NCBI GenBank assembly: GCA_016194745.1
Contig: JACQBA010000013.1
Coordinates: 822-64,821, forward strand
Direction: 5' to 3'
Source: Elusimicrobiota bacterium
Lineage (GTDB): Bacteria; Elusimicrobiota; Elusimicrobia; UBA1565; JACRDR01
DNA length: 64,000 bases
Below are positions 1 to 64,000 of this stretch, in pieces; positions within the stretch are counted from its first letter, which is position 1, and the number at the start of each line of letters is the position of its first letter. The position numbers and the translations under genes were made by a program. Under the pieces are notes generated by a model, which saw only the letters and a program-made list of their open reading frames with translations, was not told the DNA's origin and did not search any database.

Positions 1-1295
1 TGTACACCTCCGAGGTCGTAGAGCGGGTCAGACTCCACGGAATTCCCGTTACGCATGATTACGCCGCTAAAGACGGAGCCATTCCGCTTCCCGCCACTTT
101 CAGCATGGAGTTGGCGCGGCGGATCGGCCAACAGCGCGGGGGAATGAAGGCCAGGCTCTACAGCGAATATCCGTTCCCCTGGCGCAAGGCGGAAGGCGGA
201 CCGAAGGACGCCTTCGAGACAGAGGCGCTGGAGTATCTCCGGCGTTTCCCGGAGGCGTCCTTCTATCGATTCGAGAACTTCGAGGGACAGCTCGCTCTGC
301 GTTATGCCACGGCCGATCGCATGCGGCCGAGCTGCGTCGCCTGCCACAATGCTCATCCCGCGAGTCCGAAGAGGGACTGGAAGGAGGGGGACGTCAGGGG
401 GGTTTTGGAGGTGATCCGTCCACTGGACTTCTTGGTCACCCAGACTCGAAATGAGCTGCGCGCCACGTTCTTCCTGTTCGGTTCGCTCGGTCTGGGGGGC
501 GTCCTGGCTCTCGTCATGTTGTTCCTGAGGCTGCGCGACGTGAACGCGGGGCTCGAACGAAGCGTACGGGAGCGCACGGCCCAGGCCCTCCAATCCCAGA
601 AGATGGCCGCCGTGGGGCAGCTTGCCGCCGGCGTCGCCCATGAGATCAATAATCCACTGGGAATCATACTGGGATTCGCTCACAGCGCGGTCAGACGCAT
701 CAAAGAGGATGATTCGCTCGCCATGCCTCTTCGGTCTATCGAGCGCGAAGCCTTGCGCTGCAAGACTCTGGTCCAGAATCTTCTCCTCTTTTCAAGGCAG
801 GACAAAGCTCAAATGGTGGAATTCGACCTTAATGAGACCGTGACGAACACCCTCGGCATCATTGAGGCGCAGGCGCGCGTGAATTCGGTCGAGCTATCGA
901 AGGAGTTGGGCGCCGTAGCGTCCATGATGGGCGACAAGAACATGGTACAACAGGTCATCGTCAATCTCTGCAACAACGCGATCGACGCCATGCCGGGCGG
1001 CGGCAAGATCGTCGTCCGAACCGGCGTCGTTGCTAAAGGCGATAAGATTTGGACCCTCCTAAAGATCGAGGACAACGGCTCCGGAATCCCGGCGGAGATC
1101 CAGGACAAGATATTCAACCCATTTTTTACGACCAAGGAGGTGGGAAAGGGCACTGGGTTGGGCCTGTCGCTGGTCTACGAGATCGTGGAGAAGCACGGGG
1201 GAACGATCGAGCTCGACAGCGTCGTGGGACGCGGCACGGCGTTCACCGTTTTTTTCCCTCCGACGGACTCGGCGCTCGCAACGAAGCGGCGATGA
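1..1295 (+). CDS. Sensor histidine kinase with N-terminal heme-binding (CXXCH, DUF3365-like) sensor domain, one TM, HisKA and HATPase_c; 5' end probably lies upstream of the window
   Basis: CVACH heme c-type motif; [15 protein letters not shown]-box; GxGxG ATP-lid (GTGLGLSLV); frame is open from nt 3 with no stop before the listed Met at 105 (…[22 protein letters not shown]…). Confidence 0.8.
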
Positions 1296-1678
1296 GCGAG
1301 GAGAAAAAAGAGGTCCTTCTCATAGACGACGAGCCCGGCTTTCACGAGCTGTTCCGGTACCTCCTGGAGCCCCTCGGCATCGCTATTCTATCCGCTCACG
1401 ACGGTCTGGCGGGACTGAAGGTGAGTTCGCAGAAGGAGTATGCTATCATCTTCTTGGATGTCCATATGCCGAACATGCCGGGAACGGAAGTCCTCAAGAA
1501 GATCAAGGAAATGAGACCTCTGCAGAGAGTGGTGCTTCTCAGCAGCGATTCCGATCCCGCCGATGAGCTGGAGGAGTTTTCGAAGAAAATGGGAGTCGAC
1601 GCTTTTCTTGAAAAACCGTTCCATCCCGACCGCGTCTTGGAGCTTGTCCAAAAGATCATGGGGGTGCCGGCCCGGTGA
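1292..1678 (+). CDS. Single-domain response regulator (CheY-like receiver)
   Basis: LLIDDEP…D…MPNMPG…K receiver motifs; ATGA overlap with HK stop; true start is Met 82 of track ORF 1049..1678. Confidence 0.8.
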   Translation: MSEEKKEVLLIDDEPGFHELFRYLLEPLGIAILSAHDGLAGLKVSSQKEYAIIFLDVHMPNMPGTEVLKKIKEMRPLQRVVLLSSDSDPADELEEFSKKMGVDAFLEKPFHPDRVLELVQKIMGVPAR

Positions 1679-2046
1679 TGACCGCGACGAAGACGATCCT
1701 CGTGATCGATGACGAGCTTGGGTATCGGGACATGCTCCGGATGGACCTTTCCGTTCAAGGATTCAATGTCTTCACGGCCGCCGGCGGGCTGGAAGCCTTG
1801 GCGATCCTCGCGCAAGAAGAGATCGACCTCGTCGTCACGGACATGAAGATGCCGAAGATGGACGGATTGGAGACAGTCATCGCGATCAAGAAAAATCATC
1901 CGGGCATCCCGATCATCCTGATGACCGGTTATGCGATCGAGGACCGCGTCCAAACGGCTCTGCAGCTCAAGGCTACGATCTGCCTGAAGAAGCCTTTCGC
2001 CATCGAAGAACTGACGACCGTTATTCAACGCACTTTGCCTCAATAG
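1675..2046 (+). CDS. Single-domain response regulator (CheY-like receiver)
   Basis: ILVIDDE…DLVVTDMKMPKMDG…LMTGY…KP receiver motifs; 4-nt overlap with preceding gene. Confidence 0.8.
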   Translation: MMTATKTILVIDDELGYRDMLRMDLSVQGFNVFTAAGGLEALAILAQEEIDLVVTDMKMPKMDGLETVIAIKKNHPGIPIILMTGYAIEDRVQTALQLKATICLKKPFAIEELTTVIQRTLPQ

Positions 2047-2262
2047 CCTCCTCAATTCAAACGCGGGGCATGGTCCCACGCAGTTACCAGGATTGGAATG
2101 GGGCGGATTGGTCCTAAGCGGATTCCTAACGAAACGTACACTTCGATACGCTTCTATACACCTATTTGAACGAATAAAATCGGTTTCCGACGGGGATCAG
2201 AGTTTTCGAAGTCCGTAGCGTCTGCCGTTCCGCCACCTGCCCGCCGATGTCGTGCGACGTTT

Positions 2263-2742
2263 CTACGGCAAGCCGAAGGTGGCGGCCAAGCCCTCGGGGG
2301 TCGATGGACCGCTGGGAAACCCGTTCATCCGCTTGGACACGCGGCCGTCGCTTTCCGTGATGACGAACATCGGCACGCCGTCCTCGGCCGGGACTTTCTT
2401 GTCCGGGTCGAGCAAGGTCTCGGGCCCGAACGGCTGGGCGAACGTCTTGAGGCGCTCCACGGGCGCGTGGCTGACGACCACGCGGCAGGCGACCTCCGTG
2501 CCGGTCAGATGCTTCTTGAACGCGACGATGTACGGCACGACGATGTGGCAGACGCCGCACCACGGGGTGATCACGATCGTCATGCAGCGCTTGGCGGGGC
2601 ATTCCGCCAAGGACGGCGCCGTGGAGCCGTCGAGGGTCTCGAGGGTCACGTCCGGGAGCTTCTCGACCGGCTTGCAGCCGCCGCAGCCGGAGAAGGACAG
2701 CGCCGCGAGGAGCGGGACCGCGGCGAGGCGAAGGCGCGTCAT
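2263..2742 (-). CDS. Thioredoxin-like lipoprotein (TlpA/ResA-type thiol:disulfide oxidoreductase)
   Basis: Lipoprotein signal MTRLRLAAVPLLAALSFSGC; WCGVCH CxxC motif; C-terminal part of track ORF 2263..3648 (rest of that ORF is Arg-rich frame overlap). Confidence 0.65.
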   Translation of the reverse strand: MTRLRLAAVPLLAALSFSGCGGCKPVEKLPDVTLETLDGSTAPSLAECPAKRCMTIVITPWCGVCHIVVPYIVAFKKHLTGTEVACRVVVSHAPVERLKTFAQPFGPETLLDPDKKVPAEDGVPMFVITESDGRVSKRMNGFPSGPSTPEGLAATFGLP

Positions 2743-3728
2743 CGCGGCGCCCGCCACTGCTCCATTTCGCGGAGGATGCGCCAGAACTGGTCCTTCGTCT
2801 CGATCGCCCGGCTGTTCAGGTGCGGAGCGCGGGCGGTGCAGCTGCGCGGCCTCGCCGCGTAGCGCGAGCGGATGGTCTGATCGTCGCGCTCGCCCCAGAA
2901 CCAGGAGACGAATAGGATGCCTTCCCTCTGCTGGGGCGCCGAGTTCGGCCGCCAGTCGCGGCCCGGCGGCGGGACGATGCGGCTCGCCTTGATGAAGTCG
3001 AAGTCGTCGTTGCTGATGGTGATGCAGCCGGGCGTGACGGCCGTCCCGAGGTGCCGATTGACGCGCACGCGGTCGAAATCGCCCGCCCGCACGTCCCGGC
3101 GGTCGATCTCCTCGATGCGGCGCGTGCGCACCTTGTCGACGTCGTTGTCGAGGTAGCTCTCGTGGAGGAAGATGCCGCGCGCGTGCGTGCAGGCGTTGCG
3201 CTCCTCGAGGCCGTCCAAGCGGTACGCCTGGAGGTTCTGCGCGACCGTCTGCATCGCCGCCTCGTTGCCCGTCCCGAAGAGCCGCATGCAGCCGCCGGGC
3301 GTCGCCTGCGAGTCCCACTCGTCCTTGACGACGCGCGCCACGCCGGTGATACCGTCCGGCTCGTTTCCGGCGCCGTGGACCGCGCCGCCGCGCAAGATCG
3401 CGATCGACGCCTCGGGATCCTCTTGGTTCCACTGGAGTACGTGCAGCCGCACGAAATTCGCGTTCGTCGAGAAGTCCGCGATGACGACGTGTTTGGTGCT
3501 CGCCAGGCGGTGCCCGAACTCCCGCATGCATCGCTGCGCGTACGCGAGCGCCCCGCGGGGATAGTCGCCGCAGTCGCGCAGCGTCATCGGGCGGATGCGC
3601 CCCGTCTCGAAGTCGTACGTGGTCCACGTGCGCGCCGTGCCCATCCACGGGACGCAGGGTCCGCGCGAGGGCTCCGCCGACGCGGGAAGGGCTAGCGCTG
3701 CGAGCAGCGCGAAGGTCATTTTTTTCAT
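2739..3728 (-). CDS. Secreted L,D-transpeptidase (YkuD-like) domain protein
   Basis: Signal peptide MKKMTFALLAALALPASA; HLGT…TPGCITISNDDFDFI resembles YkuD catalytic HGT…SHGC(I/V)RLSNED motif; ATGA overlaps on both sides. Confidence 0.55.
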   Translation of the reverse strand: MKKMTFALLAALALPASAEPSRGPCVPWMGTARTWTTYDFETGRIRPMTLRDCGDYPRGALAYAQRCMREFGHRLASTKHVVIADFSTNANFVRLHVLQWNQEDPEASIAILRGGAVHGAGNEPDGITGVARVVKDEWDSQATPGGCMRLFGTGNEAAMQTVAQNLQAYRLDGLEERNACTHARGIFLHESYLDNDVDKVRTRRIEEIDRRDVRAGDFDRVRVNRHLGTAVTPGCITISNDDFDFIKASRIVPPPGRDWRPNSAPQQREGILFVSWFWGERDDQTIRSRYAARPRSCTARAPHLNSRAIETKDQFWRILREMEQWRAPR

Positions 3729-6700
3729 GGTTTCGGCGCGCCGGGCGGGGTCCCGGGCCTCCTGTCGTCCTTCTTTTTCCTGCGGCGCAGATAGATCAGC
3801 ACGAGGATGAATCCTCCGGCGAGCAGCCCCGCCGCGGCGGCGAGCAACTGGCTCCGGCGATCGTCCTCGGCTTGGCGGCGGTAGCGCTCCTCGAGCTCCA
3901 TCGGAAAGCAGCCGATGGTGTAGCCCGGAGGCGCCTCGACGAAAAGGAAGACTCCCTTGCACTCGACGACCGGACACGCGGGCGACGTCGGCGCGGGCGC
4001 CGGCGTGGGCGGAACAAGCACCGGAAATCCCCAGCGGGTGCGGCCGACCGACTGGCCGAGCGCGTCGCGCAGGTCCTCGGGCGTCGGCTCGGACGGCGCC
4101 GGAGGCGGCGTGCGGACGAAGGCCGCGGCGACGCGAGCCTTGACCCGCCGGTAGAGGCCGCCGAAGCCGGGCTCCGGGCGCAGCTTGATCGGGAAGCAGC
4201 CCGTCGTCCAGTCGAGCGGCGCGTCCTCCCAAAGCGGGATGCCGGGGCACGGCGGCACGGGCGGGCAATTGACGCCGGGCTTGCGCGCCGGATGAGCCGA
4301 CGTCTTCGTCTTCACTGGACGCGGCTTTCGCACGCGCACGGGCGCGGCGCTGAGCGCGTCGCGGATGTCGTCGGGCGGGCGCAGCGCGGGGCTTCCGGGC
4401 GGAGCGACGTAGCCCGGGATCACGGACTCCGCGGCGATCGCCGACTTCGTGTCCGCGGGACGTCTCCTCTCGGGCAGATCGGGAGACCCGGCCGGTCCGC
4501 CGGCGGTGCGCAGCGAGATGGGCCTGTCCTGGAATCCGGGAATCCCCGGTCCAAAGCCGCTGCCGCCGCCGAACGGCCCGAAGCCGCCCGGGTAGCCCGG
4601 AGACGGCGTCGTCGGACCGATGCCCGGCGGGCCCGCGGGGCCGGCCGCGGGAGCGGGGCTCGGCTTATCCTTCGGCGAATCCGTGCGGCCCGGGGACGGC
4701 GAAGATCCGCCGGGTGAGGGAGTCGCGGCGGGAGACGGAGAAGGTCCTGCCGCGGGTGGGGGCGACGAAGGTGAAGGTGACGGACTCGCGGGCGCGGGAG
4801 ACGGGCTCCCTCCGCCGCCACCGCCGCCGCCGGGTGAGGCGCCCGGCGGACCGCCGCCACCGCCGCCGGGCGATCCGCCGCCGGGGCTCCCTCCGCCGCC
4901 GAGACCGCCCCCGCCGCCGCCGCCGCCCGGGCTGCCGGACGGGACGGTGATGTCGGGAAAGGAGCGCGGAGAGAATCCGCCGGGCACGGGCGGCGCCGGG
5001 ACGGTGGAGCCGATGACCTGCGGCGCGCTCGGCGCGGGCGGCGGCTCGCAGGAGCCGGCCTCCCATTCCGGGATCGTCCCGATCTTCTTTTTCTCGCTCT
5101 TCTCGGCGCCTTTATCATCCGGAAGCGTGACGGACGCCAGATGGATGTCGCCCGCCCGCTCGCCGCTCACGTGCAGGCACGTCAACCCCACGGGCTCGTT
5201 GGCCTCGAAATACTTGTAGAGGCAGGCGCCGATCGAGGTCGCCTTCAGCCCCTTCTCGTCTTGAATGCCGAGCCCCTTGAGCATGTCGGCGGAGACCCCG
5301 TCGAGCTTGACCCGGCGCTCCGGCTTATCCCAAGAATGGTATCCGAGCAGGTTGGTCTGGCACGGAGGCGGCACAACGGGCTGCGGGGGCGCCGGCTTGG
5401 CGGGCGGCGGCGCGGGCGCCGGCGGAGGCGGCGTCACGAGCGGAGCCGGAGGCGCGGGCTGCTCGCAGGCGAGCTGCTCGATGGTGCCGAAGGTCTTCTT
5501 GACGAGCCGCTGCGTCCGCCGCGTGTAGTCGAGCGTGAGGATCCCGTCCTCCAGGCGCGTGCGGACGCAGGTCAGATCGTCGAACTGATTGAGGACGGTC
5601 TGCGCCTGGACGCTGAAGCAGATCGCCTTCTTGTCCTCGTCGTCGGGGACGCCGGCCCGCGTGATGATCAGGATCGAGGCCTTCTTCATGATCTCGAAGC
5701 GGGCCGGGCGTTCGGTCTCGGTGAGGTAGCCCTCGAGATTGGAGATGCAGGGGTTCTTCTTCGGCTTGGGCCTCGCCGGCGGCGGCTCGGGCGTCGGCTG
5801 GGGCTCCGGCTGCGGCTCGGGCGCGGGAGGAAGCTCGCAGGAGATGTCCTTCATCTTTCCGAAGGACTCGATCTTGATCCGCTCGCCCTTCGGCGTGTAG
5901 TCGACCTTCAAGAGGCCGCCGCCGTCGGCGCTGGTGCGCACGCAGGAGAGCTCGCCTTGCTTGCCGATGAATTCGAGGATTTTTCCGCTGATGCAGACGG
6001 TGCGCTTGCCGTCCTCGTCGGGAATATTCGCGCGCTGGAGCAGGACCGATGTCCCGCGCTCCATGATCTCCTTGCGGGCGCCGTCGTCGGCCGCGGTCAG
6101 GAAGCCCTCGAGATTGGATTTGCAGGGATTCTTCTTCGGCTTGGGTCTCGGCGTCGGTTCGGGCTGAGTCCTTGAGCTTGCCGAACGACTCGATCTTGAC
6201 CCGCTCGCCCTTCGGCGTGTAGTCGAGCTTGAGGATCCCGCCGTCGGCGCTGGTCCGCACGCACGAGAGCTCGCCCTGCTTGCCGAGGAACTCGAGAATC
6301 TTGCCGCTGATGCAGACCGTCCGCTTGCCGTCCTCGTCCGGGATCCTCGCGCGCTGGAGCAGGACCGATGTCCCGCGCTCCATGATCTCCTTGCGGGCGC
6401 CGTCGTCGGCCGCGGTCAGGAAGCCCTCGAGATTGGATTTGCAGGGATTCTTCTTCGGCTTGGGTCTCGGCGTCGGTTCGGGCTGAGCAGCGTCGTGTCG
6501 GGCGTCTCGGCCGCGGCCGGCGGCGCCGCGGGCGCGGCCTGCGGTCCGCAGGACAGCTCCGAGAATTTCCCGAACGGCTCGACCGCATTGACATTCGGCT
6601 TGTCGGAGTAGGTGAGCTTGAGGTTCCCAGCCTCCGCGGTGGTGCGGACGCAGACCAGGTCCTTTTGCTTCGACAGGAACTCCTCGAGCTTGTCGCTGAA

Positions 6701-7609
6701 GCAGGCGGCCTTCTTGCCGTCCTCGTCCGCCAGTCCCGCGCGCTTGAACAGGAGCGCCGAGGACCGCTCCAGCACCTCGCGTTTGGCGGCCGCGTCCGCG
6801 GCGCCGAGATAGCCGTCGAGATTAGACTTGCAGTAGACCTTCGGCTTCTTCGCCTGCCGCGCGCCCCCCGCGCTCGCGGCGCCGCCGTCGGCTCCCGCGA
6901 TCCACTCCTCCAGCGCTCCCAGGATCTCTTTGTGCTCGGCGCCGCGCTTGTCTTGGTAGTTCAGAACGAGGCGGCGCTCGGCGTCGAGCACGATGTCGAG
7001 ATTCGCGAACTCGGGGCGCTTGGGATGGTCGTTGAGACGCTCCTCAAGCTTCGTGGACAACAGTTCCGCCTTGGCGCCGTCCGCGTCGGGAATCATCGCG
7101 CGCTTGAGGATGTCCGAGGCCGACTGTCTCAGGATCGTCAGACGTTGGGCGGGGACGGCGGACAAATATCCCTCGACGCTGGAGCGCGGCGGAGTGACAG
7201 GCTCGGGCGCGATCCGCCGCTTGGCCCCGTCGAACATCGACGCGGATTCGCTCGCCCGTCTTAGCGCGGACCGCACGTCCCGATTCACCTCGGGCGCCAC
7301 GGCCGAGAGCGGCGGCGAGGCCGGGACGGCTTGAGCGCAGGACTGGGAATCCTGCAGGACGCCGTCCGCCTCCGCCAGGTGCCGCGACGCGTCCTCGCCG
7401 GGCTGGCCCGCGTGATCGGCCCGCAGCGCGCGCAGGCGCTCGCAGAGCGCGGCGAGCTTGTCTCGGTCCCCCGCCGACGCCGCCTGACGGATCTCGAGGA
7501 TCAGAGGCGCCGGAGACGCGGCGGGACGGGTCCCCGCCAGTGCGGCGGCGGGGATCACGAGCGCTAGCAGGGCGGCGGGGAACCGGCGGTTGACCAAGGC
7601 AGAGATCAT
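3725..7609 (-). pseudogene. Frame-disrupted gene for a ~1290-aa secreted, C-terminally TM-anchored repeat protein (≥5 copies of a novel ~90-aa Cys-containing module, Pro-rich linkers, Gly-rich tract)
   Basis: N-terminal signal peptide MISALVNRRFPAALLALVIPAAALA at 7609; modules CxSNLEGYL…(I/L)PDEDGK…C(I/F)S…LxEF…KQ…L(S/T)CVRT…G.L.LDYT…FGK…SC; C-term LLAAAAGLLAGGFILVLIYLRRRKKK; reading frame broken twice (~6487 and ~6168) at boundaries of a 319-bp tandem duplication; intact segments are track ORFs 6416..7609, 5325..6383, 3725..6064. Confidence 0.55.
6027..6487. repeat. Intragenic tandem duplication: two identical ~140-bp segments (approx 6027..6167 and 6347..6487) with period 319 bp; intervening ~190 bp is ~85% identical to 5830..6026
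   Basis: Identical strings ...gcgcgctggagcaggaccgatgtcccgcgctccatgatctccttgcgggcgccgtcgtcggccgcggtcaggaagccctcgagattggatttgcagggattcttcttcggcttgggtctcggcgtcggttcgggctgag seen twice; identical ATG positions 6064 and 6383 in ORF track give period 319 (not divisible by 3). Confidence 0.75.
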
Positions 7610-7759
7610 ACCGCAGACCCGAAAAACGGCCTAGAGACCTTCGACCCTCGTCGGCGCGGCTGATCGGCCTAGGCGCGCCGGGACTTACGGACCGCCCCTA
7701 CCGACCGTCGGACGGCATGCCCTCGGCGGCTCGTCGGACGGCTGGAGCGCGAGGCTCTC

Positions 7760-8425
7760 TTAGGTCCGGTAGGAGGTCGGGTCCGGCAAACCCGCGCGCC
7801 GGAACGCGTCCTTGCGCTCCGCGCACTTATTGCAGCGGCCGCAATGGGCGCGGCCCTTGGGCGCGATGCAGGAGAACGTCAATTCCCAAGGTAGACTTCG
7901 GTATTTCCGGATCACCTTGGGCTTGTCGAGGCGGCGAAACGGCGCCTCCACCCGGATCGCCGCGTCGAGACCCTCGGACACCGCCCGGCCCATCAACCGG
8001 AAGAACCGGAGGCTGGAGTCCGGGAAAGGATTCGATCCCAGCGTGCCGAGGGAGATCGTCCCGATGCCGCGCTCCGCGCAGAAGACCGCGATCTTGGATA
8101 GAAGGAGGATGTTGCGTCCCGGAAGATAGACCGCCTCGTCTCTCGACGAAGACGACGGGACTCCCCGGCCGGTCAGGCTCCAACGCGCGTGGGTGTAGGC
8201 GTCGCGGACCGGCAGTTCCAGCTGAGACAAGGCGTTCAGTCGGGGATGCCGCAAGCGCCTCAGCAGGCGCTTCAGCCAGAAGACCTCCGTCCCTTCCCAG
8301 GCGTGACCCCCCCGGACGTAGACCGGCCAGACTTTCGCCCCTAGAGCGATGGCCCCGGCGAGCATCGCCGCGCTCTCGATGCCCCCGCTCACGGAAACGC
8401 ACACTTTTCTGCCCGCCCCGGCCAT
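7760..8425 (-). CDS. queC: 7-cyano-7-deazaguanine synthase QueC
   Basis: PP-loop VSVSGGIESAAM; C-terminal Zn site CIAPKGRAHCGRCNKC. Confidence 0.85.
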   Translation of the reverse strand: MAGAGRKVCVSVSGGIESAAMLAGAIALGAKVWPVYVRGGHAWEGTEVFWLKRLLRRLRHPRLNALSQLELPVRDAYTHARWSLTGRGVPSSSSRDEAVYLPGRNILLLSKIAVFCAERGIGTISLGTLGSNPFPDSSLRFFRLMGRAVSEGLDAAIRVEAPFRRLDKPKVIRKYRSLPWELTFSCIAPKGRAHCGRCNKCAERKDAFRRAGLPDPTSYRT

Positions 8426-8554
8426 GGCTCGACTCTACCATAAAATCCTTCAAAAATATGCCCTTTTTGACCCCCTCCCCACCCGATATCCCTCCATAGG
8501 AAAAAAACGGGATTTCCACCGAGTTTTGACAGCGCCATCAGGCATCATTCAACC

Positions 8555-9313
8555 ATGGCGACTAGAACCGACGGCTCCCTACCGAAAGCTCTGAATATCC
8601 TGGCCGAGGCGCTCCTGCTGCTCGCCGTCGCGGGCGCCTTTCAGCCCGCGCACGCCGAGAGGGAGCCGGCGGCGCAAGCGGAGGAGTCCCTGGGACAGCC
8701 CTTCGACGGCGAGGCGCAGGATGGGCACGATTCGGCCGACGGCGTCGACACCGAAGAGCGCCTGGCCATGGCGCCCCGCGGCGGCGTTAGCAACCTCGTG
8801 AAGTCTGCCGCCCTGGGAGAGGGAGGCCTGGACGCGGATGATCTCGGCGACGAAATCGAGGGCGACGAGAACGGCGACGCGAACGGATTGCTCGCGATGG
8901 GTGAGGACTCCAAGACCCGCTTCACGAACGCTCTCAGCGGGACCGGCGCGGGCCGCTCGACGCGCCCTTCGTCGGCTTCTCCGGTCTATTTGGGATCGGC
9001 GCTTCGCGCCCAGAGACGGTATTTCGAAAGCCCTGCTTTCCGCAATGCGGCGGCGATGGATAGAAAAGACGCCGGCTTGATCACGAGAAGCGTCCCCGTT
9101 CCGGCGCCCCGCCCCGCCGTCTTGGACGCCCGGCTCTCCGGCATGCGCGCCGTCGAAGTCCCCCATCACGAGGAACCGTCGGCTCCGATGAGCCGGGTCC
9201 CCGCCTCGCTGCAGGTCGCCGCGGCCCTTCTCCTTTCCGTGACGATCCTCAAGATCGTGTATCGCTGGTCCATGGAGCAGGTGGCTGCGTCTCAGGTCCA
9301 GGGAGGCCTATGA
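8555..9313 (+). CDS. Hypothetical acidic envelope protein (N-terminal signal/anchor, Asp/Glu/Gly-rich, C-terminal TM)
   Basis: N-term ALNILAEALLLLAVAGAFQPAHA; C-term TM LQVAAALLLSVTILKIVYRW; TTGACA box ~25 nt upstream; low-complexity, function unknown. Confidence 0.4.
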   Translation: MATRTDGSLPKALNILAEALLLLAVAGAFQPAHAEREPAAQAEESLGQPFDGEAQDGHDSADGVDTEERLAMAPRGGVSNLVKSAALGEGGLDADDLGDEIEGDENGDANGLLAMGEDSKTRFTNALSGTGAGRSTRPSSASPVYLGSALRAQRRYFESPAFRNAAAMDRKDAGLITRSVPVPAPRPAVLDARLSGMRAVEVPHHEEPSAPMSRVPASLQVAAALLLSVTILKIVYRWSMEQVAASQVQGGL

Positions 9314-9999
9314 TCACCACGAACGTAAGACGGATCGCGGCGTCGAAGCTCTGTCGGCTCGCACTTCCGATCCTCGCACTTGCAGCTGGGGTGGTCGTGT
9401 CCTCGGTCTCCACGGCGGACGCGGCGGCGTGCAGACGGGGACGCAACTGTCCGCGGCCCCGCATGACTGCCAAGGCGCGTCTTAGACGGATGCTGCCCAA
9501 TCGCTGCGGCGCACGGGTCCGGTCGAATTGCAGAATGGTCAACCGCCTGGGACGGACGACGGGCTATCGGATCCGGGTCGGACGCCGAGTGCTCACTTTT
9601 TCCGGTCGACAGGCAGGAGCCGCATACAGGGCATTGCTGGGCCGCCGCGGCCTCACGCGCAATTTCCGCCGTCCGTCGGTGGCGCAGCTGCAAGCCCGAG
9701 CCAGAACAGCGCAAATCCAGGCCGAACTCCGCCAAAACCCGATCGGAAGCGCCATTAGAGGGAACGGACGCGACCAAGCCGCGAACGCCCGATTCAACCT
9801 GCTGACGAGGCTTCGCTTGCGCCTCGATAGACAATTGACACACTCTTGGAACTCATTCTCCCGTTACGCCGGCAACGCGAACAATCGGCAGTTTCGAGCA
9901 CTGCTTGAGCCGCTCCCTCGCCGAGCCACTCGGCGTGACTTTGCAACGAGACTCGAGTCATTCCGGACCTTCCTAAGAGATTGGACGGCAAGGTCGTAA
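9310..9999 (+). CDS. Hypothetical extremely basic (Arg-rich) secreted protein
   Basis: Signal peptide MITTNVRRIAASKLCRLALPILALAAGVVVSSVSTADA; ATGA overlap with upstream gene; locally lower GC than flanks. Confidence 0.4.
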   Translation: MITTNVRRIAASKLCRLALPILALAAGVVVSSVSTADAAACRRGRNCPRPRMTAKARLRRMLPNRCGARVRSNCRMVNRLGRTTGYRIRVGRRVLTFSGRQAGAAYRALLGRRGLTRNFRRPSVAQLQARARTAQIQAELRQNPIGSAIRGNGRDQAANARFNLLTRLRLRLDRQLTHSWNSFSRYAGNANNRQFRALLEPLPRRATRRDFATRLESFRTFLRDWTARS

Positions 10000-10187
10000 C
10001 TCCTCAGCTTCCAGCCGCCTGGTCCGTAAATTAGAGGAGCTCGATCAGCGCGGCGCGGCACCAAGTTCGCGAACTTCTTTCGATGGTTGCTGGGTCCGAT
10101 CCTTCGCGGTCAATATCGGGTGAGGCTTGCGGAATTGCGAGCCAGGTTCTTCACAACGCCGTGAAACTACGTCAGGTAGGAACGTCG

Positions 10188-11264
10188 TTAGGGAACGCGA
10201 CGAAGCTCTTGCACGGTGGCGTTTTGATCGCGACTGCCGGTGGTCGCGGTCCGTTCCTCCGGCCTGGCGCCGCGCATCACTCCGGTGACTTCTTCGGAAA
10301 CGCCCCTCGTCTTGTCACCTTTAACGGAGGTGGCCTCTAATGCCTCCATCTCCGCTTTGGAATCCGGGGAGTCCGCAGACGCCTGCACCGGCGCATTGTC
10401 GGCGTCGGAGGTGTCGGAATTGGCGCGGAAACCGGAGGGCGGACCCGCGACTGTGTAGGTCGGGCGAGGAGCGGCGACGCGGACCGTCTTGCCGAGGTCC
10501 GGCACGTGCGCTTTCTGCTGCGGCGGCGCGGGCGGCTCCTGGCCTTCGATCCGGTGGTTCGGCATCTCCTCGATGGGCGGCGCGCGGCGAGCCTCGCGAT
10601 ATTGAGCGGCGGGCGCAAGCCTCTGGGAGGAGAGCGCGACGCCGCGCGGGTTGGAACGGACATCGGAAAGATAGGCGTGCTCCATCCGCTCGGACTGGCG
10701 GCCCGGGCCGGACAAGCGGGTCGAATCCACGCGCGCCGGCGCCGGCTGCACGGCGATCGACGGCCGGCCGCGATGTCGCGCGTAGGCGCGTGCGTTGACC
10801 GGCGTATCGCGATCGCCCGCTTCGTAGCCTGCGTCCCGTACGGAGGCCGCTGCCTGCACGACGCCGGAGGAGGCCTCTCCGGGACCGCCGGAGCCGCGCC
10901 TCGAGAGGGTCGAGGACATCGGGATCGGAATGCCGCCGGACACGGCGAGGGAGTCCACGGCCCACACGACGTCGGACGGGCGCGGCGCGAAGGCCTCCGC
11001 CTCCGCCGGGACGGCGGCTCGAGGCGTCGTGGACCGTACCGCGTCCGAAACACGCGTTTTCGCCGTCCTCTTCTCGGATGTCATTGCGATGGAGGGAGTG
11101 CGCCACAGCGCGGTGAATCCCGGCATCCGGAGGAGGAGCGAAGAGATCGGGTTGCGTAAACAGTAGCCTAAGGTGGCCACGACCACGAAGGCGGCGAACA
11201 CCCGCAGGAGGTAGCGTTCCTCGTCGAGCGGCTGGGGAGAATCGTCTTTTTGTCCCTGGTCCAT
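10188..11264 (-). CDS. Hypothetical membrane-anchored Ser/Ala/Pro-rich protein
   Basis: One N-terminal TM (LLRVFAAFVVVATLGY); only non-Arg-rich frame among competing ORFs here; downstream of RR/HK operon. Confidence 0.35.
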   Translation of the reverse strand: MDQGQKDDSPQPLDEERYLLRVFAAFVVVATLGYCLRNPISSLLLRMPGFTALWRTPSIAMTSEKRTAKTRVSDAVRSTTPRAAVPAEAEAFAPRPSDVVWAVDSLAVSGGIPIPMSSTLSRRGSGGPGEASSGVVQAAASVRDAGYEAGDRDTPVNARAYARHRGRPSIAVQPAPARVDSTRLSGPGRQSERMEHAYLSDVRSNPRGVALSSQRLAPAAQYREARRAPPIEEMPNHRIEGQEPPAPPQQKAHVPDLGKTVRVAAPRPTYTVAGPPSGFRANSDTSDADNAPVQASADSPDSKAEMEALEATSVKGDKTRGVSEEVTGVMRGARPEERTATTGSRDQNATVQELRRVP

Positions 11265-11340
11265 GACCTCGCACCCGTCGGACCGACCCTATAAAGAGTA
11301 TGTGAAGACGCAGCAACCGCCCGGTAACCGCTCCGGCGGC

Positions 11341-12033
11341 CTATTTGGCCCGGAACCGGTACCCGATCCCGTGGACCGTCTCGAGGACGTCCGCGTGCGC
11401 CCCGAGCTTGCGCCGCAGGTTTTTCACATGATTGTGGATGTTCTCGGAGTTCAGAATCTTGGAGCCCTCCGAGAGCGTCTCGGAGATCGCCTGATACGTC
11501 AGCACGACGCCCCGGCGCTCCGCGAGCCGGGTCAGGAGATCGAATTCCATCGGCGTCAGCTCCAGGCTGGCCGCGCCCGCGCTCACCTGGCGCGTGCGCA
11601 AGTCGATGCGCACGCCGCCGGCCTCGATCAAGTCCTGCGGGACGCCGTCGAAGCGGGAGCGCCGAAGCTGCGCCGCCACGCGCGCCAGGAGCTCCTTCAC
11701 CGAGAACGGCTTGACCATGTAGTCGTCGGCGCCCGTCATGAGGCCGGAGACCTTGTCGGCCTCTTTCCCATGCACGGTCATCATGATGATCGGCACGCGC
11801 GCCACGCTCGGCGTGTTGCGGACGATCTTGATGAGCTCGATCCCGGAGATGCCGGGAAGATCGCGGTCGAGGAGGACCGCGTCGATGACGCCGCCCGTCA
11901 TGAAGCCGAACGCCTGGTCGGCCGTCTGCGCCCAGCGCACCGAGTATCCCGCCTGGGTGAGCGCGGGCTCGACGACCCGCGCGATGGTTTTGTCGTCCTC
12001 GACGAGGAGTATGGTCGCCGATTGGGTGCTCAT
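11341..12033 (-). CDS. OmpR-family response regulator (REC + winged-helix)
   Basis: ILLVEDD…D…KPF receiver; C-terminal Trans_reg_C (…LTPMEFDLL…GIGYRF); start is internal Met of fused track ORF 11341..13371; ATGA overlap with HK. Confidence 0.85.
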   Translation of the reverse strand: MSTQSATILLVEDDKTIARVVEPALTQAGYSVRWAQTADQAFGFMTGGVIDAVLLDRDLPGISGIELIKIVRNTPSVARVPIIMMTVHGKEADKVSGLMTGADDYMVKPFSVKELLARVAAQLRRSRFDGVPQDLIEAGGVRIDLRTRQVSAGAASLELTPMEFDLLTRLAERRGVVLTYQAISETLSEGSKILNSENIHNHVKNLRRKLGAHADVLETVHGIGYRFRAK

Positions 12034-13469
12034 GCCCGTCCTCCCGCCTCGGCCATTTCCTCGGCCTCCTTCGCCTGGGCAAGTCTCAGGCTGATGCGCG
12101 TGCCCGCGCCGGGCTCCGATTCGACTTCGATCTCGCCGCCCATCGACTCCATCGACTCCTTGATGATGAACAGGCCGAGCCCCGTCCCGTGGGTCAAGCT
12201 CGCCCGCTGGGAGGACGCGCTCCCCTGCTGGAACGGCTGAAAGAGTTCGCCGAGCGTCGTCCGGTCGATGCCCTGCCCGGTGTCCTTCACGCTCAGCTCG
12301 ACGACGCCGCCGGACGCCCGGGCGCTCACGACGATCGAGCCGCCCGACGGCGTGAACTTGAGGGAGTTCGAGAGCAGGTTCGAGATCGCCCGCTCGAGCC
12401 GCTCGGCGTCGGCCGACACCGACGGAAGGTCCGCGGGAAGGTCGAGCCGCAGCGCGATCCCCTCGTTGGCGGCGAAGGGGCCGTACAGCGCCTCGAGACT
12501 CTTGAGGATCGCCGCGAGGGACACCGGCCGCGGATGGCACTCCATGCGCCCGGCCTTGATCTTCGCCGCGTCGAGGATGTTCGAGATGAAGACGCCGAGA
12601 CGCGAGGCGTTCTCGGCGAGGCCGGCCAACGTCTGGCGGTGCTTGGGAAGGATCTTGCCGTGGTCGGGATCGTCGTGGAGCATGAAGTCGAGCGCCATCT
12701 GTATCGCCACCAGGGGCGTGCGCAGGTCGTGCGAGACGCTGGCGACGGAGGCGTCCTTCATGTCGTCGATCGTCCGCAGGCGCATCACCATCTCGTTGAA
12801 GCGGTGCGCCAGCTGCCCGAACTCGCTCGAGGACGTGACCGGCACCTGCACGGACAAATTCCCCTTGCCGACTTCCTCCGCGGCGTCCGCGAGGCTGATG
12901 ACCGGGCGCGACAGGAAGACCGCGAGGCTCAGCCCGAGCGCCGCCGCGAGAAGGATGCCGCCCGCGCCGACGAGGACGATCGAGGGCAGGAGGAATCGCA
13001 CGAGGTCGCCCAGCGCCGCCCGCTTCGCGTCGGCCTGCACGCCGACGCAGGCTCGGGCGCTCGAGGATCCCCATGTGACCGGCCGCTCGATCTCCGACGT
13101 CTTCCCGTAGGACGCCTTCCATGCGTCGCCGGAGGCGCCGACGAACCGGGGATCGCTGTGGGCGACGATCTTGCCGTCCGATTCCACGAAGGCGTACTCG
13201 AGCCTGGGGACGGAGGCGGGCAAGGTTCTGACGTACTCGCGCAGCCCGCGGCTTTCCCCGCCCGCGAGGGAGGCCTGCGCGACGGCGGCGAGCGCGGCCG
13301 CGTGGCGCTCGTGCTCCTGGGCGACCATGCTCGAGAGCAGGAACGCGGAGCCGGCCGCGGCCGCGAGCCACGCGACCACGAACGTGAACGCGACCGCCGC
13401 CCCGACGGTCAAGCCCGTAAAGGTGCGAATCTTCATGCAGGAACGCCGCTTTTTCAGTATAACAGGCAC
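12030..13469 (-). CDS. Sensor histidine kinase (2 TM, HAMP, HisKA, HATPase_c)
   Basis: SVSHDLRTPL H-box; HAMP EFGQLAHRFNEMV; GTGLGLFI ATP-lid; alternative start MKIRTF at 13436. Confidence 0.85.
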   Translation of the reverse strand: MPVILKKRRSCMKIRTFTGLTVGAAVAFTFVVAWLAAAAGSAFLLSSMVAQEHERHAAALAAVAQASLAGGESRGLREYVRTLPASVPRLEYAFVESDGKIVAHSDPRFVGASGDAWKASYGKTSEIERPVTWGSSSARACVGVQADAKRAALGDLVRFLLPSIVLVGAGGILLAAALGLSLAVFLSRPVISLADAAEEVGKGNLSVQVPVTSSSEFGQLAHRFNEMVMRLRTIDDMKDASVASVSHDLRTPLVAIQMALDFMLHDDPDHGKILPKHRQTLAGLAENASRLGVFISNILDAAKIKAGRMECHPRPVSLAAILKSLEALYGPFAANEGIALRLDLPADLPSVSADAERLERAISNLLSNSLKFTPSGGSIVVSARASGGVVELSVKDTGQGIDRTTLGELFQPFQQGSASSQRASLTHGTGLGLFIIKESMESMGGEIEVESEPGAGTRISLRLAQAKEAEEMAEAGGRA

Positions 13470-13473
13470 CCCG

Positions 13474-14229
13474 ATGGTGTCAAGGCGACGGCACTGGTGG
13501 CGCAGTCATTTCGACGTGGAGACTCTGGCCGGCTACGGCCTCGAGGCGAAGACGAACGGCGAGGTACGCGGGCTCATTCGCCTCCTCGATCTCAAGCCGG
13601 GCGCCGAGGTCCTCGATCTGTGCTGCGGCGCGGGCAGGCACGCGGTGCTGCTCGCGGCCCGCGGCATGCGCGTCACCGGCGTCGACATCAAGCCCGACCT
13701 GCTCGCCGCGGCGCGTCGCGAGGCGGCGGCCCGGGGCGTCGCGCTCGAGCTCCGGCGCGCGGACATGCGGCGCCTCCCCTTCCGCGGCCGCTTCGACGTC
13801 GTGGCGAACCTGTTCACCTCCTTCGGCTATTTTCTGGACGAGAAGGACGACGCCCGCGCCCTCCGATCGGCGCGCCGGGCGCTCAAGCCGGGCGGACGGC
13901 TCGTCCTGGATCTTCTGAACCGCGATTGGCTGGTGCGCCATTTCAAGCCGCGCTTCGTCCAGAAGGAGCGGAGCGGTCCCTTAGCCAAGGCCGTCAACCG
14001 GCTCGCGTTCGACCCGATGAGCGGCCGCCTCGACAACCGGAGGACGCTGATCGGCCGCGACGGTCGCGCGCGGGAGACGTTCCTCAGCTTCCGCGTGTAC
14101 GCGCTCACCGAGATCCGCCGCCTGCTCGACGACGCAGGCCTCCGGCTCTTGAGCGTCCGCGGAGGATTGAACGGCTCGCCCTACGGCATGGATTCCTTCA
14201 GGATGGTCGTCGTCGCCCGCAAGCGCTAG
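13474..14229 (+). CDS. Class I SAM-dependent methyltransferase
   Basis: Motif I VLDLCCGAGRH; start chosen at MVSRRRHWW (track ORF 13171 start would overlap HK). Confidence 0.75.
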   Translation: MVSRRRHWWRSHFDVETLAGYGLEAKTNGEVRGLIRLLDLKPGAEVLDLCCGAGRHAVLLAARGMRVTGVDIKPDLLAAARREAAARGVALELRRADMRRLPFRGRFDVVANLFTSFGYFLDEKDDARALRSARRALKPGGRLVLDLLNRDWLVRHFKPRFVQKERSGPLAKAVNRLAFDPMSGRLDNRRTLIGRDGRARETFLSFRVYALTEIRRLLDDAGLRLLSVRGGLNGSPYGMDSFRMVVVARKR

Positions 14230-14239
14230 CAGGGTGCTG

Positions 14240-14425
14240 CTAGCGATCGAACAGGTTGGGGGCGTCCAGCTCGCGCATCTTCCGGCGCTCGAGCCAGTAC
14301 CAGCCGCCGCCGGAGGCGAAGAAGATGCCGATCGTCCACGCGTCCGCGCGCCACAGCACCGCCAGGAAGAAATCGATCACGGCGATCGTGAACAGGAGCC
14401 ACCGGAATCCGCGTCTCTGGACCAT
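14240..14425 (-). CDS. Small hypothetical 2-TM membrane protein (61 aa)
   Basis: WLLFTIAVIDFFLAVLW and TIGIFFASGGGWYWL hydrophobic segments; no homology recognised. Confidence 0.3.
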   Translation of the reverse strand: MVQRRGFRWLLFTIAVIDFFLAVLWRADAWTIGIFFASGGGWYWLERRKMRELDAPNLFDR

Positions 14426-14506
14426 GGGTCTTGCGCGCCGAGGGCACTATGATACAATAATGCCGTCGGCGGAAATTTTCTCGGACTGTCCGGAGGGATC
14501 CTTCCC

Positions 14507-16051
14507 ATGAAATCACTTTGGATCAACAACCGCTCGGTGCCCAGCGACGGCAAGCCGATCCCCGTCGTGAACCCGGCCGACGAGGCGCTCCTCGACGAGG
14601 CGCCCGACGCGACGCGCGAGGAGGTGTCCCGCGCGGTGGCGGCCGCCAAGGCGGCGTTCCCGAAGTGGTGGAAGGACGTGAGCGCGCACGAGAAGGCGGA
14701 ACTGCTCCACGAGATTTCACGGCGCTTCAAGGCCAAATCGAGCGAGATCGCGCGGACGATGACGCTCGAGGGCGGAAAACCCCTGCGAGAGAACCAGGAC
14801 GAGATCGGCTGGGTGGCGAGCTGCTTCGACTACTACGCGGAGCTGCAGCGCAACAACCGCGGCCGCGTCATCCCCTCCGTCGAGCCGAGCCAGCTCGCGA
14901 TGGTGCTCAAGGAGCCCTACGGCGTCGTGGGCTGCATCGTCCCGTGGAACTACCCGCTCCTCCTGCTCGCGTGGAAGGTGGCGCCCGCGCTGGCCGCCGG
15001 GAACACGATCGTCATCAAGCCCGCGGAGCAGACGCCGCTGTCGACGCTCATGCTTTCCTCCGTGTTCGAGTGCCTGCCTCCCGGCGTCGTGAACATCGTG
15101 ACGGGACGCGGACAGACCGCCGGCGACGCGCTCGTGCGCCATCCGGACGTCGCGATGATCGCCTTCACGGGGAGCCTCGAGACGGGCAAGGCGGTCGGCC
15201 GGATCTGCGCCGACCTCGTGAAGAAGTGCCATCTCGAGCTCGGCGGCAAGGACCCGTTCGTCGTGGCCGAGGATTCCGACATCGAGATCGCCACGCGCGC
15301 CGTCGCCTGGGCCGCGTTCCTGAACACGGGACAGGTGTGCACCTCCTCCGAGCGCATCTACGTGCACAAATCGATCGCCGAGGAGTTCATCGCCGAACTC
15401 CACGATTTCACGAAAGGGCTCGTGGTCGGCCCCGGGATGCACCCCGACACCGACATCGGCCCGATGATCGGCGGCGAGAACCGCAAGAAGGTCGAGGCCC
15501 ACGTCCTCGAGGCGGTCAAGCGCGGCGCCCGCGTGATCCAAGGCGGCCGCAGGCCTCCCCACTTGAAGAAGGGCTACTTCTACGAGCCGACGATCCTGAC
15601 CGACGTGAACCACTCGATGCAGGTGATGCGCGACGAGACCTTCGGCCCGGTCTGCCCGATCATGACCTACAAGGAGTTCGACGAGGCGATCGCGCTCGCC
15701 AACGACACGCAGTTCGGCCTGGGCGCGGTCCTCTACACCAACGATCCCAAGAAAGCCAAGCGGTTCTTCGAGTCGGTCCAGGCGGGCACGATCTGGATCA
15801 ACGATCCGCTGACGGACAACGACGCCGGCCCCTTCGGCGGCTACAAGGCCACGGGCGGGCACCGCGAGCTGGGCGAGGAAGGCCTAGAGGCGTTCCGGCA
15901 GACGAAGCACGTGCACTGGGATTTCGAGCAGACGGCCAAGCCGTGGTGGTACCCCTACGGCGAGAAGTCGCTCAACATCGCGGCTCAGAAGCTGAAAGCG
16001 GCGGGCGCCGCCGCCAAGGGAACGTCCAAGTACAAGACCGTTACGGAGTGA
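14507..16051 (+). CDS. NAD(P)-dependent aldehyde dehydrogenase
   Basis: ELGGKDP and catalytic GQVCTSSER motifs; GGAGGG SD 8 nt upstream. Confidence 0.9.
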   Translation: MKSLWINNRSVPSDGKPIPVVNPADEALLDEAPDATREEVSRAVAAAKAAFPKWWKDVSAHEKAELLHEISRRFKAKSSEIARTMTLEGGKPLRENQDEIGWVASCFDYYAELQRNNRGRVIPSVEPSQLAMVLKEPYGVVGCIVPWNYPLLLLAWKVAPALAAGNTIVIKPAEQTPLSTLMLSSVFECLPPGVVNIVTGRGQTAGDALVRHPDVAMIAFTGSLETGKAVGRICADLVKKCHLELGGKDPFVVAEDSDIEIATRAVAWAAFLNTGQVCTSSERIYVHKSIAEEFIAELHDFTKGLVVGPGMHPDTDIGPMIGGENRKKVEAHVLEAVKRGARVIQGGRRPPHLKKGYFYEPTILTDVNHSMQVMRDETFGPVCPIMTYKEFDEAIALANDTQFGLGAVLYTNDPKKAKRFFESVQAGTIWINDPLTDNDAGPFGGYKATGGHRELGEEGLEAFRQTKHVHWDFEQTAKPWWYPYGEKSLNIAAQKLKAAGAAAKGTSKYKTVTE

Positions 16052-16727
16052 TCCGGATGTCGTGGCCGCCGCCCTGCTGCTGGCCGCCGGCGGCGCCGGC
16101 GCCGGGGAGCATGCCGGGAGGCAGGTTGCCGGGAAGGCCGTAGGTCTCCGCCTGCCGCTTCGCCTTGTCCTTCTTTTCTTCTTCCTGGAACGAGATCGTC
16201 TTCAGCTGTTTTTTCGGCATCGCGGTGCCCAGGGAATTGTCGCCGGACGACGTCTCGTCGTCCGAGGACTTCTTTCCTTTCTTTCCCTTCTTTTTCTTGA
16301 CGACCGGGTTGCCGTCGGCGTCGAACAGATAGGTGCTCTTCTCGCTCGACACGGCCAGGTATTTCGATTCGTCGTAGTTGTAGCCGGAAGGCTTGCGCTT
16401 CTTCTTCTTGGCGGGCGGGGCGGCCGTCTTGGTCGCGGGCTTCTTGGAGCCCTTGGACTTTCCCTTTTTCTTGGCGGGCTTCTTCTCGGGCTCGTCCCCT
16501 TCGCCCTCGCCCTCGGACTTTGAGGCCTCCGCCTGCTCGACGTCGGGGGCGGGGCCTTCGCCGGCCTCGCCGTCGGCGCCTTCCTCGGGAGGAGGACCGC
16601 CTTCTTCGCCGGTCCCTACGTGGCCGGCCGCCATATCGCCTTCATCCTCGGCCCGCGCCAGGCGCAGCGGAGGCGCGCCGACGATCGCGGCGCAGATCAG
16701 GAACGTCAGGACTCGACGGGTCTGCAT
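16041..16727 (-). CDS. Secreted Lys-rich low-complexity protein (possible polyanion/DNA-binding)
   Basis: Signal peptide MQTRRVLTFLICAAIVGAPPLRLARA; KKKGKSKGSKKP / KKKKRKP / KKKKGKKGKK tracts. Confidence 0.45.
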   Translation of the reverse strand: MQTRRVLTFLICAAIVGAPPLRLARAEDEGDMAAGHVGTGEEGGPPPEEGADGEAGEGPAPDVEQAEASKSEGEGEGDEPEKKPAKKKGKSKGSKKPATKTAAPPAKKKKRKPSGYNYDESKYLAVSSEKSTYLFDADGNPVVKKKKGKKGKKSSDDETSSGDNSLGTAMPKKQLKTISFQEEEKKDKAKRQAETYGLPGNLPPGMLPGAGAAGGQQQGGGHDIRITP

Positions 16728-16777
16728 GGGGCGTGGGGTGTGCTCGGCCTAAAGTATACGTCGAGAAACGCGCGATT

Positions 16778-17500
16778 TCAAGGCTTCGCCTGCCACAGGG
16801 CCCGGCCGACGAAGAAGGGCCCCATCTTCTCGATGAACTGGGACGTCTGCCGCGTCTTTCGCATGGCCTGCACGCAGGCCGAAAGCGGATAGAGATCGCG
16901 GCCGATCAGCCCAATGATGAAATCGTTGTCGTTCTTGTCGAGACCGAAGCAGGCGAGGCGGACGTCCTTGGCCAAGGCGGCCTCGCCGAAGGCGTGCCCG
17001 ATCTTGCCGTGCTCGCGCAGCATCGCCGACTGCTCGTCCGGCGGCATCGCCGCGAACGCGCCGGCGCGGCGCAGCGGGTACCAGATCGCCCAGGGCCACT
17101 CCGGGTCGAGCGCCGAGCGCCGGGGCTTGCGCAGGAGCCAGTCCTCGAGGTCCGGCTCGTGCCCGATCGCGTAGGTGCGGCCGAGCCAGGTGTACTCGGG
17201 CTTCGCCTGGAGCGCCGCGAAGGGGCCTCCGTCCAGGAGCGAGCGCACGCGGCTGACGATGAGCTCCGGCACCTCGTTCATGACCAGGAGGCCGACGCCG
17301 CGCGGATCGTTCGCGTCCTCGTAGAGCACGCCCTGGATGCCCGACTTCTCGAGCTGGGCGATCAGCGCTTTCTCGTCCTCGCAGCCGGTGAAGGCGAGGA
17401 ACTGCATGAACAGGCGCGTGTCGGATTTCTGCCTCTCTCCGCCGCCTTTGACCGCGCCCTTCTCGCTGATGTCGAGTTTGTCTTCCATCGCCGGTTGCAT
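16778..17500 (-). CDS. Chlorite dismutase / HemQ (coproheme decarboxylase)-family heme protein
   Basis: C-terminal …HGKIGHAFGE… (proximal His region) and …FIEKMGPFFVG matching HemQ …GEFGSFFVG. Confidence 0.6.
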   Translation of the reverse strand: MQPAMEDKLDISEKGAVKGGGERQKSDTRLFMQFLAFTGCEDEKALIAQLEKSGIQGVLYEDANDPRGVGLLVMNEVPELIVSRVRSLLDGGPFAALQAKPEYTWLGRTYAIGHEPDLEDWLLRKPRRSALDPEWPWAIWYPLRRAGAFAAMPPDEQSAMLREHGKIGHAFGEAALAKDVRLACFGLDKNDNDFIIGLIGRDLYPLSACVQAMRKTRQTSQFIEKMGPFFVGRALWQAKP

Positions 17501-17589
17501 GCACGTCCTCCGTACGGCCCTATTATCTCAAATATGGGCCGGGCTGTTCCACGATTGCCGCCGACGGCCGGATAGCATAGAATGCGTCC

Positions 17590-18648
17590 ATGAAATCCCC
17601 CTTCCGGATCGTCGGCGGCGACGTCGCGGCGTTCACGGTCGCGCTGAAGGTCCCCTTCATCACGTCGGCGGGACGCAAGGAGGCCACGACCAACGTCGGC
17701 GTGACCTTGCGCCTGCAGGGCGGCGCGCGGGGCTACGGGGAGGCGTCGGGCTCCGTCGTGCAGAAGCACTTGAGGCCCGCCCGCTTGGCGCTGGCTCTCC
17801 GCCGCGAGGTCCGGCGCTGCCTCGGCCGGGACGCTCGGGATGCCGCGCGCCTCGCGCGCGCGGCCTGGGTCCACTGCGCGGAGGTCTCCCCGGCGGCTGC
17901 GGCCTTCGAATGCGCCCTCCTCGACGCGGCGACGCGCCAGATGGGCGTGCCGCTCGTCGAATGGCTGGGCGGCGCCGCGTCGAGGATCGAGACCGACATC
18001 ACGCTGTCCGCGGCGGGGACGGGGGAGGCCCGGGCGGCGGCCCTGCGCGGGCACGACGACGGCTTTCAGACGTTCAAGATCAAAGTCGGCACCGGCTTCG
18101 CCGAAGACTTGGCCCGCGTCGAGGCGGCCTGGACCGCGCTCAAGGGCTCGACCAGGGCCCTGCGCATCATCCTCGACGGCAACCAAGGGATGACGCGCTC
18201 CTCCGCCTTGCGGCTCGCGGAGGCCTGCTTGTCCCGAGGCGCTCCCGTCGTGCTCTTCGAGCAGCCCCTGCCGCGCGGGAAACTGCGGGACTCGGCCGCG
18301 CTGCGCCGCGCGAGCCCGGTGCTCGTCGCCGCGGACGAGGACGTCCGCAGCCGCGAGGACGCCCTGCGCGTGCTGGAGGCGGACGCGGCGGACGTGCTCA
18401 ACATCAAGGTCGCCAAGACGGGCATCGCGGAAAGCCGCGACATCGTCGCCTTGGCCCGCGCGGGACGAAAACGCCTCATGATCGGCTGCATGCAGGAGAC
18501 GGCCCGCGGCCTCGAGGCCTCCGCGTGCCTCGCCCTCGGCACGGGGGCCTTCGAGTTCGTGGACCTGGACTCGGACCATCTGCTGGTCCCGACGCAGCCG
18601 CGGGGCGCGCTGGTGCGGGAGGGACCGTGGCTGTCGCTGCGCGATTGA
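17590..18648 (+). CDS. Enolase-superfamily enzyme (mandelate racemase/muconate-lactonizing family; dipeptide epimerase or o-succinylbenzoate synthase-like)
   Basis: KIKVG, ILDGNQG, FEQP, AADED metal-ligand motifs. Confidence 0.75.
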   Translation: MKSPFRIVGGDVAAFTVALKVPFITSAGRKEATTNVGVTLRLQGGARGYGEASGSVVQKHLRPARLALALRREVRRCLGRDARDAARLARAAWVHCAEVSPAAAAFECALLDAATRQMGVPLVEWLGGAASRIETDITLSAAGTGEARAAALRGHDDGFQTFKIKVGTGFAEDLARVEAAWTALKGSTRALRIILDGNQGMTRSSALRLAEACLSRGAPVVLFEQPLPRGKLRDSAALRRASPVLVAADEDVRSREDALRVLEADAADVLNIKVAKTGIAESRDIVALARAGRKRLMIGCMQETARGLEASACLALGTGAFEFVDLDSDHLLVPTQPRGALVREGPWLSLRD

Positions 18649-18679
18649 CGAAATCCATTCCCCGAGCTACACTCACCCC

Positions 18680-19597
18680 GTGACCTGCGCCACCTGCGGT
18701 TCGGAGTACGACGCGGCCCAAGGACCTTGTCCCGGGTGCGCCGGCGCGCCCGCGGCGCCCGCCGGATTCTGGGCCCGCGGCGGCGCTTCCTTCATCGACT
18801 CGATCGTGCTCGCCGTCGCGGCCGGCCTCGCGTCCATTCCCCTCAACATGGCGCTGGGCGGCGCGCCCTTCCTCCAAGGAATCGTCAATTTCCTCGTCGG
18901 CGTCGGGTTCGGCTGCGCGTACTACACGTGGATGACGTCGGCCTACGGGCAGACGTTGGGCAAGATGGCGATCGGCATGCGGGTCGTCTCCGAGGACGGC
19001 TCGCCGGTGCCCGTCGGCCGCGCCCTGGTGCGGTGGCTCGGCTATTACGCGAGCGGCCTCCTGCTCGGCATCGGGTATCTCGTCGCGCCGTTCAATGCCC
19101 AGAAACGCGCGCTCCACGACTTCATGGCGGGGACGAAGGTTGTCTACCTTCCGAAGTGCCGGCCCGTCCTGGGCGCGGTCCTGGGGGTCGTGTCCTTGTT
19201 GGCCGCGATCGTGATCTTCGCCGCGATCGCGTTCATGCTGCCCGCGCTCAAGTCGATGGCGACGAAGGCCCAGGGGCAGTCCTCCATCATGAACGTCGGC
19301 GTCATGAGAAGCGTCTTATCGATCTACTACGGAGAGACCGAGGGCCACTACCCGACGGACAATCTCCAGTCGCTCCTCAATTCCCCCAAACCGCTGCTCC
19401 AGGCGATCCCGATGTCGCAGGTGCCGGATCACCCGGCCACGGCCCAAGTGACCGTAATCCAAGAACTCTCCCAATCGCGGGAACCCGACACGGGAGGCTG
19501 GCTCTACGTCAACAATCCGGGGTCGAAGTCGTTCGGAAACATCTACATCAACTGCACCCACACCGATTCCAACGGGAAAATCTGGTCGACCTACTGA
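18680..19597 (+). CDS. RDD-family membrane protein with N-terminal Zn-ribbon and C-terminal type IV pilin-like globular domain
   Basis: CATCGS…CPGC; RDD core (ASFIDSIVL…YYTW…GQTLGKMAIGMRVV); C-term …SVLSIYYGETEGHYPTD…GGWLYVNNPGSKSFGNIYINCTHTDSNGKIWSTY. Confidence 0.65.
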   Translation: MTCATCGSEYDAAQGPCPGCAGAPAAPAGFWARGGASFIDSIVLAVAAGLASIPLNMALGGAPFLQGIVNFLVGVGFGCAYYTWMTSAYGQTLGKMAIGMRVVSEDGSPVPVGRALVRWLGYYASGLLLGIGYLVAPFNAQKRALHDFMAGTKVVYLPKCRPVLGAVLGVVSLLAAIVIFAAIAFMLPALKSMATKAQGQSSIMNVGVMRSVLSIYYGETEGHYPTDNLQSLLNSPKPLLQAIPMSQVPDHPATAQVTVIQELSQSREPDTGGWLYVNNPGSKSFGNIYINCTHTDSNGKIWSTY

Positions 19598-20079
19598 CCC
19601 TCCCGCTCCATCGCGTAGCGGATGGCCAAGGTGCCCGTCTGCCGGACCTCCTCGCTGATGTGCGGCCCCCGCAGGTCCTCGGTCGAATGCCAGCGCAGGT
19701 CGTCGTGCTCGCGCGGCGAGCGGACGGCGTCGCCGTCCTTGGCGCGGCAAAAATAGATGAGATCGATGTGCTGCGGATGACCGTTGGGGATGTCCTCGAG
19801 CTGGACGTGGTTGGGGACATGCAGATATCGCACGCGCGTCTCCGGAGGATCGGGCGCGCGCTTGGGAGATAGGATCTCGGCCTCGAGACCCGTCTCCTCC
19901 CGGATTTCCCGAAGCAGCGCTTCCTCCGGCAGCTCGCCGTCGTCGATGTGGCCGCCGGGCGGAAGCCACATCTGCAGCTTCTTATGGAAGAGGAGGAGCG
20001 TCTTGTCTCCCCGGACCACGTAGCCGGTCGCGACGAAGTGCTTCGGGGAGGTCACGGCGCCAGCGCGAGGAGCGTCCAC
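19591..20079 (-). CDS. NUDIX hydrolase
   Basis: Nudix box GGHIDDGELPEEALLREIREETGLEA. Confidence 0.75.
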   Translation of the reverse strand: MDAPRAGAVTSPKHFVATGYVVRGDKTLLLFHKKLQMWLPPGGHIDDGELPEEALLREIREETGLEAEILSPKRAPDPPETRVRYLHVPNHVQLEDIPNGHPQHIDLIYFCRAKDGDAVRSPREHDDLRWHSTEDLRGPHISEEVRQTGTLAIRYAMEREGQ

Positions 20080-20408
20080 CCGGCGAGGAACAGGACGCCG
20101 CCGATCGGTGTGATCATTCCCAGCTTTCGCGCTCCCGTAAGGCTGAGCGCGTAGAGGCTTCCCGAAAAGAGGACCATGCCCGCGACGAAGCAGACGCCCG
20201 CCGCTTGGACGCCGCGGGACGGCGAGCGCGACATGGCCCAGGCCACCACGAAAAGCCCCAGCGAGTGATACGCCTGATACCGCACGCCGGTCTCGAATAT
20301 TCCTTTCATCTCGTCCGTCAGAAGTCCCTTGAGGCCGTGCGCCGCGAAGGCGCCGAGGGCCACGGTCAGGAGCATGCCGATCGCTGCCGCGCGCGACCAG
20401 AACGTCAT
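20052..20408 (-). CDS. DUF423-family small membrane protein
   Basis: LGAFAAHGLKGLL…4 TM pattern typical of DUF423/YgdD. Confidence 0.7.
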   Translation of the reverse strand: MTFWSRAAAIGMLLTVALGAFAAHGLKGLLTDEMKGIFETGVRYQAYHSLGLFVVAWAMSRSPSRGVQAAGVCFVAGMVLFSGSLYALSLTGARKLGMITPIGGVLFLAGWTLLALAP

Positions 20409-20710
20409 ACCTTGATCCAGATCCAGCCTTCCCGCACCTCGACCGGGAACACGGGCAGCGAGAGGCCCGCCTCGGTCAGGCAGCGGCCGTTCGTCAGATC
20501 CATCTGATAGCCGTGGGAGTTGCAGCGAACGACGTGGCCCGCGAGCTCACCGGTCTCGAGCGGCATCCCGAGATGCGGGCACTCGTTGACGCACGCAAAG
20601 TAGCGCTTGCCCGAGTTGAACACGAGCACGTTGAAGACCCCGACCGGCACGAGTTTGCGTCCGTTCGCCGGGACCTCCTCCACGGCGCACACCTTCTCCC
20701 ACTGTGCCAT
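20405..20710 (-). CDS. Rieske [2Fe-2S] domain protein (NirD-like)
   Basis: CPHLG…CNSHG Rieske cluster ligands. Confidence 0.75.
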   Translation of the reverse strand: MAQWEKVCAVEEVPANGRKLVPVGVFNVLVFNSGKRYFACVNECPHLGMPLETGELAGHVVRCNSHGYQMDLTNGRCLTEAGLSLPVFPVEVREGWIWIKV

Positions 20711-20725
20711 TCCTGAAAGCCTCCG

Positions 20726-21640
20726 TTACGGCGCGCCCTTCGAGCGCAGATCGATGAACGGAGTCGCGCCGCCCGTGACCTGAGGGAGCGCTCCGTTCCA
20801 CTTGTCGATGGATTTGTACTGCACCAACGTCGAGTTGATGGAGGACTGGATCATCCGGTTCGCCTCCGATTCGGCCTTGGCGCGCACGAGGGTGGCCTGG
20901 GCCTCTCCTTGCGCCTTCGCGACCGCCGCCTTGGCGAGCGTCTGCTGCTTCTGCAGCTCGTACTCGGCCTGCTGGGCCTGCTGCTGCGCCCCCATCTTCT
21001 GCTGCATCTGCGTCTCGATGGACGGCGGCAGATGGCTCGCCCCGAGGTTCACTTTGTCGAGCTGGAAGCCCATGTGGCCCAGCTCCACGACCAGCGTCTT
21101 CTGGATGTGGTCCTGCAGCTCTCCCCGCTTGTCGGAGATGATCTCGGAGAGGGACATCTGTCCCGCCGCGTTCTGCGCCACGGTGATGATCGTGCGCCGG
21201 ATGAAGGTGGTCTCAATCTCCCAAATATCGGCGCCGCGGAAGGATCTGAACACCTGCGCCGCCTTGTCCTCGGAGGTGTTGTAGGTCACCGATAGGTCCT
21301 GGCGGATATGCTGGCCTTCGCGCGTCGGAAGGTCCAGGGCGTCGTCGATCGCGTTCGAGCCCTCGCCGGACCGCGCGACCATGGTGTAGGTGCGCAGCGC
21401 CGTCGGGTAGCTTTGGACCCGCGTGATCCAGGGGATGCGGAAGATGAGGCCCTGGTTGACCGTCCGAAGCGAGCCGGTCCAGATGTTGAAGATCACGCCC
21501 GTGTAGCCCGGGGCGATGATCGAGTACGAGCTGATGAATCCGAAGACGATGGAGAGGATAACGACGACCCCCATCAGACGACCGGCAACGCCGGATACGC
21601 GCGTCGAGACTTCGTCGGCTTCAGGCCATTTTGGGGACAT
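20726..21640 (-). CDS. SPFH/band-7 (prohibitin/HflC-like) membrane protein
   Basis: N-terminal TM then SPFH core (…GYTGVIFNIWTGSL…) and coiled-coil Gln/Ala-rich C-term; start chosen at MSPKWPEA. Confidence 0.8.
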   Translation of the reverse strand: MSPKWPEADEVSTRVSGVAGRLMGVVVILSIVFGFISSYSIIAPGYTGVIFNIWTGSLRTVNQGLIFRIPWITRVQSYPTALRTYTMVARSGEGSNAIDDALDLPTREGQHIRQDLSVTYNTSEDKAAQVFRSFRGADIWEIETTFIRRTIITVAQNAAGQMSLSEIISDKRGELQDHIQKTLVVELGHMGFQLDKVNLGASHLPPSIETQMQQKMGAQQQAQQAEYELQKQQTLAKAAVAKAQGEAQATLVRAKAESEANRMIQSSINSTLVQYKSIDKWNGALPQVTGGATPFIDLRSKGAP

Positions 21641-21771
21641 GCGGGTCGCTCCTGGGAGTTGTGTTTCGCGACGTGATGGGAAGCATCGATTACGCGCCTG
21701 CCTCCCGGATGCTAGCAGATTTTTCACGTCCTTGCGGGCGATTCCTCGAACTGTGTATAGTCTCGGAAGTC

Positions 21772-22650
21772 ATGCCCCTACCGTCGCGATCGTCCGCCGC
21801 GTGGGTCTGCGCCGTCGTGCTTGGCCTGGTGCTGTTGCGCGCCGGGATCCGGTCCTTCGAGCGCATGAACGTCTACATCCCGTCGCGCGGATTCACCATC
21901 ATGCCGCAGACGTACGGCATGGACTATCGGGACGTCTCGCTCAAGACGTCCGACGGCGTCCCGGTCCACGGCTGGTACGTTCCCGCCGCCCCCGCGCGGC
22001 CGGAAGCGAAGTCGAAGCCCGCGGCCGGCCCGCTCGCCGCGAGCAAGCTCGTGCTCCTCTATTGCCACGGAAACGCGGGCAACATCAGCACGCGCGTCCC
22101 CAAGGTCAACATGTTCCACAGGCTGGGGCTCGGCGTCCTGCTCTTCGACTATCGGGGCTACGGGAGGAGCGAAGGCTCCCCTTCCGAGGCGGGGACGTAT
22201 CTCGACGCGGAGGCCGCCTACCGCTGGCTCGTCGAGGAGGCCAAGGTGCCCGCCCAGAACATCTTGGTTTACGGCGAGTCTCTCGGGAACGCCGTCGCCA
22301 TCGAGACGGCCCTCCATCATCCCTCGCGCGCGCTGATCCTCGAGAGCCCCTTCACCTCGATCCTCGACATGGGCCGGCTGATCTTCCCGTTCCTGCCCGT
22401 CTCGTGGCTCGTCACGATCCGCTACGATAACCTCGCCAAGATCCCGGACGTCCGCTCTCCGGTCTTGGTCCTTCACAGCAAGGACGACCGCATCATCCCG
22501 GTCGGGATGGGACGGCGCGTGTACGAGGCCGCGAGGGACCCCAAGGAATTCGTGGAGCTCGTCGGATCGCACGACGAAGCCTACCTCGAGTCCGGCGACC
22601 TCTACCCGAAAGCGCTCGTGCGCTTCTTGGGGCAAGGAGCCGCGTCATGA
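21772..22650 (+). CDS. Alpha/beta-hydrolase (BAAT/ABHD-type)
   Basis: HGNAGN oxyanion region; nucleophile elbow GESLG; …D…H; start at signal/TM MPLPSRSSAAWVCAVVLGLVLL. Confidence 0.75.
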   Translation: MPLPSRSSAAWVCAVVLGLVLLRAGIRSFERMNVYIPSRGFTIMPQTYGMDYRDVSLKTSDGVPVHGWYVPAAPARPEAKSKPAAGPLAASKLVLLYCHGNAGNISTRVPKVNMFHRLGLGVLLFDYRGYGRSEGSPSEAGTYLDAEAAYRWLVEEAKVPAQNILVYGESLGNAVAIETALHHPSRALILESPFTSILDMGRLIFPFLPVSWLVTIRYDNLAKIPDVRSPVLVLHSKDDRIIPVGMGRRVYEAARDPKEFVELVGSHDEAYLESGDLYPKALVRFLGQGAAS

Positions 22651-24518
22651 GACCCTCTGCCGCGCGCCTCGGCGCTACTTTGGCGGCGGCGCTCCTAAGC
22701 GCGGACGCGGGCGCCCAGACGCCGCCTCCGCCGGTTCAGGTATCGACCGCGGCGGCGGTCTCGGCGTCGACGCCGCAGGTCACGGCGGTCTGGCCGAGGG
22801 AGCGCGAGAACTTCGCCTTCATGCAGAGGACCTTCACGTTCGGCAACGTCACCGCGGGCTCGACCTTGACGATCAACGGCGTCCCGGCGAAGGTAGACGC
22901 GGACGGAGCCTTCTTCGAAATGGTCGCGCTCTCCTCCGGGCCGTTCGCGATCCAATACGACGGCGTGTGGCAGGGCGTGGCGGTGAGCACGCGGCGCGTC
23001 GTCAACGTCGGCCCTCCGGGGGGCCTGCCCGATCTCGGGACGGCGGAGGCCGCCGCGCTCGAGCCCGCCGTCAATCGCGAGGTGACGCCCGGCCAAATCG
23101 TCAACGTGCGCTGCAGGGGCCCGGTCGGCGTCGCGGGCAGCTTCTCTATCGGCGGCGTCGCGAGGAACCTCACGCTCGTCGAGAGCACGGGCGCCGTCCG
23201 CGGCGTCTTCTCGGGCTTCTACGTCATCCAGCCCGCCGACGCCGGGAAGGACATGCCGGTCGAGTGCCGGTGGAAGACCGGGTTCTTCAGCAGCGCCCAC
23301 GCCGAGGCGAAGGGCAAGATCTCCATCGCCGAGCCCGGACGCTCGCGCGTCGCCGTGACCTCCCCCAAGTGGTCGGTCATCAAGAGCCAGTCGAGCGGCT
23401 ACACGATCTTCCTGCCGGAGGGCGTCAAGCTCGAGGCCTCGGGGCGCGATGGAAATCAGGTGCGCGTGCTACTCGCCGAGGATTTCGACGGCTGGATCGA
23501 CGCCGCCGCGGTCAAATTCCTGCCCGAGGGGACGCCGCCGCCGCGGGCCACCCTCGGGCAGAACGTCTCGACCGTCGTGACCTCGGACACCGTGAAGGTC
23601 GTCTTCGAGATCTCGGACCGCGTGGCCTTCGACGTGAGCCAAACGGCCGACCCCGTCTCCTACACGATCCGCTTCTTCGGCGCCGCGCACCGCTTCGACC
23701 GCATCCGCTTCGCCAAGGACGATCCGGTGGTGCGCGAGGTCCGCTGGAAGCAGGAGCGCACCCGGATGGTCGAAGTCACGATCGACACCGCGTTGAGCCG
23801 CGGCTGGGGCTACAACGCGTACTACGACGCCTCCGGCAAGTTCGTCTTCGAGATCGTCCGCCCGCCGAACGTCGCCAAGGCGAAGAACCCGCTCGCGGGG
23901 CGGCGCATCGTGGTCGATCCGGGCCATGGGCCCGAGACGAGCGCGGTCGGCCCGCGGGGCACCGCCGAGCGCGACGTCAACCTCGCGATCGCCCTGCGTC
24001 TGCGCGACCTGCTGAGCGCCGCCGGCGCCGATCCCTACATGATCCGCGTGAGCTCCGAGGGACCGCCGCTCGCCGACCGGCCACTCGAGGCGTGGAAGGC
24101 CAAGGGCGAGCTCTACGTCAGCATCCACAACAACGCCCTCCCCGCCGCGGCCGACCCCTTTTCCGCGCCCCGCGGCTTCATGCTCTTCTACTATCACCTC
24201 CCGAGCCGTCCCCTCGCCGAGGCGATGCACCGGAGCTACCAGGCATATCTTTCCGAATTGGCGGACGAGGGCCTGCAATGGGGCGATCTGTCCGTCTGCC
24301 GGACCACGACGATGCCCGCGATCCTCACCGAGACCGCCTACATGATCTTCCCGGACCAGGAAAAGAAGCTCCTCGATGCCGGTTTCCAGCAGAGGGTGGC
24401 GAAGCTCCTGTTCGAAGGCATCCGCACCTTCTACGAAGACTATAAGGCGCTGCAAGCCTCGAGCGCCGACGACCGCCGGGCGGCGCGGGAGGAGCCGGCG
24501 GCGGGGCGAAAGCCCTGA
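22647..24518 (+). CDS. N-acetylmuramoyl-L-alanine amidase (Amidase_3, AmiC-like) with N-terminal beta-rich domains
   Basis: Signal peptide; RRIVVDPGHGP…E…SIHNNAL…TETAYM Amidase_3 motifs. Confidence 0.8.
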   Translation: MRPSAARLGATLAAALLSADAGAQTPPPPVQVSTAAAVSASTPQVTAVWPRERENFAFMQRTFTFGNVTAGSTLTINGVPAKVDADGAFFEMVALSSGPFAIQYDGVWQGVAVSTRRVVNVGPPGGLPDLGTAEAAALEPAVNREVTPGQIVNVRCRGPVGVAGSFSIGGVARNLTLVESTGAVRGVFSGFYVIQPADAGKDMPVECRWKTGFFSSAHAEAKGKISIAEPGRSRVAVTSPKWSVIKSQSSGYTIFLPEGVKLEASGRDGNQVRVLLAEDFDGWIDAAAVKFLPEGTPPPRATLGQNVSTVVTSDTVKVVFEISDRVAFDVSQTADPVSYTIRFFGAAHRFDRIRFAKDDPVVREVRWKQERTRMVEVTIDTALSRGWGYNAYYDASGKFVFEIVRPPNVAKAKNPLAGRRIVVDPGHGPETSAVGPRGTAERDVNLAIALRLRDLLSAAGADPYMIRVSSEGPPLADRPLEAWKAKGELYVSIHNNALPAAADPFSAPRGFMLFYYHLPSRPLAEAMHRSYQAYLSELADEGLQWGDLSVCRTTTMPAILTETAYMIFPDQEKKLLDAGFQQRVAKLLFEGIRTFYEDYKALQASSADDRRAAREEPAAGRKP

Positions 24519-24529
24519 CGCCTCGGACC

Positions 24530-25570
24530 ATGGATACGCTGAGACCCTATCTCGCCTCCTTCATGCCGTGGTGCGAGTCGACCGTCATCCTCGTCGTCTC
24601 GGCCCTCGCCGCGCGCGTGTGCCGCACGACGCTCCTGCGACGGCTGGAGGAATGGATCGGCAAGGATGCCGCGGCGGGGCAGCTGACGATCCATCTGCTG
24701 CGCAAGCATGTCCCCGCATGGATCCTTCTCGCCGGCGTCTCGGCGGCCGTGCATACCTCGCCCTTGGCCGCCTTCCATCAGGCTCTTCTCGACAAGGCGG
24801 TCTTGGTCTTCTTCTTTGTCTCGATCACCTTCGCCGCCTCCTCGCTCGTCTCCGACGCGATCGACCTCTACGCGGCGAGCTACAAGGCGCCCTCGGCCGC
24901 GCTGCAGGTGACGTCGAATCTGAGCCAGATCCTCATCGTGGCGCTGGGCGGGATGCTCCTCCTGTCCAACCTCGGCATCTCGATCACGCCGCTCCTCACC
25001 GCGCTGGGCGTGAGCTCGCTCGCGGTCGCTCTGGCGCTCCAAGACACGCTCACGAACTTCTTCGCCGGCATCCACATCGTGGCCTCCGACATCGCGGACG
25101 TGGGCGATCACATCCGGCTCGAGACCGGGCAGGAAGGCGTCGTCGTTGAGATCGGCTGGCGGGCGACGCGCATCCGCGAGCTCGCGAACAACCATATCAT
25201 GGTGCCCAACATGAAGCTGGCGCAAAGCATCGTGGTGAACTATCAGCGGCCGCTGCCCGACATCGGCGTCTCGGTTCCGATGCAGGTCGCCTTCGACGCG
25301 GACCTGGGCAAGGTGGAGGCGATCGCGCTCGACGTCGCCGCCGCAGTGCTGAAGTCCCAGTCCGGCGGCGTCGCGAGCCATCCTCCGAGCGTGCGTTTCA
25401 CGGGATTCGCCGAGACCGGCATCCAATTCAGCGTAAACGTGCGCGCCTCCTCCTTTCCCGACAAGCACCTCATCGTGCACGAGCTGGTCAAACGCTCGCA
25501 CGAGCGCTTTCGCAAAGAAGGGATCGCGATCTCCTACCCGCAGAAGACCGTCACCGTCAAGCCGGGTTGA
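24530..25570 (+). CDS. Mechanosensitive ion channel MscS family
   Basis: TM3 region LLTALGVSSLAVALALQDTLTNFFAGIHIV followed by beta-domain. Confidence 0.8.
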   Translation: MDTLRPYLASFMPWCESTVILVVSALAARVCRTTLLRRLEEWIGKDAAAGQLTIHLLRKHVPAWILLAGVSAAVHTSPLAAFHQALLDKAVLVFFFVSITFAASSLVSDAIDLYAASYKAPSAALQVTSNLSQILIVALGGMLLLSNLGISITPLLTALGVSSLAVALALQDTLTNFFAGIHIVASDIADVGDHIRLETGQEGVVVEIGWRATRIRELANNHIMVPNMKLAQSIVVNYQRPLPDIGVSVPMQVAFDADLGKVEAIALDVAAAVLKSQSGGVASHPPSVRFTGFAETGIQFSVNVRASSFPDKHLIVHELVKRSHERFRKEGIAISYPQKTVTVKPG

Positions 25571-26783
25571 CGCGGCGGACGCGGCGATAGACGAAGGCCG
25601 CGGCGAATCCCGAGATCCCGGCAGCCAACAGCAGAAGACCGTACGGCGCGCCTCTCGACGGGCGAGGCCGCCGCGCTTGCGGCAGGACCGCTCCGGACTC
25701 CGAAGCGTACAGATCGGGCGAGACGTCCATCGAAGGCTCCTCGGCGGCGCCGCCGAGGCTCCCGAAAACGCCCGGCAACAGCCCGAGACGCTTGAGCGAC
25801 GATGCGATCTCGACGCGGGCGCTGCGAAGCCGCGCGAGAAGGCCGGCGAGGACGGAGGCGTCGCGCCGCGCCGCCGGCATGGCGCGAGCCGGCTCCCGGA
25901 CGGTGTCCCTCAGCGCCTCCTGCGGCACGGCGACCTTGGACAGCGGGCGGGCGAAAGCCGATCGTACAGAGCCGCGCGAATCCGGCATCCGCGCGCGGCT
26001 CGGCGCAAAGTCCTTGGTCCAGACCTTCGAGTAACGGGCGGCGTCGGCTCGGCGCGGCTGCCGTGAGGGAGCGTCCCGGTATTCCGCGCTCTCGGCACGA
26101 GGCGAGCCGAGGGGCCTGGAGAAGGCGAACGTCGGCGCGTCCGCTTGCCCTATCGCCACGGCGTCCGCACGCTCGCGGTTACCGCCGACGAAATCCGCGG
26201 CGTAGTTCCTCACGGGATCGGTCCTGCCGATCTCCTCATGCGCCGCGCGCGCGGCGGCGTCGTGCCGCTCATAGGGCTTGGCACGCCGGAAAGCGTCCGC
26301 GTCTCGCATACTCCTCGAGTCGAGATGCGAGAGCTTGCCGCGGTTGTCCGTGAGCTTGAGCAGGGCCGCGGCCTTGGCGTCCTGGGGATCCTTCGCGGCG
26401 GCTTCTCGGGCATAGGACCGGGCCCGCTCGAAGTCCCCGTTCTCGAAGGACTCCTGCGCCAAGCGCGTGTACTCGCCCTCCCTCTCGCGCTTACCCTCCG
26501 GAAAGCCGGCCGTGTTCCCGGTGCGCTCCTCCGGAAAGGCCGCCGCGTTCCCGGTGCGGTTCTCCGGGCGGTTGAAGCTCCCCCACACTCGAGCCTCCAC
26601 CGCCTTGCGCTCCTGCGGCGTCACCGAGCGGGAATGGGCCATGCCGCACGGATAGGGGATGAGCTCGCCGTTGACCTCGCGCACGCAGCCTTGAAGGTCG
26701 TCGAGGCTCAGCTCCGCGTGGATGGAAGGCGGGAAAAAGGCGGCTGAAAGCGAGATAATAAGGAAAGAAGCCGCCCTCCGCAT
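25557..26783 (-). CDS. Hypothetical secreted protein with C-terminal TM anchor and basic tail
   Basis: Signal peptide MRRAASFLIISLSAAFFPPSIHA; internal NRTGNAAAFPEERTGNTAGFPEGK repeats; C-term GLLLLAAGISGFAAAFVYRRVRRV. Confidence 0.4.
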   Translation of the reverse strand: MRRAASFLIISLSAAFFPPSIHAELSLDDLQGCVREVNGELIPYPCGMAHSRSVTPQERKAVEARVWGSFNRPENRTGNAAAFPEERTGNTAGFPEGKREREGEYTRLAQESFENGDFERARSYAREAAAKDPQDAKAAALLKLTDNRGKLSHLDSRSMRDADAFRRAKPYERHDAAARAAHEEIGRTDPVRNYAADFVGGNRERADAVAIGQADAPTFAFSRPLGSPRAESAEYRDAPSRQPRRADAARYSKVWTKDFAPSRARMPDSRGSVRSAFARPLSKVAVPQEALRDTVREPARAMPAARRDASVLAGLLARLRSARVEIASSLKRLGLLPGVFGSLGGAAEEPSMDVSPDLYASESGAVLPQARRPRPSRGAPYGLLLLAAGISGFAAAFVYRRVRRVNPA

Positions 26784-26854
26784 TCCCAAAGAATGCGCCC
26801 TCGGGCGCAAAGAATCATGAGCCAAGGGGCCCAGCGCCAAAAGGACCTAAAGGC

Positions 26855-27274
26855 CTAGTGCGGCAGGCGGTACAGCATCCAATAGACCACGACTCCGGTG
26901 ACGGAGACGTAGAGCCAACTGGGGAAGGTCCAGCGCGCGAGGCGCTTGTGCTCCTCGAAACGCTCCCGCCAGGCAAGGTAGACCGTGCGCGCGATGAGCG
27001 GCACGTTCACCACCGCGAGGACGGTATGGGTGATCAGGATCGCGAAATAGACCGCCCGGAGCGGCCCGCCACCCTGGTAGCGCACCGAGCCCACCTTCGC
27101 GTGGTAGACCAAATACGACGCCAGGAAGACCGCCGAGACCGCGAGGGCCGAGCCCATGGCCGCCCGGTGCGCCGCGACGCGGCCGGCGCGGATGAGCGCG
27201 TAGCCCAAGAGCAGGAGCACGGCGCTCGACGCGTTCAAGACGGCGTTTACGGCCGGGAGGCTCGAGTACGTCAT
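26855..27274 (-). CDS. DUF420 membrane protein (oxidase-operon associated)
   Basis: 4-TM small protein; DUF420 proteins typically accompany heme-copper oxidase genes. Confidence 0.7.
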   Translation of the reverse strand: MTYSSLPAVNAVLNASSAVLLLLGYALIRAGRVAAHRAAMGSALAVSAVFLASYLVYHAKVGSVRYQGGGPLRAVYFAILITHTVLAVVNVPLIARTVYLAWRERFEEHKRLARWTFPSWLYVSVTGVVVYWMLYRLPH

Positions 27275-27278
27275 CCGG

Positions 27279-28115
27279 CTAGGCGCTGAGGACGAGGAGG
27301 CCGAAGACGGCAGGCAGATAGGCCAAGGACGCGAGGAAGAGCCGCCGCGTGTCGGTCCGCTCGAGCGTCCAGCTCGCCCGCATCCCGAGCGCGAGGAACG
27401 CGCTTCCGAGGGCCAAGGCGCCGAAGCCGTAGCCGACGCCGGCCAGTCCGCACAGCATCGGCATCAGGCTCGCGAGCAGCAGGCCGAAGCTGTGGATGGC
27501 GATCTGCGCGGCCGTCCCGCCGCCGGCCGGATCGACCACGGGCATGACGCGGAAACCGGCGCGCGCGTAGTCCTCCTTATGAAGCCAGAACATCGCGAGA
27601 AAATGCGGGATCTGCCACAAGAACTGGATCGCGAAGAGCGCCCAGGCGGGTGCCTCCGCGGCGCCCGTCACGGCCGCCCAGCCCACGACGGGCGGGAGCG
27701 CACCAGCCACGGCCCCGAACCAGGTGCTGAGCGGCGTGCGGGGCTTGAGCGGGGTATAGAACGCGAGGTAGCAGACCATCGTCGCGGCGGTGTAGCCGCA
27801 CGCCGCGAACGTCGCCTTCCACGCGAGGATGCCGAGGCCGGCCGCGCCGCACGCCGCGCCGAAGGCGAGGGCGGCCGTCGGATCGATCTTCCCGGCCGGC
27901 AGCGGGCGCCCGCTCGTGCGCTTCATCAACGCGTCCCGGTCGCGCTCCATGACCTGGTTGAGCGTCCCGGTCGAGCACGAGGCGAGGACGACGCCGAGGA
28001 TCATCCAGGCCGCTCCGGAGGCGCTGCGGCCCCCCGCGAGCCAGTAGCCGATGAAGGCGGTGACCGCGACCATGACGGCGATGCGCGGCTTGGTCAACTC
28101 CATGTACGTCCTCAC
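27279..28115 (-). CDS. ctaB: Protoheme IX farnesyltransferase (heme O synthase)
   Basis: MELTKPRIAV… UbiA-family CtaB/CyoE signature, multi-TM. Confidence 0.85.
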   Translation of the reverse strand: MRTYMELTKPRIAVMVAVTAFIGYWLAGGRSASGAAWMILGVVLASCSTGTLNQVMERDRDALMKRTSGRPLPAGKIDPTAALAFGAACGAAGLGILAWKATFAACGYTAATMVCYLAFYTPLKPRTPLSTWFGAVAGALPPVVGWAAVTGAAEAPAWALFAIQFLWQIPHFLAMFWLHKEDYARAGFRVMPVVDPAGGGTAAQIAIHSFGLLLASLMPMLCGLAGVGYGFGALALGSAFLALGMRASWTLERTDTRRLFLASLAYLPAVFGLLVLSA

Positions 28116-29008
28116 CTAAGCCTCCACGCGCGCAGCGTCCAGAGGACCATCGTTCCGAGGAGCGCGGCGCCGACGACGACGTGCGCGGTCGGCAGGATGA
28201 CGCGCCAGAACTCGAGCGGCGGCAGGCCGCTCATCTTCGCGGCCAGCGCCGCGACGCCGAGGGCAAGCTGCAGAAAGAGAAGGCCGATCGCGGCTCCGGT
28301 GATGCGCGTCATCGCCGGCTCCGACGCGCAGGCGCCCGCGACTCCCGAGACCGCCCAGCCGACGGCCAGCATGACGCCCGCCGCCCAGGCCGCGTGATGC
28401 GGGAGGGTCGAGCCCCCGTGACGATAGATCGCGCCGAGCAGGAGCTGGAGAAAGATCGCGCCGACCGCCCAGGCGCCGCGCGCCCACAACGGTCCGATGC
28501 CCCGCGAGCGCGCCGCTAAGAACCACGGGGACGTCGCCTGCGCCTGGACGAGCAGAAGGCTGAAGACGGTCTGCGCCAGGCACGCGTGGGAAACCGACAC
28601 CATGCGCGGCAGCCGGTAGAGGACCGTGACGCCCCCGAGGACCGCCTGGACGACGATCCCGAAGGCCGCGGCCGCGGCGACCCGCTTCATCCAGCGCCGG
28701 TCGTCGGCGGCGAGGACCCACCCGGACAGGGCGAAGGTGAGGAGCCCGACCGTGCCCGCGATCATCCGGTGGCCGTGCTCGAACAAGACGCCGCCGACCA
28801 TCCTCGGGAAGTACTGCCCGAACGACAGCGGCCAGTCCGGCACGGCGAGCGAGGAGCCCGTCGACGTGACGAGCCCGCCCGCGAACAGGAGCAGGAACGC
28901 GCAGCCGGCGGTCAGCTGGGCGAAACGATGGAGCGCTCCGGCGCCCGTCCCGCGGGGCGCCTGCGCGGCGCGAGGGAGCGCGGGCGCGGGAGCCGACGCG
29001 ACGATCAC
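28112..29008 (-). CDS. ctaA: Heme A synthase CtaA/COX15
   Basis: …SSLAVPDWPL…HR…; multi-TM; start placed at GTG (GTGA overlap with upstream tiny ORF) rather than Arg-rich track start at 29191. Confidence 0.75.
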   Translation of the reverse strand: MIVASAPAPALPRAAQAPRGTGAGALHRFAQLTAGCAFLLLFAGGLVTSTGSSLAVPDWPLSFGQYFPRMVGGVLFEHGHRMIAGTVGLLTFALSGWVLAADDRRWMKRVAAAAAFGIVVQAVLGGVTVLYRLPRMVSVSHACLAQTVFSLLLVQAQATSPWFLAARSRGIGPLWARGAWAVGAIFLQLLLGAIYRHGGSTLPHHAAWAAGVMLAVGWAVSGVAGACASEPAMTRITGAAIGLLFLQLALGVAALAAKMSGLPPLEFWRVILPTAHVVVGAALLGTMVLWTLRAWRLR

Positions 29009-29262
29009 GAGAGTCTCTCGGCGGCGGGCTCCGCGGCGGGGACGACGAGGTCGTCCTTGCGCGCGGACTCGATCTGATAGACGAAGTAGACGAGACCTGC
29101 GAGCATGCTGAACACGGACCCGACGAGCACGAGCGTTCCGACGAGATACGCCATCGGCAGGCGGCTCGTGCCGTCGGAGGCTCCGAAGCACACCGGGCAG
29201 GCCTGTGCGCGCTGCGCCAAGGCCGCCGACAAGGACGCCGCGACCGCCAGTAGCCGCGTCAT
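29005..29262 (-). CDS. Small (85 aa) membrane/periplasmic protein with CPVC motif, candidate oxidase assembly or Cu/redox factor
   Basis: MTRLLAVAASLSAALAQRAQACPVCFGASDG… then TM AYLVGTLVLVGSVFSMLAGLVYFVY; ATGA overlap with upstream ORF, GTGA with ctaA. Confidence 0.4.
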   Translation of the reverse strand: MTRLLAVAASLSAALAQRAQACPVCFGASDGTSRLPMAYLVGTLVLVGSVFSMLAGLVYFVYQIESARKDDLVVPAAEPAAERLS

Positions 29263-29441
29263 GCGCCGGGGCTCTTCGTCTTTCGGATGAACCAGGTCAG
29301 GTAGGCGGCGGCGGAGAGGAAGCAGGCGCCCGAAGCCGCGGCCAGACCCTGCGACGCGCGCTGCCCCGCCCAGACGGCCAGGAAGCCGAAGCACGCCAGC
29401 GTGGCGAGAATGAGAAGGATGTGAAAGGCTCGGAGTGACAT
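29259..29441 (-). CDS. Small (60 aa) 2-TM protein within oxidase operon
   Basis: ILLILATLACFGFLAVWA and ACFLSAAAYLTWFI hydrophobic helices. Confidence 0.4.
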   Translation of the reverse strand: MSLRAFHILLILATLACFGFLAVWAGQRASQGLAAASGACFLSAAAYLTWFIRKTKSPGA

Positions 29442-29470
29442 GACGGCGACGGCGCGACCGGCGTGCGGAA

Positions 29471-29932
29471 CTAGTGCGCCGACTTCTTGGCTCCCGCCGG
29501 CTTCTTGGACTTAGCCGGCTTCTTCGTCTCCGCGGGCGCCTCGTGGGCCGCCGGCGTGGCGGCCTCCTCGTGATGCGCCTCTCCCGCGGCTTGCGGCAGG
29601 ACGGACCCGACGGCCATCGGCTGCCGGTTCTTTTCCGTCTCGACGGCGTCCGTTATTGGGAGCAGGAAGAGCACAGCCATGAAGAAAACAGTCAGTCCCA
29701 GGAATCCGTAGATCAACGTCCGCTCGCCCTTCAAGTGCATGAAGAACGCTGCGACCAGCGACGCCTTCACGGTCGCGATCATCAGGCCGATCGTGATGCC
29801 AAGCATCTTCGGCAGCTCGAGGTACGACACGAGCACGGTCGCCGCCGTAAGGACGAGCAGCGCGCCGAAAATGATGAAGTACATCTTGACGTCGGGAGCG
29901 TGGTGCGCCGCGGCTTTGTTGGAGGATGTCAT
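29471..29932 (-). CDS. Cytochrome c oxidase subunit IV (prokaryotic COX4-like) with Lys/Ala-rich C-terminal tail
   Basis: 3 TM; HLKGE motif; position after ctaE. Confidence 0.6.
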   Translation of the reverse strand: MTSSNKAAAHHAPDVKMYFIIFGALLVLTAATVLVSYLELPKMLGITIGLMIATVKASLVAAFFMHLKGERTLIYGFLGLTVFFMAVLFLLPITDAVETEKNRQPMAVGSVLPQAAGEAHHEEAATPAAHEAPAETKKPAKSKKPAGAKKSAH

Positions 29933-29942
29933 TTGATCTCGC

Positions 29943-30536
29943 TCACAGGAGATACAGCGCCGGGAACAGGAAGATCCAGACGATGTCGACGAAGTGCCAA
30001 TACAATCCGCCGTACTCGACCCTGCCGACGAACAGCTCGTGGTCCCAGTTGTCCTTCGCCCAGTACGAGAGCCACGCGAAGTAGGCGATGCCGAGGATCA
30101 CGTGGAGGCCGTGCAGACCCGTCGTCGTGAAGTAGACGGCGAAGAAGATGCTCGTCGAGGGGAAGTGATGGTGCGTGAATTTGTGCCCGTACTCGAAGCT
30201 CTTGACCACGAGGAAGGCGCAAGCGAGCAGGATCGTGATCCAGAGGTAGGCGTTGAACTTCGCCTTGTCGCGCTCGCAGGCCGCGGCGTACGCCAGCACG
30301 ACGGTGACGCTCGAGGTGATGAGGATGACCGTGTTGAGCGCCGCGAGAGGCACGTTGAGCTCCTCCCAGCCGCGGGGCCACGAGGGCGCCGACATCCGAA
30401 GCACGATGTAGCTCGTGAACAAGGTCGCGAACAGCATGACTTCGGACGTGAGGAACAGCCACACGCCCAGCTTACCGTTGGGGATTCCCGTCGTCGTCTT
30501 GGACGGGCCGAGGGCCTGCGTCGCCGTCGCGCTCAT
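29943..30536 (-). CDS. ctaE: Cytochrome c oxidase subunit III
   Basis: COX3 signature …GLHGLHVILG…WHFVDIVWIFLF; start at second Met to abut ctaD stop. Confidence 0.85.
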   Translation of the reverse strand: MSATATQALGPSKTTTGIPNGKLGVWLFLTSEVMLFATLFTSYIVLRMSAPSWPRGWEELNVPLAALNTVILITSSVTVVLAYAAACERDKAKFNAYLWITILLACAFLVVKSFEYGHKFTHHHFPSTSIFFAVYFTTTGLHGLHVILGIAYFAWLSYWAKDNWDHELFVGRVEYGGLYWHFVDIVWIFLFPALYLL

Positions 30537-32263
30537 GCCTTCACCTCCGCCACGTGCTGCGGAACCCACGCCGCCTTCTTGCCGACGTTGTATTCATAGG
30601 GCCCGCGGTACACCTTCGGGGGCTTCTCGAAGTTGCCGTGCGGCGGCGGCGACGGACACGCCCATTCGAGCGTGGTCGCCTCCCACGGGTTGTCCCCCAC
30701 CTTCTCCCCGTGCCAGATGCTGCGGAAGAAGTTCCAGATGAACGGGAGCTGCGCGAGGAAGAGGAGCCAGGCGAAGACCGAGCTGACGACGTTGAGCGGC
30801 TGGGTCGTCAGGTTGTGGAGCTGCGCGGTCGGATCGTAGAGGCGGCGCTGCTGGCCGGCCAAGCCCGTGATGAACATCGGGAAGAAGATCCCGTTCATGC
30901 ATACGATCGTCGTCCAGAAGTGGAGCTTGCCCAGACCCTCGCTCATCTTCCGGCCGAACCACTTCGGGAACCAGTGGTAGACGCCGGCCATGAGGGCGAT
31001 GATGGAGCCCGTGACCACCACGTAGTGGAAGTGGCCGATCACGTAGTAGGTGTCGTGGAGGTAGATGTCGGTGACCGTGATGCCGAGCGGCAGGCCGGTC
31101 AGCCCGCCGATGCCGAACATCGGCAGGAAGGCGAGCGCGAAGAGCATCGCCGTCGTGAATCGGATCGAGCCGCCCTTCAGCGAATAGACGAGGCAGGTCA
31201 GCACCGCGACCGACGGGACCGAGATGATCATCGTCGTGACCAGGAAGAAGTTGCCCAGCGACGCGCTCATGCCGCTCAGGAACATGTGGTGCGCCCACAC
31301 GACGAAGGACATGCCCCCGATGAACATCATCGAGCCGACGAGCTCCTTGTAGCCGAAGAGAGGCTTGCGCGTGTTGTTGGCGATGATCTCCGCGCAGATG
31401 CCCATCGCCGGAAGGATCAGCACGTACACCTCGGGATGCGCGAGGAACCAGAAGAGGTGCTGCCACAGGAGCGGCTGCCCTCCGCCCGAGACCTTGAGCG
31501 CCTCGCCGTTGACCACGAGCCCCGCCGGCAGGTAGAAGCTCGTGCCCGCCACGCGGTCCATCAGCTGCAGGATCGACGCGGCCTCGAGAGGCGGGAACGC
31601 GAGGAGGAGCAGCACCGCCGTCACGAATTGCGCCCACACGAAGATGGGCATGCGCATGAGGCTCATGCCCTCGGCGCGCATGTTCAGCGTCGTCACGAGG
31701 AAGTTGATCGACCCGAGCAGGGAGGAGGTGATGATGAGTACCATCGCCAAAAGCCACACGGTCTGCCCGGGGTTGATGATCGACAGCGGAGGATACGACG
31801 TCCAGCCGGATTGCGCCGCGCCGCCGGGCATGATGAAGGAGGACAGCATCAGGAGTCCCCCCGGCAGGTAGATCCAGTACGACATCATGTTCAGCCGCGG
31901 GAACGCCATGTCCGGCGCGCCGATCTGGAGCGGCAGCACGTAGTTGCCGAACGCGGCGACGCCGAGCGGCACGACGCCGAGGAAGATCATGATCGTGCCG
32001 TGCATCGCGCCGAGCTGGTTGTAGAGCTCGGGGGTGACGACGCCCCCGGTCGAGCCCAGGATCAGGTTCCCGATGAACGGGATCGGCTGGTCGGGGTACG
32101 CCAGCTGCCAGCGCAGCACCATGATCAGGATGAACCCGAAGAGCAGGAAGAGCAGCGACGTGATCAGGTACTGGAGCCCGATGACCTTGTGGTCGACCGA
32201 GAACACGTACTTGCTGATGAAATCGTCCGGGCCGTGGCCGTGGTGGGAATCGTGATGGGTCAT
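30533..32263 (-). CDS. ctaD: Cytochrome c oxidase subunit I
   Basis: 12-TM COX1 with …WFFGHPEVY-like (WFLAHPEVYVLILPAMG) and HH heme/CuB ligands. Confidence 0.9.
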   Translation of the reverse strand: MTHHDSHHGHGPDDFISKYVFSVDHKVIGLQYLITSLLFLLFGFILIMVLRWQLAYPDQPIPFIGNLILGSTGGVVTPELYNQLGAMHGTIMIFLGVVPLGVAAFGNYVLPLQIGAPDMAFPRLNMMSYWIYLPGGLLMLSSFIMPGGAAQSGWTSYPPLSIINPGQTVWLLAMVLIITSSLLGSINFLVTTLNMRAEGMSLMRMPIFVWAQFVTAVLLLLAFPPLEAASILQLMDRVAGTSFYLPAGLVVNGEALKVSGGGQPLLWQHLFWFLAHPEVYVLILPAMGICAEIIANNTRKPLFGYKELVGSMMFIGGMSFVVWAHHMFLSGMSASLGNFFLVTTMIISVPSVAVLTCLVYSLKGGSIRFTTAMLFALAFLPMFGIGGLTGLPLGITVTDIYLHDTYYVIGHFHYVVVTGSIIALMAGVYHWFPKWFGRKMSEGLGKLHFWTTIVCMNGIFFPMFITGLAGQQRRLYDPTAQLHNLTTQPLNVVSSVFAWLLFLAQLPFIWNFFRSIWHGEKVGDNPWEATTLEWACPSPPPHGNFEKPPKVYRGPYEYNVGKKAAWVPQHVAEVKA

Positions 32264-32264
32264 A

Positions 32265-33017
32265 TTAGTAGGGTTGGGTCTGGGGGTGCTGCGCCGCCAG
32301 CCACTTCTCGTACTCCTCCGGCGTGTGCACGAAGACGTCGGCGCGCATGATGGAGTGCGCGATGCCGCAGAGCTGGGCGCAGCCGATCTCGAACTTCCCG
32401 GTGAGCGTCGGCTCGAACCACACCGGGATCTTCATGCCCGGCATGGCGTCCTGCTTGACGCGGAACTCCGGGATGAAGAGGCTGTGGATGACGTCCTTGG
32501 AGCTGAGGTAGACGACCGTCGGCTTGCCGAGCGGGATGTGCAGCTCGTTGACCGTCACGACGTCGTCCTTGCCGGCGTCGTCCGCCGCGTCGAGGCCGGC
32601 CGGGTTCTGCGCGTCGACCAAGGCGGCGTTCGAGCGGCCGAACTTGGCGTCGGCGCCCGGGTAGTGGACGGTCCACGCGAACTGCTCGGCCACGATCTCG
32701 ACGACGTTGGATTTGCCCTCGGGCGGGACCGTCATCTTGATGCGGCTCCACGCGGGGAGCGCGTAAAACAGGATCAGGCAGATCTCGATGCCGAGCACGA
32801 TCAAGTCCGGGATCATCGACTGCAGCGTGCCGGTCTCCCAATGCTCGGAGGGGACGCCGGGGCGGGCCCGGTAGCGAACGAGCAGATAGACGAAGAAGAC
32901 CGACCAGAGGATGAAGATGGCGAACATGATCCCATGGATCGCATAGATCCCGAGATCGATCTCCTTTGCGAACGTCGAGGCTTGGATGGGCAAGCCCCAG
33001 CCGTAGTTGCCGTTCAA
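32265..33017 (-). CDS. coxB: Cytochrome c oxidase subunit II (CuA; no fused cytochrome c domain)
   Basis: CuA site H…CAQLCGIAHSIM; 2 N-terminal TM. Confidence 0.85.
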   Translation of the reverse strand: MNGNYGWGLPIQASTFAKEIDLGIYAIHGIMFAIFILWSVFFVYLLVRYRARPGVPSEHWETGTLQSMIPDLIVLGIEICLILFYALPAWSRIKMTVPPEGKSNVVEIVAEQFAWTVHYPGADAKFGRSNAALVDAQNPAGLDAADDAGKDDVVTVNELHIPLGKPTVVYLSSKDVIHSLFIPEFRVKQDAMPGMKIPVWFEPTLTGKFEIGCAQLCGIAHSIMRADVFVHTPEEYEKWLAAQHPQTQPY

Positions 33018-33028
33018 GTGTGTTCTCT

Positions 33029-33754
33029 CTATTTCGGGGCGTGGAACTTCATTTCGACCTTGGCGCCTTGCGCACCGACCGTGACGTCTTGTGAGACCGT
33101 TCCGAGCTTGTCATGCCACGCTTCGAGCGTGTACTTCCCGGGCGCGAGGCCCTTGATCTCGAAGGTGCCGTCCTTGCCGCTGACGGCGTAAAACGGGTTC
33201 TCGACCACGCCGACGAAGGCCGTCATCCAGGGATGCACGTTGCACTTGAGCGTCCGCATGATGTCGGGCTTGGTGAACTTCTTCTCGATCGCCTTGACGC
33301 TGGCCGGCATCGCGGCGTTGAACTCGGGCAGCGCGTTGACGTTGTGCATCGTCGGGTCGGAGTTGCGGATCTCGACGGTCTGGCCGACCATCGCGCCGAC
33401 GACGCGGGGCATATACCAGCACCCGCGCTGATCCAGGACGACCTTCTCCGCCGGCGTCGGGAACCTCTTGCCGTCGAGGCCCGACTTGACGCGGACGAAG
33501 GTCTCGGAGAGCCCGCCGGAGGCGTCCACCACGATGGGCTCGTAGCGAAACCCTTTCGGGTGCTGCTGCCGGCACTTCGGGTCCGACGACATCGGGAGCG
33601 TCGACGCGGCGGGCGCCTGGCCCTGGAACGAGACGCGTCCCGTCAGCGCGGCGGCCGACTTGGCGGCGGGCCTGTCCGGACCGGCGGCAAGCGCTGCGCA
33701 GGGCGCTAGAGCGACAAGAAGCAGCGAAATCTGAAGCGAATATCCGTGGTGCAT
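33029..33754 (-). CDS. Secreted cupredoxin-like (type-1 Cu) protein with C-terminal CarboxypepD_reg-like beta-sandwich; candidate electron donor to the oxidase
   Basis: Signal peptide MHHGYSLQISLLLVALAPCAALAAG; candidate Cu ligands …TMHNV… and CNVHPWM; C-term GTFEIKGLAPGKYTLEAW. Confidence 0.55.
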   Translation of the reverse strand: MHHGYSLQISLLLVALAPCAALAAGPDRPAAKSAAALTGRVSFQGQAPAASTLPMSSDPKCRQQHPKGFRYEPIVVDASGGLSETFVRVKSGLDGKRFPTPAEKVVLDQRGCWYMPRVVGAMVGQTVEIRNSDPTMHNVNALPEFNAAMPASVKAIEKKFTKPDIMRTLKCNVHPWMTAFVGVVENPFYAVSGKDGTFEIKGLAPGKYTLEAWHDKLGTVSQDVTVGAQGAKVEMKFHAPK

Positions 33755-33819
33755 CCGGCGCAAGACTATCAATTTCTCCCGTGCCAATGCAACAACGGCC
33801 GTCAATTCGGGTTCACCTT

Positions 33820-33845
33820 ATATAGACGCGCCGGATATAGACGCG
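33820..33845. promoter_or_regulatory. Perfect 11-bp direct repeat ATATAGACGCG-ccgg-ATATAGACGCG upstream of the oxidase operon (candidate regulator binding site / promoter element)
   Basis: Seen directly in sequence; AT-rich island in GC-rich DNA between peptidase stop (33857) and cupredoxin start. Confidence 0.35.
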
Positions 33846-33856
33846 GCGGGCGTGAC

Positions 33857-34729
33857 TTATTCTGGAAGCTCAGGGAACTGCTGGGACAGGTCCCCGTCCG
33901 CCTTGGGAGCGACCGCGGCCGCGGGCGCGGCCTTGGGCGCCGTCCCCTTCTTGAGCCAATGGAGCCACGCGCTCTCGAACTCCCCGATCGAGCGATGGCC
34001 GTAGTTCGTGTTCAGGGCCTGATCGACGGTCGCGCCTTGGCTCAGCTCGCGGCAGAACCGGTCGAACTTCCACCGCCGCTGCCCCTCGCGGAGGAAGCGC
34101 ACCACGGAGCCGGCCTGGGCGTACCATTCGGCGCTCAACGTACTGAGCCGCGGGTCCATGAACTGCGCCATCGGGATCACCGTGCGCACGTCCCGCGGGG
34201 GCGCCTCATTGGGACGCTTGAGCTTGGTCATGATCTCCTTCTCCATCAAGACGGCGAGGCCTTCGTTGAGCCAGCGTGGAGGCTCGCGGCTCTCGGACGC
34301 CTCAAAGAAGAACGCCCGGAAGAAAAGATGCGTCAACTCGTGCGCCACCGTGGCGAACGGCACGCCCTCGTAGGTGGCGAAGATCCACTTCTTGATCTTC
34401 CCCCCCATGAACAGCGCGATGCCGCCCGACCCCCGCGGCGGCCGAAACCGCCCCTGCTCGTAGGCCGCCTTGTCCTCGTAGAGGAAGAACTCGACCTTCT
34501 CGGACTGGAAGCGGTTGCTCAGCGACCAGAACTCGTGGCGCAGCAGCCGGTGGACGTTCTCGATGTCGGAGATGAACCGCGAATGGATGCGCCGCGTCTG
34601 ATGGTGGAAGTTGTAATGCGGCGTGATGCGCGCGCCCCAGGATTCCTCCGCATGGGAATCCGCGCGCGCGCCGGACGCCGAGAGCGAGGCCGCCGCCAGA
34701 AGCGCCCCGAGGACCGGGGCCCGAGACAT
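33857..34729 (-). CDS. Secreted zinc metallopeptidase (HExxH…NEGLA, Peptidase_MA_2-like)
   Basis: Signal peptide MSRAPVLGALLAAASLSASGARA; AHELTHLFF and …WLNEGLAVLME; 1-nt stop/start overlap (TGATG) with upstream ATPase. Confidence 0.6.
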   Translation of the reverse strand: MSRAPVLGALLAAASLSASGARADSHAEESWGARITPHYNFHHQTRRIHSRFISDIENVHRLLRHEFWSLSNRFQSEKVEFFLYEDKAAYEQGRFRPPRGSGGIALFMGGKIKKWIFATYEGVPFATVAHELTHLFFRAFFFEASESREPPRWLNEGLAVLMEKEIMTKLKRPNEAPPRDVRTVIPMAQFMDPRLSTLSAEWYAQAGSVVRFLREGQRRWKFDRFCRELSQGATVDQALNTNYGHRSIGEFESAWLHWLKKGTAPKAAPAAAVAPKADGDLSQQFPELPE

Positions 34730-35919
34730 CAGCCGGCCTTGGGCGGCTTCGGCATCGACCCCGGCCAGCCGGGCGTTCCGCGCGCGTCCGTCCCGCCGCC
34801 GCCGGCATCCGCCTCCGGGGCCTTCTCGGGCTCCTCGGGCTTGGTAAGGCCTTTGACGTCGATGTCCGGCCGCGCGATGGCCTGCGGCTTCTCCTTCTGC
34901 TTGTGCGGCTCGAACTTCCGGATCTCCATCTCCTTGATGATGATCTTGCCCGACGGGTCGACGTCGAAGGAGGCGGACTTCGCCTTGTTGTCCCGGAGCT
35001 CCGCCAGCGACGGCGCGAACAGGTCGAACAGGATGCGCTCGAGCTCGCGGATGCCGAACTTGCTGATCTTCGCGTTCGCCAAGAGAGCCTGCATGAGGAT
35101 CTGCGGCGCGACGAAGTTCACCTCTAGACCGAACTCCTTCGCCAGCCTCTCGATCTTCATGATCGCGATCTCGGCGATGATCATGCCCTCGAGCGGCTTG
35201 AACTGATAGACCTTGTCGATGCGGCCCAGGATCTCGGGCCGGAAGATCTTGTTCTCCGCGAGGAGCATCTTGATCGCGTTCAAGATCTCGAGATAGTCGG
35301 TCATGCCGGCCGTCACCTTGGCCACTTCTTCGGCGATCGCGTTGCTCGTCAAGACGACGATGCATTGCGTGTAGTCGGCCGTCTTGCCGGTGCTCTGCTC
35401 GGTCAAGCGCCCGTCGCCGAGGAGCTGGAGCAGCAGGTCGAAGACCTGCGGGTGCGCCTTCTCGATCTCGTCGAACAAAATGAGGCGCTTGGGGTTGGCG
35501 AAGATGGGCCGGGTCAGCTGTCCGCCCGTCTCCGCGCCCTTGTAGCCCGAGGAGGCGCCGGTCAAGCGCGCCTTGGACATCTCGCCGCTCGCGAGTTCCG
35601 AGCAGTCGAAGCGGATCATGTCCTTCTCGTTCTCGAAGAGGAACTCGGTCAAGGCCTTCGCGAGCTCCGTCTTTCCGGTGCCGGTGGGGCCGAGGAGCAG
35701 GAGGCTGCAGATTGGCTTGGTGCGCTCCTTCTTCTTCCAGCTCAGGCGCACCAGCTTGGCGACGTCCTTGATGATCTCGTCCTGCCCGCGGATGCGGGTG
35801 TAGAGATAGTCCAAGAGCTTGGTCTCGTCGACCTCTTTGCTCTTGTCGTCCAGGGTCGACTCCTCCATCATGAACTTGAGCCGGTCCCAGTCCGTCATCT
35901 TGTGAAGTTTATCAGCCAT
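34729..35919 (-). CDS. Stand-alone ClpB-NBD2-type AAA+ ATPase (AAA_2 family), soluble
   Basis: Walker A LLLLGPTGTGKTELAKAL; pore-loop GYKGAETGG; Walker B RLILFDEIEKAH; sensor/small domain FRPEILGRIDKVYQF; perfect SD AAGGAGG 5 nt upstream. Confidence 0.75.
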   Translation of the reverse strand: MADKLHKMTDWDRLKFMMEESTLDDKSKEVDETKLLDYLYTRIRGQDEIIKDVAKLVRLSWKKKERTKPICSLLLLGPTGTGKTELAKALTEFLFENEKDMIRFDCSELASGEMSKARLTGASSGYKGAETGGQLTRPIFANPKRLILFDEIEKAHPQVFDLLLQLLGDGRLTEQSTGKTADYTQCIVVLTSNAIAEEVAKVTAGMTDYLEILNAIKMLLAENKIFRPEILGRIDKVYQFKPLEGMIIAEIAIMKIERLAKEFGLEVNFVAPQILMQALLANAKISKFGIRELERILFDLFAPSLAELRDNKAKSASFDVDPSGKIIIKEMEIRKFEPHKQKEKPQAIARPDIDVKGLTKPEEPEKAPEADAGGGGTDARGTPGWPGSMPKPPKAG

Positions 35920-35933
35920 ACCGCCTCCTTGAA

Positions 35934-37139
35934 CTATCTCGAACGGGTCTTCCGCTGGCCCTTCTTAGGCGCGTCCGTCGACGCCTTTTCCGACGCGCCG
36001 CCTTGTTCCGGTATCTTGAGACCGACGTTGTCCGATCCTCGCAGCACGACTTCCTTTCCGGTCCCCCGCTTGAAGGCGATGGGCCCCAACGACAGGTGCG
36101 AAAAGACGCTCTTGCGGATGTCGGCCGTGCTCGGCCCGGCGAACCCGACGCCGCACTGGCTGTTCTCAATGTTGACCTGCTCCAAATAGACCGCGCCCCC
36201 GTCGACGAGCAGGCCGCATCCGCGGTTGTCGGTGATGCCCGTCTTCCCGAGCCTCGCCTCCGCGCCGGAGTTGACCACGACCGCCGCCCGTGCGTTCTTG
36301 GCGAGGGTCCCGTCGGTGATGTGGACCTTGGCGAAGCGGCTCGCCTCGATCGCGCTCCCTTCCTCGCTCTGGATGTCGGTGCGCTCGAGGACCAGCTTGA
36401 CGTTCGAGCCGGCCGCGAGTATCGCCGAGGACTTGGACGCGATCTGCGTCCGGTACATGCGCGACTCCGATTTCCCCTCGACGGACAGTCCCCGCTTGAC
36501 GTCCATCATGACGTCGGTGGCGTCGAGATCGGCGTCTTGGATGCGCAGCCCGTAGCCGGGCGCCCGCACGTGCGTCTTCTGCAGCGAGATCGAGCCGCCC
36601 GTCGCGACGACGACCCAGGAGCTCTCGTCGCCCGCGTTGGAGAGAGTGATGTTCCTAAACGAGACGCGGCCCTTGAGCACCTCGATCGTCTTGGGGCCCT
36701 GAGAGGTGATCCAGACGTCCTCGGGAGAGGCGCCGCTGCCTTCGATCGTCACGGACTTGCTCAGCGTGATGGCCTCGTCGTAGATCCCGGGGCGCACCGC
36801 GATGACGTCGCCGTCCTTGGCGTTGGCGATCGCCAGCGGAAGGTTCGCGACGTCCGCGCCCTGGGCCATATTCCGATCGACGGTCCAGCGGCCGGCGATC
36901 TTCGACGAGATGATCTCGTTGACCTTCTTGGACGCGTTCTCGACGGCGGGATCGAGCTTGGTGTGGAGGAACCCGAAGGTCCAGCTGCGGCCTTTCACGA
37001 ACTTCACCTGCAGCCACTCGTGGCAGAAGAAGCCGGAGGCGCAGAGGAGCAGGATGAGCACTCGAACCCAGACGTCGTCCAGGATGTAGAGGCCCTCGGC
37101 CCGGTTGTCGAGAGACGCGGCTGAGGTTTCGTCGCTCAT
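35934..37139 (-). CDS. TM-anchored right-handed beta-helix (PbH1/pectin-lyase-fold) repeat protein
   Basis: N-terminal signal-anchor LYILDDVWVRVLILLLCASGFF; repeated …GSxIxLxxTxI…NxGxG… beta-helix turns; ATGA overlap with upstream ATPase. Confidence 0.55.
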   Translation of the reverse strand: MSDETSAASLDNRAEGLYILDDVWVRVLILLLCASGFFCHEWLQVKFVKGRSWTFGFLHTKLDPAVENASKKVNEIISSKIAGRWTVDRNMAQGADVANLPLAIANAKDGDVIAVRPGIYDEAITLSKSVTIEGSGASPEDVWITSQGPKTIEVLKGRVSFRNITLSNAGDESSWVVVATGGSISLQKTHVRAPGYGLRIQDADLDATDVMMDVKRGLSVEGKSESRMYRTQIASKSSAILAAGSNVKLVLERTDIQSEEGSAIEASRFAKVHITDGTLAKNARAAVVVNSGAEARLGKTGITDNRGCGLLVDGGAVYLEQVNIENSQCGVGFAGPSTADIRKSVFSHLSLGPIAFKRGTGKEVVLRGSDNVGLKIPEQGGASEKASTDAPKKGQRKTRSR

Positions 37140-38260
37140 TGGGTGATCGTCTCGACTTGGAACTCGCCCGACACGGTGTCGAGCCCGAGTCGGACGCTCC
37201 TCGCGCCGCCCTTGCGCGCCGCCTCGATCACCGGCGCGGAGGACTCCTGGATGAGCGAGGCGATCTGGCGCACGCCGTAGTCCTGGAACTCCCGATTGCG
37301 CCGCACGGTGTCGACCAGCATCTCGGGAGAGGTATACGTGACGTCGATTCCATACTGCTTCCAATACTTGGAGATCTGGATGCAGGCCACCTCGGCCACC
37401 GTCATCGAGTTGAGGATGTCCATCAGAAAGATGTCCTCGAAGCGGACGAGCAGCGCCTTCTCGAAGCCTTCGCGCGCCATCGCGTCGCGCGCCTTCATCG
37501 TGCGCTTCATCGGCTCCTGCGTCTCCATCCAGATCGGCCGCAGGCGCTCGACCCCCGAGTTGCACGTCGCGAAGAACACCGTCGCGCCGAAGTGGGCGGT
37601 CTTCCCCGAGCTCTTCTCCGTGCACATGCCCCGGTCCAAGATGTCGTAGAAGCAATGCTTGACGTCGGTGTGCGCCTTCTCGAATTCGTCGAGGATGATC
37701 ACTCGATAGGGATTGTCGACGATGGGGCGCGTGAGGGACCCGCCGATCTCGTAGCCCTGGAATCCCGGCGGCGGCCCGAGCAAGGTGACGACGTCCTGCG
37801 GGCTCTTGTACTGGTTCATGCGGATGATCATGACCTCGCTCTTCGGGTAGAGCGCCTTGGCGACGAGCTCTCCGATGTAGGTCTTCCCCGTCCCGGTCGG
37901 GCCGACCAGCATGAAAGCGCCGAGGCTCTTCTTGTGGGAGGCGATCGTGATGTTCTGCTGGATCTTGGAGGCGATCCGGTCGATCACGTCGTCATGCCCG
38001 CGCAGGTTCTCCTTGAGCCACGGAACGTGCTTGGTGATGTCCATCTTCTGGAGCTGCTCGAAATCGATGACCGCCTTCGAGTCCTTCCGGCGCACCCGCT
38101 CGTGGCGTATCTGCACGATGCGGATAACGAGTCCGATGACCGCAAAGCAGAAAATGACCGGCATCGAATCCGGACTTTCCTTTTGCAGGCCGTGCAGCCC
38201 GGAAATGATGATGACCGCGGCCATCAGCAAGAACATCGGGCTGTTCGTCATGTTGCTCAT
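37136..38260 (-). CDS. Membrane-anchored stand-alone ClpB-NBD2-type AAA+ ATPase (two N-terminal TM helices)
   Basis: TMs MFLLMAAVIIISGL / VIFCFAVIGLVIRIV; Walker A MLVGPTGTGKTYIGELVAKAL; pore-loop GFQGYEIGG; Walker B RVIILDEFEKAH; paralogous to 34729..35919. Confidence 0.75.
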   Translation of the reverse strand: MSNMTNSPMFLLMAAVIIISGLHGLQKESPDSMPVIFCFAVIGLVIRIVQIRHERVRRKDSKAVIDFEQLQKMDITKHVPWLKENLRGHDDVIDRIASKIQQNITIASHKKSLGAFMLVGPTGTGKTYIGELVAKALYPKSEVMIIRMNQYKSPQDVVTLLGPPPGFQGYEIGGSLTRPIVDNPYRVIILDEFEKAHTDVKHCFYDILDRGMCTEKSSGKTAHFGATVFFATCNSGVERLRPIWMETQEPMKRTMKARDAMAREGFEKALLVRFEDIFLMDILNSMTVAEVACIQISKYWKQYGIDVTYTSPEMLVDTVRRNREFQDYGVRQIASLIQESSAPVIEAARKGGARSVRLGLDTVSGEFQVETITQ

Positions 38261-38347
38261 ATTCGATATGGCAATACCGTATTAGTATGTAGGGAAAAGG
38301 TTAAATTTTCAAGACATTCTGAGGGTATAAGGAAAGCCTCGTTCTCC
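38261..38347 (-). promoter_or_regulatory. AT-rich 87-bp intergenic region with sigma70-like elements (TTGAAA-17-CATACT) upstream of the membrane AAA+ ATPase
   Basis: Only markedly AT-rich spacer in this gene run; motif positions approximate. Confidence 0.3.
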
Positions 38348-38878
38348 TCAGGACGGCGGCGACGGAGGACCGTCGGTCGTCGGGTAGCCCTTCACGTCGC
38401 TTTTGATATCGATCGTGTAGCCCCAGTCCTTGTAGGGAGAGGAAGTCGTGCCCGGCTTGGCACCGTTCTTGCGCTTGGCGCACGCCGCGAACGTGCCGGT
38501 CTGGCCGAGGGAGCACTGGTCCGAAGTGCTGCTGGCCCCGTTGCAGGCGTAGAAATCGTAGCCCTTCGAATCGAAATTCCCGATGGCGAGGTACTTGCAT
38601 AGGATCAAGTTGCACGCGGTGTAGGACGTGCACGTCGTCCCGTCGCACGCGCACGACCCGGAGCAGGAACTCGTGAGCTGGCCCGTATTGTACTGCGGGT
38701 AATCCAAAGCGAACTGGCGGTTCGCCGCGCCGACCTGCTGCAGCGTCGAGATCGCGTCGTCGGCCTTGGATGTCTCCACGGATTTGGTGTACTGCGGGAT
38801 CGCCAGCGCGCCCAGGATCGCGATGATGAACACCACGACCATCAGCTCGATGAGCGTAAAGCCTTTATTTTTTCTCAT
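38348..38878 (-). CDS. Type IV pilin (prepilin with N-terminal cleavage/methylation motif), Cys-rich
   Basis: MRKNKGFTLIELMVVVFIIAILGALAIP class-III signal; 10 Cys in globular domain. Confidence 0.85.
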   Translation of the reverse strand: MRKNKGFTLIELMVVVFIIAILGALAIPQYTKSVETSKADDAISTLQQVGAANRQFALDYPQYNTGQLTSSCSGSCACDGTTCTSYTACNLILCKYLAIGNFDSKGYDFYACNGASSTSDQCSLGQTGTFAACAKRKNGAKPGTTSSPYKDWGYTIDIKSDVKGYPTTDGPPSPPS

Positions 38879-38935
38879 TTTTTTTCATGCTACCTTTCCA
38901 GTTTAACAGCCGTCTCCCACCCTGTCAATACTAGT
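38879..38935 (-). promoter_or_regulatory. Sigma70-like promoter for pilin gene: TTGACA-17-TAAACT, then GGAAAGG SD
   Basis: Minus-strand reading actagtaTTGACAgggtgggagacggctgtTAAACTggaaaggtagcatgaaaaaaaATG. Confidence 0.45.
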
Positions 38936-40144
38936 TTACTCGACGGATTCCGGGTCCCTGAATGGGTTGCGCTCCGGCGGAGAATCGTGCGGGATGGCGC
39001 CGATGAGACGCTTCACGGCGACATTGACCATGGGATTGGAATGTCTCGCCCAGACGCGCGTGGCGACGGGACGCGCCCCGAGCTTCGCCTTGGGCTCCAA
39101 GGCGGTTCGCCCGAGCGAGATGCGGCGGCAGCCGAGTTCCATGGCGTCCGCCACGACTCGCTGCAGCAGCGCGAAGTAGAGCGGCAACTCGTCGCGAAGC
39201 GCGCGGTCGAATCCGATGAGGTAGCCGATGGCCGTATTCGGATCGTCCCTCAGCGTCGTGACGAATCCTAGGATCCGGTCCCGGCGCCGGACGACGGAGC
39301 AGATGAAATCCTTGGCGGCGGCCTCCGCGACGGCGGCGAGATAGTCCTTGTGAATGGCGACCGGACGCACCGCCGCGGCGGCTTGCACCTGGAGGTACAG
39401 CTCGTGCAGTTCGCCGGAATTCGAGCGCACGTCGTCGAGGCGCTCGACGGAGCACCCCGCCCCCGAAAGGTCGCGTTCGATGCGCACGGCGCTCTTTCGG
39501 TACTTCGAGTGGAGCGCCGCAAGATAGTCCTGATAGCCGCGCCATTGGGGAGAGATCGCGAGGATCATGTTGGGCTCGGTCTCGAGAGGCTTGTAGCTGA
39601 ATCTCGCCAGAGACTCCACACCCTCCGCCTCGCCGTCGAAAAGGTCCTTGACGATGACGACATCCGTCTGTCCTTCGAGACGCTCCGCCCGCCGGAGACG
39701 GTACAAGGCCTCGGCTACCGCCGGCCAAGCCTTCGATGGATCGACGCCCCGCGCGAAGGCGACGCCGTGACGCCCCCAGGAGAGCACGTTCCCGCAGACG
39801 ACGGCGCGCACGCTCAGTCGAGACAGCGCCCCGGAAGCAACCGAACGCCTCGAGACGACGTTCTCCCCGGAGACACGGATCGACTGCAAGGCGATGGCGG
39901 CGATGGGAGCGCGGTTCTTGAAAACGAGACAGGAGCGGGATTTTAGATTGGCGGGACCGTAGCGCTCCAGGACCCTCAGGTACCGTCGCTGCAGGAAGAA
40001 GCTGCCGCGCTCGACGATGCCGTCCCACGCCGCTCCATCCAGATAGTCGACCGAGTCGGATAGCGCGAAATCGAATCCGGTCGGCCGGTGACGTTCCTCG
40101 TGCTCCGCCCAGGCGCGTTGAAGGTCTCGAAGCGGTTTGACCAC
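38936..40144 (-). CDS. GNAT-fold acyltransferase, FemAB-like/DUF482-type
   Basis: ~400-aa two-lobed architecture and C-terminal GNAT-like region; weak recognition only. Confidence 0.45.
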   Translation of the reverse strand: MVKPLRDLQRAWAEHEERHRPTGFDFALSDSVDYLDGAAWDGIVERGSFFLQRRYLRVLERYGPANLKSRSCLVFKNRAPIAAIALQSIRVSGENVVSRRSVASGALSRLSVRAVVCGNVLSWGRHGVAFARGVDPSKAWPAVAEALYRLRRAERLEGQTDVVIVKDLFDGEAEGVESLARFSYKPLETEPNMILAISPQWRGYQDYLAALHSKYRKSAVRIERDLSGAGCSVERLDDVRSNSGELHELYLQVQAAAAVRPVAIHKDYLAAVAEAAAKDFICSVVRRRDRILGFVTTLRDDPNTAIGYLIGFDRALRDELPLYFALLQRVVADAMELGCRRISLGRTALEPKAKLGARPVATRVWARHSNPMVNVAVKRLIGAIPHDSPPERNPFRDPESVE

Positions 40145-40183
40145 GGCCTTAGCGTATCCCGTCGCGGAGCCGCGCGCAAGAGG

Positions 40184-41089
40184 TCAGCGCCGAGCGGCGA
40201 GCAGTTTGCCGCCCTTGAGGCATACGGATCGCAGGGCGCATCGCTCGCATTTTGCCGGTTCCTTTCCGATCGGGCAGGCGCCGGAGATGCCCAAATGGCA
40301 GATGGGGAAGTCGAAGCGGAGCGGGTCCTTCGGGTCGATGCGCCGCAGCGCCGCGGTGATCTCGGCCGCCGTCGTCCAACCGGCGCTGCGGCGGCGGGTC
40401 AAGCCGAGGTAGCGGCTGATGCGCAGGACGTGAGTATCGAGCGGGATCACGAGCTTCGACGGAGGGATCGCCTTCCAGAGCCCGAAATCGAGCCCGTCGT
40501 CGGGCCTCACCATCCAGCGCAGGAACAAGTTCAGCCGCTTGCACGCGCTGCCCTTGCTCGGGCGCGACAGGAGCTGCGACAGGCCGCGCGGCGTCCCACG
40601 TCGTCCGTAGATCGGCGTCGCGTCGATGTCCAGCACGCCGGCGACGAAACGATCCAGGGCGGGGCCGACGTCCTCGTCTTCCTCCCGGTAGTGGGACGCG
40701 AACGCGGCGCCGACCGAGCCATGGCGCTCGATGACCCGCCCGATCAGGTAGATCAGGCACGCGATGTCCTCGCCCGTGTTCAAGCGGTAGTACAGCGGCC
40801 TGAGGGCGTCCAAGTCCCTCTCCGGTTTGAAGGCGCTCACGTAGGCGTGCGGCCGCCCGCCCATCGCGTCGAAGATCCTGTCCAGCGCGCGGCGAAAGAG
40901 CGGGACTCTGCCGTAGGCGAGAGCCGACGCGAGCCAAGCGGCGATCTCGATATCGAGCGGGTCCGTGAAGCGGCGAGGCACCGCGACCGGATCGTTCTCG
41001 ATGCGGCCGCGGAAGTCCGTCCGGAGGCAAAGGTCCTCGAGGCGGCCTCTCAGGCGCTCGAGGCGGTCGACGGAGGAAGCGCGGGCCAT
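40184..41089 (-). CDS. HhH-GPD/EndoIII-like protein with C-terminal Cys cluster (TIGR02757/DUF2400-like)
   Basis: C-terminal CHLGISGACPIGKEPAKCERCALRSVC resembling glycosylase [4Fe-4S] loop. Confidence 0.45.
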   Translation of the reverse strand: MARASSVDRLERLRGRLEDLCLRTDFRGRIENDPVAVPRRFTDPLDIEIAAWLASALAYGRVPLFRRALDRIFDAMGGRPHAYVSAFKPERDLDALRPLYYRLNTGEDIACLIYLIGRVIERHGSVGAAFASHYREEDEDVGPALDRFVAGVLDIDATPIYGRRGTPRGLSQLLSRPSKGSACKRLNLFLRWMVRPDDGLDFGLWKAIPPSKLVIPLDTHVLRISRYLGLTRRRSAGWTTAAEITAALRRIDPKDPLRFDFPICHLGISGACPIGKEPAKCERCALRSVCLKGGKLLAARR

Positions 41090-41113
41090 GTCAGGAACCG
41101 CCGGCCCGAGGCG

Positions 41114-42031
41114 TCAATATACCGCGGAGCTCATGCAGAAGACGGAGCCGCCGGACTTGATGAACTCCGAGGTGTCGACCTCGGCGACGTCGAGACCGAC
41201 GGCCTTCATGTGCCGGACGGAGACGCTCGAGCCCTTCTGCATGATCGCGAGCTTGGAGTCGACGACCGCGGCGTTGCAGGCGAGGCCGCGCACCGCCTCG
41301 CCTTCCTCGGCCGCCAGAACCACGGGGAACATCTTCAAGATCAGCTCCAAGCTCGACGCGTCGAACGCCGGAGGATAGATCAGCACGGCTTCCTGGTTCA
41401 GCGGGCAGAAGCACGTGTCCAAGTGATAGAACCGCTCATTGGCGAGCTTGAGGCGCAGGATCGGCGTCTCGAAGATCTCGGCGATCTCAGAGTATACCTC
41501 GGGATCCGTCCGAAAACCGTAGCCGCCCCATAGAAGCCGCTTGCCCGGATGCCAGCGGCAATCCCCGGCGCCCTCGAACGTCGCGGACGGATCGGACAGG
41601 CGGGCGACGCGGTAGCCCTCGCTCTCGAACCACTTCTCGTAGTAGGGCACCTCGCGCCGGCGGGAAGAGTGCCTCATGTGCGCGGGCACGCAGACCCGCT
41701 CCATGCGCGTGGTCAGACCGACCAAGGCCTGATTCGCGCAGAACACCATGTCCTCGAGGCCCTCGACCGGAGAGATCGTCTTCACCGACTTCCCCGCCGC
41801 GACGAAGGCGTCCTTGACGGAGTCCCATTGCCTGCGCGCGAGCGCCTTGTCGACGGTGCCCTGCTTGCCGACCATGAACGGATTCTTGACGTCGACGACG
41901 TCGAAGAAGTCGGGAGGGCACATCAACAGGTTGCCGGGAGCCGGCAGCGAAGGGCAGTTCTTTGCCGAGAAGCCCTTCAGATCGTTGACGTGCGTGTAAA
42001 CCTGCTTGTTCACAGCGCGGCCATGATACAA
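41114..42031 (-). CDS. Amidinotransferase-superfamily enzyme (DDAH / arginine deiminase-like)
   Basis: C-terminal catalytic …SGGSVFCMS; TTG start at 42031 (alternative ATG at 41923). Confidence 0.6.
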   Translation of the reverse strand: MYHGRAVNKQVYTHVNDLKGFSAKNCPSLPAPGNLLMCPPDFFDVVDVKNPFMVGKQGTVDKALARRQWDSVKDAFVAAGKSVKTISPVEGLEDMVFCANQALVGLTTRMERVCVPAHMRHSSRRREVPYYEKWFESEGYRVARLSDPSATFEGAGDCRWHPGKRLLWGGYGFRTDPEVYSEIAEIFETPILRLKLANERFYHLDTCFCPLNQEAVLIYPPAFDASSLELILKMFPVVLAAEEGEAVRGLACNAAVVDSKLAIMQKGSSVSVRHMKAVGLDVAEVDTSEFIKSGGSVFCMSSAVY

Positions 42032-42035
42032 TAAA

Positions 42036-43397
42036 TCACGGATAATGGACCGTGACGAAGCTCCGCGCGAATTCGTCGAGCGGGACGGATTTGGCGGGCT
42101 CCGACGGACCCGCTCCGCGGGTCGTCACCGTCCCCTTCCGGTAGTCCAAGAGCGCCGCGGGCGAGCCCCATTCCAGACGGACCGAGACCTTGCCGCCCTC
42201 GCCCTTGTCCATCCAATGGCGGAGCGGGACCAGCACGACCGGCCGGCCCCTCGAGACCACGCGCGAGGCGATGAAGCGGAAAAAGCGCTGCCGGTAAGGC
42301 GTCTCGCGGGCGAACTCCGTCTCGAGCCCGCGCAGGTCTTCTTGGAACGCGGGTTCGGGTATGCCGAGAGAGCGCGCGACCGCGCCGAGATCGTCCCGCA
42401 AGCGCCGGCTGACCCGTCCGCTGGATAGCTCCTCCAAGGCGGCGGGGTCCTCCTTCGGCCACTCGCCCACCATCCTCGCCGACAGCCACGCCTCGACGGA
42501 GCGCCACGCGCTGCGCAGGAACGGCTCGCGCGCCAGGCCGCTGCCGCGGAACGCCTCGAAATCCGGGTCTTCCTTCGCGAGCCTGCGGAGGAAATCCTTC
42601 GGCGCGACGCCCGCGCCGCGGCCCCGGCGCACCCGCGACAGGAACTCCCGGACGGTGTAGAGGACGCGCGCCGTGTTGGGAATCCCGCCGGCCAGCACGA
42701 TGCCCACTTCCCCGCCGCGCGCCAGGATGCTCGTGATGCGCCACGGGATGCGGGTCCACGAGGAGAAGCCGAGCAGGAGCCGGCTCGGACCGATGCGGCT
42801 GTGGGAGAGGCGGTCGAAGCCCAAGTGCGCCGTCGACATGAATCCCGCGTAGAGACCCTCGGACGAAAGAGGCAGCAGGTCGAGCGCGTAGGAGTCCACC
42901 GCGACGACGAACTTGCCGCGCGCGAAGCGGCCGCGGATCACGCTCACGGCCATGAGGATCTGCCGCGTCATTTCGACGTTCATGGTGAGCGTCTCGGGCG
43001 TGACGGGCGGATGGGACATCATGACGAGCAAGGCGGGGCGCTTGCCGGTCGAGCGTTCCACCTCCTCGCAGAGGCTCCGCGCCTGCACGAGCGCGGCGGC
43101 TCCGGATTCGAACGGGACCGTCTCGTTGTCCCCGGCGAGGCGGAAGCAGCGGTCCTGCACCTTTTCGAACGGGGCGCCCGGCAGGACGCTCGTCGTCGCG
43201 TGCACCACCATGCCGAGGAGATGGAAGACGGGCTGGAGCAGGCAGCGCGCGAGGGACGTCTTCTCCGGGATGACCGCGCCCGTGCGGAGATAGCGGCGCT
43301 CTTCCGCGCGCGCGAGGATCGAGAGGATGTCCTCGTAGGTGCCGCTGGGCGCGTAGCTGCCGTGGGGCGGTTGCGTCATGCGGTGGCATTCTACCAC
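42036..43397 (-). CDS. Hypothetical protein (possible lysophospholipid acyltransferase-like H(x)4D region)
   Basis: Non-Arg-rich frame of two overlapping track ORFs; …STAHLGFDRL… weakly LpxL-like; GTG start (ATG alternative at 43379). Confidence 0.35.
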   Translation of the reverse strand: MVECHRMTQPPHGSYAPSGTYEDILSILARAEERRYLRTGAVIPEKTSLARCLLQPVFHLLGMVVHATTSVLPGAPFEKVQDRCFRLAGDNETVPFESGAAALVQARSLCEEVERSTGKRPALLVMMSHPPVTPETLTMNVEMTRQILMAVSVIRGRFARGKFVVAVDSYALDLLPLSSEGLYAGFMSTAHLGFDRLSHSRIGPSRLLLGFSSWTRIPWRITSILARGGEVGIVLAGGIPNTARVLYTVREFLSRVRRGRGAGVAPKDFLRRLAKEDPDFEAFRGSGLAREPFLRSAWRSVEAWLSARMVGEWPKEDPAALEELSSGRVSRRLRDDLGAVARSLGIPEPAFQEDLRGLETEFARETPYRQRFFRFIASRVVSRGRPVVLVPLRHWMDKGEGGKVSVRLEWGSPAALLDYRKGTVTTRGAGPSEPAKSVPLDEFARSFVTVHYP

Positions 43398-43453
43398 ATA
43401 CGGCGACGAGACCCTCTCGGGGGACCGCCAAAAAATGATAAACTGCGTGAACT

Positions 43454-44815
43454 ATGCGCATGATCACCCTTCTGTCGACGCTCCTTGTCTCGGGACTCTT
43501 CAGTTTCGCGGCCGAACCGGCCGGCTACGTCGTAAAGGTCGATTCCGACATCATCTATTTGGATCATCTGGCCGAAGCCGCGGCAGGACGCGAGTTCGTC
43601 CTATACAAGGAAGGCGAGGAACTCAAGCACCCCGTGACCGGCGCCTCGCTGGGCCGCATCGAGAAGGAGATCGGGCGCGGGCACATCAAGGAAGTGCTCG
43701 CCCAGTACAATATCGGGCTTCTGGAGTCCTCTCCCGCCGACCGCTCCGCCGTCAAGCCGGGACTCCGCTACAAGCTGGGAGCCGGGGCACCCCAGAGCGC
43801 TCCGACTCCCCCGCAAGCGGCCGCGCCCGCGACCCCGCAATCCGCGGCCCAGCCCCACGCGCCGATCTGGCGCAGCCCCGCCGTATCGATGGAAGCCATC
43901 GACGTGGCGGCCGGCGACATCCTCGGCTCGGGAAAGCCCTCCATCATCCTCGCCGACGAGCGCAAGGTGCAGGCGTACCCCGGCGACGGCTCCGAGTGGA
44001 AGCCCGTGTGCTCCTACGAGGACAAGAACACCGCCGTGAAGATCCTCTCCATCGACGCCAAGGACCTGAACGGCGACGGGCGGGCCGAGGTGTTCGCGAC
44101 GCACTTTAATTCCTTTTTCAACCGCGTCGAGACGGTCGTGCTGGACTGCAAGAACGGCGCCTTCGAGAAGCTTGCGACGCTGCCTTGGGCGACGCGCGCC
44201 TTCCTCGACGAGACAGGGTCCTGGAAGCTCGCCGCCCAGCAGCTCATGGACGACCGGAACTTCCCGTACGCCAACATCTATCTGCTCGAGTTCAAGAACG
44301 GCAAGTACGCGCAGTCCGGCAAGTCCCTCAACCGGCGCCGGATGGAGTGGGCATACGGCTTCGCCGTCGCGCAGGACCCCACGCTCGGAGAACCCTTCGA
44401 GATTTTCTACACCGGCAACGACAGCATCCGGGTGCAGTACAAGAAAGGCACCTGGGTCTCACCGGAAGCGTTCGGGCAGACGGCGAACCGCATCCGCTGG
44501 CGCGAGAACCCGCTGATGTTCCGGCCGAGGCTCATCACGACCCAGGAGAAGGGCGGGCTCTCGGGCCTCTACACGATCAGCAACAACGCGGCGCTCGGCG
44601 GCTTGGCCAGCCCCTTCGGAATCTACAGCAGCGGCGAGCTGCACCGGCTCAAGTGGACCGGCATCGGCCTGGAAGCCGACTGGAAGACCGAGATCGCGGG
44701 CTACGCCGCGGGCGTGGCACCCATCGCCTCGGCGGCCCCGGGCCAGCCCGAGGACCTCGTGGTCGCGGTCGTCGGCAAGAACAGCCGGACGTCCGTCTGG
44801 AAGTTCGCGCCGTAG
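43454..44815 (+). CDS. Secreted FG-GAP/VCBS-like repeat protein
   Basis: Signal peptide MRMITLLSTLLVSGLFSFA; Ca-binding-like DLNGDGRAEVF. Confidence 0.5.
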   Translation: MRMITLLSTLLVSGLFSFAAEPAGYVVKVDSDIIYLDHLAEAAAGREFVLYKEGEELKHPVTGASLGRIEKEIGRGHIKEVLAQYNIGLLESSPADRSAVKPGLRYKLGAGAPQSAPTPPQAAAPATPQSAAQPHAPIWRSPAVSMEAIDVAAGDILGSGKPSIILADERKVQAYPGDGSEWKPVCSYEDKNTAVKILSIDAKDLNGDGRAEVFATHFNSFFNRVETVVLDCKNGAFEKLATLPWATRAFLDETGSWKLAAQQLMDDRNFPYANIYLLEFKNGKYAQSGKSLNRRRMEWAYGFAVAQDPTLGEPFEIFYTGNDSIRVQYKKGTWVSPEAFGQTANRIRWRENPLMFRPRLITTQEKGGLSGLYTISNNAALGGLASPFGIYSSGELHRLKWTGIGLEADWKTEIAGYAAGVAPIASAAPGQPEDLVVAVVGKNSRTSVWKFAP

Positions 44816-44822
44816 CGCCGCG

Positions 44823-46274
44823 TCAGACCGCCGCGAGGTATTCCAGGAACGTCCGCACCATGACGCCCGTGCCGCCTGCGGGACAATAGTCGGATTCCCC
44901 GCCGTGGAAGGCCGGGCCGGCGATGTCGAGGTGGACCCAAGGCTTGCCGTCGACGAACTCCTGCAGGAACAGCCCGCCGATGATGGTGCCGGCTTCGCCG
45001 CGCACCTTCGAAATGTTGCGCAGGTCCGAGATGTTCCCCTTGATGCCGTCCAGGTACTCCGGCACGAGCGGGAGCTCCCACAGGTCCTCGCCCGCTTTCT
45101 TGGAAGCGGCGACGACGCGGTTGAGCAGCGCGGGATTGTTCGTCATGGCCGCGGACACCTTCGAGCCGAGCGCGATGACGGCCGCGCCCGTCAACGTCGC
45201 CGCATCGATCATGGCGTCCAGTCCCTGCTTGGTGGCATACACGAGCGCGTCGGCCAGGACGAGCCGGCCTTCCGCGTCGGTGTTCAAGATCTCGATGGTC
45301 TTGCCGTTCATCGCGCGGACGACGTCGCCCGGCTTCGTCGCGTCGGGCCCGGGCATGTTGTACGTGAACGCGCAGAAGCCGTGCACCTCGACCTTCAGCT
45401 TGAGCGACGCCAAGGCCTTGAACGCGCCCAGCACGGCCGCCGCGCCCGCCATGTCGCACTTCATGTCCTCCATCGATTGAGGCGGCTTAAGCGACAACCC
45501 GCCCGAGTCGAAGGTGATGCCCTTTCCGACGAGGCCGATCTTCCGGCGCGCGCCCTTGGGCTTGTACGTCAGATGGACGAAGCACGGCGGCTGCGCGCTG
45601 CCGCGCGCGACGCTCAAGTAGGAGCCCATCCCCAGCTTCTTGGCCTCCTCCGGCGAGATGATGTCGACCGAGATGCCCGAGCCGGCGAGCCCCTGGGCGA
45701 CCTTGCCCATCTGCTCCGGCGTCTTGTCGCTCGGTCCGCGATTGACGAGGTCGCGGGCGAAGCAGACCGCGTCGGCGTAGACGCCCGCCTTTCGCGCGGC
45801 GCCCTCGAGGCGCGCCTTGTCCGAGCCCTGGGCCGCGACGATCACGGCTTCCGCCAGCACCGCGTCCTCCTCGGGCTTCAAGTACTCCGCGAAACGGTAT
45901 GAGGCGAGGAGCAGCCCTTCTCCGAGCGCCTGCGCGTCTCCGGCGGGCAGGACTCCGATCGACTTGAACCTCCGCTTCGCGTACCGCGAGAGCGCGCCGC
46001 CGGCTTTGCGAAGGCCTTCGGCCTTGAGCGATCTCCGTTTTCCGAGACCGACCAGGATGAACGAGCGCTCCCGGCCGCCGTCGGAAGCCTGGACGCGGGC
46101 GATCTCCCCGGCCTTGCCCTTGAAGGCGTCGATCTTCGCGCGTTCGACGAGCTGTTTGCGCAGCGCGGGGACGAGGCCCGGCGCCGAGACTCCGCCGTCT
46201 TCGAACGCGAACACGGCCAGGGGGTCCGAGGTCTCGCGAAAGGCGTTGAGGGTCGAAACTTTGAGCTGGATCAT
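44823..46274 (-). CDS. pepA: Leucyl aminopeptidase (M17)
   Basis: NTDAEGRLVLADAL signature; Zn ligands K…D…D…E. Confidence 0.85.
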   Translation of the reverse strand: MIQLKVSTLNAFRETSDPLAVFAFEDGGVSAPGLVPALRKQLVERAKIDAFKGKAGEIARVQASDGGRERSFILVGLGKRRSLKAEGLRKAGGALSRYAKRRFKSIGVLPAGDAQALGEGLLLASYRFAEYLKPEEDAVLAEAVIVAAQGSDKARLEGAARKAGVYADAVCFARDLVNRGPSDKTPEQMGKVAQGLAGSGISVDIISPEEAKKLGMGSYLSVARGSAQPPCFVHLTYKPKGARRKIGLVGKGITFDSGGLSLKPPQSMEDMKCDMAGAAAVLGAFKALASLKLKVEVHGFCAFTYNMPGPDATKPGDVVRAMNGKTIEILNTDAEGRLVLADALVYATKQGLDAMIDAATLTGAAVIALGSKVSAAMTNNPALLNRVVAASKKAGEDLWELPLVPEYLDGIKGNISDLRNISKVRGEAGTIIGGLFLQEFVDGKPWVHLDIAGPAFHGGESDYCPAGGTGVMVRTFLEYLAAV

Positions 46275-46361
46275 CGATGGTCTCCTTGTGCGGACGCTAT
46301 CCTAGCAAATGACCCTCCGCGCCTTCTAATCGGCTCCGCAATTCCGCAATACCAACGGCAT

Positions 46362-46389
46362 TTGCATACGCCTCCCCTTCGAGTATAAT
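46362..46389 (+). promoter_or_regulatory. Sigma70-like promoter TTGCAT-16-TATAAT ending ~6 nt before the GTG start at 46396 (possible leaderless transcript)
   Basis: …tTTGCATacgcctccccttcgagTATAATggcggcGTG…. Confidence 0.4.
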
Positions 46390-46395
46390 GGCGGC

Positions 46396-47199
46396 GTGAT
46401 CCTGGATGAAGGCGATCGCGTCCTCGCCGCCGTTCTCGTGGCGGGTCTCGCCCTGGGCGGCGCCTGGGTCTACCTCAAGTACGTCCGACCCGCGACCGTC
46501 GGAGCGGGCTCGAGCGCGCCCGCGGACGCATCGCCCGCCGCGCTGAACCTGACTCCCGCCAACGCGCCGGCCCCGTACCCCCTCGACCAGAGCGACGAGC
46601 CGCTGCGGGGAGAGGCGAAGCAATTGATGATCGGCCCCAAGGCGGAGGGCTGGCTCAAGGAGGCCAACATCGTCCGCCGCATCACCGCGGCGACGGCCAT
46701 CCTGGCGGAAGGCAACAGCCCGCGCGACAGCCTGGCGTTCCTAGCCCCCCAGAAGCCGTTTCAGACCTTCCGGAGGGACGGCAAGACGTACGTAGACCCC
46801 AAGAGTTACGCCCGCTACGACGGCGTCGCCGACTCGATCGCTTCGCTCAACGATCAGGAAGGCGTCAAGATGTTCCGCCGCCTCATGCCCCTGTTCCAAA
46901 CGGCGTATCGGGAGCTGGAGAACCCCAAGGCGGACTTCCAGACCGCGTTCCTCAACGCCACCAACCAATTGCTTCGCGTGCCAATAGTGGACGGCGACAT
47001 CGAAGTGCGCCGAAAAGTGACGACGTATGCGCTGGCCGACGAGCGCCTCGAGAAGCTTACTCCCGCTCAAAAGCACCTGCTGCGCATGGGCCCCAAGAAC
47101 GTCCAAAAGATCCAAGACAAGCTGCGGACGATCTCTCTGGGGCTCGGAGTCCCGCAAGACCGCCTCGCGGCGCCCATCGATCTCGCGCCTGCCCCATAG
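46396..47199 (+). CDS. Membrane-anchored hypothetical protein (DUF3014-like)
   Basis: N-terminal TM VLAAVLVAGLALGGAWVYL; GTG start. Confidence 0.4.
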   Translation: MILDEGDRVLAAVLVAGLALGGAWVYLKYVRPATVGAGSSAPADASPAALNLTPANAPAPYPLDQSDEPLRGEAKQLMIGPKAEGWLKEANIVRRITAATAILAEGNSPRDSLAFLAPQKPFQTFRRDGKTYVDPKSYARYDGVADSIASLNDQEGVKMFRRLMPLFQTAYRELENPKADFQTAFLNATNQLLRVPIVDGDIEVRRKVTTYALADERLEKLTPAQKHLLRMGPKNVQKIQDKLRTISLGLGVPQDRLAAPIDLAPAP

Positions 47200-47290
47200 G
47201 GCCCCTTTTGTTTTTTGCGGCGACTTTATTAATATCAGCCGTGCCGCCGAGGACTGCAAGCATCGGGCCCGACGCCCGAAGGAGTCTTCT

Positions 47291-47485
47291 ATGACGCACC
47301 ACGATCACGACGTGCCGTCCGTTTCCGATCATCCAGACGATTGCGGCTGCCTCGTCTGCCATTGCCTCGAGCTGGAGCGGAGCCGGAACTCAGAGGGCGC
47401 GTCGATGCAGCGTGACGCCGACGCGGCGCCCCGACGGATCGGCGCCCGCGCACATCAGCACGGGAAAGGGCGCCGCGTCGCTTAG
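47291..47485 (+). CDS. Possible small His/Cys-rich metal-binding protein (64 aa)
   Basis: GGAG SD 8 nt upstream; MTHHDHD…DHPDDCGCLVCHC; conflicts with convergent ORF 47390..47956. Confidence 0.25.
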   Translation: MTHHDHDVPSVSDHPDDCGCLVCHCLELERSRNSEGASMQRDADAAPRRIGARAHQHGKGRRVA

Positions 47486-47956
47486 GCTCTGCGCCGCGCC
47501 GCAAAAGCCTCCGACCGCCCCGGACAGTTCGATCTGCGTCTGAACGTACGGGTTGGGACAGCCCCGGGAGATCCCGGCGCCGCCGGCGGGGCACACGGCG
47601 AACATCGTGACCGAGACCTTGAGCGGCGACGAGGCTCCCGGGATATCCACGGTCCGTTCGAAGTGGACCTTCCTGAACCTCCCCGACGCCTCCGGTAGCG
47701 CGAGAGAGGCCTCCACGGCCTCGTTTTTTCGCACCGGGACGGGCACCGCGCAGGCCGGAACGCAGGCTTGGGTCCACGCCGAGACGAATCCTTTCAAGGC
47801 GAGGGGGCCCGAGGACCGCGCGGGAGCCGCGGCGAGGGACGGCGGCGTCGCGGCCGCGGCGAGTCTATGGGCCTCGACGCTCTGCGGGAACCATTCCGCG
47901 GCGGCCGCGGGGACGGCGCAGGCGACGGCGACGATCCAACCCCTCATCGACTGCAT
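47390..47956 (-). CDS. Hypothetical secreted Cys-rich protein
   Basis: Signal peptide MQSMRGWIVAVACAVPAAAA; 8 Cys; not Arg-rich; overlaps small ORF on + strand. Confidence 0.35.
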   Translation of the reverse strand: MQSMRGWIVAVACAVPAAAAEWFPQSVEAHRLAAAATPPSLAAAPARSSGPLALKGFVSAWTQACVPACAVPVPVRKNEAVEASLALPEASGRFRKVHFERTVDIPGASSPLKVSVTMFAVCPAGGAGISRGCPNPYVQTQIELSGAVGGFCGAAQSLSDAAPFPVLMCAGADPSGRRVGVTLHRRAL

Positions 47957-48006
47957 TTTACCATTTCCGCCTTGATCGGCTCGCCGGAAAACGATAGTCT
48001 GCCCGG

Positions 48007-48657
48007 ATGAATTCCATCGCGCTAGCGTCGGCCCTTTCGCTTTTCGCCGCCCAGGGAGCCTCGGCCGCCGACGGCGCCAAGCGCAAGACGGTCCTGGCGA
48101 CGGTGATCGACGACAAGGGTGCTCCCGTCGAGGACGCCGTGGTCCACGTGGTGCTGCCGGGCACCGCCGCGTTCAAGCCGCCCTCCAAGGTCGCCGTGAT
48201 GGACCAAGTGGACCGCGACCTCGTCCCCCGCGTGCTGCCCGTCCTCGTCGGGACGGGGGTCACCTTTCCCAACAAGGACGACATCCACCACGAGCTCTAC
48301 TCCTTTTCCGCCGCCAAGAAGTTCGAGCTTCCGCTCTATAAGGGCAAGCCCGCCAAGCCCGTCGTCTTCGACAAGCCGGGCGTCGTGAAGTTGGGTTGCA
48401 ACATCCACGATTGGATGAGCGCCGTAATCGTCGTGCTCGACAACCCGTATTTCGCGAAGACGGACGCGACGGGGACGGCGCGCGTGCCGGTCCCGGCCGG
48501 CGCCGAGGCGACGCTCGCGGTCTACCACGACCGGGACAAGGGGACGGAGAAGGCGACCGAGACCGTCGTCAAGCTCGCGGGCGACCCCAAGGCGTCGTGG
48601 ACGCTGTCCCTCAAGAACAAGCCGAAGAAGATGCCGAAGGTCAGCTCCGAATACTGA
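48007..48657 (+). CDS. Secreted cupredoxin-like protein with CarboxypepD_reg-like C-terminus (paralog of 33029..33754)
   Basis: Signal peptide; …IHHELYSF… and GCNIHDWM candidate Cu ligands; C-term GTARVPVPAGAEATLAVYH. Confidence 0.55.
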   Translation: MNSIALASALSLFAAQGASAADGAKRKTVLATVIDDKGAPVEDAVVHVVLPGTAAFKPPSKVAVMDQVDRDLVPRVLPVLVGTGVTFPNKDDIHHELYSFSAAKKFELPLYKGKPAKPVVFDKPGVVKLGCNIHDWMSAVIVVLDNPYFAKTDATGTARVPVPAGAEATLAVYHDRDKGTEKATETVVKLAGDPKASWTLSLKNKPKKMPKVSSEY

Positions 48658-48661
48658 TCTC

Positions 48662-50536
48662 GTGCCGCTTCGATTCAAGATCCTCGCGGCGTTCCTTCCG
48701 CTCTTCGCCGCCGTCCTGGGCGTCAGCCTCTCCATCGGCAGCCGGGCGTTCACCACGCAGACCGAGACGAGGATCCGCGGCCAGCTCGAGGTCACGCACG
48801 ACATCTTCCTGGCCCAGCTCAAGAACCGCGCGAGCCACCTCGCGACCGCGCTGCGGCTCGCCGGAAGCGATCACGCGTTCAAGGAAGCGCTCGCGACGAA
48901 GGACGTCGAGACGATCCAGTCCGCGGTCGTGAACCTGCAGCAGAGCCGCATCCGCCTCGCCGAGGCGCTCTGGGTGACCGACGAGAAGGGCGCCATCCTG
49001 ACGGACACGACGGGCGGCGCGCGCGCGGGCGAATCGATCGCGTCCTGGAAGGTCGTCTCCCAGGCACTCGAGGGAGAGTCGACCGCGTCGCTCCAGCAGG
49101 TCGGGGACCGGCTCTACCAGCTGACGGCGACGCCGCTGACCGCTCCGGACGTCATCGGCGTGCTCGTGGCAGGCTTCGCCGTCAACGACGGGATGGCCGC
49201 CGAGCTCAAGCGCCTGACCCGGTCCGACGTCTCGTTCTCCTCGCAAGGCCGGCTGATCGCGTCGACGCTCTCGACAAGCGGCCGCGCCCTCCTGGACCAG
49301 CAGCGGTCCTCGTTCAAGGACAAGGAGTTCCGCATCTTCGGCGATCCGGGGATGCGGCAGGCCGTGTTCACGGCCGCGCTCCCCGAAGTGGAGAACACCG
49401 CCGCCTACCTGCAGAACGACTGGGAGCTCGCGATCGCGCCGCTGCACAAGCTCCGCTGGCGGCTCCTCTACCTGGGGCTCGGGGGATTCACGCTAACCCT
49501 CCTCATCGGCCTGCGCATGGCGATGGGCATCACGCGCCCCGTCGAGAAGCTCTCGGAGGCGACGGAGCGCCTCGAGCAGGGAGACTACACCGTCCGTGTC
49601 GGGCTCAAGCGCAAGGACGAGATCGGCAAGCTCGGGCGCGCCTTCGACAAGATGGTCGAGGGGCTGCAGGAGCGAGAGAAGATCCGCTCGGTCCTGAGAA
49701 AGGCCGTTTCGAAAGAGATCGCCGACGAGCTCCTGCAGCGCGGGCAGATCGACCTGGGCGGCGAGACCCGCACCGTGACCCTCCTTTTTTCCGATATCCG
49801 CGATTTCACCTCGATGTCCGAGGCGCTCTCCCCGCACGAGCTCGTCTCCCAGCTCAACGATTACTTCACCGACATGTCGAGCGCCATCGAATCGAACAAA
49901 GGCGTCATCGACAAGTACATCGGCGACGCGATCATGGCGCTCTTCGGCGCGCCGCTCGCCGGCGACGACGACGCCGACCGCGCCCAGCGAGCCGCGCTCG
50001 CCATGCTCGACGCGATGGAGCGGCATAATCTGAAGCGTACCGCGGCGGGGCTCAAGCCCTGGAAGATCGGGATCGGCTTGAACTCGGGGCCGTCCGTCGC
50101 CGGCACCCTCGGCTCCAAGGACCGATGGTCGTACACGGTCATCGGAGACGCGGTGAACCTGGCGAGCCGGCTCGAGGGATCGACCAAGCACTACGGCGCC
50201 AAGATCGTCGTGAGCGGCTTCACCCGAGAGCTCACGAAGGCTCCCTTCATCTACCGCACCTTGGACCTCGTCCGCGTGAAGGGCAAGTCGAAGCCGGTCG
50301 AGATATTCGAGCTGCTGGGCGAGTCCGGGACCGGACCCGCGTGGCTCGCCGGCTTCGAGGAGGGCGTCCGCGGCTACCGCGAGAGGAAGTTCGATGCGGC
50401 GAAGGCACGCTTCGAGGACGTGCTCCGCACCTTGCCGGGCGACAAGCCCGCATCGATCTACCTCGAGCGCATCGCCGCCATCGGCGGCTCGGCCCCGGAA
50501 GGCTGGGACCCCGTGCACACGATGCACGAAAAATAA
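48662..50536 (+). CDS. Membrane sensor adenylate/guanylate cyclase (periplasmic sensor–TM–HAMP–class III cyclase)
   Basis: HAMP (GKLGRAFDKMV); CYCc LLFSDIRDFTSMSE…GDAIMALFGAP…GPSVAGTLG…WSYTVIGDAVNLASRLE; GTG start. Confidence 0.8.
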   Translation: MPLRFKILAAFLPLFAAVLGVSLSIGSRAFTTQTETRIRGQLEVTHDIFLAQLKNRASHLATALRLAGSDHAFKEALATKDVETIQSAVVNLQQSRIRLAEALWVTDEKGAILTDTTGGARAGESIASWKVVSQALEGESTASLQQVGDRLYQLTATPLTAPDVIGVLVAGFAVNDGMAAELKRLTRSDVSFSSQGRLIASTLSTSGRALLDQQRSSFKDKEFRIFGDPGMRQAVFTAALPEVENTAAYLQNDWELAIAPLHKLRWRLLYLGLGGFTLTLLIGLRMAMGITRPVEKLSEATERLEQGDYTVRVGLKRKDEIGKLGRAFDKMVEGLQEREKIRSVLRKAVSKEIADELLQRGQIDLGGETRTVTLLFSDIRDFTSMSEALSPHELVSQLNDYFTDMSSAIESNKGVIDKYIGDAIMALFGAPLAGDDDADRAQRAALAMLDAMERHNLKRTAAGLKPWKIGIGLNSGPSVAGTLGSKDRWSYTVIGDAVNLASRLEGSTKHYGAKIVVSGFTRELTKAPFIYRTLDLVRVKGKSKPVEIFELLGESGTGPAWLAGFEEGVRGYRERKFDAAKARFEDVLRTLPGDKPASIYLERIAAIGGSAPEGWDPVHTMHEK

Positions 50537-50693
50537 TCGCGCGCGCTCAATCGAGCGGCGACCACCGTGCCCCACCGAACTCAAGGGCCCGGCGGCGCGA
50601 CAAAGCCGGATCGAAAAAGGGCAAGCATTTCCATTAATTCTTGACGAAGCGCGCGATTCGCTCCCGACTCCAGCTTTGATATAATCCAGCTGG

Positions 50694-53234
50694 ATGAAAT
50701 CGGAGCATATCCCCTACCCGGAGATCGAAGCGAAGTGGCAGAAGCGCTGGCTCGAAGCCGGGATATTCAAGGCGCCTAAGACCCCCCGACCCGGCAAGAA
50801 GTTCTATTGCCTGGACATGTTCCCCTATCCGTCGGCCGATGGTCTCCATGTCGGCCACCCGGAAGGCTACACCGCCACGGACATCCTCTGCCGCTACCGG
50901 CGCCGCAAGGGCGAAGACGTCCTCCACCCCATGGGCTGGGACGCGTTCGGCCTGCCCGCCGAGAACTTCGCCCTGCAGACCGGGACGCATCCGAGCATCG
51001 TCACGCAACGCAACATCGCCAACTTCCGCCGGCAGATACAGTCGCTCGGGTTCAGCTACGACTGGGACCGCGAGGTGGACACCACCGATCCCGGCTACTA
51101 CAAGTGGACGCAGTGGATCTTCCTGCAGCTTTTCAAGAAGGGTCTGGCCTTTGAGGGTACGATCCCGATCAACTGGTGCCCGTCGTGCAAGACGGGCCTG
51201 GCGAACGAGGAAGTCTTCGGCGGGGAGTGCGAGCGCTGCGGCTCCAAGGTCGAGCGCCGGAACATGCGGCAATGGATGCTCAAAATCACCGCCTACGCCG
51301 AGCGCCTGCTGTCGGATTTGGAAGGCCTCGATTGGCCGGAGTCGACCCTCGCCATGCAGCGCAACTGGATCGGGCGCTCCGAAGGCGCGCAGATCACCTT
51401 CAAGGTCGATTCCCCCGAACTGCCGGGCCATGAGAAGGCGTTCGACGTGTTCACGACCCGCCCCGACACGCTCTACGGCGCGACGTACATGGTGCTCGCG
51501 CCGGAGCACCCCCTCGTCCGGGAGGTGACGGCCCCCGACCGCAAGAAGAAGGTCGACGCGTACGTCAAAGCCGCGGCGAACAAGTCGGACCTCGCGCGCT
51601 CGGCGCTCGAAAAGGAGAAGACCGGCGAGTTCACGGGCGGATACGCGCTCAATCCGATGAACGGCAAGCGCATCCCCATTTGGATCGCCGACTACGTGCT
51701 CTCCGGCTACGGCACGGGCGCCATCATGGCCGTCCCGGGGCACGACGAGCGGGACTGGGAGTTCGCCAAGAAGTACGAGATTCCGATCGTCCAAGTCGTG
51801 CGCCCCAAGGAGGGAGAGGCGCCCAAGGACGCCGCCTACGTCGCCCAGGACGACGACGCGGTCGCATGCAATTCCCCGCTCATCGACGGGATGCCGGCCG
51901 CCTGGGCGAAGGAGAAGATGATCAAGTATTTCGAGTCCCACGGCTTCGGCAAGGGGACGGTCACCTACAAGCTGCGCGACTGGGTCTTCTCCCGGCAGCG
52001 CTACTGGGGCGAGCCGATCCCGATCGTCCACTGCGAAAAATGCGGCGCGGTCCCGGTCCCCGAGAAGGATCTGCCGGTCCTGCTCCCCAAGGTCCAGGAC
52101 TACAAGCCGACCGGCACGGGCGAGTCGCCGCTGGCCGCCATCGACTCTTGGGTCAAGACGAAGTGCCCTGCGTGCGGCGGCGCGGGCAAACGCGAGACGA
52201 ACACGATGCCGCAGTGGGCGGGCTCCTGCTGGTACTACCTCCGCTTCATGGATCCCAAGAACGGGAACGCGGGATGGGACCCCGGTGTCGAAAAGGCATG
52301 GGCGCCGGTCGACTGCTACGTGGGGGGCGCGGAGCACGCGGTGCTGCACCTGCTCTACGCCCGCTTTTGGCACAAGGTCCTCCTGGACCTCGGATTTGTT
52401 TCCACCAAAGAACCCTTCCAAAAACTGCGGCACCAAGGCCCCATAACGTCGTTCGCCTATCGAGACGCCCGCGGTGTATTTCACCCGTACTCCGAATTAG
52501 AGATCGGCGAGGGCGGCCGGGCGACACTCAAATCCTCCGGCGAGCAGATCGAGCCCCTGATCGCGAAGATGTCCAAGTCTAAGAAGAACGTCATCAACCC
52601 CGACGAGGTTCTCGAGCGATTCGGCGCCGATGTATTCCGCATGTACGAGATGTTCATGGGACCGTTCGAAGACACAAAGCCTTGGGATATGCGCGCCATC
52701 GAGGGCATGGCGCGCTTCCTACGGCGCGCTTGGGTACACTTCGGCGACGACGCCCAATGGAAAGACGGAGACGGCCTCAAGCACGACCGCCACAAGACGA
52801 TCGCGAAGGTGGGAGTCGACATCGACGCCTTCCGGTTCAACACGGCCATCAGCGCGATGATGATCTATCTCAACAAGATCCAAGAACAGCCCGTCGTCGC
52901 GCGAGCCGACGCCGAGGCCTTCCTCGCCCTGCTTAACCCGTTCGCTCCGCATCTGACGGAGGAGCTCTGGGAGAAGACGAGGCACAAGGGCTTCCTCTCG
53001 TCGGAACCGTGGCCCGCGTTCGACCCCGCGCAATTGAAGGAAAGCCAAATAGAGCTAGCCGTACAGATCAACGGCAAAGTGAAGGATCGCCTCACGGTCG
53101 CGGCGGACGAAGCGGAAGAAAGCGTGAAGGAGAAGGCTCTCGCCCTGCCCAAGATCAAAGACGCTCTGAACGGTCATGAGGTCGTGAAGGTTCTCGTCGT
53201 AAAGAACCGGCTGGTGAACATCGTAGTGAGGTGA
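50694..53234 (+). CDS. leuS: Leucyl-tRNA synthetase
   Basis: HVGHPEGY (HIGH) and KMSKS motifs, CP1 editing domain. Confidence 0.95.
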   Translation: MKSEHIPYPEIEAKWQKRWLEAGIFKAPKTPRPGKKFYCLDMFPYPSADGLHVGHPEGYTATDILCRYRRRKGEDVLHPMGWDAFGLPAENFALQTGTHPSIVTQRNIANFRRQIQSLGFSYDWDREVDTTDPGYYKWTQWIFLQLFKKGLAFEGTIPINWCPSCKTGLANEEVFGGECERCGSKVERRNMRQWMLKITAYAERLLSDLEGLDWPESTLAMQRNWIGRSEGAQITFKVDSPELPGHEKAFDVFTTRPDTLYGATYMVLAPEHPLVREVTAPDRKKKVDAYVKAAANKSDLARSALEKEKTGEFTGGYALNPMNGKRIPIWIADYVLSGYGTGAIMAVPGHDERDWEFAKKYEIPIVQVVRPKEGEAPKDAAYVAQDDDAVACNSPLIDGMPAAWAKEKMIKYFESHGFGKGTVTYKLRDWVFSRQRYWGEPIPIVHCEKCGAVPVPEKDLPVLLPKVQDYKPTGTGESPLAAIDSWVKTKCPACGGAGKRETNTMPQWAGSCWYYLRFMDPKNGNAGWDPGVEKAWAPVDCYVGGAEHAVLHLLYARFWHKVLLDLGFVSTKEPFQKLRHQGPITSFAYRDARGVFHPYSELEIGEGGRATLKSSGEQIEPLIAKMSKSKKNVINPDEVLERFGADVFRMYEMFMGPFEDTKPWDMRAIEGMARFLRRAWVHFGDDAQWKDGDGLKHDRHKTIAKVGVDIDAFRFNTAISAMMIYLNKIQEQPVVARADAEAFLALLNPFAPHLTEELWEKTRHKGFLSSEPWPAFDPAQLKESQIELAVQINGKVKDRLTVAADEAEESVKEKALALPKIKDALNGHEVVKVLVVKNRLVNIVVR

Positions 53235-53863
53235 CGCGCATGAACCGCACTCTCCGTGCCGCGCTGCTCGCTCCCGCCCTGGCCTCGGCCCTTTCCGGCT
53301 GCGGACCGGGCGAGATGGCCTACCGTCCCGCGGCGCAGATCCTGCCGGCGCACATCAAGAAGATCTCGGTCGCCTTGGTCAAAAACACGACGCAGCAGTT
53401 CGGCATCGAGGACAAGCTCACGCGCGCCGTCATCGACGAGTTCCTAAAGAACGGGAACTACAGCGTCGTCCCCGAGGAGCAGGCGGACGGCTCGGTCCAG
53501 TTCACGGTGACCCGCTACATCCTCACGCCGGTCCAATACGACAACGTGCTGACGCCGACCGCCTACAAGTTGCTCCTTCTCGGCGACCTCACGTTCGTCG
53601 ACCGGGCGACGAACACTCTCCTATGGACGGAGCCGAACATGACGGGCGCCCTCCTCTTCTCCGCCTCGACGCGGCCGGGCGGCGTGACCGAGGAGCAGGC
53701 GCGCGAGCTCATCTACGCCCAACTGGCCAAGGATGCCGTCAAACGCGTGATCGACGGCTTCGGCGCGGTGACCGGCGTCTCGCAGCGGGCGATCTCGGAC
53801 GTCAAGCCGCCGAACGAGGGGCCGCCCCCGACGCCAAAGCCCGTCAATCCGAACCCCTACTGA
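53231..53863 (+). CDS. lptE: LPS-assembly lipoprotein LptE-like
   Basis: Lipobox ALSGC; conserved leuS-lptE-holA gene order; alternative ATG at 53240. Confidence 0.55.
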   Translation: MTRMNRTLRAALLAPALASALSGCGPGEMAYRPAAQILPAHIKKISVALVKNTTQQFGIEDKLTRAVIDEFLKNGNYSVVPEEQADGSVQFTVTRYILTPVQYDNVLTPTAYKLLLLGDLTFVDRATNTLLWTEPNMTGALLFSASTRPGGVTEEQARELIYAQLAKDAVKRVIDGFGAVTGVSQRAISDVKPPNEGPPPTPKPVNPNPY

Positions 53864-53869
53864 GGCGCG

Positions 53870-54877
53870 GTGGAGCTGAGTCCGGCGTCGGCGCGGTCGG
53901 AGTGGAAGGTGGGCAAGTTCCGTGAGGTCTATTACCTCGTCGGCGAAGACACTGCGGCCAAAGCCGAGGCGGCGCAGGCGCTCAAGGCCGCGCTCAAGCC
54001 CGACGCCTTCAACCTAAACGAGTTCTCCGAGGCGGCGCCCGACCCTCAGGACGTGATCTCCGCCGCGCTGACTCCGCCGATGTTCGCCGACCGGCGCCTC
54101 GTCGTCGTCAAAAGCGTCAAGCTCGGCGCGGAGGCGAAGCGGACGATCGCCGAGTACCTCTCCGATCCGCTGCCGTCGACGACCCTGATCCTCTTCTCCG
54201 ACGACCGCAAGCCGGACTTCCGCGACGCCCTCTGCGGCGCCGCGGCCGCGCGCCAGGGCATCGTCCATTTCAAGACGCTCAAGGACGAGGAGGCCGAGCG
54301 GCTCGCCGCCGAGCTCGCCCGGGAGGCCGGCTCGACGCTGGACCGCGAGGCGGCGAAGCTCCTCATAGAGGAGTCCGGGACGGACACGGGCATCCTAAAG
54401 GCCGAGATGGCGAAGATCCTGCTGTTCACGCGCGGACGCAAGACGATCGGGCGCGACGACGTACTCGCGTGCCTGGGTTACAAGAAAGAGGCCAACCCCT
54501 TCGACTTTCCGCGCATCTTGCAGACGCGCGACCGCGCAAAGACCCTCGCCGAGCTCGAGCGGCTGTTCGCCGATGACGAGGACCCCTTGGCGCTGCTCTA
54601 TAAGGTCTCGCACTCCCTGAACCGGCAGCTCAAGGCGAAGCGCTTGAAAGCGGCCGGCAAGAGCGAGAACGAGATCTTCGGCGCGCTGCGGCTGCAGCCT
54701 TTCTACGATCGCGACTATATGAAGTGGGCGAACGCGGTGCCGGAGACGACCCTCATCGCGGGCCTTAAGGCATGCCTCGAGTTGGAGGCGCGGCTGAAAT
54801 CGGAGACGTGGCTGGACGGACGGGTGGAATTGGAGCGGCTCGCGGCCGCGATCTGCAAGGCGCCGGAGAAGGGCTAG
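53870..54877 (+). CDS. holA: DNA polymerase III delta subunit
   Basis: …FREVYYLVGED…LVVVK… delta N-domain; synteny; GTG start. Confidence 0.7.
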   Translation: MELSPASARSEWKVGKFREVYYLVGEDTAAKAEAAQALKAALKPDAFNLNEFSEAAPDPQDVISAALTPPMFADRRLVVVKSVKLGAEAKRTIAEYLSDPLPSTTLILFSDDRKPDFRDALCGAAAARQGIVHFKTLKDEEAERLAAELAREAGSTLDREAAKLLIEESGTDTGILKAEMAKILLFTRGRKTIGRDDVLACLGYKKEANPFDFPRILQTRDRAKTLAELERLFADDEDPLALLYKVSHSLNRQLKAKRLKAAGKSENEIFGALRLQPFYDRDYMKWANAVPETTLIAGLKACLELEARLKSETWLDGRVELERLAAAICKAPEKG

Positions 54878-55185
54878 GCCTTCGCGGCGGCAGCCGGCGC
54901 GGGAGCGTGCGCCGCCTTCTGCGCCAGCCGGGCCAAACGGGACTTCTTTCGAGCGGCGGCTTTCCAGTGGATGGCGCCGGTCTTGGCGGCCTTGTCCCAG
55001 GCGGAGGAGACCTTCGGGAGCAAATCCTTGAGCTTCGCGGCGTCCTTGCTGCCGGCCGCTTCGGTGTATTCCTTGGCCAAGGAGCGGATCTGGCGCTTCA
55101 CGGACCGGTTGCGGACCATGTGCGTGTGCGCCTGACGGCTCGCCTTAAGCGCGCCGGTGTGCCGTCCCGTCTTCAACTTAGCCAT
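54874..55185 (-). CDS. rpsT: 30S ribosomal protein S20
   Basis: MAKLKTGRHTGALKASRQ…VRNRSVKRQ. Confidence 0.85.
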   Translation of the reverse strand: MAKLKTGRHTGALKASRQAHTHMVRNRSVKRQIRSLAKEYTEAAGSKDAAKLKDLLPKVSSAWDKAAKTGAIHWKAAARKKSRLARLAQKAAHAPAPAAAAKA

Positions 55186-55315
55186 GTACAGTGTTCTCCT
55201 TCGCCTTGAATAGACGGTAATTAAAGCATTTCTCGACGGGGAGCGTCAATGCGTCCGATCGGGGTCGGGAACGGTGGAAAAGGGCCTCTCTTTCACCTAT
55301 CATTTTCATTAGGCC

Positions 55316-56647
55316 ATGACCGACACGGAGATGCGTCTATCGCACCTGCCCCACGCGTGCGGCGTCTACATCATGCGGGACGCCGGGATGCAGGTGATCT
55401 ACGTCGGCAAGGCGATCGACCTGGCCAAGCGGGTGTCGCAGTACTTCGTGCCGGCTCGTCAGGACCGAAAGACCGCGCTCCTCGCTCCCCTGGTCCGGAA
55501 GATCGACTACGTCGCGTGCGCGTCCGAACGGGACTCCCTCCTTCTCGAGCGCAAGCTGATTCGCCGCCTGCGTCCCGTCTTCAACACCATGTGGCGCGAC
55601 GACAAGTCCTACCCCTATCTCAAGATCACGCTCGGCGAGGATTTCCCGCGGATCGGGATGACCCGCCAGCGGGTGCGCGACGGCGGCGTCTACTTCGGCC
55701 CCTATCCCAAGGTGTCGATGGTGAAGGGCCTGCTCAAGCGGCTCTGGAACAAGCGGCTCTTCCCGATGCGGCCGTGCACGTGGACGTTCTCCGTCGAGCG
55801 GCCCCTGGCGGAGCGCAAGATCAAAGCCTGCCTCTACTACCACACGAAGCAGTGCCCCGCGCCGTGCGCGGGCCCGGCCGCGGGCCGTATCTCGAAGGAC
55901 GACTACCGCCGCATCGCGGAGAACGCCGTGCTGTTCTTCAAGGGCCGATACAAGGAACTGGCCCGGGAATGGGCGGCGGAGATGAAGGAGGCGTCGGCCT
56001 CGATGGAATTCGAGCGCGCGGCGCAGCTGCGGGACAATCTGCAGGCGGTCGAACACATGGCGGAGCGCGTCCGGCTCGAGGAGGTCACGGCCGCGGGGCT
56101 CGCGGTGCGCCTGGAGAGCTCGCGGGGCGTGACCGAGCTGCAAGCCGCCTTGTCGCTCGCCAAGCCGCCGCACCATATCGAGGCGTTCGACATCTCCCAC
56201 TTCCAGGGAAAGCAGACGGTCGCCTCGATGGTCTGCTTCAAGGGAGGGACGGCGTCCAAGGACGATTACCGTCGCTTCCGCATCAAGACGGTCTCGGGCG
56301 TCGACGACTTCCTCAGCATGAAGGAGGTCGTCTCGCGGCGCTACGCGCGCTTGGCGCGCGAGGGCGCCGCGGCGCTGCCCGACCTCGTGCTGATCGACGG
56401 CGGCAAGGGCCAGCTCGCCATGGCGGAACTCGCGATGGCGGAGCTCAAACTCAGGGTCCCGCTCGCCTCCATCGCCAAGCGGCTCGAGGAAGTGTTCCTA
56501 CCCGGCCGCCAGGACTCGATCCTATTGCCAGCCGATTCCCCCGCGCTCCATCTCCTGCAGCGCGTGCGGGACGAGGCCCACCGCTTCGCGGTGGCGTATC
56601 ACACGCTCCTGCGCAAGAAGGACCTGCTGGATCGGGCCCCGACCTGA
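55316..56647 (+). CDS. uvrC: Excinuclease ABC subunit C, short form lacking C-terminal HhH2
   Basis: GIY-YIG (GVYIMRD…IYVGKA); UvrBC motif FERAAQLRDNLQAV; endonuclease domain EAFDISH…LIDGGKGQL. Confidence 0.8.
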   Translation: MTDTEMRLSHLPHACGVYIMRDAGMQVIYVGKAIDLAKRVSQYFVPARQDRKTALLAPLVRKIDYVACASERDSLLLERKLIRRLRPVFNTMWRDDKSYPYLKITLGEDFPRIGMTRQRVRDGGVYFGPYPKVSMVKGLLKRLWNKRLFPMRPCTWTFSVERPLAERKIKACLYYHTKQCPAPCAGPAAGRISKDDYRRIAENAVLFFKGRYKELAREWAAEMKEASASMEFERAAQLRDNLQAVEHMAERVRLEEVTAAGLAVRLESSRGVTELQAALSLAKPPHHIEAFDISHFQGKQTVASMVCFKGGTASKDDYRRFRIKTVSGVDDFLSMKEVVSRRYARLAREGAAALPDLVLIDGGKGQLAMAELAMAELKLRVPLASIAKRLEEVFLPGRQDSILLPADSPALHLLQRVRDEAHRFAVAYHTLLRKKDLLDRAPT

Positions 56648-56730
56648 CCGCCGCCGTTCATCACTTGACGAGCGCGCGCCGCACGCAATTCACGCAAAAC
56701 ACCGGAATCGCCACCTGGTCCTTTCGACTC

Positions 56731-56761
56731 GCCGCGGCGGCGTCCGCGGCCTGCCGGTTTT
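56731..56761. terminator. Possible bidirectional terminator between convergent uvrC and pilC (GCCGCGG-cggcgt-CCGCGGC … GTTTT)
   Basis: 7-bp perfect stem, 6-nt loop, T-run 6 nt after stem; weak. Confidence 0.25.
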
Positions 56762-56788
56762 GAAACACCTCCGGAACGCGCGCGGCCG

Positions 56789-58018
56789 TCAGCCGGCGTT
56801 GCTCGCGAGTTCGCCCATGCTGAACATCGGCATGAACATCGCGATGACGATGGAGCCGATGACGAGACCCATGATCACGATGACGATGGGCTCGATCATG
56901 GAGGTCAAGCCCTTGACGGCCGTGTCGACCTCCTGGTCGTAGAAGTCGGCGATCTTGGTGAGCATCGTGTCGAGGGACCCGGTCTCCTCGCCGACCTTGA
57001 TCATCTGCGTCACCATGGCCGGGAAGAGGTTCGACGCCTTGAGCGGATCGGCCAGGCGGCCGCCTTCGCGGATCGACTCGCGCGTCTTCAAAATCGCGTC
57101 CTCGATGACGACGTTGCCGGCCGTGCTCGCGACCGTCTCGAGCGCCTGCATGATCGGCACGCCGGACTTGATCAAGGTGCCCAGCGTCCGCGTGAACTTG
57201 GCGACGGCCACCTTCTTCAGGATGATGCCGAAGATCGGCGCGTTGAGGATCTTGCCGTCGACGAGCCTCTTGCCGGCCGGCGTGGCGTAGAATTTCTTGA
57301 ACCCATAGAACCCGCCGACGGGGATGGCCGGGATCATGTACCAGTAATGACGCAGGAAGTCGGAGATGTTGATGAGGACCTGCGTCGGCAGCGGCAGTTC
57401 GGCGTTGAAGCTCTCGAAGATCGCCTTGAAGGTCGGGATGACGAACGTGAGGAGGAAGACGGTGACCGTGGCGCAGATCGAGAGCACTATGCCCGGATAC
57501 ATCATCGCGCTCTTCACCTTCGCCTTGAGGGCTTCCGAGCTCTCGAGGTAGGCGCTCAAGCGCTCCAAGATGGTGTCCAAGATACCGCCGATCTCGCCCG
57601 CGCGGATCATCGACGTGTAGATCTCCGGGAAGGCGTCGGGGTGCTTCTTCAAGGCGTCCGAGATCGATAGACCGCTCTCGATGTCGGTGCGGACTCCCTC
57701 GAGCACCTTTTTGAACGCCGGGCTCTCGGCCTGATTCTCGAGGATCGTGAGACCCTGCACGATGGGCACGCCGGCGGAAACGAGGGTCGAGAGCTGGCGA
57801 GAGAACAGCACCAGGTCCTTCGAACTGACGCTCCCCTGGCCGATGCCGAGCTTCTCCTTGATCTGGGTGAGGAAGCTGTCGGTCTGCGCGTTGATTTCCA
57901 AGATGACGAGCTTTTGGGAGCGGAGACGGTCCATCGCCGCCCTTTGGTCGTTGCCTTCGACCACTCCCTCGACGACGTTCCCGCTCGCTTCCTTGGCCCG
58001 ATACGCGAATGCTGGCAT
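56789..58018 (-). CDS. pilC: Type IV pilus assembly platform protein PilC (GspF family)
   Basis: Two T2SSF repeats, 3 TM. Confidence 0.85.
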   Translation of the reverse strand: MPAFAYRAKEASGNVVEGVVEGNDQRAAMDRLRSQKLVILEINAQTDSFLTQIKEKLGIGQGSVSSKDLVLFSRQLSTLVSAGVPIVQGLTILENQAESPAFKKVLEGVRTDIESGLSISDALKKHPDAFPEIYTSMIRAGEIGGILDTILERLSAYLESSEALKAKVKSAMMYPGIVLSICATVTVFLLTFVIPTFKAIFESFNAELPLPTQVLINISDFLRHYWYMIPAIPVGGFYGFKKFYATPAGKRLVDGKILNAPIFGIILKKVAVAKFTRTLGTLIKSGVPIMQALETVASTAGNVVIEDAILKTRESIREGGRLADPLKASNLFPAMVTQMIKVGEETGSLDTMLTKIADFYDQEVDTAVKGLTSMIEPIVIVIMGLVIGSIVIAMFMPMFSMGELASNAG

Positions 58019-58036
58019 GGTCTCCCCCGACTTCCG

Positions 58037-59113
58037 TTACGCCGCCGTCTGGATTCCTCTCTGCAAGAGGCGCTTCAAGTCCTCGACGTCCATGGACCTG
58101 AGCAGCGCCTCCTGATACGTGATGCGTCCTTTCTTGTATAGATCGGCGAGCGCCTGGTTCATGGTCTGCATCCCGTACTTGCCGCCGGTCTGGATGGTCA
58201 TCAAGATCTGCTCGACCTTCTGCTCGCGCACGAGGTTTCGGACGGCGGAGGTGACGATGAGCACCTCGCTCGCCAAGGCGCGACCGCTGCCGGACGAGTG
58301 CGGGAGGAGTTGTTGGCAGAAGATCGCCTGGAGCACGAACGACAACTGGACGCGAATCTGTTCCTGCTGGTGCGGCGGGAATACGTCGATGATGCGGTTG
58401 ATGGCCTGCGCCGTGTCCGTCGTGTGGAGCGTCGCCAGCACGAGGTGACCGGTCTCGGCGATCGTCAAGGCGGCCTGGATGGTCTCCAAGTCCCGCATCT
58501 CGCCGATCAAGATGACGTTCGGGTCCTGGCGCAGGACGTGGCGCAGCGCGGCGGTGAAATTCTCCGTGTCGGCGCCTACCTCGCGCTGATTGACGATGCT
58601 CTTCTTATGGCTGTGGACGTATTCGATCGGGTCCTCGATCGTCACGATATGGACGGAGCGGTGCTCGTTTAGGTAGTCGATCATGCTGGCGAGCGTGGTC
58701 GATTTACCCGACCCGGTGGGGCCCGTCACCAGAATGAGTCCCTTCGGGATCTTCATGATTTCGTGGATCACGGCCGGCATGCCGATCTCCTCGAAGGTCT
58801 TGAACGACGCCGGGATCGCGCGGATAGCCGCCCCGACGGCGCCGCGCTGACGGAAAACGTTCATGCGGAGACGACCGATGCCCTTGATGCCGAACGCGAG
58901 GTCCACCTCGTTCGTCGCTTCGTAGCGCTGCCGCTGCGCGTCGGTCATCAGGGAGAAGACCAGCGATTGCGTGACCTCCGGGTTGAGGCGCGGAAAAGGA
59001 GTGGCGATCAGTTCGCCGTCGATGCGGATGATCGGCGGGGCCCCCGCGGTCAAGTGCAGGTCCGACGCCCCTTTCTCCTGCATCAACATGAACAACTCGC
59101 TCATCGATGTCAT
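58037..59113 (-). CDS. pilT: Twitching-motility retraction ATPase PilT
   Basis: Walker A GPTGSGKSTT; AIRAIP motif; HTTDTAQ; start at MTSMSEL. Confidence 0.9.
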   Translation of the reverse strand: MTSMSELFMLMQEKGASDLHLTAGAPPIIRIDGELIATPFPRLNPEVTQSLVFSLMTDAQRQRYEATNEVDLAFGIKGIGRLRMNVFRQRGAVGAAIRAIPASFKTFEEIGMPAVIHEIMKIPKGLILVTGPTGSGKSTTLASMIDYLNEHRSVHIVTIEDPIEYVHSHKKSIVNQREVGADTENFTAALRHVLRQDPNVILIGEMRDLETIQAALTIAETGHLVLATLHTTDTAQAINRIIDVFPPHQQEQIRVQLSFVLQAIFCQQLLPHSSGSGRALASEVLIVTSAVRNLVREQKVEQILMTIQTGGKYGMQTMNQALADLYKKGRITYQEALLRSMDVEDLKRLLQRGIQTAA

Positions 59114-59147
59114 CTGATCTCCTCGGTGTCTCGAAGCGCGGGTCGCC

Positions 59148-60929
<1,782 letters not shown>

Positions 60930-61020
60930 TTGCTGTATTTATCCTTAATAGCGGAATTGGCGCTCGGAATAGGGCCCGGCGCTTCCGCGGCGCGTACTCG
61001 ATTAGGGTAATGCCCCCCAC

Positions 61021-61071
61021 CAATTTTGTCAATGCCATGCGTGTCAATCCGAGTCATCCGGCCGAGGGGGC
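61021..61071 (-). promoter_or_regulatory. Candidate promoter/SD region upstream of pilB: two TTGACA boxes and AAGGA SD
   Basis: Minus-strand …ggaTTGACAcgcatggcaTTGACAaaattggtggggggcattaccct…attAAGGAtaaatacagcaaATG. Confidence 0.3.
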
Positions 61072-64000
61072 CTAATTGCTGTAGGTAGGCTCTCCGGGGC
61101 GATACTCGCCGAAGTCGGGGGTGGCGTCCTTGGTGATGGGAAGCGGCAAAAGGTCGATCTCTCCGGGCCGGAGCTTCGGCTTGGGTCTGGCCTTGGGCTT
61201 CGGCTTGGCCTTGGGCTTCGGCGGCGCCGGCTTCGCCTTCGGCTTGGTCCTCGACGCGGCCTTCGCCTTCGGCATGCTCAGCTTCGGAGTCTCAAATCGC
61301 GCCGGCGGCTGCGACTGCGTCTGCGGCGTCTGCGCGGCGGGCGCCGCCGGCGCCGCGGGCCGAGCGAGGAGCGCCTGCGCCTGGGGATTGAGCCCGACCA
61401 CGGTCGACTTCGCGATGTCGACGCCGAAGACGTAGGTGATGGGCTCGCCCGTGCCGGGGCTCGGCTGGCCCAGCTTGAACTCGACGAAGTAGGAGTTCGC
61501 GTCCTGTCCCATCGTGGCCGACCAGGGGTCCTTGCTGCTCTGCGGGATCGGGAACATGTATTGGAGCCACTCGCCGATCGTGTTGCGGTTCTCGCCGAGC
61601 GGGTATTTCTTGACGAATTCGATCGCCTGGTTGCCCTGCGCGGACTGAGCGGGCTGCTGCCCGCCCGTGCCGCCGGCGGACAACGGCTTGACGTTGCCGA
61701 GCGACGTCGGCGGCCCCTTGCCGAGGATGTCCTCGGGATCGGCGATCTTCGTGCGCGGGGACGCGAACATCTGGGCGACCTCGCGCGGGTCGCGCCTCAT
61801 GAAATAGAAGCCGATCGCCAGGATGGCGACGAAGGAGACGCCCAGCACGGCCAGAAATCCCTTCGAGTGCGTCCGCTTCTTGGGCGCCTCCTCGACCGCC
61901 TCGGCGGCGAGCTTCTGCGCGGTCCGGCGGAGGCCTCCCGTCACCGGGCGGACGATCGCGTCTCCGCCCGGAAGCGGAGGCATTCCGGACGCGGGTGCCT
62001 CGGCGCCGCCGCCGCCGCTCATGATCTCCTGGAACTGCATGCTGCCGAGCGGGTCGGCCGGCACGCCGGACTGCGCGCCTCCCGGCACCGGCGTCGACTG
62101 CGGGAAGGTGAATCCGCCCGCCGCGGCGCCGGGCGGCGTCGTCTGCGAGGGAAACGGCGTAAAGCCGGACGGGGCGTCCGACGAGCGCGGCGCCGGCGTC
62201 GGCGCTCCGGGCAGGACGATCCCGGGAGGCGTCCCTCCGGCCGGGACGTTCATGACGATCGTGAGCGGCGGCTGCGCCGAATCGGCCGCGAGATCGGTGA
62301 AGGCCGCGGGAGGCTCAAATCCGGAAGACGTCGGCGCGGGAGGCTGGACCGGAGCCGGCGGAGGCGCCGCGGGCTCCTGCGGGGCCATCGAAACGCCGGT
62401 GAAAAGAAGCGGACCCGCGGGCGGAGGCGCCTCCAGACTCTCCGAGTGCAGCGCGATTGGGGGCGCCGCCTCGGCCGGAGACGCATCGATCGCGGGCGGC
62501 TCCGAGGCGCCCGGGACCGGCGGCGTCGACGCGGAGATGTCCTGCAGCGCGGGCGCTTCGGTCGCCCCGACCGCGGGCGCCGGAGCTTGGGCGGACGGCG
62601 CGGGAGGCGAAGGCGGAACGAACGTCTTGAATTTCGGCGCGGTGAACGCGGGCTTGAGCGGCTCGGCCGCGCCGAGCTCCGCTGTTGGCGGCGGGCTCGA
62701 GCGGATTTGGACTTCGGCGACGGGCGATCCGGCAACCTCGGCGGGCGCCGTCGGCGCGCCGGAGGTCTCCGGCACCGCGGGCGCGCCCGCGGCCGGCGGT
62801 TCTACCGGCGCGGCGCTCTCGGCGTCGGGCGGACGCTGGGACGCGGGGCTCTCGGCCGGAGACGTCGGCTCGGGCGGCGCGGGCGGCCGGAAGCTGGCGA
62901 ACGACGGCGTCGCGGGAGAGAGGGAAGGGAGGGCGGGAAGAGCGGGAGCCTCGGAAACAGGAGGCGCCGGAGCGAGCCGCTCCTCGATCAGCGGCGGCGC
63001 GGGCCGCGGCTCTACGGAGCGACGAGCCAGGAGCTCGGTCGTACGGACGAGCTGCGCCCGCAGTTCGTCGAGCAGGCGGTCCTTCTCTCGCAGCGCGGAG
63101 GACTCGATCTCGTGCGGCGGCGGCGCGGGCGATCTCGTCGCGAGGAGCTCGGTCGTGCGCGCAAGCTGCGCCCGCAGCTCGTCGACCATGCGGTCCTTCT
63201 CCCGCAGGAGCGCGGGCTCGATTTCCGGGGGCGGCGCCGCGGACGGCCTCGACGCGAGCAGCTCGGTCGTGCGCGCGAGCTGCGCCCGCAGCTCGTCCAA
63301 GAGCCGGTCCTTCTCCCGGAGCACCGCGGGCTCGGCCTGCGGAACGGGGGGCCTGGAGGCGAGAAGCTCCGTGCTTCGCGCGAGCTGCGCGCGCATCTCG
63401 CCGAGGAGCTTGTCCTTCTCGCGCAGCACGTCCGGATCGGCATGCGCCGCCGGCGGCTCGGCGGCCCGCGCGGCGTAGAGCTCGGTGCTGCGTACGAGCT
63501 GCTCGCGGAGCTCGTCGAGAAGACGGTCCTTTTCGCGCAGCGCGTCCAGCTTCGCCTCCATGCGCCGCTCGCTGTCGTGCAGTCGGCCGATGATGTCGTT
63601 CTGGCGCATCTCCTGCTGGGACAGCTGCCCGCGGAGCTGGTCGATGAGCCGGTCCCTTTCCCGCAGCGACTGGCTCTTCTCCTCGACAGCGAGGTCCTTC
63701 TGGCGCAGGCGGTCCAGGATGTCGTTCTGGCGCGACTCGTAGGTGGACAGCTGGTTGTTGAGGTCCGCGATCCGCGCCTCGAGCTCGCTGGAGTGGACGC
63801 GGTCGGACTCGATCGTCTCTTTGTAGCGCGCGACCCAGTCGATCAGCTGCGCCTTGGCCTCCGGCGGGACGAACGCCTCGGCCCCCAGGGAGGCCGTCGG
63901 ATCGTCGAAGTCGGGCGGGATCAGCCCCGCGAAATCGGGCAGTTCGGCGACCGCCGTCGGCGACAGAACGCTTTCGACGTCCACGGCTTGATTGAGGATC
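61072..64000 (-). CDS. Large bitopic protein: cytoplasmic coiled-coil with five tandem ~41-aa repeats, Pro/Ala-rich spacer, one TM, periplasmic C-terminal domain, Lys/Pro-rich tail; 5' end may lie beyond window
   Basis: Repeats LREKDRLLDELRAQLARTTELLASRP x5; TM GFLAVLGVSFVAILAIGFYF; frame open to window edge upstream of Met 63984; directly upstream of pilB-pilT-pilC. Confidence 0.55.
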   Translation of the reverse strand, partial: ILNQAVDVESVLSPTAVAELPDFAGLIPPDFDDPTASLGAEAFVPPEAKAQLIDWVARYKETIESDRVHSSELEARIADLNNQLSTYESRQNDILDRLRQKDLAVEEKSQSLRERDRLIDQLRGQLSQQEMRQNDIIGRLHDSERRMEAKLDALREKDRLLDELREQLVRSTELYAARAAEPPAAHADPDVLREKDKLLGEMRAQLARSTELLASRPPVPQAEPAVLREKDRLLDELRAQLARTTELLASRPSAAPPPEIEPALLREKDRMVDELRAQLARTTELLATRSPAPPPHEIESSALREKDRLLDELRAQLVRTTELLARRSVEPRPAPPLIEERLAPAPPVSEAPALPALPSLSPATPSFASFRPPAPPEPTSPAESPASQRPPDAESAAPVEPPAAGAPAVPETSGAPTAPAEVAGSPVAEVQIRSSPPPTAELGAAEPLKPAFTAPKFKTFVPPSPPAPSAQAPAPAVGATEAPALQDISASTPPVPGASEPPAIDASPAEAAPPIALHSESLEAPPPAGPLLFTGVSMAPQEPAAPPPAPVQPPAPTSSGFEPPAAFTDLAADSAQPPLTIVMNVPAGGTPPGIVLPGAPTPAPRSSDAPSGFTPFPSQTTPPGAAAGGFTFPQSTPVPGGAQSGVPADPLGSMQFQEIMSGGGGAEAPASGMPPLPGGDAIVRPVTGGLRRTAQKLAAEAVEEAPKKRTHSKGFLAVLGVSFVAILAIGFYFMRRDPREVAQMFASPRTKIADPEDILGKGPPTSLGNVKPLSAGGTGGQQPAQSAQGNQAIEFVKKYPLGENRNTIGEWLQYMFPIPQSSKDPWSATMGQDANSYFVEFKLGQPSPGTGEPITYVFGVDIAKSTVVGLNPQAQALLARPAAPAAPAAQTPQTQSQPPARFETPKLSMPKAKAASRTKPKAKPAPPKPKAKPKPKARPKPKLRPGEIDLLPLPITKDATPDFGEYRPGEPTYSN
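63020..63560. repeat. Imperfect ~120-bp tandem DNA repeats (x5) encoding the coiled-coil repeats
   Basis: Recurrent …gagctcggtcgtgcgcgcgagctgcgcccgcagctcgtc…cggtccttctcccgcag… units; coordinates approximate. Confidence 0.6.

Follow-up and report, generated by a model that had tools for sequence, protein, structure and literature searches.

Does a stretch of Elusimicrobiota DNA (hereafter the window, i.e., the whole 64-kb stretch that was analyzed) encode a giant secreted protein built from a new repeat module, and, if so, what could such a protein do? The initial annotation placed a single protein of this kind at 3725-7609. No single ORF covers these positions. The module gene, which lies on the minus strand, is obtained only by stitching across two frameshifts, and GenBank lists it, in an Elusimicrobia MAG, as a pair of hypothetical proteins that are 397 aa and 779 aa long. 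The first (ORF A; MBI3549503.1, HY078_10735) is a frame-2 ORF at 7609..6416 that contains a signal peptide, an N-terminal helical region, an FDG motif and the modules M0 and M1, and ends with a 26-aa out-of-frame tail at a TGA (6418-6416). The next module, M2, is in frame 1, and the rest of the gene is again in frame 2, which picks up at ~6166. The earliest start codon there, at 6064 and within M3, yields the second protein (ORF B; MBI3549502.1, HY078_10730; 3725..6064), which has no signal peptide. A GC3 frame plot confirmed the frame switch independently, at 6180-6420, and displayed no comparable frame break in the ~50 other genes of the window. The MAG annotation splits the gene at a repeat, and users of MBI3549502.1 and MBI3549503.1 should regard both as fragments.

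The repeat module and its protein

The repeated module of ~100 residues is a real, undescribed domain. An HMM built from 22 modules, all from other genomes so that the test was not circular, was searched against the six-frame translation of the window. It recovered 6/6 modules (independent E-values 6e-14 to 7e-29), located on the minus strand at 5039-7186, and nothing beyond them. The earlier count of at least five copies was thus borne out; the description of the module as a Cys-containing unit of ~90 aa holds for five copies in its Cys, but M0 has none and the module is ~100 aa long. M0 (6881-7186; E 9e-25) is a Cys-less variant that resembles the sole module of the 450-610 aa relatives described below. 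M1 (6539-6841; E 7e-29), M3 (5825-6133) and M4 (5456-5758), the latter two also matched by the HMM, are canonical modules with four conserved Cys each, which presumably form two disulfides. M2 (6168-6452; E 2e-21) is 94% identical to M3 and, as assembled, ends at FGKLKD, so that its fourth Cys and the linker are missing. M5 (5039-5371; E 6e-14) is of a divergent terminal type, in which the second Cys is displaced by about one helical turn and a W precedes the last Cys; the orthologues each have a module of this type in third position.

AlphaFold (AF2) predicted a confident two-helix, three-strand fold for a single module (pLDDT 86), and comparison of this predicted model with the PDB revealed no significant structural neighbor. 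The module also had no match among PDB sequences, nor in Pfam-A 2025 and NCBIfam r20 when the stitched protein, the isolated module and 7 relatives were searched; the Pfam/NCBIfam matches of the stitched protein and its relatives were sub-threshold and all outside the modules. These searches agree with the earlier view that the repeat belongs to no known domain family.

Outside the modules, the protein begins with a Sec-type signal peptide (MISALVNRRFPAALLALVIPAAALA before G; 7535..7609), read from the sequence and its hydropathy. It is followed by an N-terminal helical region with two Cys and a conserved FDGxxRR motif (7214..7507), which is common to all family members, the two Cys being absent from the Cys-less branch. 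Beyond the modules lie a low-complexity spacer of 259 aa (4271..5047; P 25%, G 23%, S 13%, A 10%) that includes the short motif DDIRDAL, a juxtamembrane region (3902..4270) with an EDLRDAL motif and two three-Cys motifs (C..C..PxxW/YTxGCFP) conserved in the orthologues, and a C-terminal TM helix (LLAAAAGLLAGGFILVLIYL), recognized by hydropathy, with a polybasic, presumably cytoplasmic tail (3728..3847). The long Gly/Ser/Pro tract that had been described as separating the modules therefore exists, but comes after the last of them. The signal peptide and the C-terminal TM helix with its polybasic tail, both noted earlier, are the only hydrophobic segments seen in the hydropathy of the stitched protein (the latter at residues 1252-1275, followed by RRRKKK), which is probably a type-I membrane protein facing the periplasm. 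Its count of 27 Cys is odd solely because M2 is truncated.

Frameshift junctions and the 319-bp repeat

The gene contains a tandem DNA repeat at 5846..6487 (minus strand; period 319 bp, i.e., 1 mod 3; 2.0 copies, 91% identical), and over their first ~142 nt the copies do not differ. The junction from frame 2 to frame 1 (J1; 6488..6500, ~6490), with one base missing or two extra, lies exactly at the 5′ edge of this repeat, and both it and the junction from frame 1 back to frame 2 (J2; 6164..6170, ~6167) are at the 5′ edge of a 319-bp copy, i.e., of the ~142-nt identical stretch. J2 is 56 nt short of the M3-M4 spacing of 375 nt. This deficit is 2 mod 3, and filling it is exactly what would bring the frame back and give M2 the Cys that it lacks. 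Between M2 and M3, 15 codons differ synonymously and 6 conservatively, and there is one in-frame codon indel. That these differences are mostly synonymous or conservative indicates that M2 evolved as a translated module.

As the source of the two compensating frameshifts, misassembly at GC-rich linkers is slightly favored over a genuine disruption. The alternative, which we give a somewhat less than even chance, is that the frameshifts are real and that the gene is disrupted in the population as a recent pseudogene. In that case, unequal recombination or a tandem duplication of 319 bp that is out of frame would, together with a second indel, have left a secreted 397-aa N-terminal fragment, with the remainder untranslated or misdirected. 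Consistent with such a disruption, the deposited sequence contains both junctions, the NCBI annotation has two proteins, and the repeat period is not divisible by 3; varying the number of 319-bp units does not open the frame, since copy 1 is in every case reached in the wrong frame and has a TGA. Short-read de Bruijn assemblies, moreover, normally hold only k-mers derived from reads, those at junctions included, which favors a real rearrangement. Against it, both breaks are at a repeat edge beside GC-rich linkers, which are typical sites of assembly failure, the downstream genes are still intact and translationally coupled, three orthologues are intact, and no frame break is seen in the ~50 other genes of the window; the 56-nt deficit at J2 and the odd Cys count also lean toward an artefact. 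The divergence between M2 and M3 is also overwhelmingly synonymous, so that any disruption would have to be very recent.

No independent assembly of the frameshifted region was found. An assembly artefact would require that the junction sequences be absent from the reads.

Relatives and gene neighborhoods

The module profile had 18 matches among 1.84 billion representatives, 17 of which were bacterial clusters, all from Elusimicrobia, and one a mussel protein, which is probably spurious. Judged by sequence, the module family is small and restricted to the phylum Elusimicrobiota. The idea that the module is confined to the window protein was rejected, since the family includes other members, among them Cys-less proteins with a single module.

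Intact relatives, each a single ORF, were found in three other Elusimicrobia assemblies: P0003 (914 aa) and P0004 (859 aa) from the Logan assemblies SRR13076523 and SRR22387887, and the L003 gene (CAZTZW010000056), which runs off the contig end. Like the window protein, all three have a signal peptide, a two-Cys helical N-terminal domain, the FDG motif, modules of the canonical four-Cys type, a terminal module of the divergent type and a spacer rich in Gly, and their genes have YkuD-fold and thioredoxin-like neighbors; the PPGW-x-SGCFP Cys motifs are also present in P0003 and P0004, and the TM helix in P0003. These relatives have three modules each (two canonical and one terminal) and lack a Cys-less M0, against six modules and two frameshifts in the window gene, and gene order is divergent in two of these loci, unlike in the window.

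The single-module relatives (P0006-P0018, 450-610 aa; e.g., MFI5349525.1, annotated as hypothetical) share with the window protein the helical region at the N-terminus, the FDG motif, the Gly-rich spacer and the C-terminal TM helix. Their one module can be aligned with M0, they have a [DE][DE]L[RH]DA[VL] motif, and their genes lie directly upstream of a peptidoglycan enzyme gene. In contrast to the window protein, their module and N-terminal domain are free of Cys and they have no juxtamembrane Cys motifs; the neighboring gene encodes Amidase_2 (P0009, P0013) or SLT (P0007) instead of a YkuD-fold protein, and there is no thioredoxin-like gene. When the family is defined by a signal peptide, a helical N-terminal region with the FDG motif, at least one module, a Gly-rich spacer, a C-terminal TM helix and an adjoining peptidoglycan enzyme gene, the window gene belongs to it only after stitching across the two frameshifts.

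In the window and in L004, the module gene is followed by the YkuD-fold gene and then by the thioredoxin-like gene, with overlapping stop and start codons, and in L003 and L007 this gene trio is arranged divergently. Four other loci with YkuD-like homologues contain neither a module protein nor a thioredoxin-like gene. The synteny is based on the 4 loci with the gene trio and the 3 of the Cys-less branch, all from one phylum. In line with the operon with L,D-transpeptidase-like and thioredoxin-like genes proposed in the initial annotation, both downstream genes overlap their predecessors by ATGA, and module proteins were indeed found next to ykuD/tlpA-like genes elsewhere (L003, L004 and L007). 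The periplasmic, disulfide-containing and cell-wall-associated role suggested there fits the conserved neighborhood.

The gene at 2739..3728 (minus strand), whose start overlaps the stop codon of the module gene, encodes a predicted secreted enzyme of 329 aa, called 3 codons shorter in GenBank (HY078_10725). Its product has the YkuD beta-sandwich catalytic fold, in keeping with the L,D-transpeptidase likeness noted earlier, and its best structural neighbors are the L,D-carboxypeptidases Csd6 (4xzz) and Pgp2 (6xj7). Its match to Pfam YkuD_2 is below threshold (18.7 bits against a gathering score of 27; E 1.2e-3), and 13 of its 20 homologues, found in Elusimicrobia only, match YkuD_2 at E<0.01 (best 1.3e-6). 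The YkuD signature, phi-G-phi-HG(S/T)...(S/T)xGC-phi-R(M/L), contains the catalytic His and Cys (PMC12729407). H189 (FLHES) and C235 (TPGCI) do not vary among the 20/20 homologues, and a short, low-probability hhalign match places C235 opposite the catalytic Cys of YkuD (SKGCIRM). Unlike the YkuD family (Csd6, Pgp2, Ldtfm, LdtMt2, YkuD), the window enzyme has no Arg-Met/Leu after GCphi, a His-Cys spacing of ~46 instead of ~17, an insert of ~45 residues between His and Cys, and six further conserved Cys. The enzyme is a putative YkuD-fold L,D-transpeptidase or carboxypeptidase.

A possible role with peptidoglycan enzymes

We give nearly even chances to the reading that the module protein is an Elusimicrobiota-specific, inner-membrane-anchored and periplasm-spanning partner of peptidoglycan enzymes, whose gene is interrupted by two frameshifts that are slightly favored as an assembly artefact. 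The TM helix would fix the protein in the inner membrane, and the disordered Gly/Ser/Pro spacer of ~260 aa would let the folded modules reach the peptidoglycan layer, where the protein may position, activate or otherwise partner the enzyme encoded immediately downstream, here the YkuD-fold protein. The partnership itself is suggested by the conserved pairing of the genes; that the module has no likeness to known peptidoglycan-binding or enzyme-regulating domains counts against it.

LpoA/LpoB and the amidase activators EnvC/NlpD of E. coli regulate peptidoglycan enzymes; they span the envelope and have long disordered linkers. The module protein resembles them, as a functional analogy only, in combining a membrane anchor, a flexible spacer and a small folded domain with genetic pairing to a peptidoglycan enzyme; no likeness in sequence or fold was detected, and its predicted anchor is a C-terminal inner-membrane helix instead of an outer-membrane lipid. 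More tentatively, and in our view rather unlikely in this full form, the module may define a new phylum-specific class of periplasm-spanning adaptors, each for the adjoining YkuD-fold enzyme, amidase or lytic transglycosylase, which would follow the Lpo/EnvC-like principle with an unrelated, undescribed fold; in one branch, accompanied by its own thioredoxin-like lipoprotein, this fold would have been multiplied and disulfide-stapled. Elusimicrobia are diderm, and hardly any member of the phylum has been cultured. If the proposed role is true, the module protein would offer a first handle on the control of cell-wall enzymes in this phylum and would add one undescribed domain family to the envelope modules; given that the family is small and taxonomically narrow, the wider impact would be modest.

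Alternatively, the module protein could be a substrate that the YkuD-fold enzyme links covalently to meso-DAP as an inner-membrane-to-wall tether, which would be analogous to the LDT-mediated attachment of Lpp or outer-membrane proteins. YkuD-family enzymes do anchor proteins to peptidoglycan (PMC12729407), and the two genes are tightly coupled, the pair being conserved in four genomes. This is nevertheless improbable, as the single-module relatives adjoin hydrolases (amidase, lytic transglycosylase), which attach no proteins, the mature N-terminus varies among orthologues and the C-terminus is predicted to be cytoplasmic, and L,D-carboxypeptidases rank as the enzyme's best structural neighbors. 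A surface adhesin or S-layer-like stalk, with adhering modules and a C-terminal TM helix and basic tail acting as a sortase/exosortase-type sorting signal, is very improbable: tandem modules, a low-complexity stalk and such a C-terminus do resemble adhesins, but the Gram_pos_anchor match is weak (E 0.066; 13.6 bits, under the Pfam cut-off of 20), the regex LPx[TSA]G finds no LPxTG in the stitched protein, NCBIfam has no PEP-CTERM or other sorting-domain match, no sortase/exosortase is among the called genes of L004 and L007, and the conserved neighbors are periplasmic peptidoglycan and redox enzymes.

If the module protein partners a peptidoglycan enzyme, the co-transcribed thioredoxin-fold lipoprotein (159 aa; 2263..2742, minus strand; ATGA overlap with the stop codon of the YkuD-fold gene) may form or isomerize the disulfides of the Cys-rich branch. 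It has a lipobox, a CPxxKC motif and WCGVC, and its thioredoxin fold agrees with its earlier description as a thioredoxin-like lipoprotein. A profile of four orthologues matches PDI, a thioredoxin-family protein, DsbE and ResA at E 2e-5 to 5e-3, and the match of the protein to Pfam Redoxin (E 1.8e-4) is below the cut-off. The upstream CPxxKC is present in 4/4 orthologues; at the active site, the window and L004 have WCGVC but L003 and L007 have WSGVC, which weakens the case for a classical oxidoreductase role. The protein could also serve the Cys-rich YkuD-fold enzyme instead of the modules.

The repeated module and its relatives

The six copies of the module (M0 to M5; minus strand, 5039-7186) could be aligned across ~100 residues. 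The module, the protein obtained by joining its coding stretches across two frameshifts (i.e., the stitched protein) and seven relatives had no match in Pfam-A or NCBIfam, and the best match in a profile search of PDB sequences had an E-value of 0.79. With an alignment of the six window copies only, AlphaFold2 predicted a module fold of an extended N-terminal segment, two helices and a three-stranded antiparallel sheet (pLDDT 86, pTM 0.78), for which Foldseek returned nothing at E ≤ 0.001. The initial annotation, which did not recognize the repeat, was therefore correct in that the module is neither a family known to Pfam-A, NCBIfam or PDB nor a low-complexity artifact. It is a real, undescribed domain, and the novelty is that of an undescribed domain within a familiar kind of envelope protein.

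A HMMER search of 1.84 billion representative proteins with a profile of the window copies matched 18 proteins: the two ORFs of the window itself, two intact multi-module orthologues (P0003 of 914 aa and P0004 of 859 aa), 13 proteins of 269-612 aa (one truncated) with one Cys-less module each and a mussel mucin-like protein, P0005. All named bacterial sources of the module proteins were Elusimicrobia/Elusimicrobiota MAGs. A profile built from the 22 non-window modules alone recovered all six window modules (E-values of 6e-14 to 7e-29) and matched nothing further within the window. The relatives were detected only by the exhaustive HMMER search, as a word-indexed homologue search with M3-M5 and the 28-module alignment as queries returned none; a JGI metagenome scan with the pattern CKSNLEGY yielded 48 pattern matches, none of which was a relative. 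P0005 (CAC5405735.1 of Mytilus coruscus, a 2998-aa mucin-like repeat protein) matched the module profile with an E-value of 2.6e-14. It was rejected as a relative because it is a mucin-like eukaryotic protein with only 13 weak partial stretches, and the match is probably spurious. Thus, the repeat noted in the giant protein is real, but it is not unique to that protein and belongs to a small Elusimicrobiota family.

Canonical modules carry four Cys, one each on the N-terminal end, helix 2, strand 1 and the C-terminal tail, which would be expected to pair as C1-C4 and C2-C3. In the terminal-type modules, represented by M5 here and by the third module in every orthologue, the helix-2 Cys is displaced by one turn. 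M0 and the modules of all single-module proteins are Cys-less.

Reading frames and junctions of the module gene

Three-frame translation of 7609-3725 on the minus strand revealed a coherent protein spread over more than one frame. ORF A (397 aa; frame 2, ATG at 7609 to TGA at 6418-6416) encodes a signal peptide, a helical region, the Cys-less M0 and the four-Cys M1; past ...AAAETPDTT, only junk sequence extends to its TGA. M2 is encoded by frame 1 (6488-6168). Frame 2 resumes from 6166 with M3, M4, M5, a 259-aa Pro/Gly/Ser tract, two Cys motifs, a TM helix and RRRKKK, and ends at the stop codon 3725-3727. Its earliest start codon, that of a Met within M3 at 6064, defines ORF B (779 aa). Independently, a GC3 frame plot located a coding-frame switch at 6180-6420 and a comparable break in none of the ~50 other genes of the 64-kb window. 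Thus, a giant protein, of 1293 aa, is obtained only by stitching. ORF A and ORF B are identical to MBI3549503.1 (HY078_10735) and MBI3549502.1 (HY078_10730), respectively, both annotated as hypothetical, from a 386,545-nt contig of an Elusimicrobia bacterium MAG. The repeat, signal peptide, TM helix and operon of the initial annotation are all present; its single giant ORF is not borne out, as M2 is in another frame and two proteins are annotated.

Tandem Repeats Finder identified a 319-bp unit (319 = 1 mod 3) in 2.0 copies at 5846-6487. The first ~142 nt of the copies are identical, while the other 177 nt differ by ~12%. In this diverged part, M2 and M3 are distinguished by 15 synonymous and six conservative non-synonymous codon changes and one in-frame codon indel. 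Given that these differences are mostly synonymous, purifying selection shaped both copies, each in its own frame. The frameshift junctions J1 (~6490) and J2 (~6167) both coincide exactly with the 5' boundary of the ~142-nt identical sequence. The register is off by one base at J1, where the M1 Pro/Ala linker meets ...QPEPTPRPKPKKNPC. At J2, M2 terminates at FGKLKD and is followed by the same ...QPEPTPRPKPKKNPC sequence, with the ISC tail, which holds the fourth Cys, and the linker missing. The start-to-start spacing is 375 nt between M4 and M3 (in frame), 319 nt between M3 and M2 and 389 nt between M2 and M1. The 56 nt by which 375 exceeds 319 are 2 mod 3; their addition would restore the frame exactly and give M2 its fourth Cys. 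The Cys count of the stitched protein, 27, is odd only because M2 is truncated.

We lean slightly toward an assembly defect at J1 and J2, in which sequence was lost or mis-joined at repeat edges beside linkers of ~80% GC in a short-read MAG. A very recent true rearrangement that created both junctions is slightly less favored. A contig index contained no exact match to the protein of either the 397-aa or the 779-aa ORF, and the sole same-organism contig found (Logan SRR12113409, 2148 nt) begins downstream of the repeats and does not cover the junctions. Two species-representative MAG contigs with an orthologue (L002, ending at 5427, and L003, ending at 10893) stop inside or just past a module or Gly-rich region, which fits the idea that such repeats break short-read assemblies. 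Programmed frameshifting was rejected, given that neither J1 nor J2 has a slippery heptamer or homopolymer and that the required shifts run in opposite directions. Phase variation through the copy number of the 319-bp unit was also rejected: the frame is open at no copy number, since translation always enters copy 1 in the wrong frame and meets a TGA there. Generic indel noise is dismissed by the intactness of the remaining window genes.

Rfam and tRNA scans found no match anywhere in the window. Over ~2.5 kb at 8370-10890, third-position GC periodicity was found in no frame, despite the ORFs 8555..9313 (+), 9310..9999 (+) and 10188..11264 (-). The protein of the first of these begins with a signal-like sequence, contains a PFDGE motif and has a hydrophobic segment at the C-terminal end.

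Protein architecture and neighboring genes

P0003, P0004 and the module gene of L003 are each a single ORF, whose order is signal peptide, two-Cys helical region, FDGxRRR motif, two canonical and one terminal module and Gly/Ser-rich spacer. Two PPGW-x-SGCFP motifs follow the spacer in P0003 and P0004, and P0003 ends in a TM helix and a basic tail; the L003 contig ends within the spacer. The window protein consists of one Cys-less M0 and five Cys modules. The single-module proteins share with the other family members the N-terminal region, FDG motif, Gly-rich spacer, [DE][DE]L[RH]DA[VL] motif and C-terminal TM; these parts, like the module itself, are devoid of Cys in this branch. The signal peptide and the C-terminal TM are the only hydrophobic segments in the hydropathy profile of the stitched protein, which, by the positive-inside rule, suggests an N-out, C-in inner-membrane anchor with the remainder periplasmic.

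In the window, the module gene and gene 2 (2739-3728, minus strand) overlap in an ATGA that combines the stop codon of the former with the ATG of the latter, and gene 2 and gene 3 (2263-2742, minus strand) overlap likewise. The 329-aa product of gene 2 matched Pfam YkuD_2 weakly (E-value of 1.2e-3, below cut-off), and 13 of its 20 homologues matched YkuD_2; all five homologues with a named or traceable source were from Elusimicrobia/Elusimicrobiota. These YkuD_2 matches, the AF2 model (pLDDT 84, pTM 0.87) and the invariant H189 and C235 confirm the predicted YkuD fold and make catalytic competence plausible. With hhalign, TPGCITISNDDFDFIKASRIVP of gene 2 was placed on SKGCIRMHNKDVIELASIVP of B. 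subtilis YkuD (1Y7M) in a short, low-probability match. C147 (GGCMRL) was dropped as the catalytic Cys for C235 after this comparison. C147, a second invariant Cys, is in PGGCMRL (residues 144-150), a mimic of the YkuD signature GC-phi-R(M/L); in total, six Cys of the product are invariant and one is nearly so. One MAG has two YkuD-like paralogues, in L003 (CAZTZW010000056) and L011 (CAZTZW010000341), only one of which adjoins a module protein; that of L011 is followed by a 193-aa Gly-rich membrane protein.

The 159-aa product of gene 3 has a lipobox, a CPxxKC motif and WCGVC, and the profile of four gene 3 orthologues matched PDI, DsbE and ResA (E-values of 2e-5 to 5e-3). The thioredoxin-like active site is WCGVC in two genomes and WSGVC, in which the usual nucleophilic Cys is lost, in two others, while the upstream CPxxKC is invariant.

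The module, YkuD-fold and thioredoxin-like genes are found together in all four Cys-module loci, the thioredoxin-like gene being at 2263-2742 in the window, 7331-7800 in L003, 4912-5376 in L004 and 104-562 in L007. The genes of L004 overlap and are ordered as in the window, and those of L003 and L007 are arranged divergently. A module protein and a thioredoxin-like gene are both absent from four other loci that carry YkuD-like homologues, including one from a complete 3.8-Mb genome where the YkuD-like gene adjoins a Peptidase_S11 gene. Thus, the thioredoxin-like gene tracks the Cys-rich module protein and not the YkuD-like enzyme alone. In three genomes, a peptidoglycan hydrolase gene, either Amidase_2 (P0009, P0013) or SLT (P0007), is directly downstream of the single-module gene, and this swap sits within otherwise conserved synteny. 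The constant partner gene therefore encodes a peptidoglycan-active enzyme whose type varies across the family. The envelope/cell-wall context proposed initially is real.

In L013 (6001-8963), L016 (6001-8999) and L018 (6001-8992), the Cys-less single-module gene is always between the Amidase_2/SLT gene and an Ole/PKS-like lipid cluster (ketoacyl-synthase/FabA megasynthase, thiolase, alpha/beta hydrolase, AMP-binding enzyme and 3-beta-HSD-like reductase).

Proposed role of the module proteins

We infer that the module protein acts as an adaptor or partner. Anchored in the inner membrane, it would reach the wall with its folded N-terminal part by means of the disordered spacer, and there it would partner the enzyme of the adjacent gene, which it might position, activate or restrain. 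In the Cys-rich branch, the thioredoxin-like lipoprotein would act on the disulfides. YkuD-family enzymes include transpeptidases, carboxypeptidases and endopeptidases, and they also attach or detach proteins (PMC12729407). The main functional rival to the adaptor role is that the YkuD-fold enzyme uses the module protein as its substrate and tethers it covalently to peptidoglycan; the hydrolase neighbors of the single-module branch speak against such tethering across the family as a whole. No motif supports an adhesin or a sorting signal, as motif, Pfam and NCBIfam searches of the stitched protein found neither LPxTG nor a known C-terminal sorting domain.

All family members contain the short motif [DE][DE](L/I/F)(R/H/K)DA(L/V) in their disordered regions, at ~4370 (DDIRDAL) and ~4080 (EDLRDAL) in the window and also in P0003, P0004 and P0006-P0018; it may be a linear binding motif.

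Follow-up and report, generated by a model that had tools for sequence, protein, structure and literature searches.

Two ClpB-like single-domain ATPases and, between them, a membrane-anchored beta-helix protein form the core of a gene cassette that recurs across several phyla, and the locus described here is one copy of this conserved three- to four-gene unit. The cassette genes lie on the minus strand of a 64,000-nt stretch of DNA from an Elusimicrobia MAG, and this whole stretch is referred to below as the window. Related loci, 37 of them distinct, are distributed over Elusimicrobiota, Verrucomicrobiota, Planctomycetota and Gemmatimonadota, and a divergent form is additionally present in Bacteriovoracaceae (L038/L039); with the possible exception of L039, all examples are from uncultured MAGs. 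The conserved order is a small protein X (often present), an ATPase with a two-helix hairpin (AAA-1), a single-pass partner and a soluble ATPase (AAA-2), flanked by ordinary metabolic genes that differ from genome to genome. A preceding sequence-only reading of the window could match the locus to no described system, and indeed no description of the arrangement was found in the searchable literature. The five open reading frames that it had placed on the minus strand are all confirmed, and those of the cassette core carry the following features.

37136..38260, minus: AAA-1, stand-alone Hsp100 D2-type AAA+ ATPase, 374 aa (Pfam AAA_2 PF07724, E = 1e-26), with Arg finger R273 and sensor-2 R331
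38108-38239, minus: AAA-1 TM hairpin, residues 8-51
37880-37903, minus: AAA-1 Walker A
37754-37765, minus: AAA-1 degenerate pore loop GFQG, residues 166-169
37682-37696, minus: AAA-1 Walker B
35934..37139, minus: partner, single-pass protein of 401 aa with a right-handed beta-helix domain after the TM (Pfam Beta_helix PF13229, 1e-8)
37023-37079, minus: partner TM, residues 21-39, conserved together with an N-terminal DDVW motif
34729..35919, minus: AAA-2, soluble stand-alone Hsp100 D2-type AAA+ ATPase, 396 aa (PF07724, E = 5e-40), with Arg finger R233 and sensor-2 R291
35887-35898, minus: AAA-2 invariant N-terminal MTDW motif
35668-35691, minus: AAA-2 Walker A
35536-35547, minus: AAA-2 pore loop GYKG, with Y126
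35464-35478, minus: AAA-2 Walker B
from about 34900 down to 34732, minus: AAA-2 P/E/K-rich C-terminal extension of about 55 aa, found in this genome alone

AAA-1 orthologues (n = 37) share 41-63% identity and AAA-2 orthologues (n = 33) 48-78%, whereas the two families are only about 28-33% identical to each other (28% for the window pair, E = 9e-40), which points to an old, co-inherited pair of paralogues. AAA-2 is found in 29 of the 32 loci that extend far enough downstream; the loci without an intact copy despite sufficient flank are L012, L014 and L019, the last of which keeps fragments only. The two ATPases are thus paralogues of long standing that are passed on jointly with a single partner, or with several in tandem that share an anchor, and the earlier proposal of one unfoldase for each envelope cargo has to be abandoned.

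Their assignment as stand-alone ClpB-NBD2-type ATPases holds, with PF07724 matching both. The best Foldseek matches of the AAA-1 model are the D2 domains of ClpC, ClpB and ClpA (TM-score 0.79 against ClpB NBD2, 4lj7), and PDB sequence matches of AAA-2 are to ClpC/ClpB D2 (1e-48). The Walker and sensor motifs are kept in both window proteins, and neither family varies in Walker A, Walker B, sensor-1, Arg finger or sensor-2; the zinc finger and I-domain of ClpX and HslU are absent from both ATPases, as is an [ILMV]G[FLM] ClpP-docking loop. The claim that both keep the pore-loop Tyr is correct for AAA-2 and incorrect for AAA-1. The residue of window AAA-2 that corresponds to ClpB Y653 is Y126, and the aromatic is kept in all 33 members of the family (Y in 28, F in 5). 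AAA-1 has Phe there, within GFQG, at a position that is not conserved in its family (S in 11, Y in 5, M in 5 and others among 37 sequences), and in the Bacteriovoracaceae form the whole loop is deleted from AAA-1. The two N-terminal TM helices noted for AAA-1 are borne out by hydrophobicity (residues 8-25 and 33-51) and by an AlphaFold2 model in which helices 8-28 and 33-59 form an N-terminal hairpin (pLDDT 83.7). Basic residues follow its second TM helix and also precede the TM of X, in agreement with tails and ATPase domains that lie in the cytoplasm. AAA-1 would have an FtsH-like topology, with the N-terminus inside and, behind the TM hairpin, an AAA+ domain in the cytoplasm.

The two ATPases could in principle be ClpX or HslU called wrongly, or else fragments of ordinary two-ring Clp/Hsp100 proteins, as when ClpB or ClpV is split. 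Split ClpV genes do exist, and in T6SS-like clusters of Zixibacteria and Ignavibacteria a 365-aa AAA_2 protein directly follows an NBD1 gene. However, an NBD1 or Clp_N reading frame is absent from the 64-kb window (best BLAST E-value 0.55), so a split clpB, the objection that the sequence-only reading had raised against itself, falls away, nor does an NBD1 gene adjoin the cassette in any related locus. Scores against NCBIfam models for ClpV, ClpB, ClpA and ClpX are far below their cut-offs (for example 150 vs 885 and 205 vs 1232). Moreover, AAA-1 has a TM hairpin of its own and both families are conserved as full-length proteins of 330-390 aa. The missing NBD1 and the low NCBIfam scores already refute the fragment explanation, and we give it almost no credence.

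The pairing of AAA-1 with a TM-anchored beta-helix protein, including its translational coupling, is strongly conserved. In the window the partner start overlaps the AAA-1 stop in an ATGA (37136-37139), as the sequence-only reading had noted, and in 33 related loci a partner follows AAA-1, with the same 4-nt overlap in 24 of them. What differs is the outer domain, which in a Pfam census of 37 partners is Beta_helix in 24, Sel1 in 6 and PSII_BNR in 2, whereas the N-terminal [DN]xW[FVM]Q motif with its TM is kept whatever the outer domain is; tandem paralogues of the partner are 70-82% conserved over their first 40 aa, compared with 23-62% over the rest. The constant element of the partner is a Trp-containing N-terminal anchor, to which a beta-helix, Sel1 repeats or a BNR propeller is joined interchangeably. 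Many partners have long Pro/Ala-rich linkers behind the anchor, and those of Verrucomicrobia carry 10-16 Cys. The beta-helix of the window is probably periplasmic; in its clade the N-flank of the anchor is acidic, inverting the charge bias contrary to the positive-inside rule, which makes the topology of the partner uncertain, and the AlphaFold2 model of the window partner has a pLDDT of 38. Upstream of AAA-1, most lineages encode the coupled X (4-nt overlap with AAA-1 in, for example, L001 and L003), a small single-pass protein with a predicted cytoplasmic tail of about 55 aa that is basic, Pro-rich and carries a conserved Tyr-x-Pro motif. X is absent from the window, and in the closest relatives it is reduced to tail and TM.

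These properties of the partner allow a reading in which nothing is unfolded, and the rings instead shift the partner TM anchor as an ATP-driven mechanotransmission or assembly device, so that the envelope domain changes shape and binds, matures or passes on a periplasmic or outer-membrane ligand. Its logic would parallel NosDFY, FtsEX and LolCDE, or an ATP-powered counterpart of TonB-ExbBD. Coupling of the partner to AAA-1 is as expected for a stoichiometric subunit, AAA-1 has no conserved pore-loop aromatic, and the linkers and Cys residues fit an extracytoplasmic domain that spans the periplasm. The NosD family (PF05048) is matched by 17 of the 37 partners, and the window partner matches a NosD-family N-terminal model (2e-8), but NosD-family scores are far under the cut-offs (33 bits vs 300, 16.6 vs 23.6). 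In NosDFY, too, a membrane component links a periplasm-facing, right-handed beta-helix of NosD/CASH type genetically with an ATPase in the cytoplasm, yet that ATPase is ABC-type and not AAA+, NosD lacks a conserved N-terminal TM anchor, and in other lineages the cassette partner is swapped for Sel1 or BNR. The outer domain is exchanged among unrelated folds, which rules out a general role for any one ligand or for NosD-like chemistry, and the canonical threading pore loop in every AAA-2 points to translocation of a polypeptide and not to rigid-body movement alone. We consider such a device rather unlikely.

On either side of the window cassette lies a gene that the sequence-only reading had joined to it.

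38900-38928, minus: promoter-like site of the pilin gene (promoter scan)
38348..38878, minus: type IV pilin-like protein, 176 aa (Pfam N_methyl, 5e-10)
38843-38863, minus: pilin GFTLIEL
38284..38312, minus: sigma-70-like candidate promoter, TTGAAA-17-CATACT, within the 87 nt that separate pilin and AAA-1 (9/12 consensus; a consensus match only)
33857..34729, minus: predicted exported Peptidase_MA_2 metallopeptidase, 290 aa (PF13485, 1e-11)
34328-34342, minus: peptidase HELTH, residues 130-134
34253-34267, minus: peptidase NEGLA, residues 155-159

According to that reading, the two ATPases are independent unfoldase modules, each handling or exporting its own downstream envelope cargo (the beta-helix protein and the HExxH peptidase) and tied to the pilin. 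Its local observations are accurate: the pilin gene has a promoter-like site of its own, stop/start overlaps occur at both junctions of this genome, that of AAA-2 with the peptidase being a single shared base (TGATG at 34729), and the peptidase N-terminus is signal-peptide-like, an export signal consistent with an envelope cargo. What does not survive is the generalization. A peptidase homologue is present in none of the 36 other related loci, an outcome that the sequence-only reading had itself named as refuting this pairing, and a reading frame with N_methyl occurs in none of them within about 8 kb on either side, so that the pilin linkage is restricted to this genome. The nearest peptidase homologues (31-41% identity) adjoin unrelated genes, and one close homologue overlaps uvrA by 4 nt, which makes a stop/start overlap uninformative by itself. 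The promoter scan returned three sites in 6.6 kb against 0.7 expected, and with a promoter-like site between pilin and AAA-1 the cassette need not share a transcript with the pilin. AAA-2 is conserved beside AAA-1 and the partner and not beside any given downstream gene; furthermore, both AAA domains are cytoplasmic, and export by this fold without a channel partner has no known precedent. The model is largely refuted with respect to the pilin and to the peptidase family, and overall we regard it as very improbable. Pilin and peptidase are local neighbours outside the conserved core. Three sister Elusimicrobia loci carry, behind AAA-2, different proteins that are exported or have a TM and lack homology to the peptidase, and one of these (L006) bears the YAPPP tail motif of X; the peptidase may therefore act in the window as a variable envelope partner.

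A role in anti-phage defence or conflict, in which the variable envelope domains would sense and the ATPases would be effectors or regulators, is suggested by matches of both ATPases to the PADLOC models PDC-M37B (1e-24 to 1e-30) and DolB (1e-14 to 1e-18), which are likewise bacterial stand-alone ClpB-like AAA_2 ATPases. DolB of the Dodola system has been described as having a ClpB domain (PMC11514479). Variable, at times tandemly duplicated partner domains and a genomic context that differs between genomes would agree with such a role. The matches, however, are restricted to the common AAA core (about residues 30-220), with TM anchors absent from the matched regions; DolA and PDC-M37A-type partners are missing here, and, one stray low-complexity hit aside, PADLOC models match none of the beta-helix, X, Sel1 and BNR proteins. 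The neighbours are housekeeping genes (cox, NAD synthesis, glycine cleavage, permeases) and not defence islands, and the conserved unit has no nuclease, toxin or other effector domain. A conflict system akin to Dodola or PDC-M37 is thus, in our judgement, decidedly unlikely.

Among characterized AAA+ proteins, Skd3 (human CLPB) is also a single-tier NBD2-only Hsp100 ATPase without NBD1, M-domain or ClpP (PDB sequence matches 1e-27 to 1e-28), and it is active as a stand-alone disaggregase (PMC7343390). Unlike the cassette proteins, it has an ankyrin N-domain and is soluble in the mitochondrial intermembrane space, whereas the cassette has a two-helix anchor on one paralogue that lacks the pore-loop Tyr, a second soluble paralogue, and linkage to single-pass envelope proteins. 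Torsins resemble AAA-1 in being Hsp100-D2-related, single-ring, membrane-associated and without a canonical pore-loop aromatic. They lack an arginine finger of their own and borrow one from LAP1 or LULL1. The torsin-like logic previously suggested finds no backing, in that both cassette ATPases score below the cut-off of Torsin PF06309 (19.5 and 18.9 bits vs 27), both keep an invariant Arg finger, and both are predicted to be cytoplasmic whereas torsin faces the ER lumen.

In topology, the closest counterparts are FtsH and Msp1/ATAD1, in which a TM anchor at the N-terminus, made of two helices in FtsH, holds a single cytoplasmic AAA+ ring facing the membrane, and a similar action on membrane proteins via their cytoplasmic tails would be expected. 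The clade of FtsH and Msp1 is the classical AAA one (PF00004), and in FtsH the pore loop is aromatic and an M41 protease domain is present. The cassette ATPases, in contrast, are of the Hsp100 D2/AAA_2 clade and have no protease, the AAA-1 pore loop is degenerate, and a second ATPase is obligatorily co-encoded. This last feature recalls Pex1/Pex6 and the m-AAA pair Yta10/Yta12, two co-inherited paralogous ATPases presumed to act jointly at a membrane with labour split between active and degenerate elements. Those pairs are of another AAA clade and are held at the membrane either by a tail-anchored protein that is separate or through TMs of their own, the latter combined with a protease. AAA-1 and AAA-2 may form a hetero-oligomer.

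The genes present, their conservation and coupling and the state of their motifs are observed, and from them we infer a complex, a division of labour between its ATPases and a class of substrate. Tentatively, at somewhat less than even confidence overall and with little as regards the details, the cassette may encode a membrane-embedded two-ATPase AAA+ machine, a protease-free remodeller resembling FtsH/Msp1. In it, AAA-1 would provide the membrane platform and bind the anchors of the partner and X inside the bilayer, and AAA-2 would dock onto it, as a mixed or a stacked ring. Coupling of AAA-1 to the partner is to be expected of a stoichiometric subunit no less than of a substrate, and the cytoplasmic N-terminus of the partner, only about 5-20 aa, leaves little length for an AAA+ pore to engage. 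A protease would not be involved, because neither ATPase has a ClpP-docking loop and the conserved unit contains no protease. AAA-2 would act as a threading motor on a cytoplasmic tail, and its pull would remodel, dislocate or pass force to the envelope-facing proteins.

AAA-1 and AAA-2, the membrane-anchored Hsp100 D2-type ATPase and its soluble paralogue, belong to a conserved gene cassette whose products very probably act together. In the window, whose GC content is high (~65%), five consecutive minus-strand ORFs lie where the sequence-only reading had placed them:

38348-38878, minus strand: pilin-like protein (N_methyl, 5e-10)
37136-38260, minus strand: AAA-1, 374 aa (Pfam AAA_2)
35934-37139, minus strand: partner, 401 aa, TM helix and beta-helix
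34729-35919, minus strand: AAA-2, 396 aa (Pfam AAA_2)
33857-34729, minus strand: exported Peptidase_MA_2, 290 aa

The ATGA overlap leading from AAA-1 into the beta-helix gene and the one-base TGATG overlap leading from AAA-2 into the peptidase gene are both present in the window sequence, and a promoter-like site (consensus match) falls within the 87 nt that separate the pilin gene from AAA-1. The flanks are housekeeping-like, with a cytochrome oxidase operon downstream and DUF2400, FemAB-like acetyltransferase and amidinotransferase-like genes upstream. At 28112-33805 (minus strand), the cytochrome oxidase operon (ctaA-like gene, subunits IV, III, I and II) is preceded by a gene for an exported protein of 258 aa that contains a CarboxypepD_reg-like domain, a paralogue of which (32% identity) is encoded at 48007-48657 on the plus strand.

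Both ATPases match AAA_2 (PF07724) above the Pfam cut-off of 27 bits, AAA-1 with 94.3 and AAA-2 with 137.8 bits, and both align with ClpB, ClpC, ClpA and ClpV over the second nucleotide-binding domain of these proteins only. An AlphaFold2 model of AAA-1 (pLDDT 83.7) comprises an N-terminal helical hairpin (residues 8-28 and 33-59) followed by the large and small AAA+ domains; its best matches among solved structures are the D2 domains of ClpC, ClpB and ClpA (E ~1e-19), and it superposes on the isolated NBD2 of Thermus thermophilus ClpB (4lj7) with a TM-score of 0.79. AAA-2, compared by sequence only, matches the D2 of ClpC and ClpB at E=1e-48. The original assignment of both proteins as stand-alone NBD2-type ATPases is borne out. 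AAA_2-type modules were also seen in the representative library within giant proteins of 3,300-7,800 aa (P0208, P0213, P0217, P0200 and P0210).

Proteins of this kind could be the pieces of a split Clp protein, a reading that is refuted here and to which we assign next to no probability. At 374 and 396 aa, AAA-1 and AAA-2 score only 150 and 205 bits in NCBIfam, against full-length family cut-offs of 885 to 1232, and no NBD1- or Clp_N-like ORF was found in the 64-kb window (best E=0.55), so that they are not pieces of a split ClpB or ClpV. As a control, another AAA_2 family of ~365 aa, from Zixibacteria and Ignavibacteria, does lie directly behind an NBD1 gene, in T6SS-like clusters. In these split ClpV loci (L045-L076), a Clp_N plus NBD1 gene of ~485 aa is followed by the AAA_2 gene of ~365 aa (6343-7800 and 7797-8897 in L065) and then by sheath-, Hcp-, VgrG-, gp25- and baseplate-like genes, an arrangement conserved in ~22 loci. 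ClpX and HslU were likewise dismissed, the ClpX model matching AAA-2 alone at 18 bits (E=9e-4) against a cut-off of 359. The earlier statement that the ATPases are neither a split ClpB nor ClpX/HslU is thus upheld.

The Walker A Lys, Walker B Asp-Glu, sensor-1 Asn, Arg finger and sensor-2 Arg are all found in both window ATPases, and these five motifs are invariant or nearly so among 39 AAA-1 and 33 AAA-2 sequences. Both AAA-1 and AAA-2 probably hydrolyse ATP. The two differ at the pore-loop aromatic position (ClpB Y653), where the sequence-only reading had credited both with a Tyr: it is kept in AAA-2 (Y126 in the window; Tyr or Phe in 33 out of 33), whereas AAA-1 has a Phe in the window, the position is variable among its 37 orthologues, and the pore loop is wholly deleted in AAA-1 of Bacteriovoracaceae (L038/L039). 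An 'MTDW' peptide at the N-terminus of AAA-2 is invariant. The [ILMV]G[FLM] ClpP-docking loop after sensor-1 is absent in 69 of 70 members of the two families, and the conserved unit of the related loci includes no protease.

The torsin-like logic suggested at first reading does not hold up. PF06309 scored 19.5 and 18.9 bits, below its cut-off of 27, and torsins are marked by the lack of an arginine finger of their own, whereas AAA-1 and AAA-2 each keep an invariant one. FtsH was rejected as well, given no Peptidase_M41 match and only a weak secondary match to PF00004; the likeness of AAA-1 to FtsH is confined to topology. The closest known kinds are Skd3/CLPB, an NBD2-only disaggregase; FtsH and Msp1, for topology and presumed action; Pex1/Pex6-type pairs of paralogues; NosDFY; DolB; and torsin. 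Apart from having the AAA_2 module in common, the cassette is a member of none of these. PADLOC ATPase models of Dodola (DolA+DolB) and PDC-M37 do match the two ATPases, but the matches cover the AAA core only, the partner, X (a small single-pass protein often encoded upstream of AAA-1) and the neighbouring genes have no match to PADLOC models of these systems, and the genomic context is not defence-like; a defence system related to either is quite improbable.

Searches for homologues, together with one scan of species-representative genomes, yielded 37 distinct loci in which AAA-1 has a full-length orthologue (41-63% identity), distributed over Elusimicrobiota, Verrucomicrobiota, Planctomycetota and Gemmatimonadota, with a divergent version in Bacteriovoracaceae. 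AAA-2 is present in 29 of the 32 loci with at least 3.5 kb downstream of AAA-1. Since AAA-2 orthologues are 48-78% identical to one another and only ~28-33% identical to AAA-1, sequence comparison indicates that the pair is ancient and co-inherited. In Verrucomicrobiota and many Elusimicrobiota the genes run X, AAA-1, partner, AAA-2, and those of Planctomycetota and Gemmatimonadota run AAA-2, X, AAA-1, partner. The family is rare, with ~6 clusters (at 50% identity) that are more than 43% identical to the query in a library of 1.8 billion representatives and ~10 further, more distant clusters of equal length in the same library, and its carriers are almost entirely uncultured, which is probably why full-text literature searches found no published description of the cassette. 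In one locus (L039 7809-10894), whose record is labelled Bacteriovorax stolpii, an AAA-1 without pore loop is followed by a beta-helix-like partner and then by AAA-2; Bacteriovorax stolpii is a culturable species, and this cassette is therefore a possible experimental entry point. Genes for Ser/Thr protein kinases lie a few kb from the cassette in three loci (L001 706-7122, L002 12561-16259, L086 2657-4768), one being a fusion with Sel1 repeats and another with a receiver domain, and in L001 a TPR gene and an HSP70-like gene of 826 aa are immediately upstream of X; the proximity of all these genes may be coincidence.

The partner is a single-pass protein encoded directly after AAA-1, and in 24 of 33 loci its start and the AAA-1 stop share 4 nt. 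Its N-terminus carries a '[DN]xW[FVM]Q' motif that runs into the TM helix and is conserved whatever the outer domain, which among 37 partners was assigned by Pfam to Beta_helix in 24, to Sel1 repeats in 6 and to a YCF48/BNR propeller in 2. Two or three partners stand in tandem in four loci (Sel1 or beta-helix; L016 9122-16388, L021 3550-7160, L019 9101-11694, L091 8134-11787), their first 40 residues being 70-82% conserved against 23-62% for the rest; they share a near-identical N-terminal anchor and have diverged outer domains. X precedes AAA-1 in 28 of 36 loci, with a 4-nt overlap, and consists of a basic, Pro-rich tail (~55 aa, containing a conserved Tyr-x-Pro motif), a single TM helix and an outer part, usually ~150 aa and predicted to be periplasmic, without Pfam match. 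In the closest relatives of the window X is reduced to tail and TM helix (66-105 aa), and in the window itself X was not found, with no YxPxP-type X motif in any reading frame.

Charge distribution assigns the AAA domains and the tail of X to the cytoplasm, and most partners obey the positive-inside rule for an N-in/C-out orientation. The anchors of the window clade (seven loci: the window, L086, L087, L006, L008, L009 and L002) break this rule, their N-flank being acidic and their C-flank mildly basic (37023-37139, minus strand, in the window), the opposite of the other 26 partners, and for this reason the envelope-facing orientation of the window beta-helix is inferred. An AlphaFold2 model of the window partner from a two-sequence alignment reached a pLDDT of 38, and a word-index homologue search returned only 2 matches for it. 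The window partner scored 33 bits against 300 for the NosD model TIGR04247 and 16.6 against 23.6 for PF05048, and no nos genes (nosZ/nosF/nosY linkage) were found near the window cassette; that the cassette is a mechanotransmission device in the manner of NosDFY or FtsEX is unlikely.

The window locus had been described as pilin-linked, and each unfoldase as coupled to an envelope cargo of its own, the beta-helix protein for AAA-1 and the HExxH peptidase for AAA-2. A scan of the loci with an N_methyl regular expression returned the window alone, and BLAST of the pilin against the related loci returned nothing, which disposes also of an accessory module of type IV pili or T2SS. The peptidase is a genuine family member (PF13485, 45.5 bits against a cut-off of 32.4; HELTH at residues 130-134, NEGLA at 155-159), but a BLAST search with it came back empty for every other related locus. 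A homologue search retrieved just six relatives above 29% identity, and in the three of their neighbourhoods examined no AAA_2 gene lies nearby. In L090 (3239-6864), a Peptidase_MA_2 homologue, 31% identical to that of the window, overlaps the stop of uvrA by 4 nt; since uvrA is unrelated, overlap alone proves little. Given that pilin and peptidase are absent elsewhere and that a promoter-like site lies between pilin and AAA-1, both links are local adjacency, and the model of two separate unfoldase-cargo modules is left with a very slim chance.

In three sister Elusimicrobia loci AAA-2 is followed by exported or single-pass/TM proteins that are not homologues of the peptidase (L006 5734-6696; L092 10191-10979 and 11019-11684; L086 9437-10528); the 262-aa gene after AAA-2 in L092 is not a peptidase. 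Some have Pro-rich tails, and the one in L006 combines an X-type YAPPP motif with Sel1-like repeats, which hints that the slot after AAA-2 is a second, variable envelope-protein position. Window AAA-2 itself has a P/E/K-rich C-terminal extension of ~55 aa (34732-34900, minus strand), absent from 32 orthologues of 330-340 aa, that ends one base into the peptidase start codon and could be an X-like tail remnant or an indel artefact. A frameshifted cryptic X made up of this tail and the peptidase signal peptide found no support: with an X N-terminal HMM it did no better than composition-matched shuffles, ranking 6th of 201.

The best-supported reading of the cassette is a membrane-embedded two-ATPase AAA+ machine, within which we tentatively propose a division of labour, at somewhat less than even confidence. 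AAA-1 would be the membrane platform, FtsH-like in topology and contacting the partner and X anchors through its TM helices, to which AAA-2 would be brought as a polypeptide-threading motor; acting jointly and without proteolysis, the two would remodel or dislocate their cognate single-pass envelope proteins or exert mechanical force on them. With slim probability the machine could be for retrotranslocation or trans-envelope pulling, in an arrangement like that of ERAD and Cdc48. The envelope-facing beta-helix, Sel1 or BNR domains might then capture a periplasmic client in the manner of Hrd3/Sel1L, the TM helix bundle of AAA-1, partner and X might form a path across the inner membrane, and stacked or mixed AAA-1/AAA-2 rings might pull the polypeptide from periplasm to cytoplasm; alternatively, ATP-derived force could be sent outward, replacing proton-motive systems such as TonB or Tol.

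From bacteria, the Hsp100 D2-type module is familiar as the second ring in ClpA, ClpB, ClpC and ClpV, and single-ring forms are represented by metazoan Skd3, the torsins and a small number of defence candidates. In the cassette, the membrane-anchored ATPase and its soluble paralogue are both D2-only and obligately encoded together, and translational coupling ties the pair to single-pass envelope proteins that share a common anchor and swap their outer domains. If the division of labour is true, AAA-1 as a platform without pore loop and AAA-2 as a threading motor would constitute a new kind of architecture linking ATP hydrolysis in the cytoplasm to proteins of the envelope and, for the AAA+ field, a natural 'split two-tier' or heteromeric system built of D2 modules only. 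The lineages that carry the cassette, the PVC superphylum, Elusimicrobia, Gemmatimonadota and the predatory Bacteriovoracaceae, are ones whose envelopes are poorly understood.
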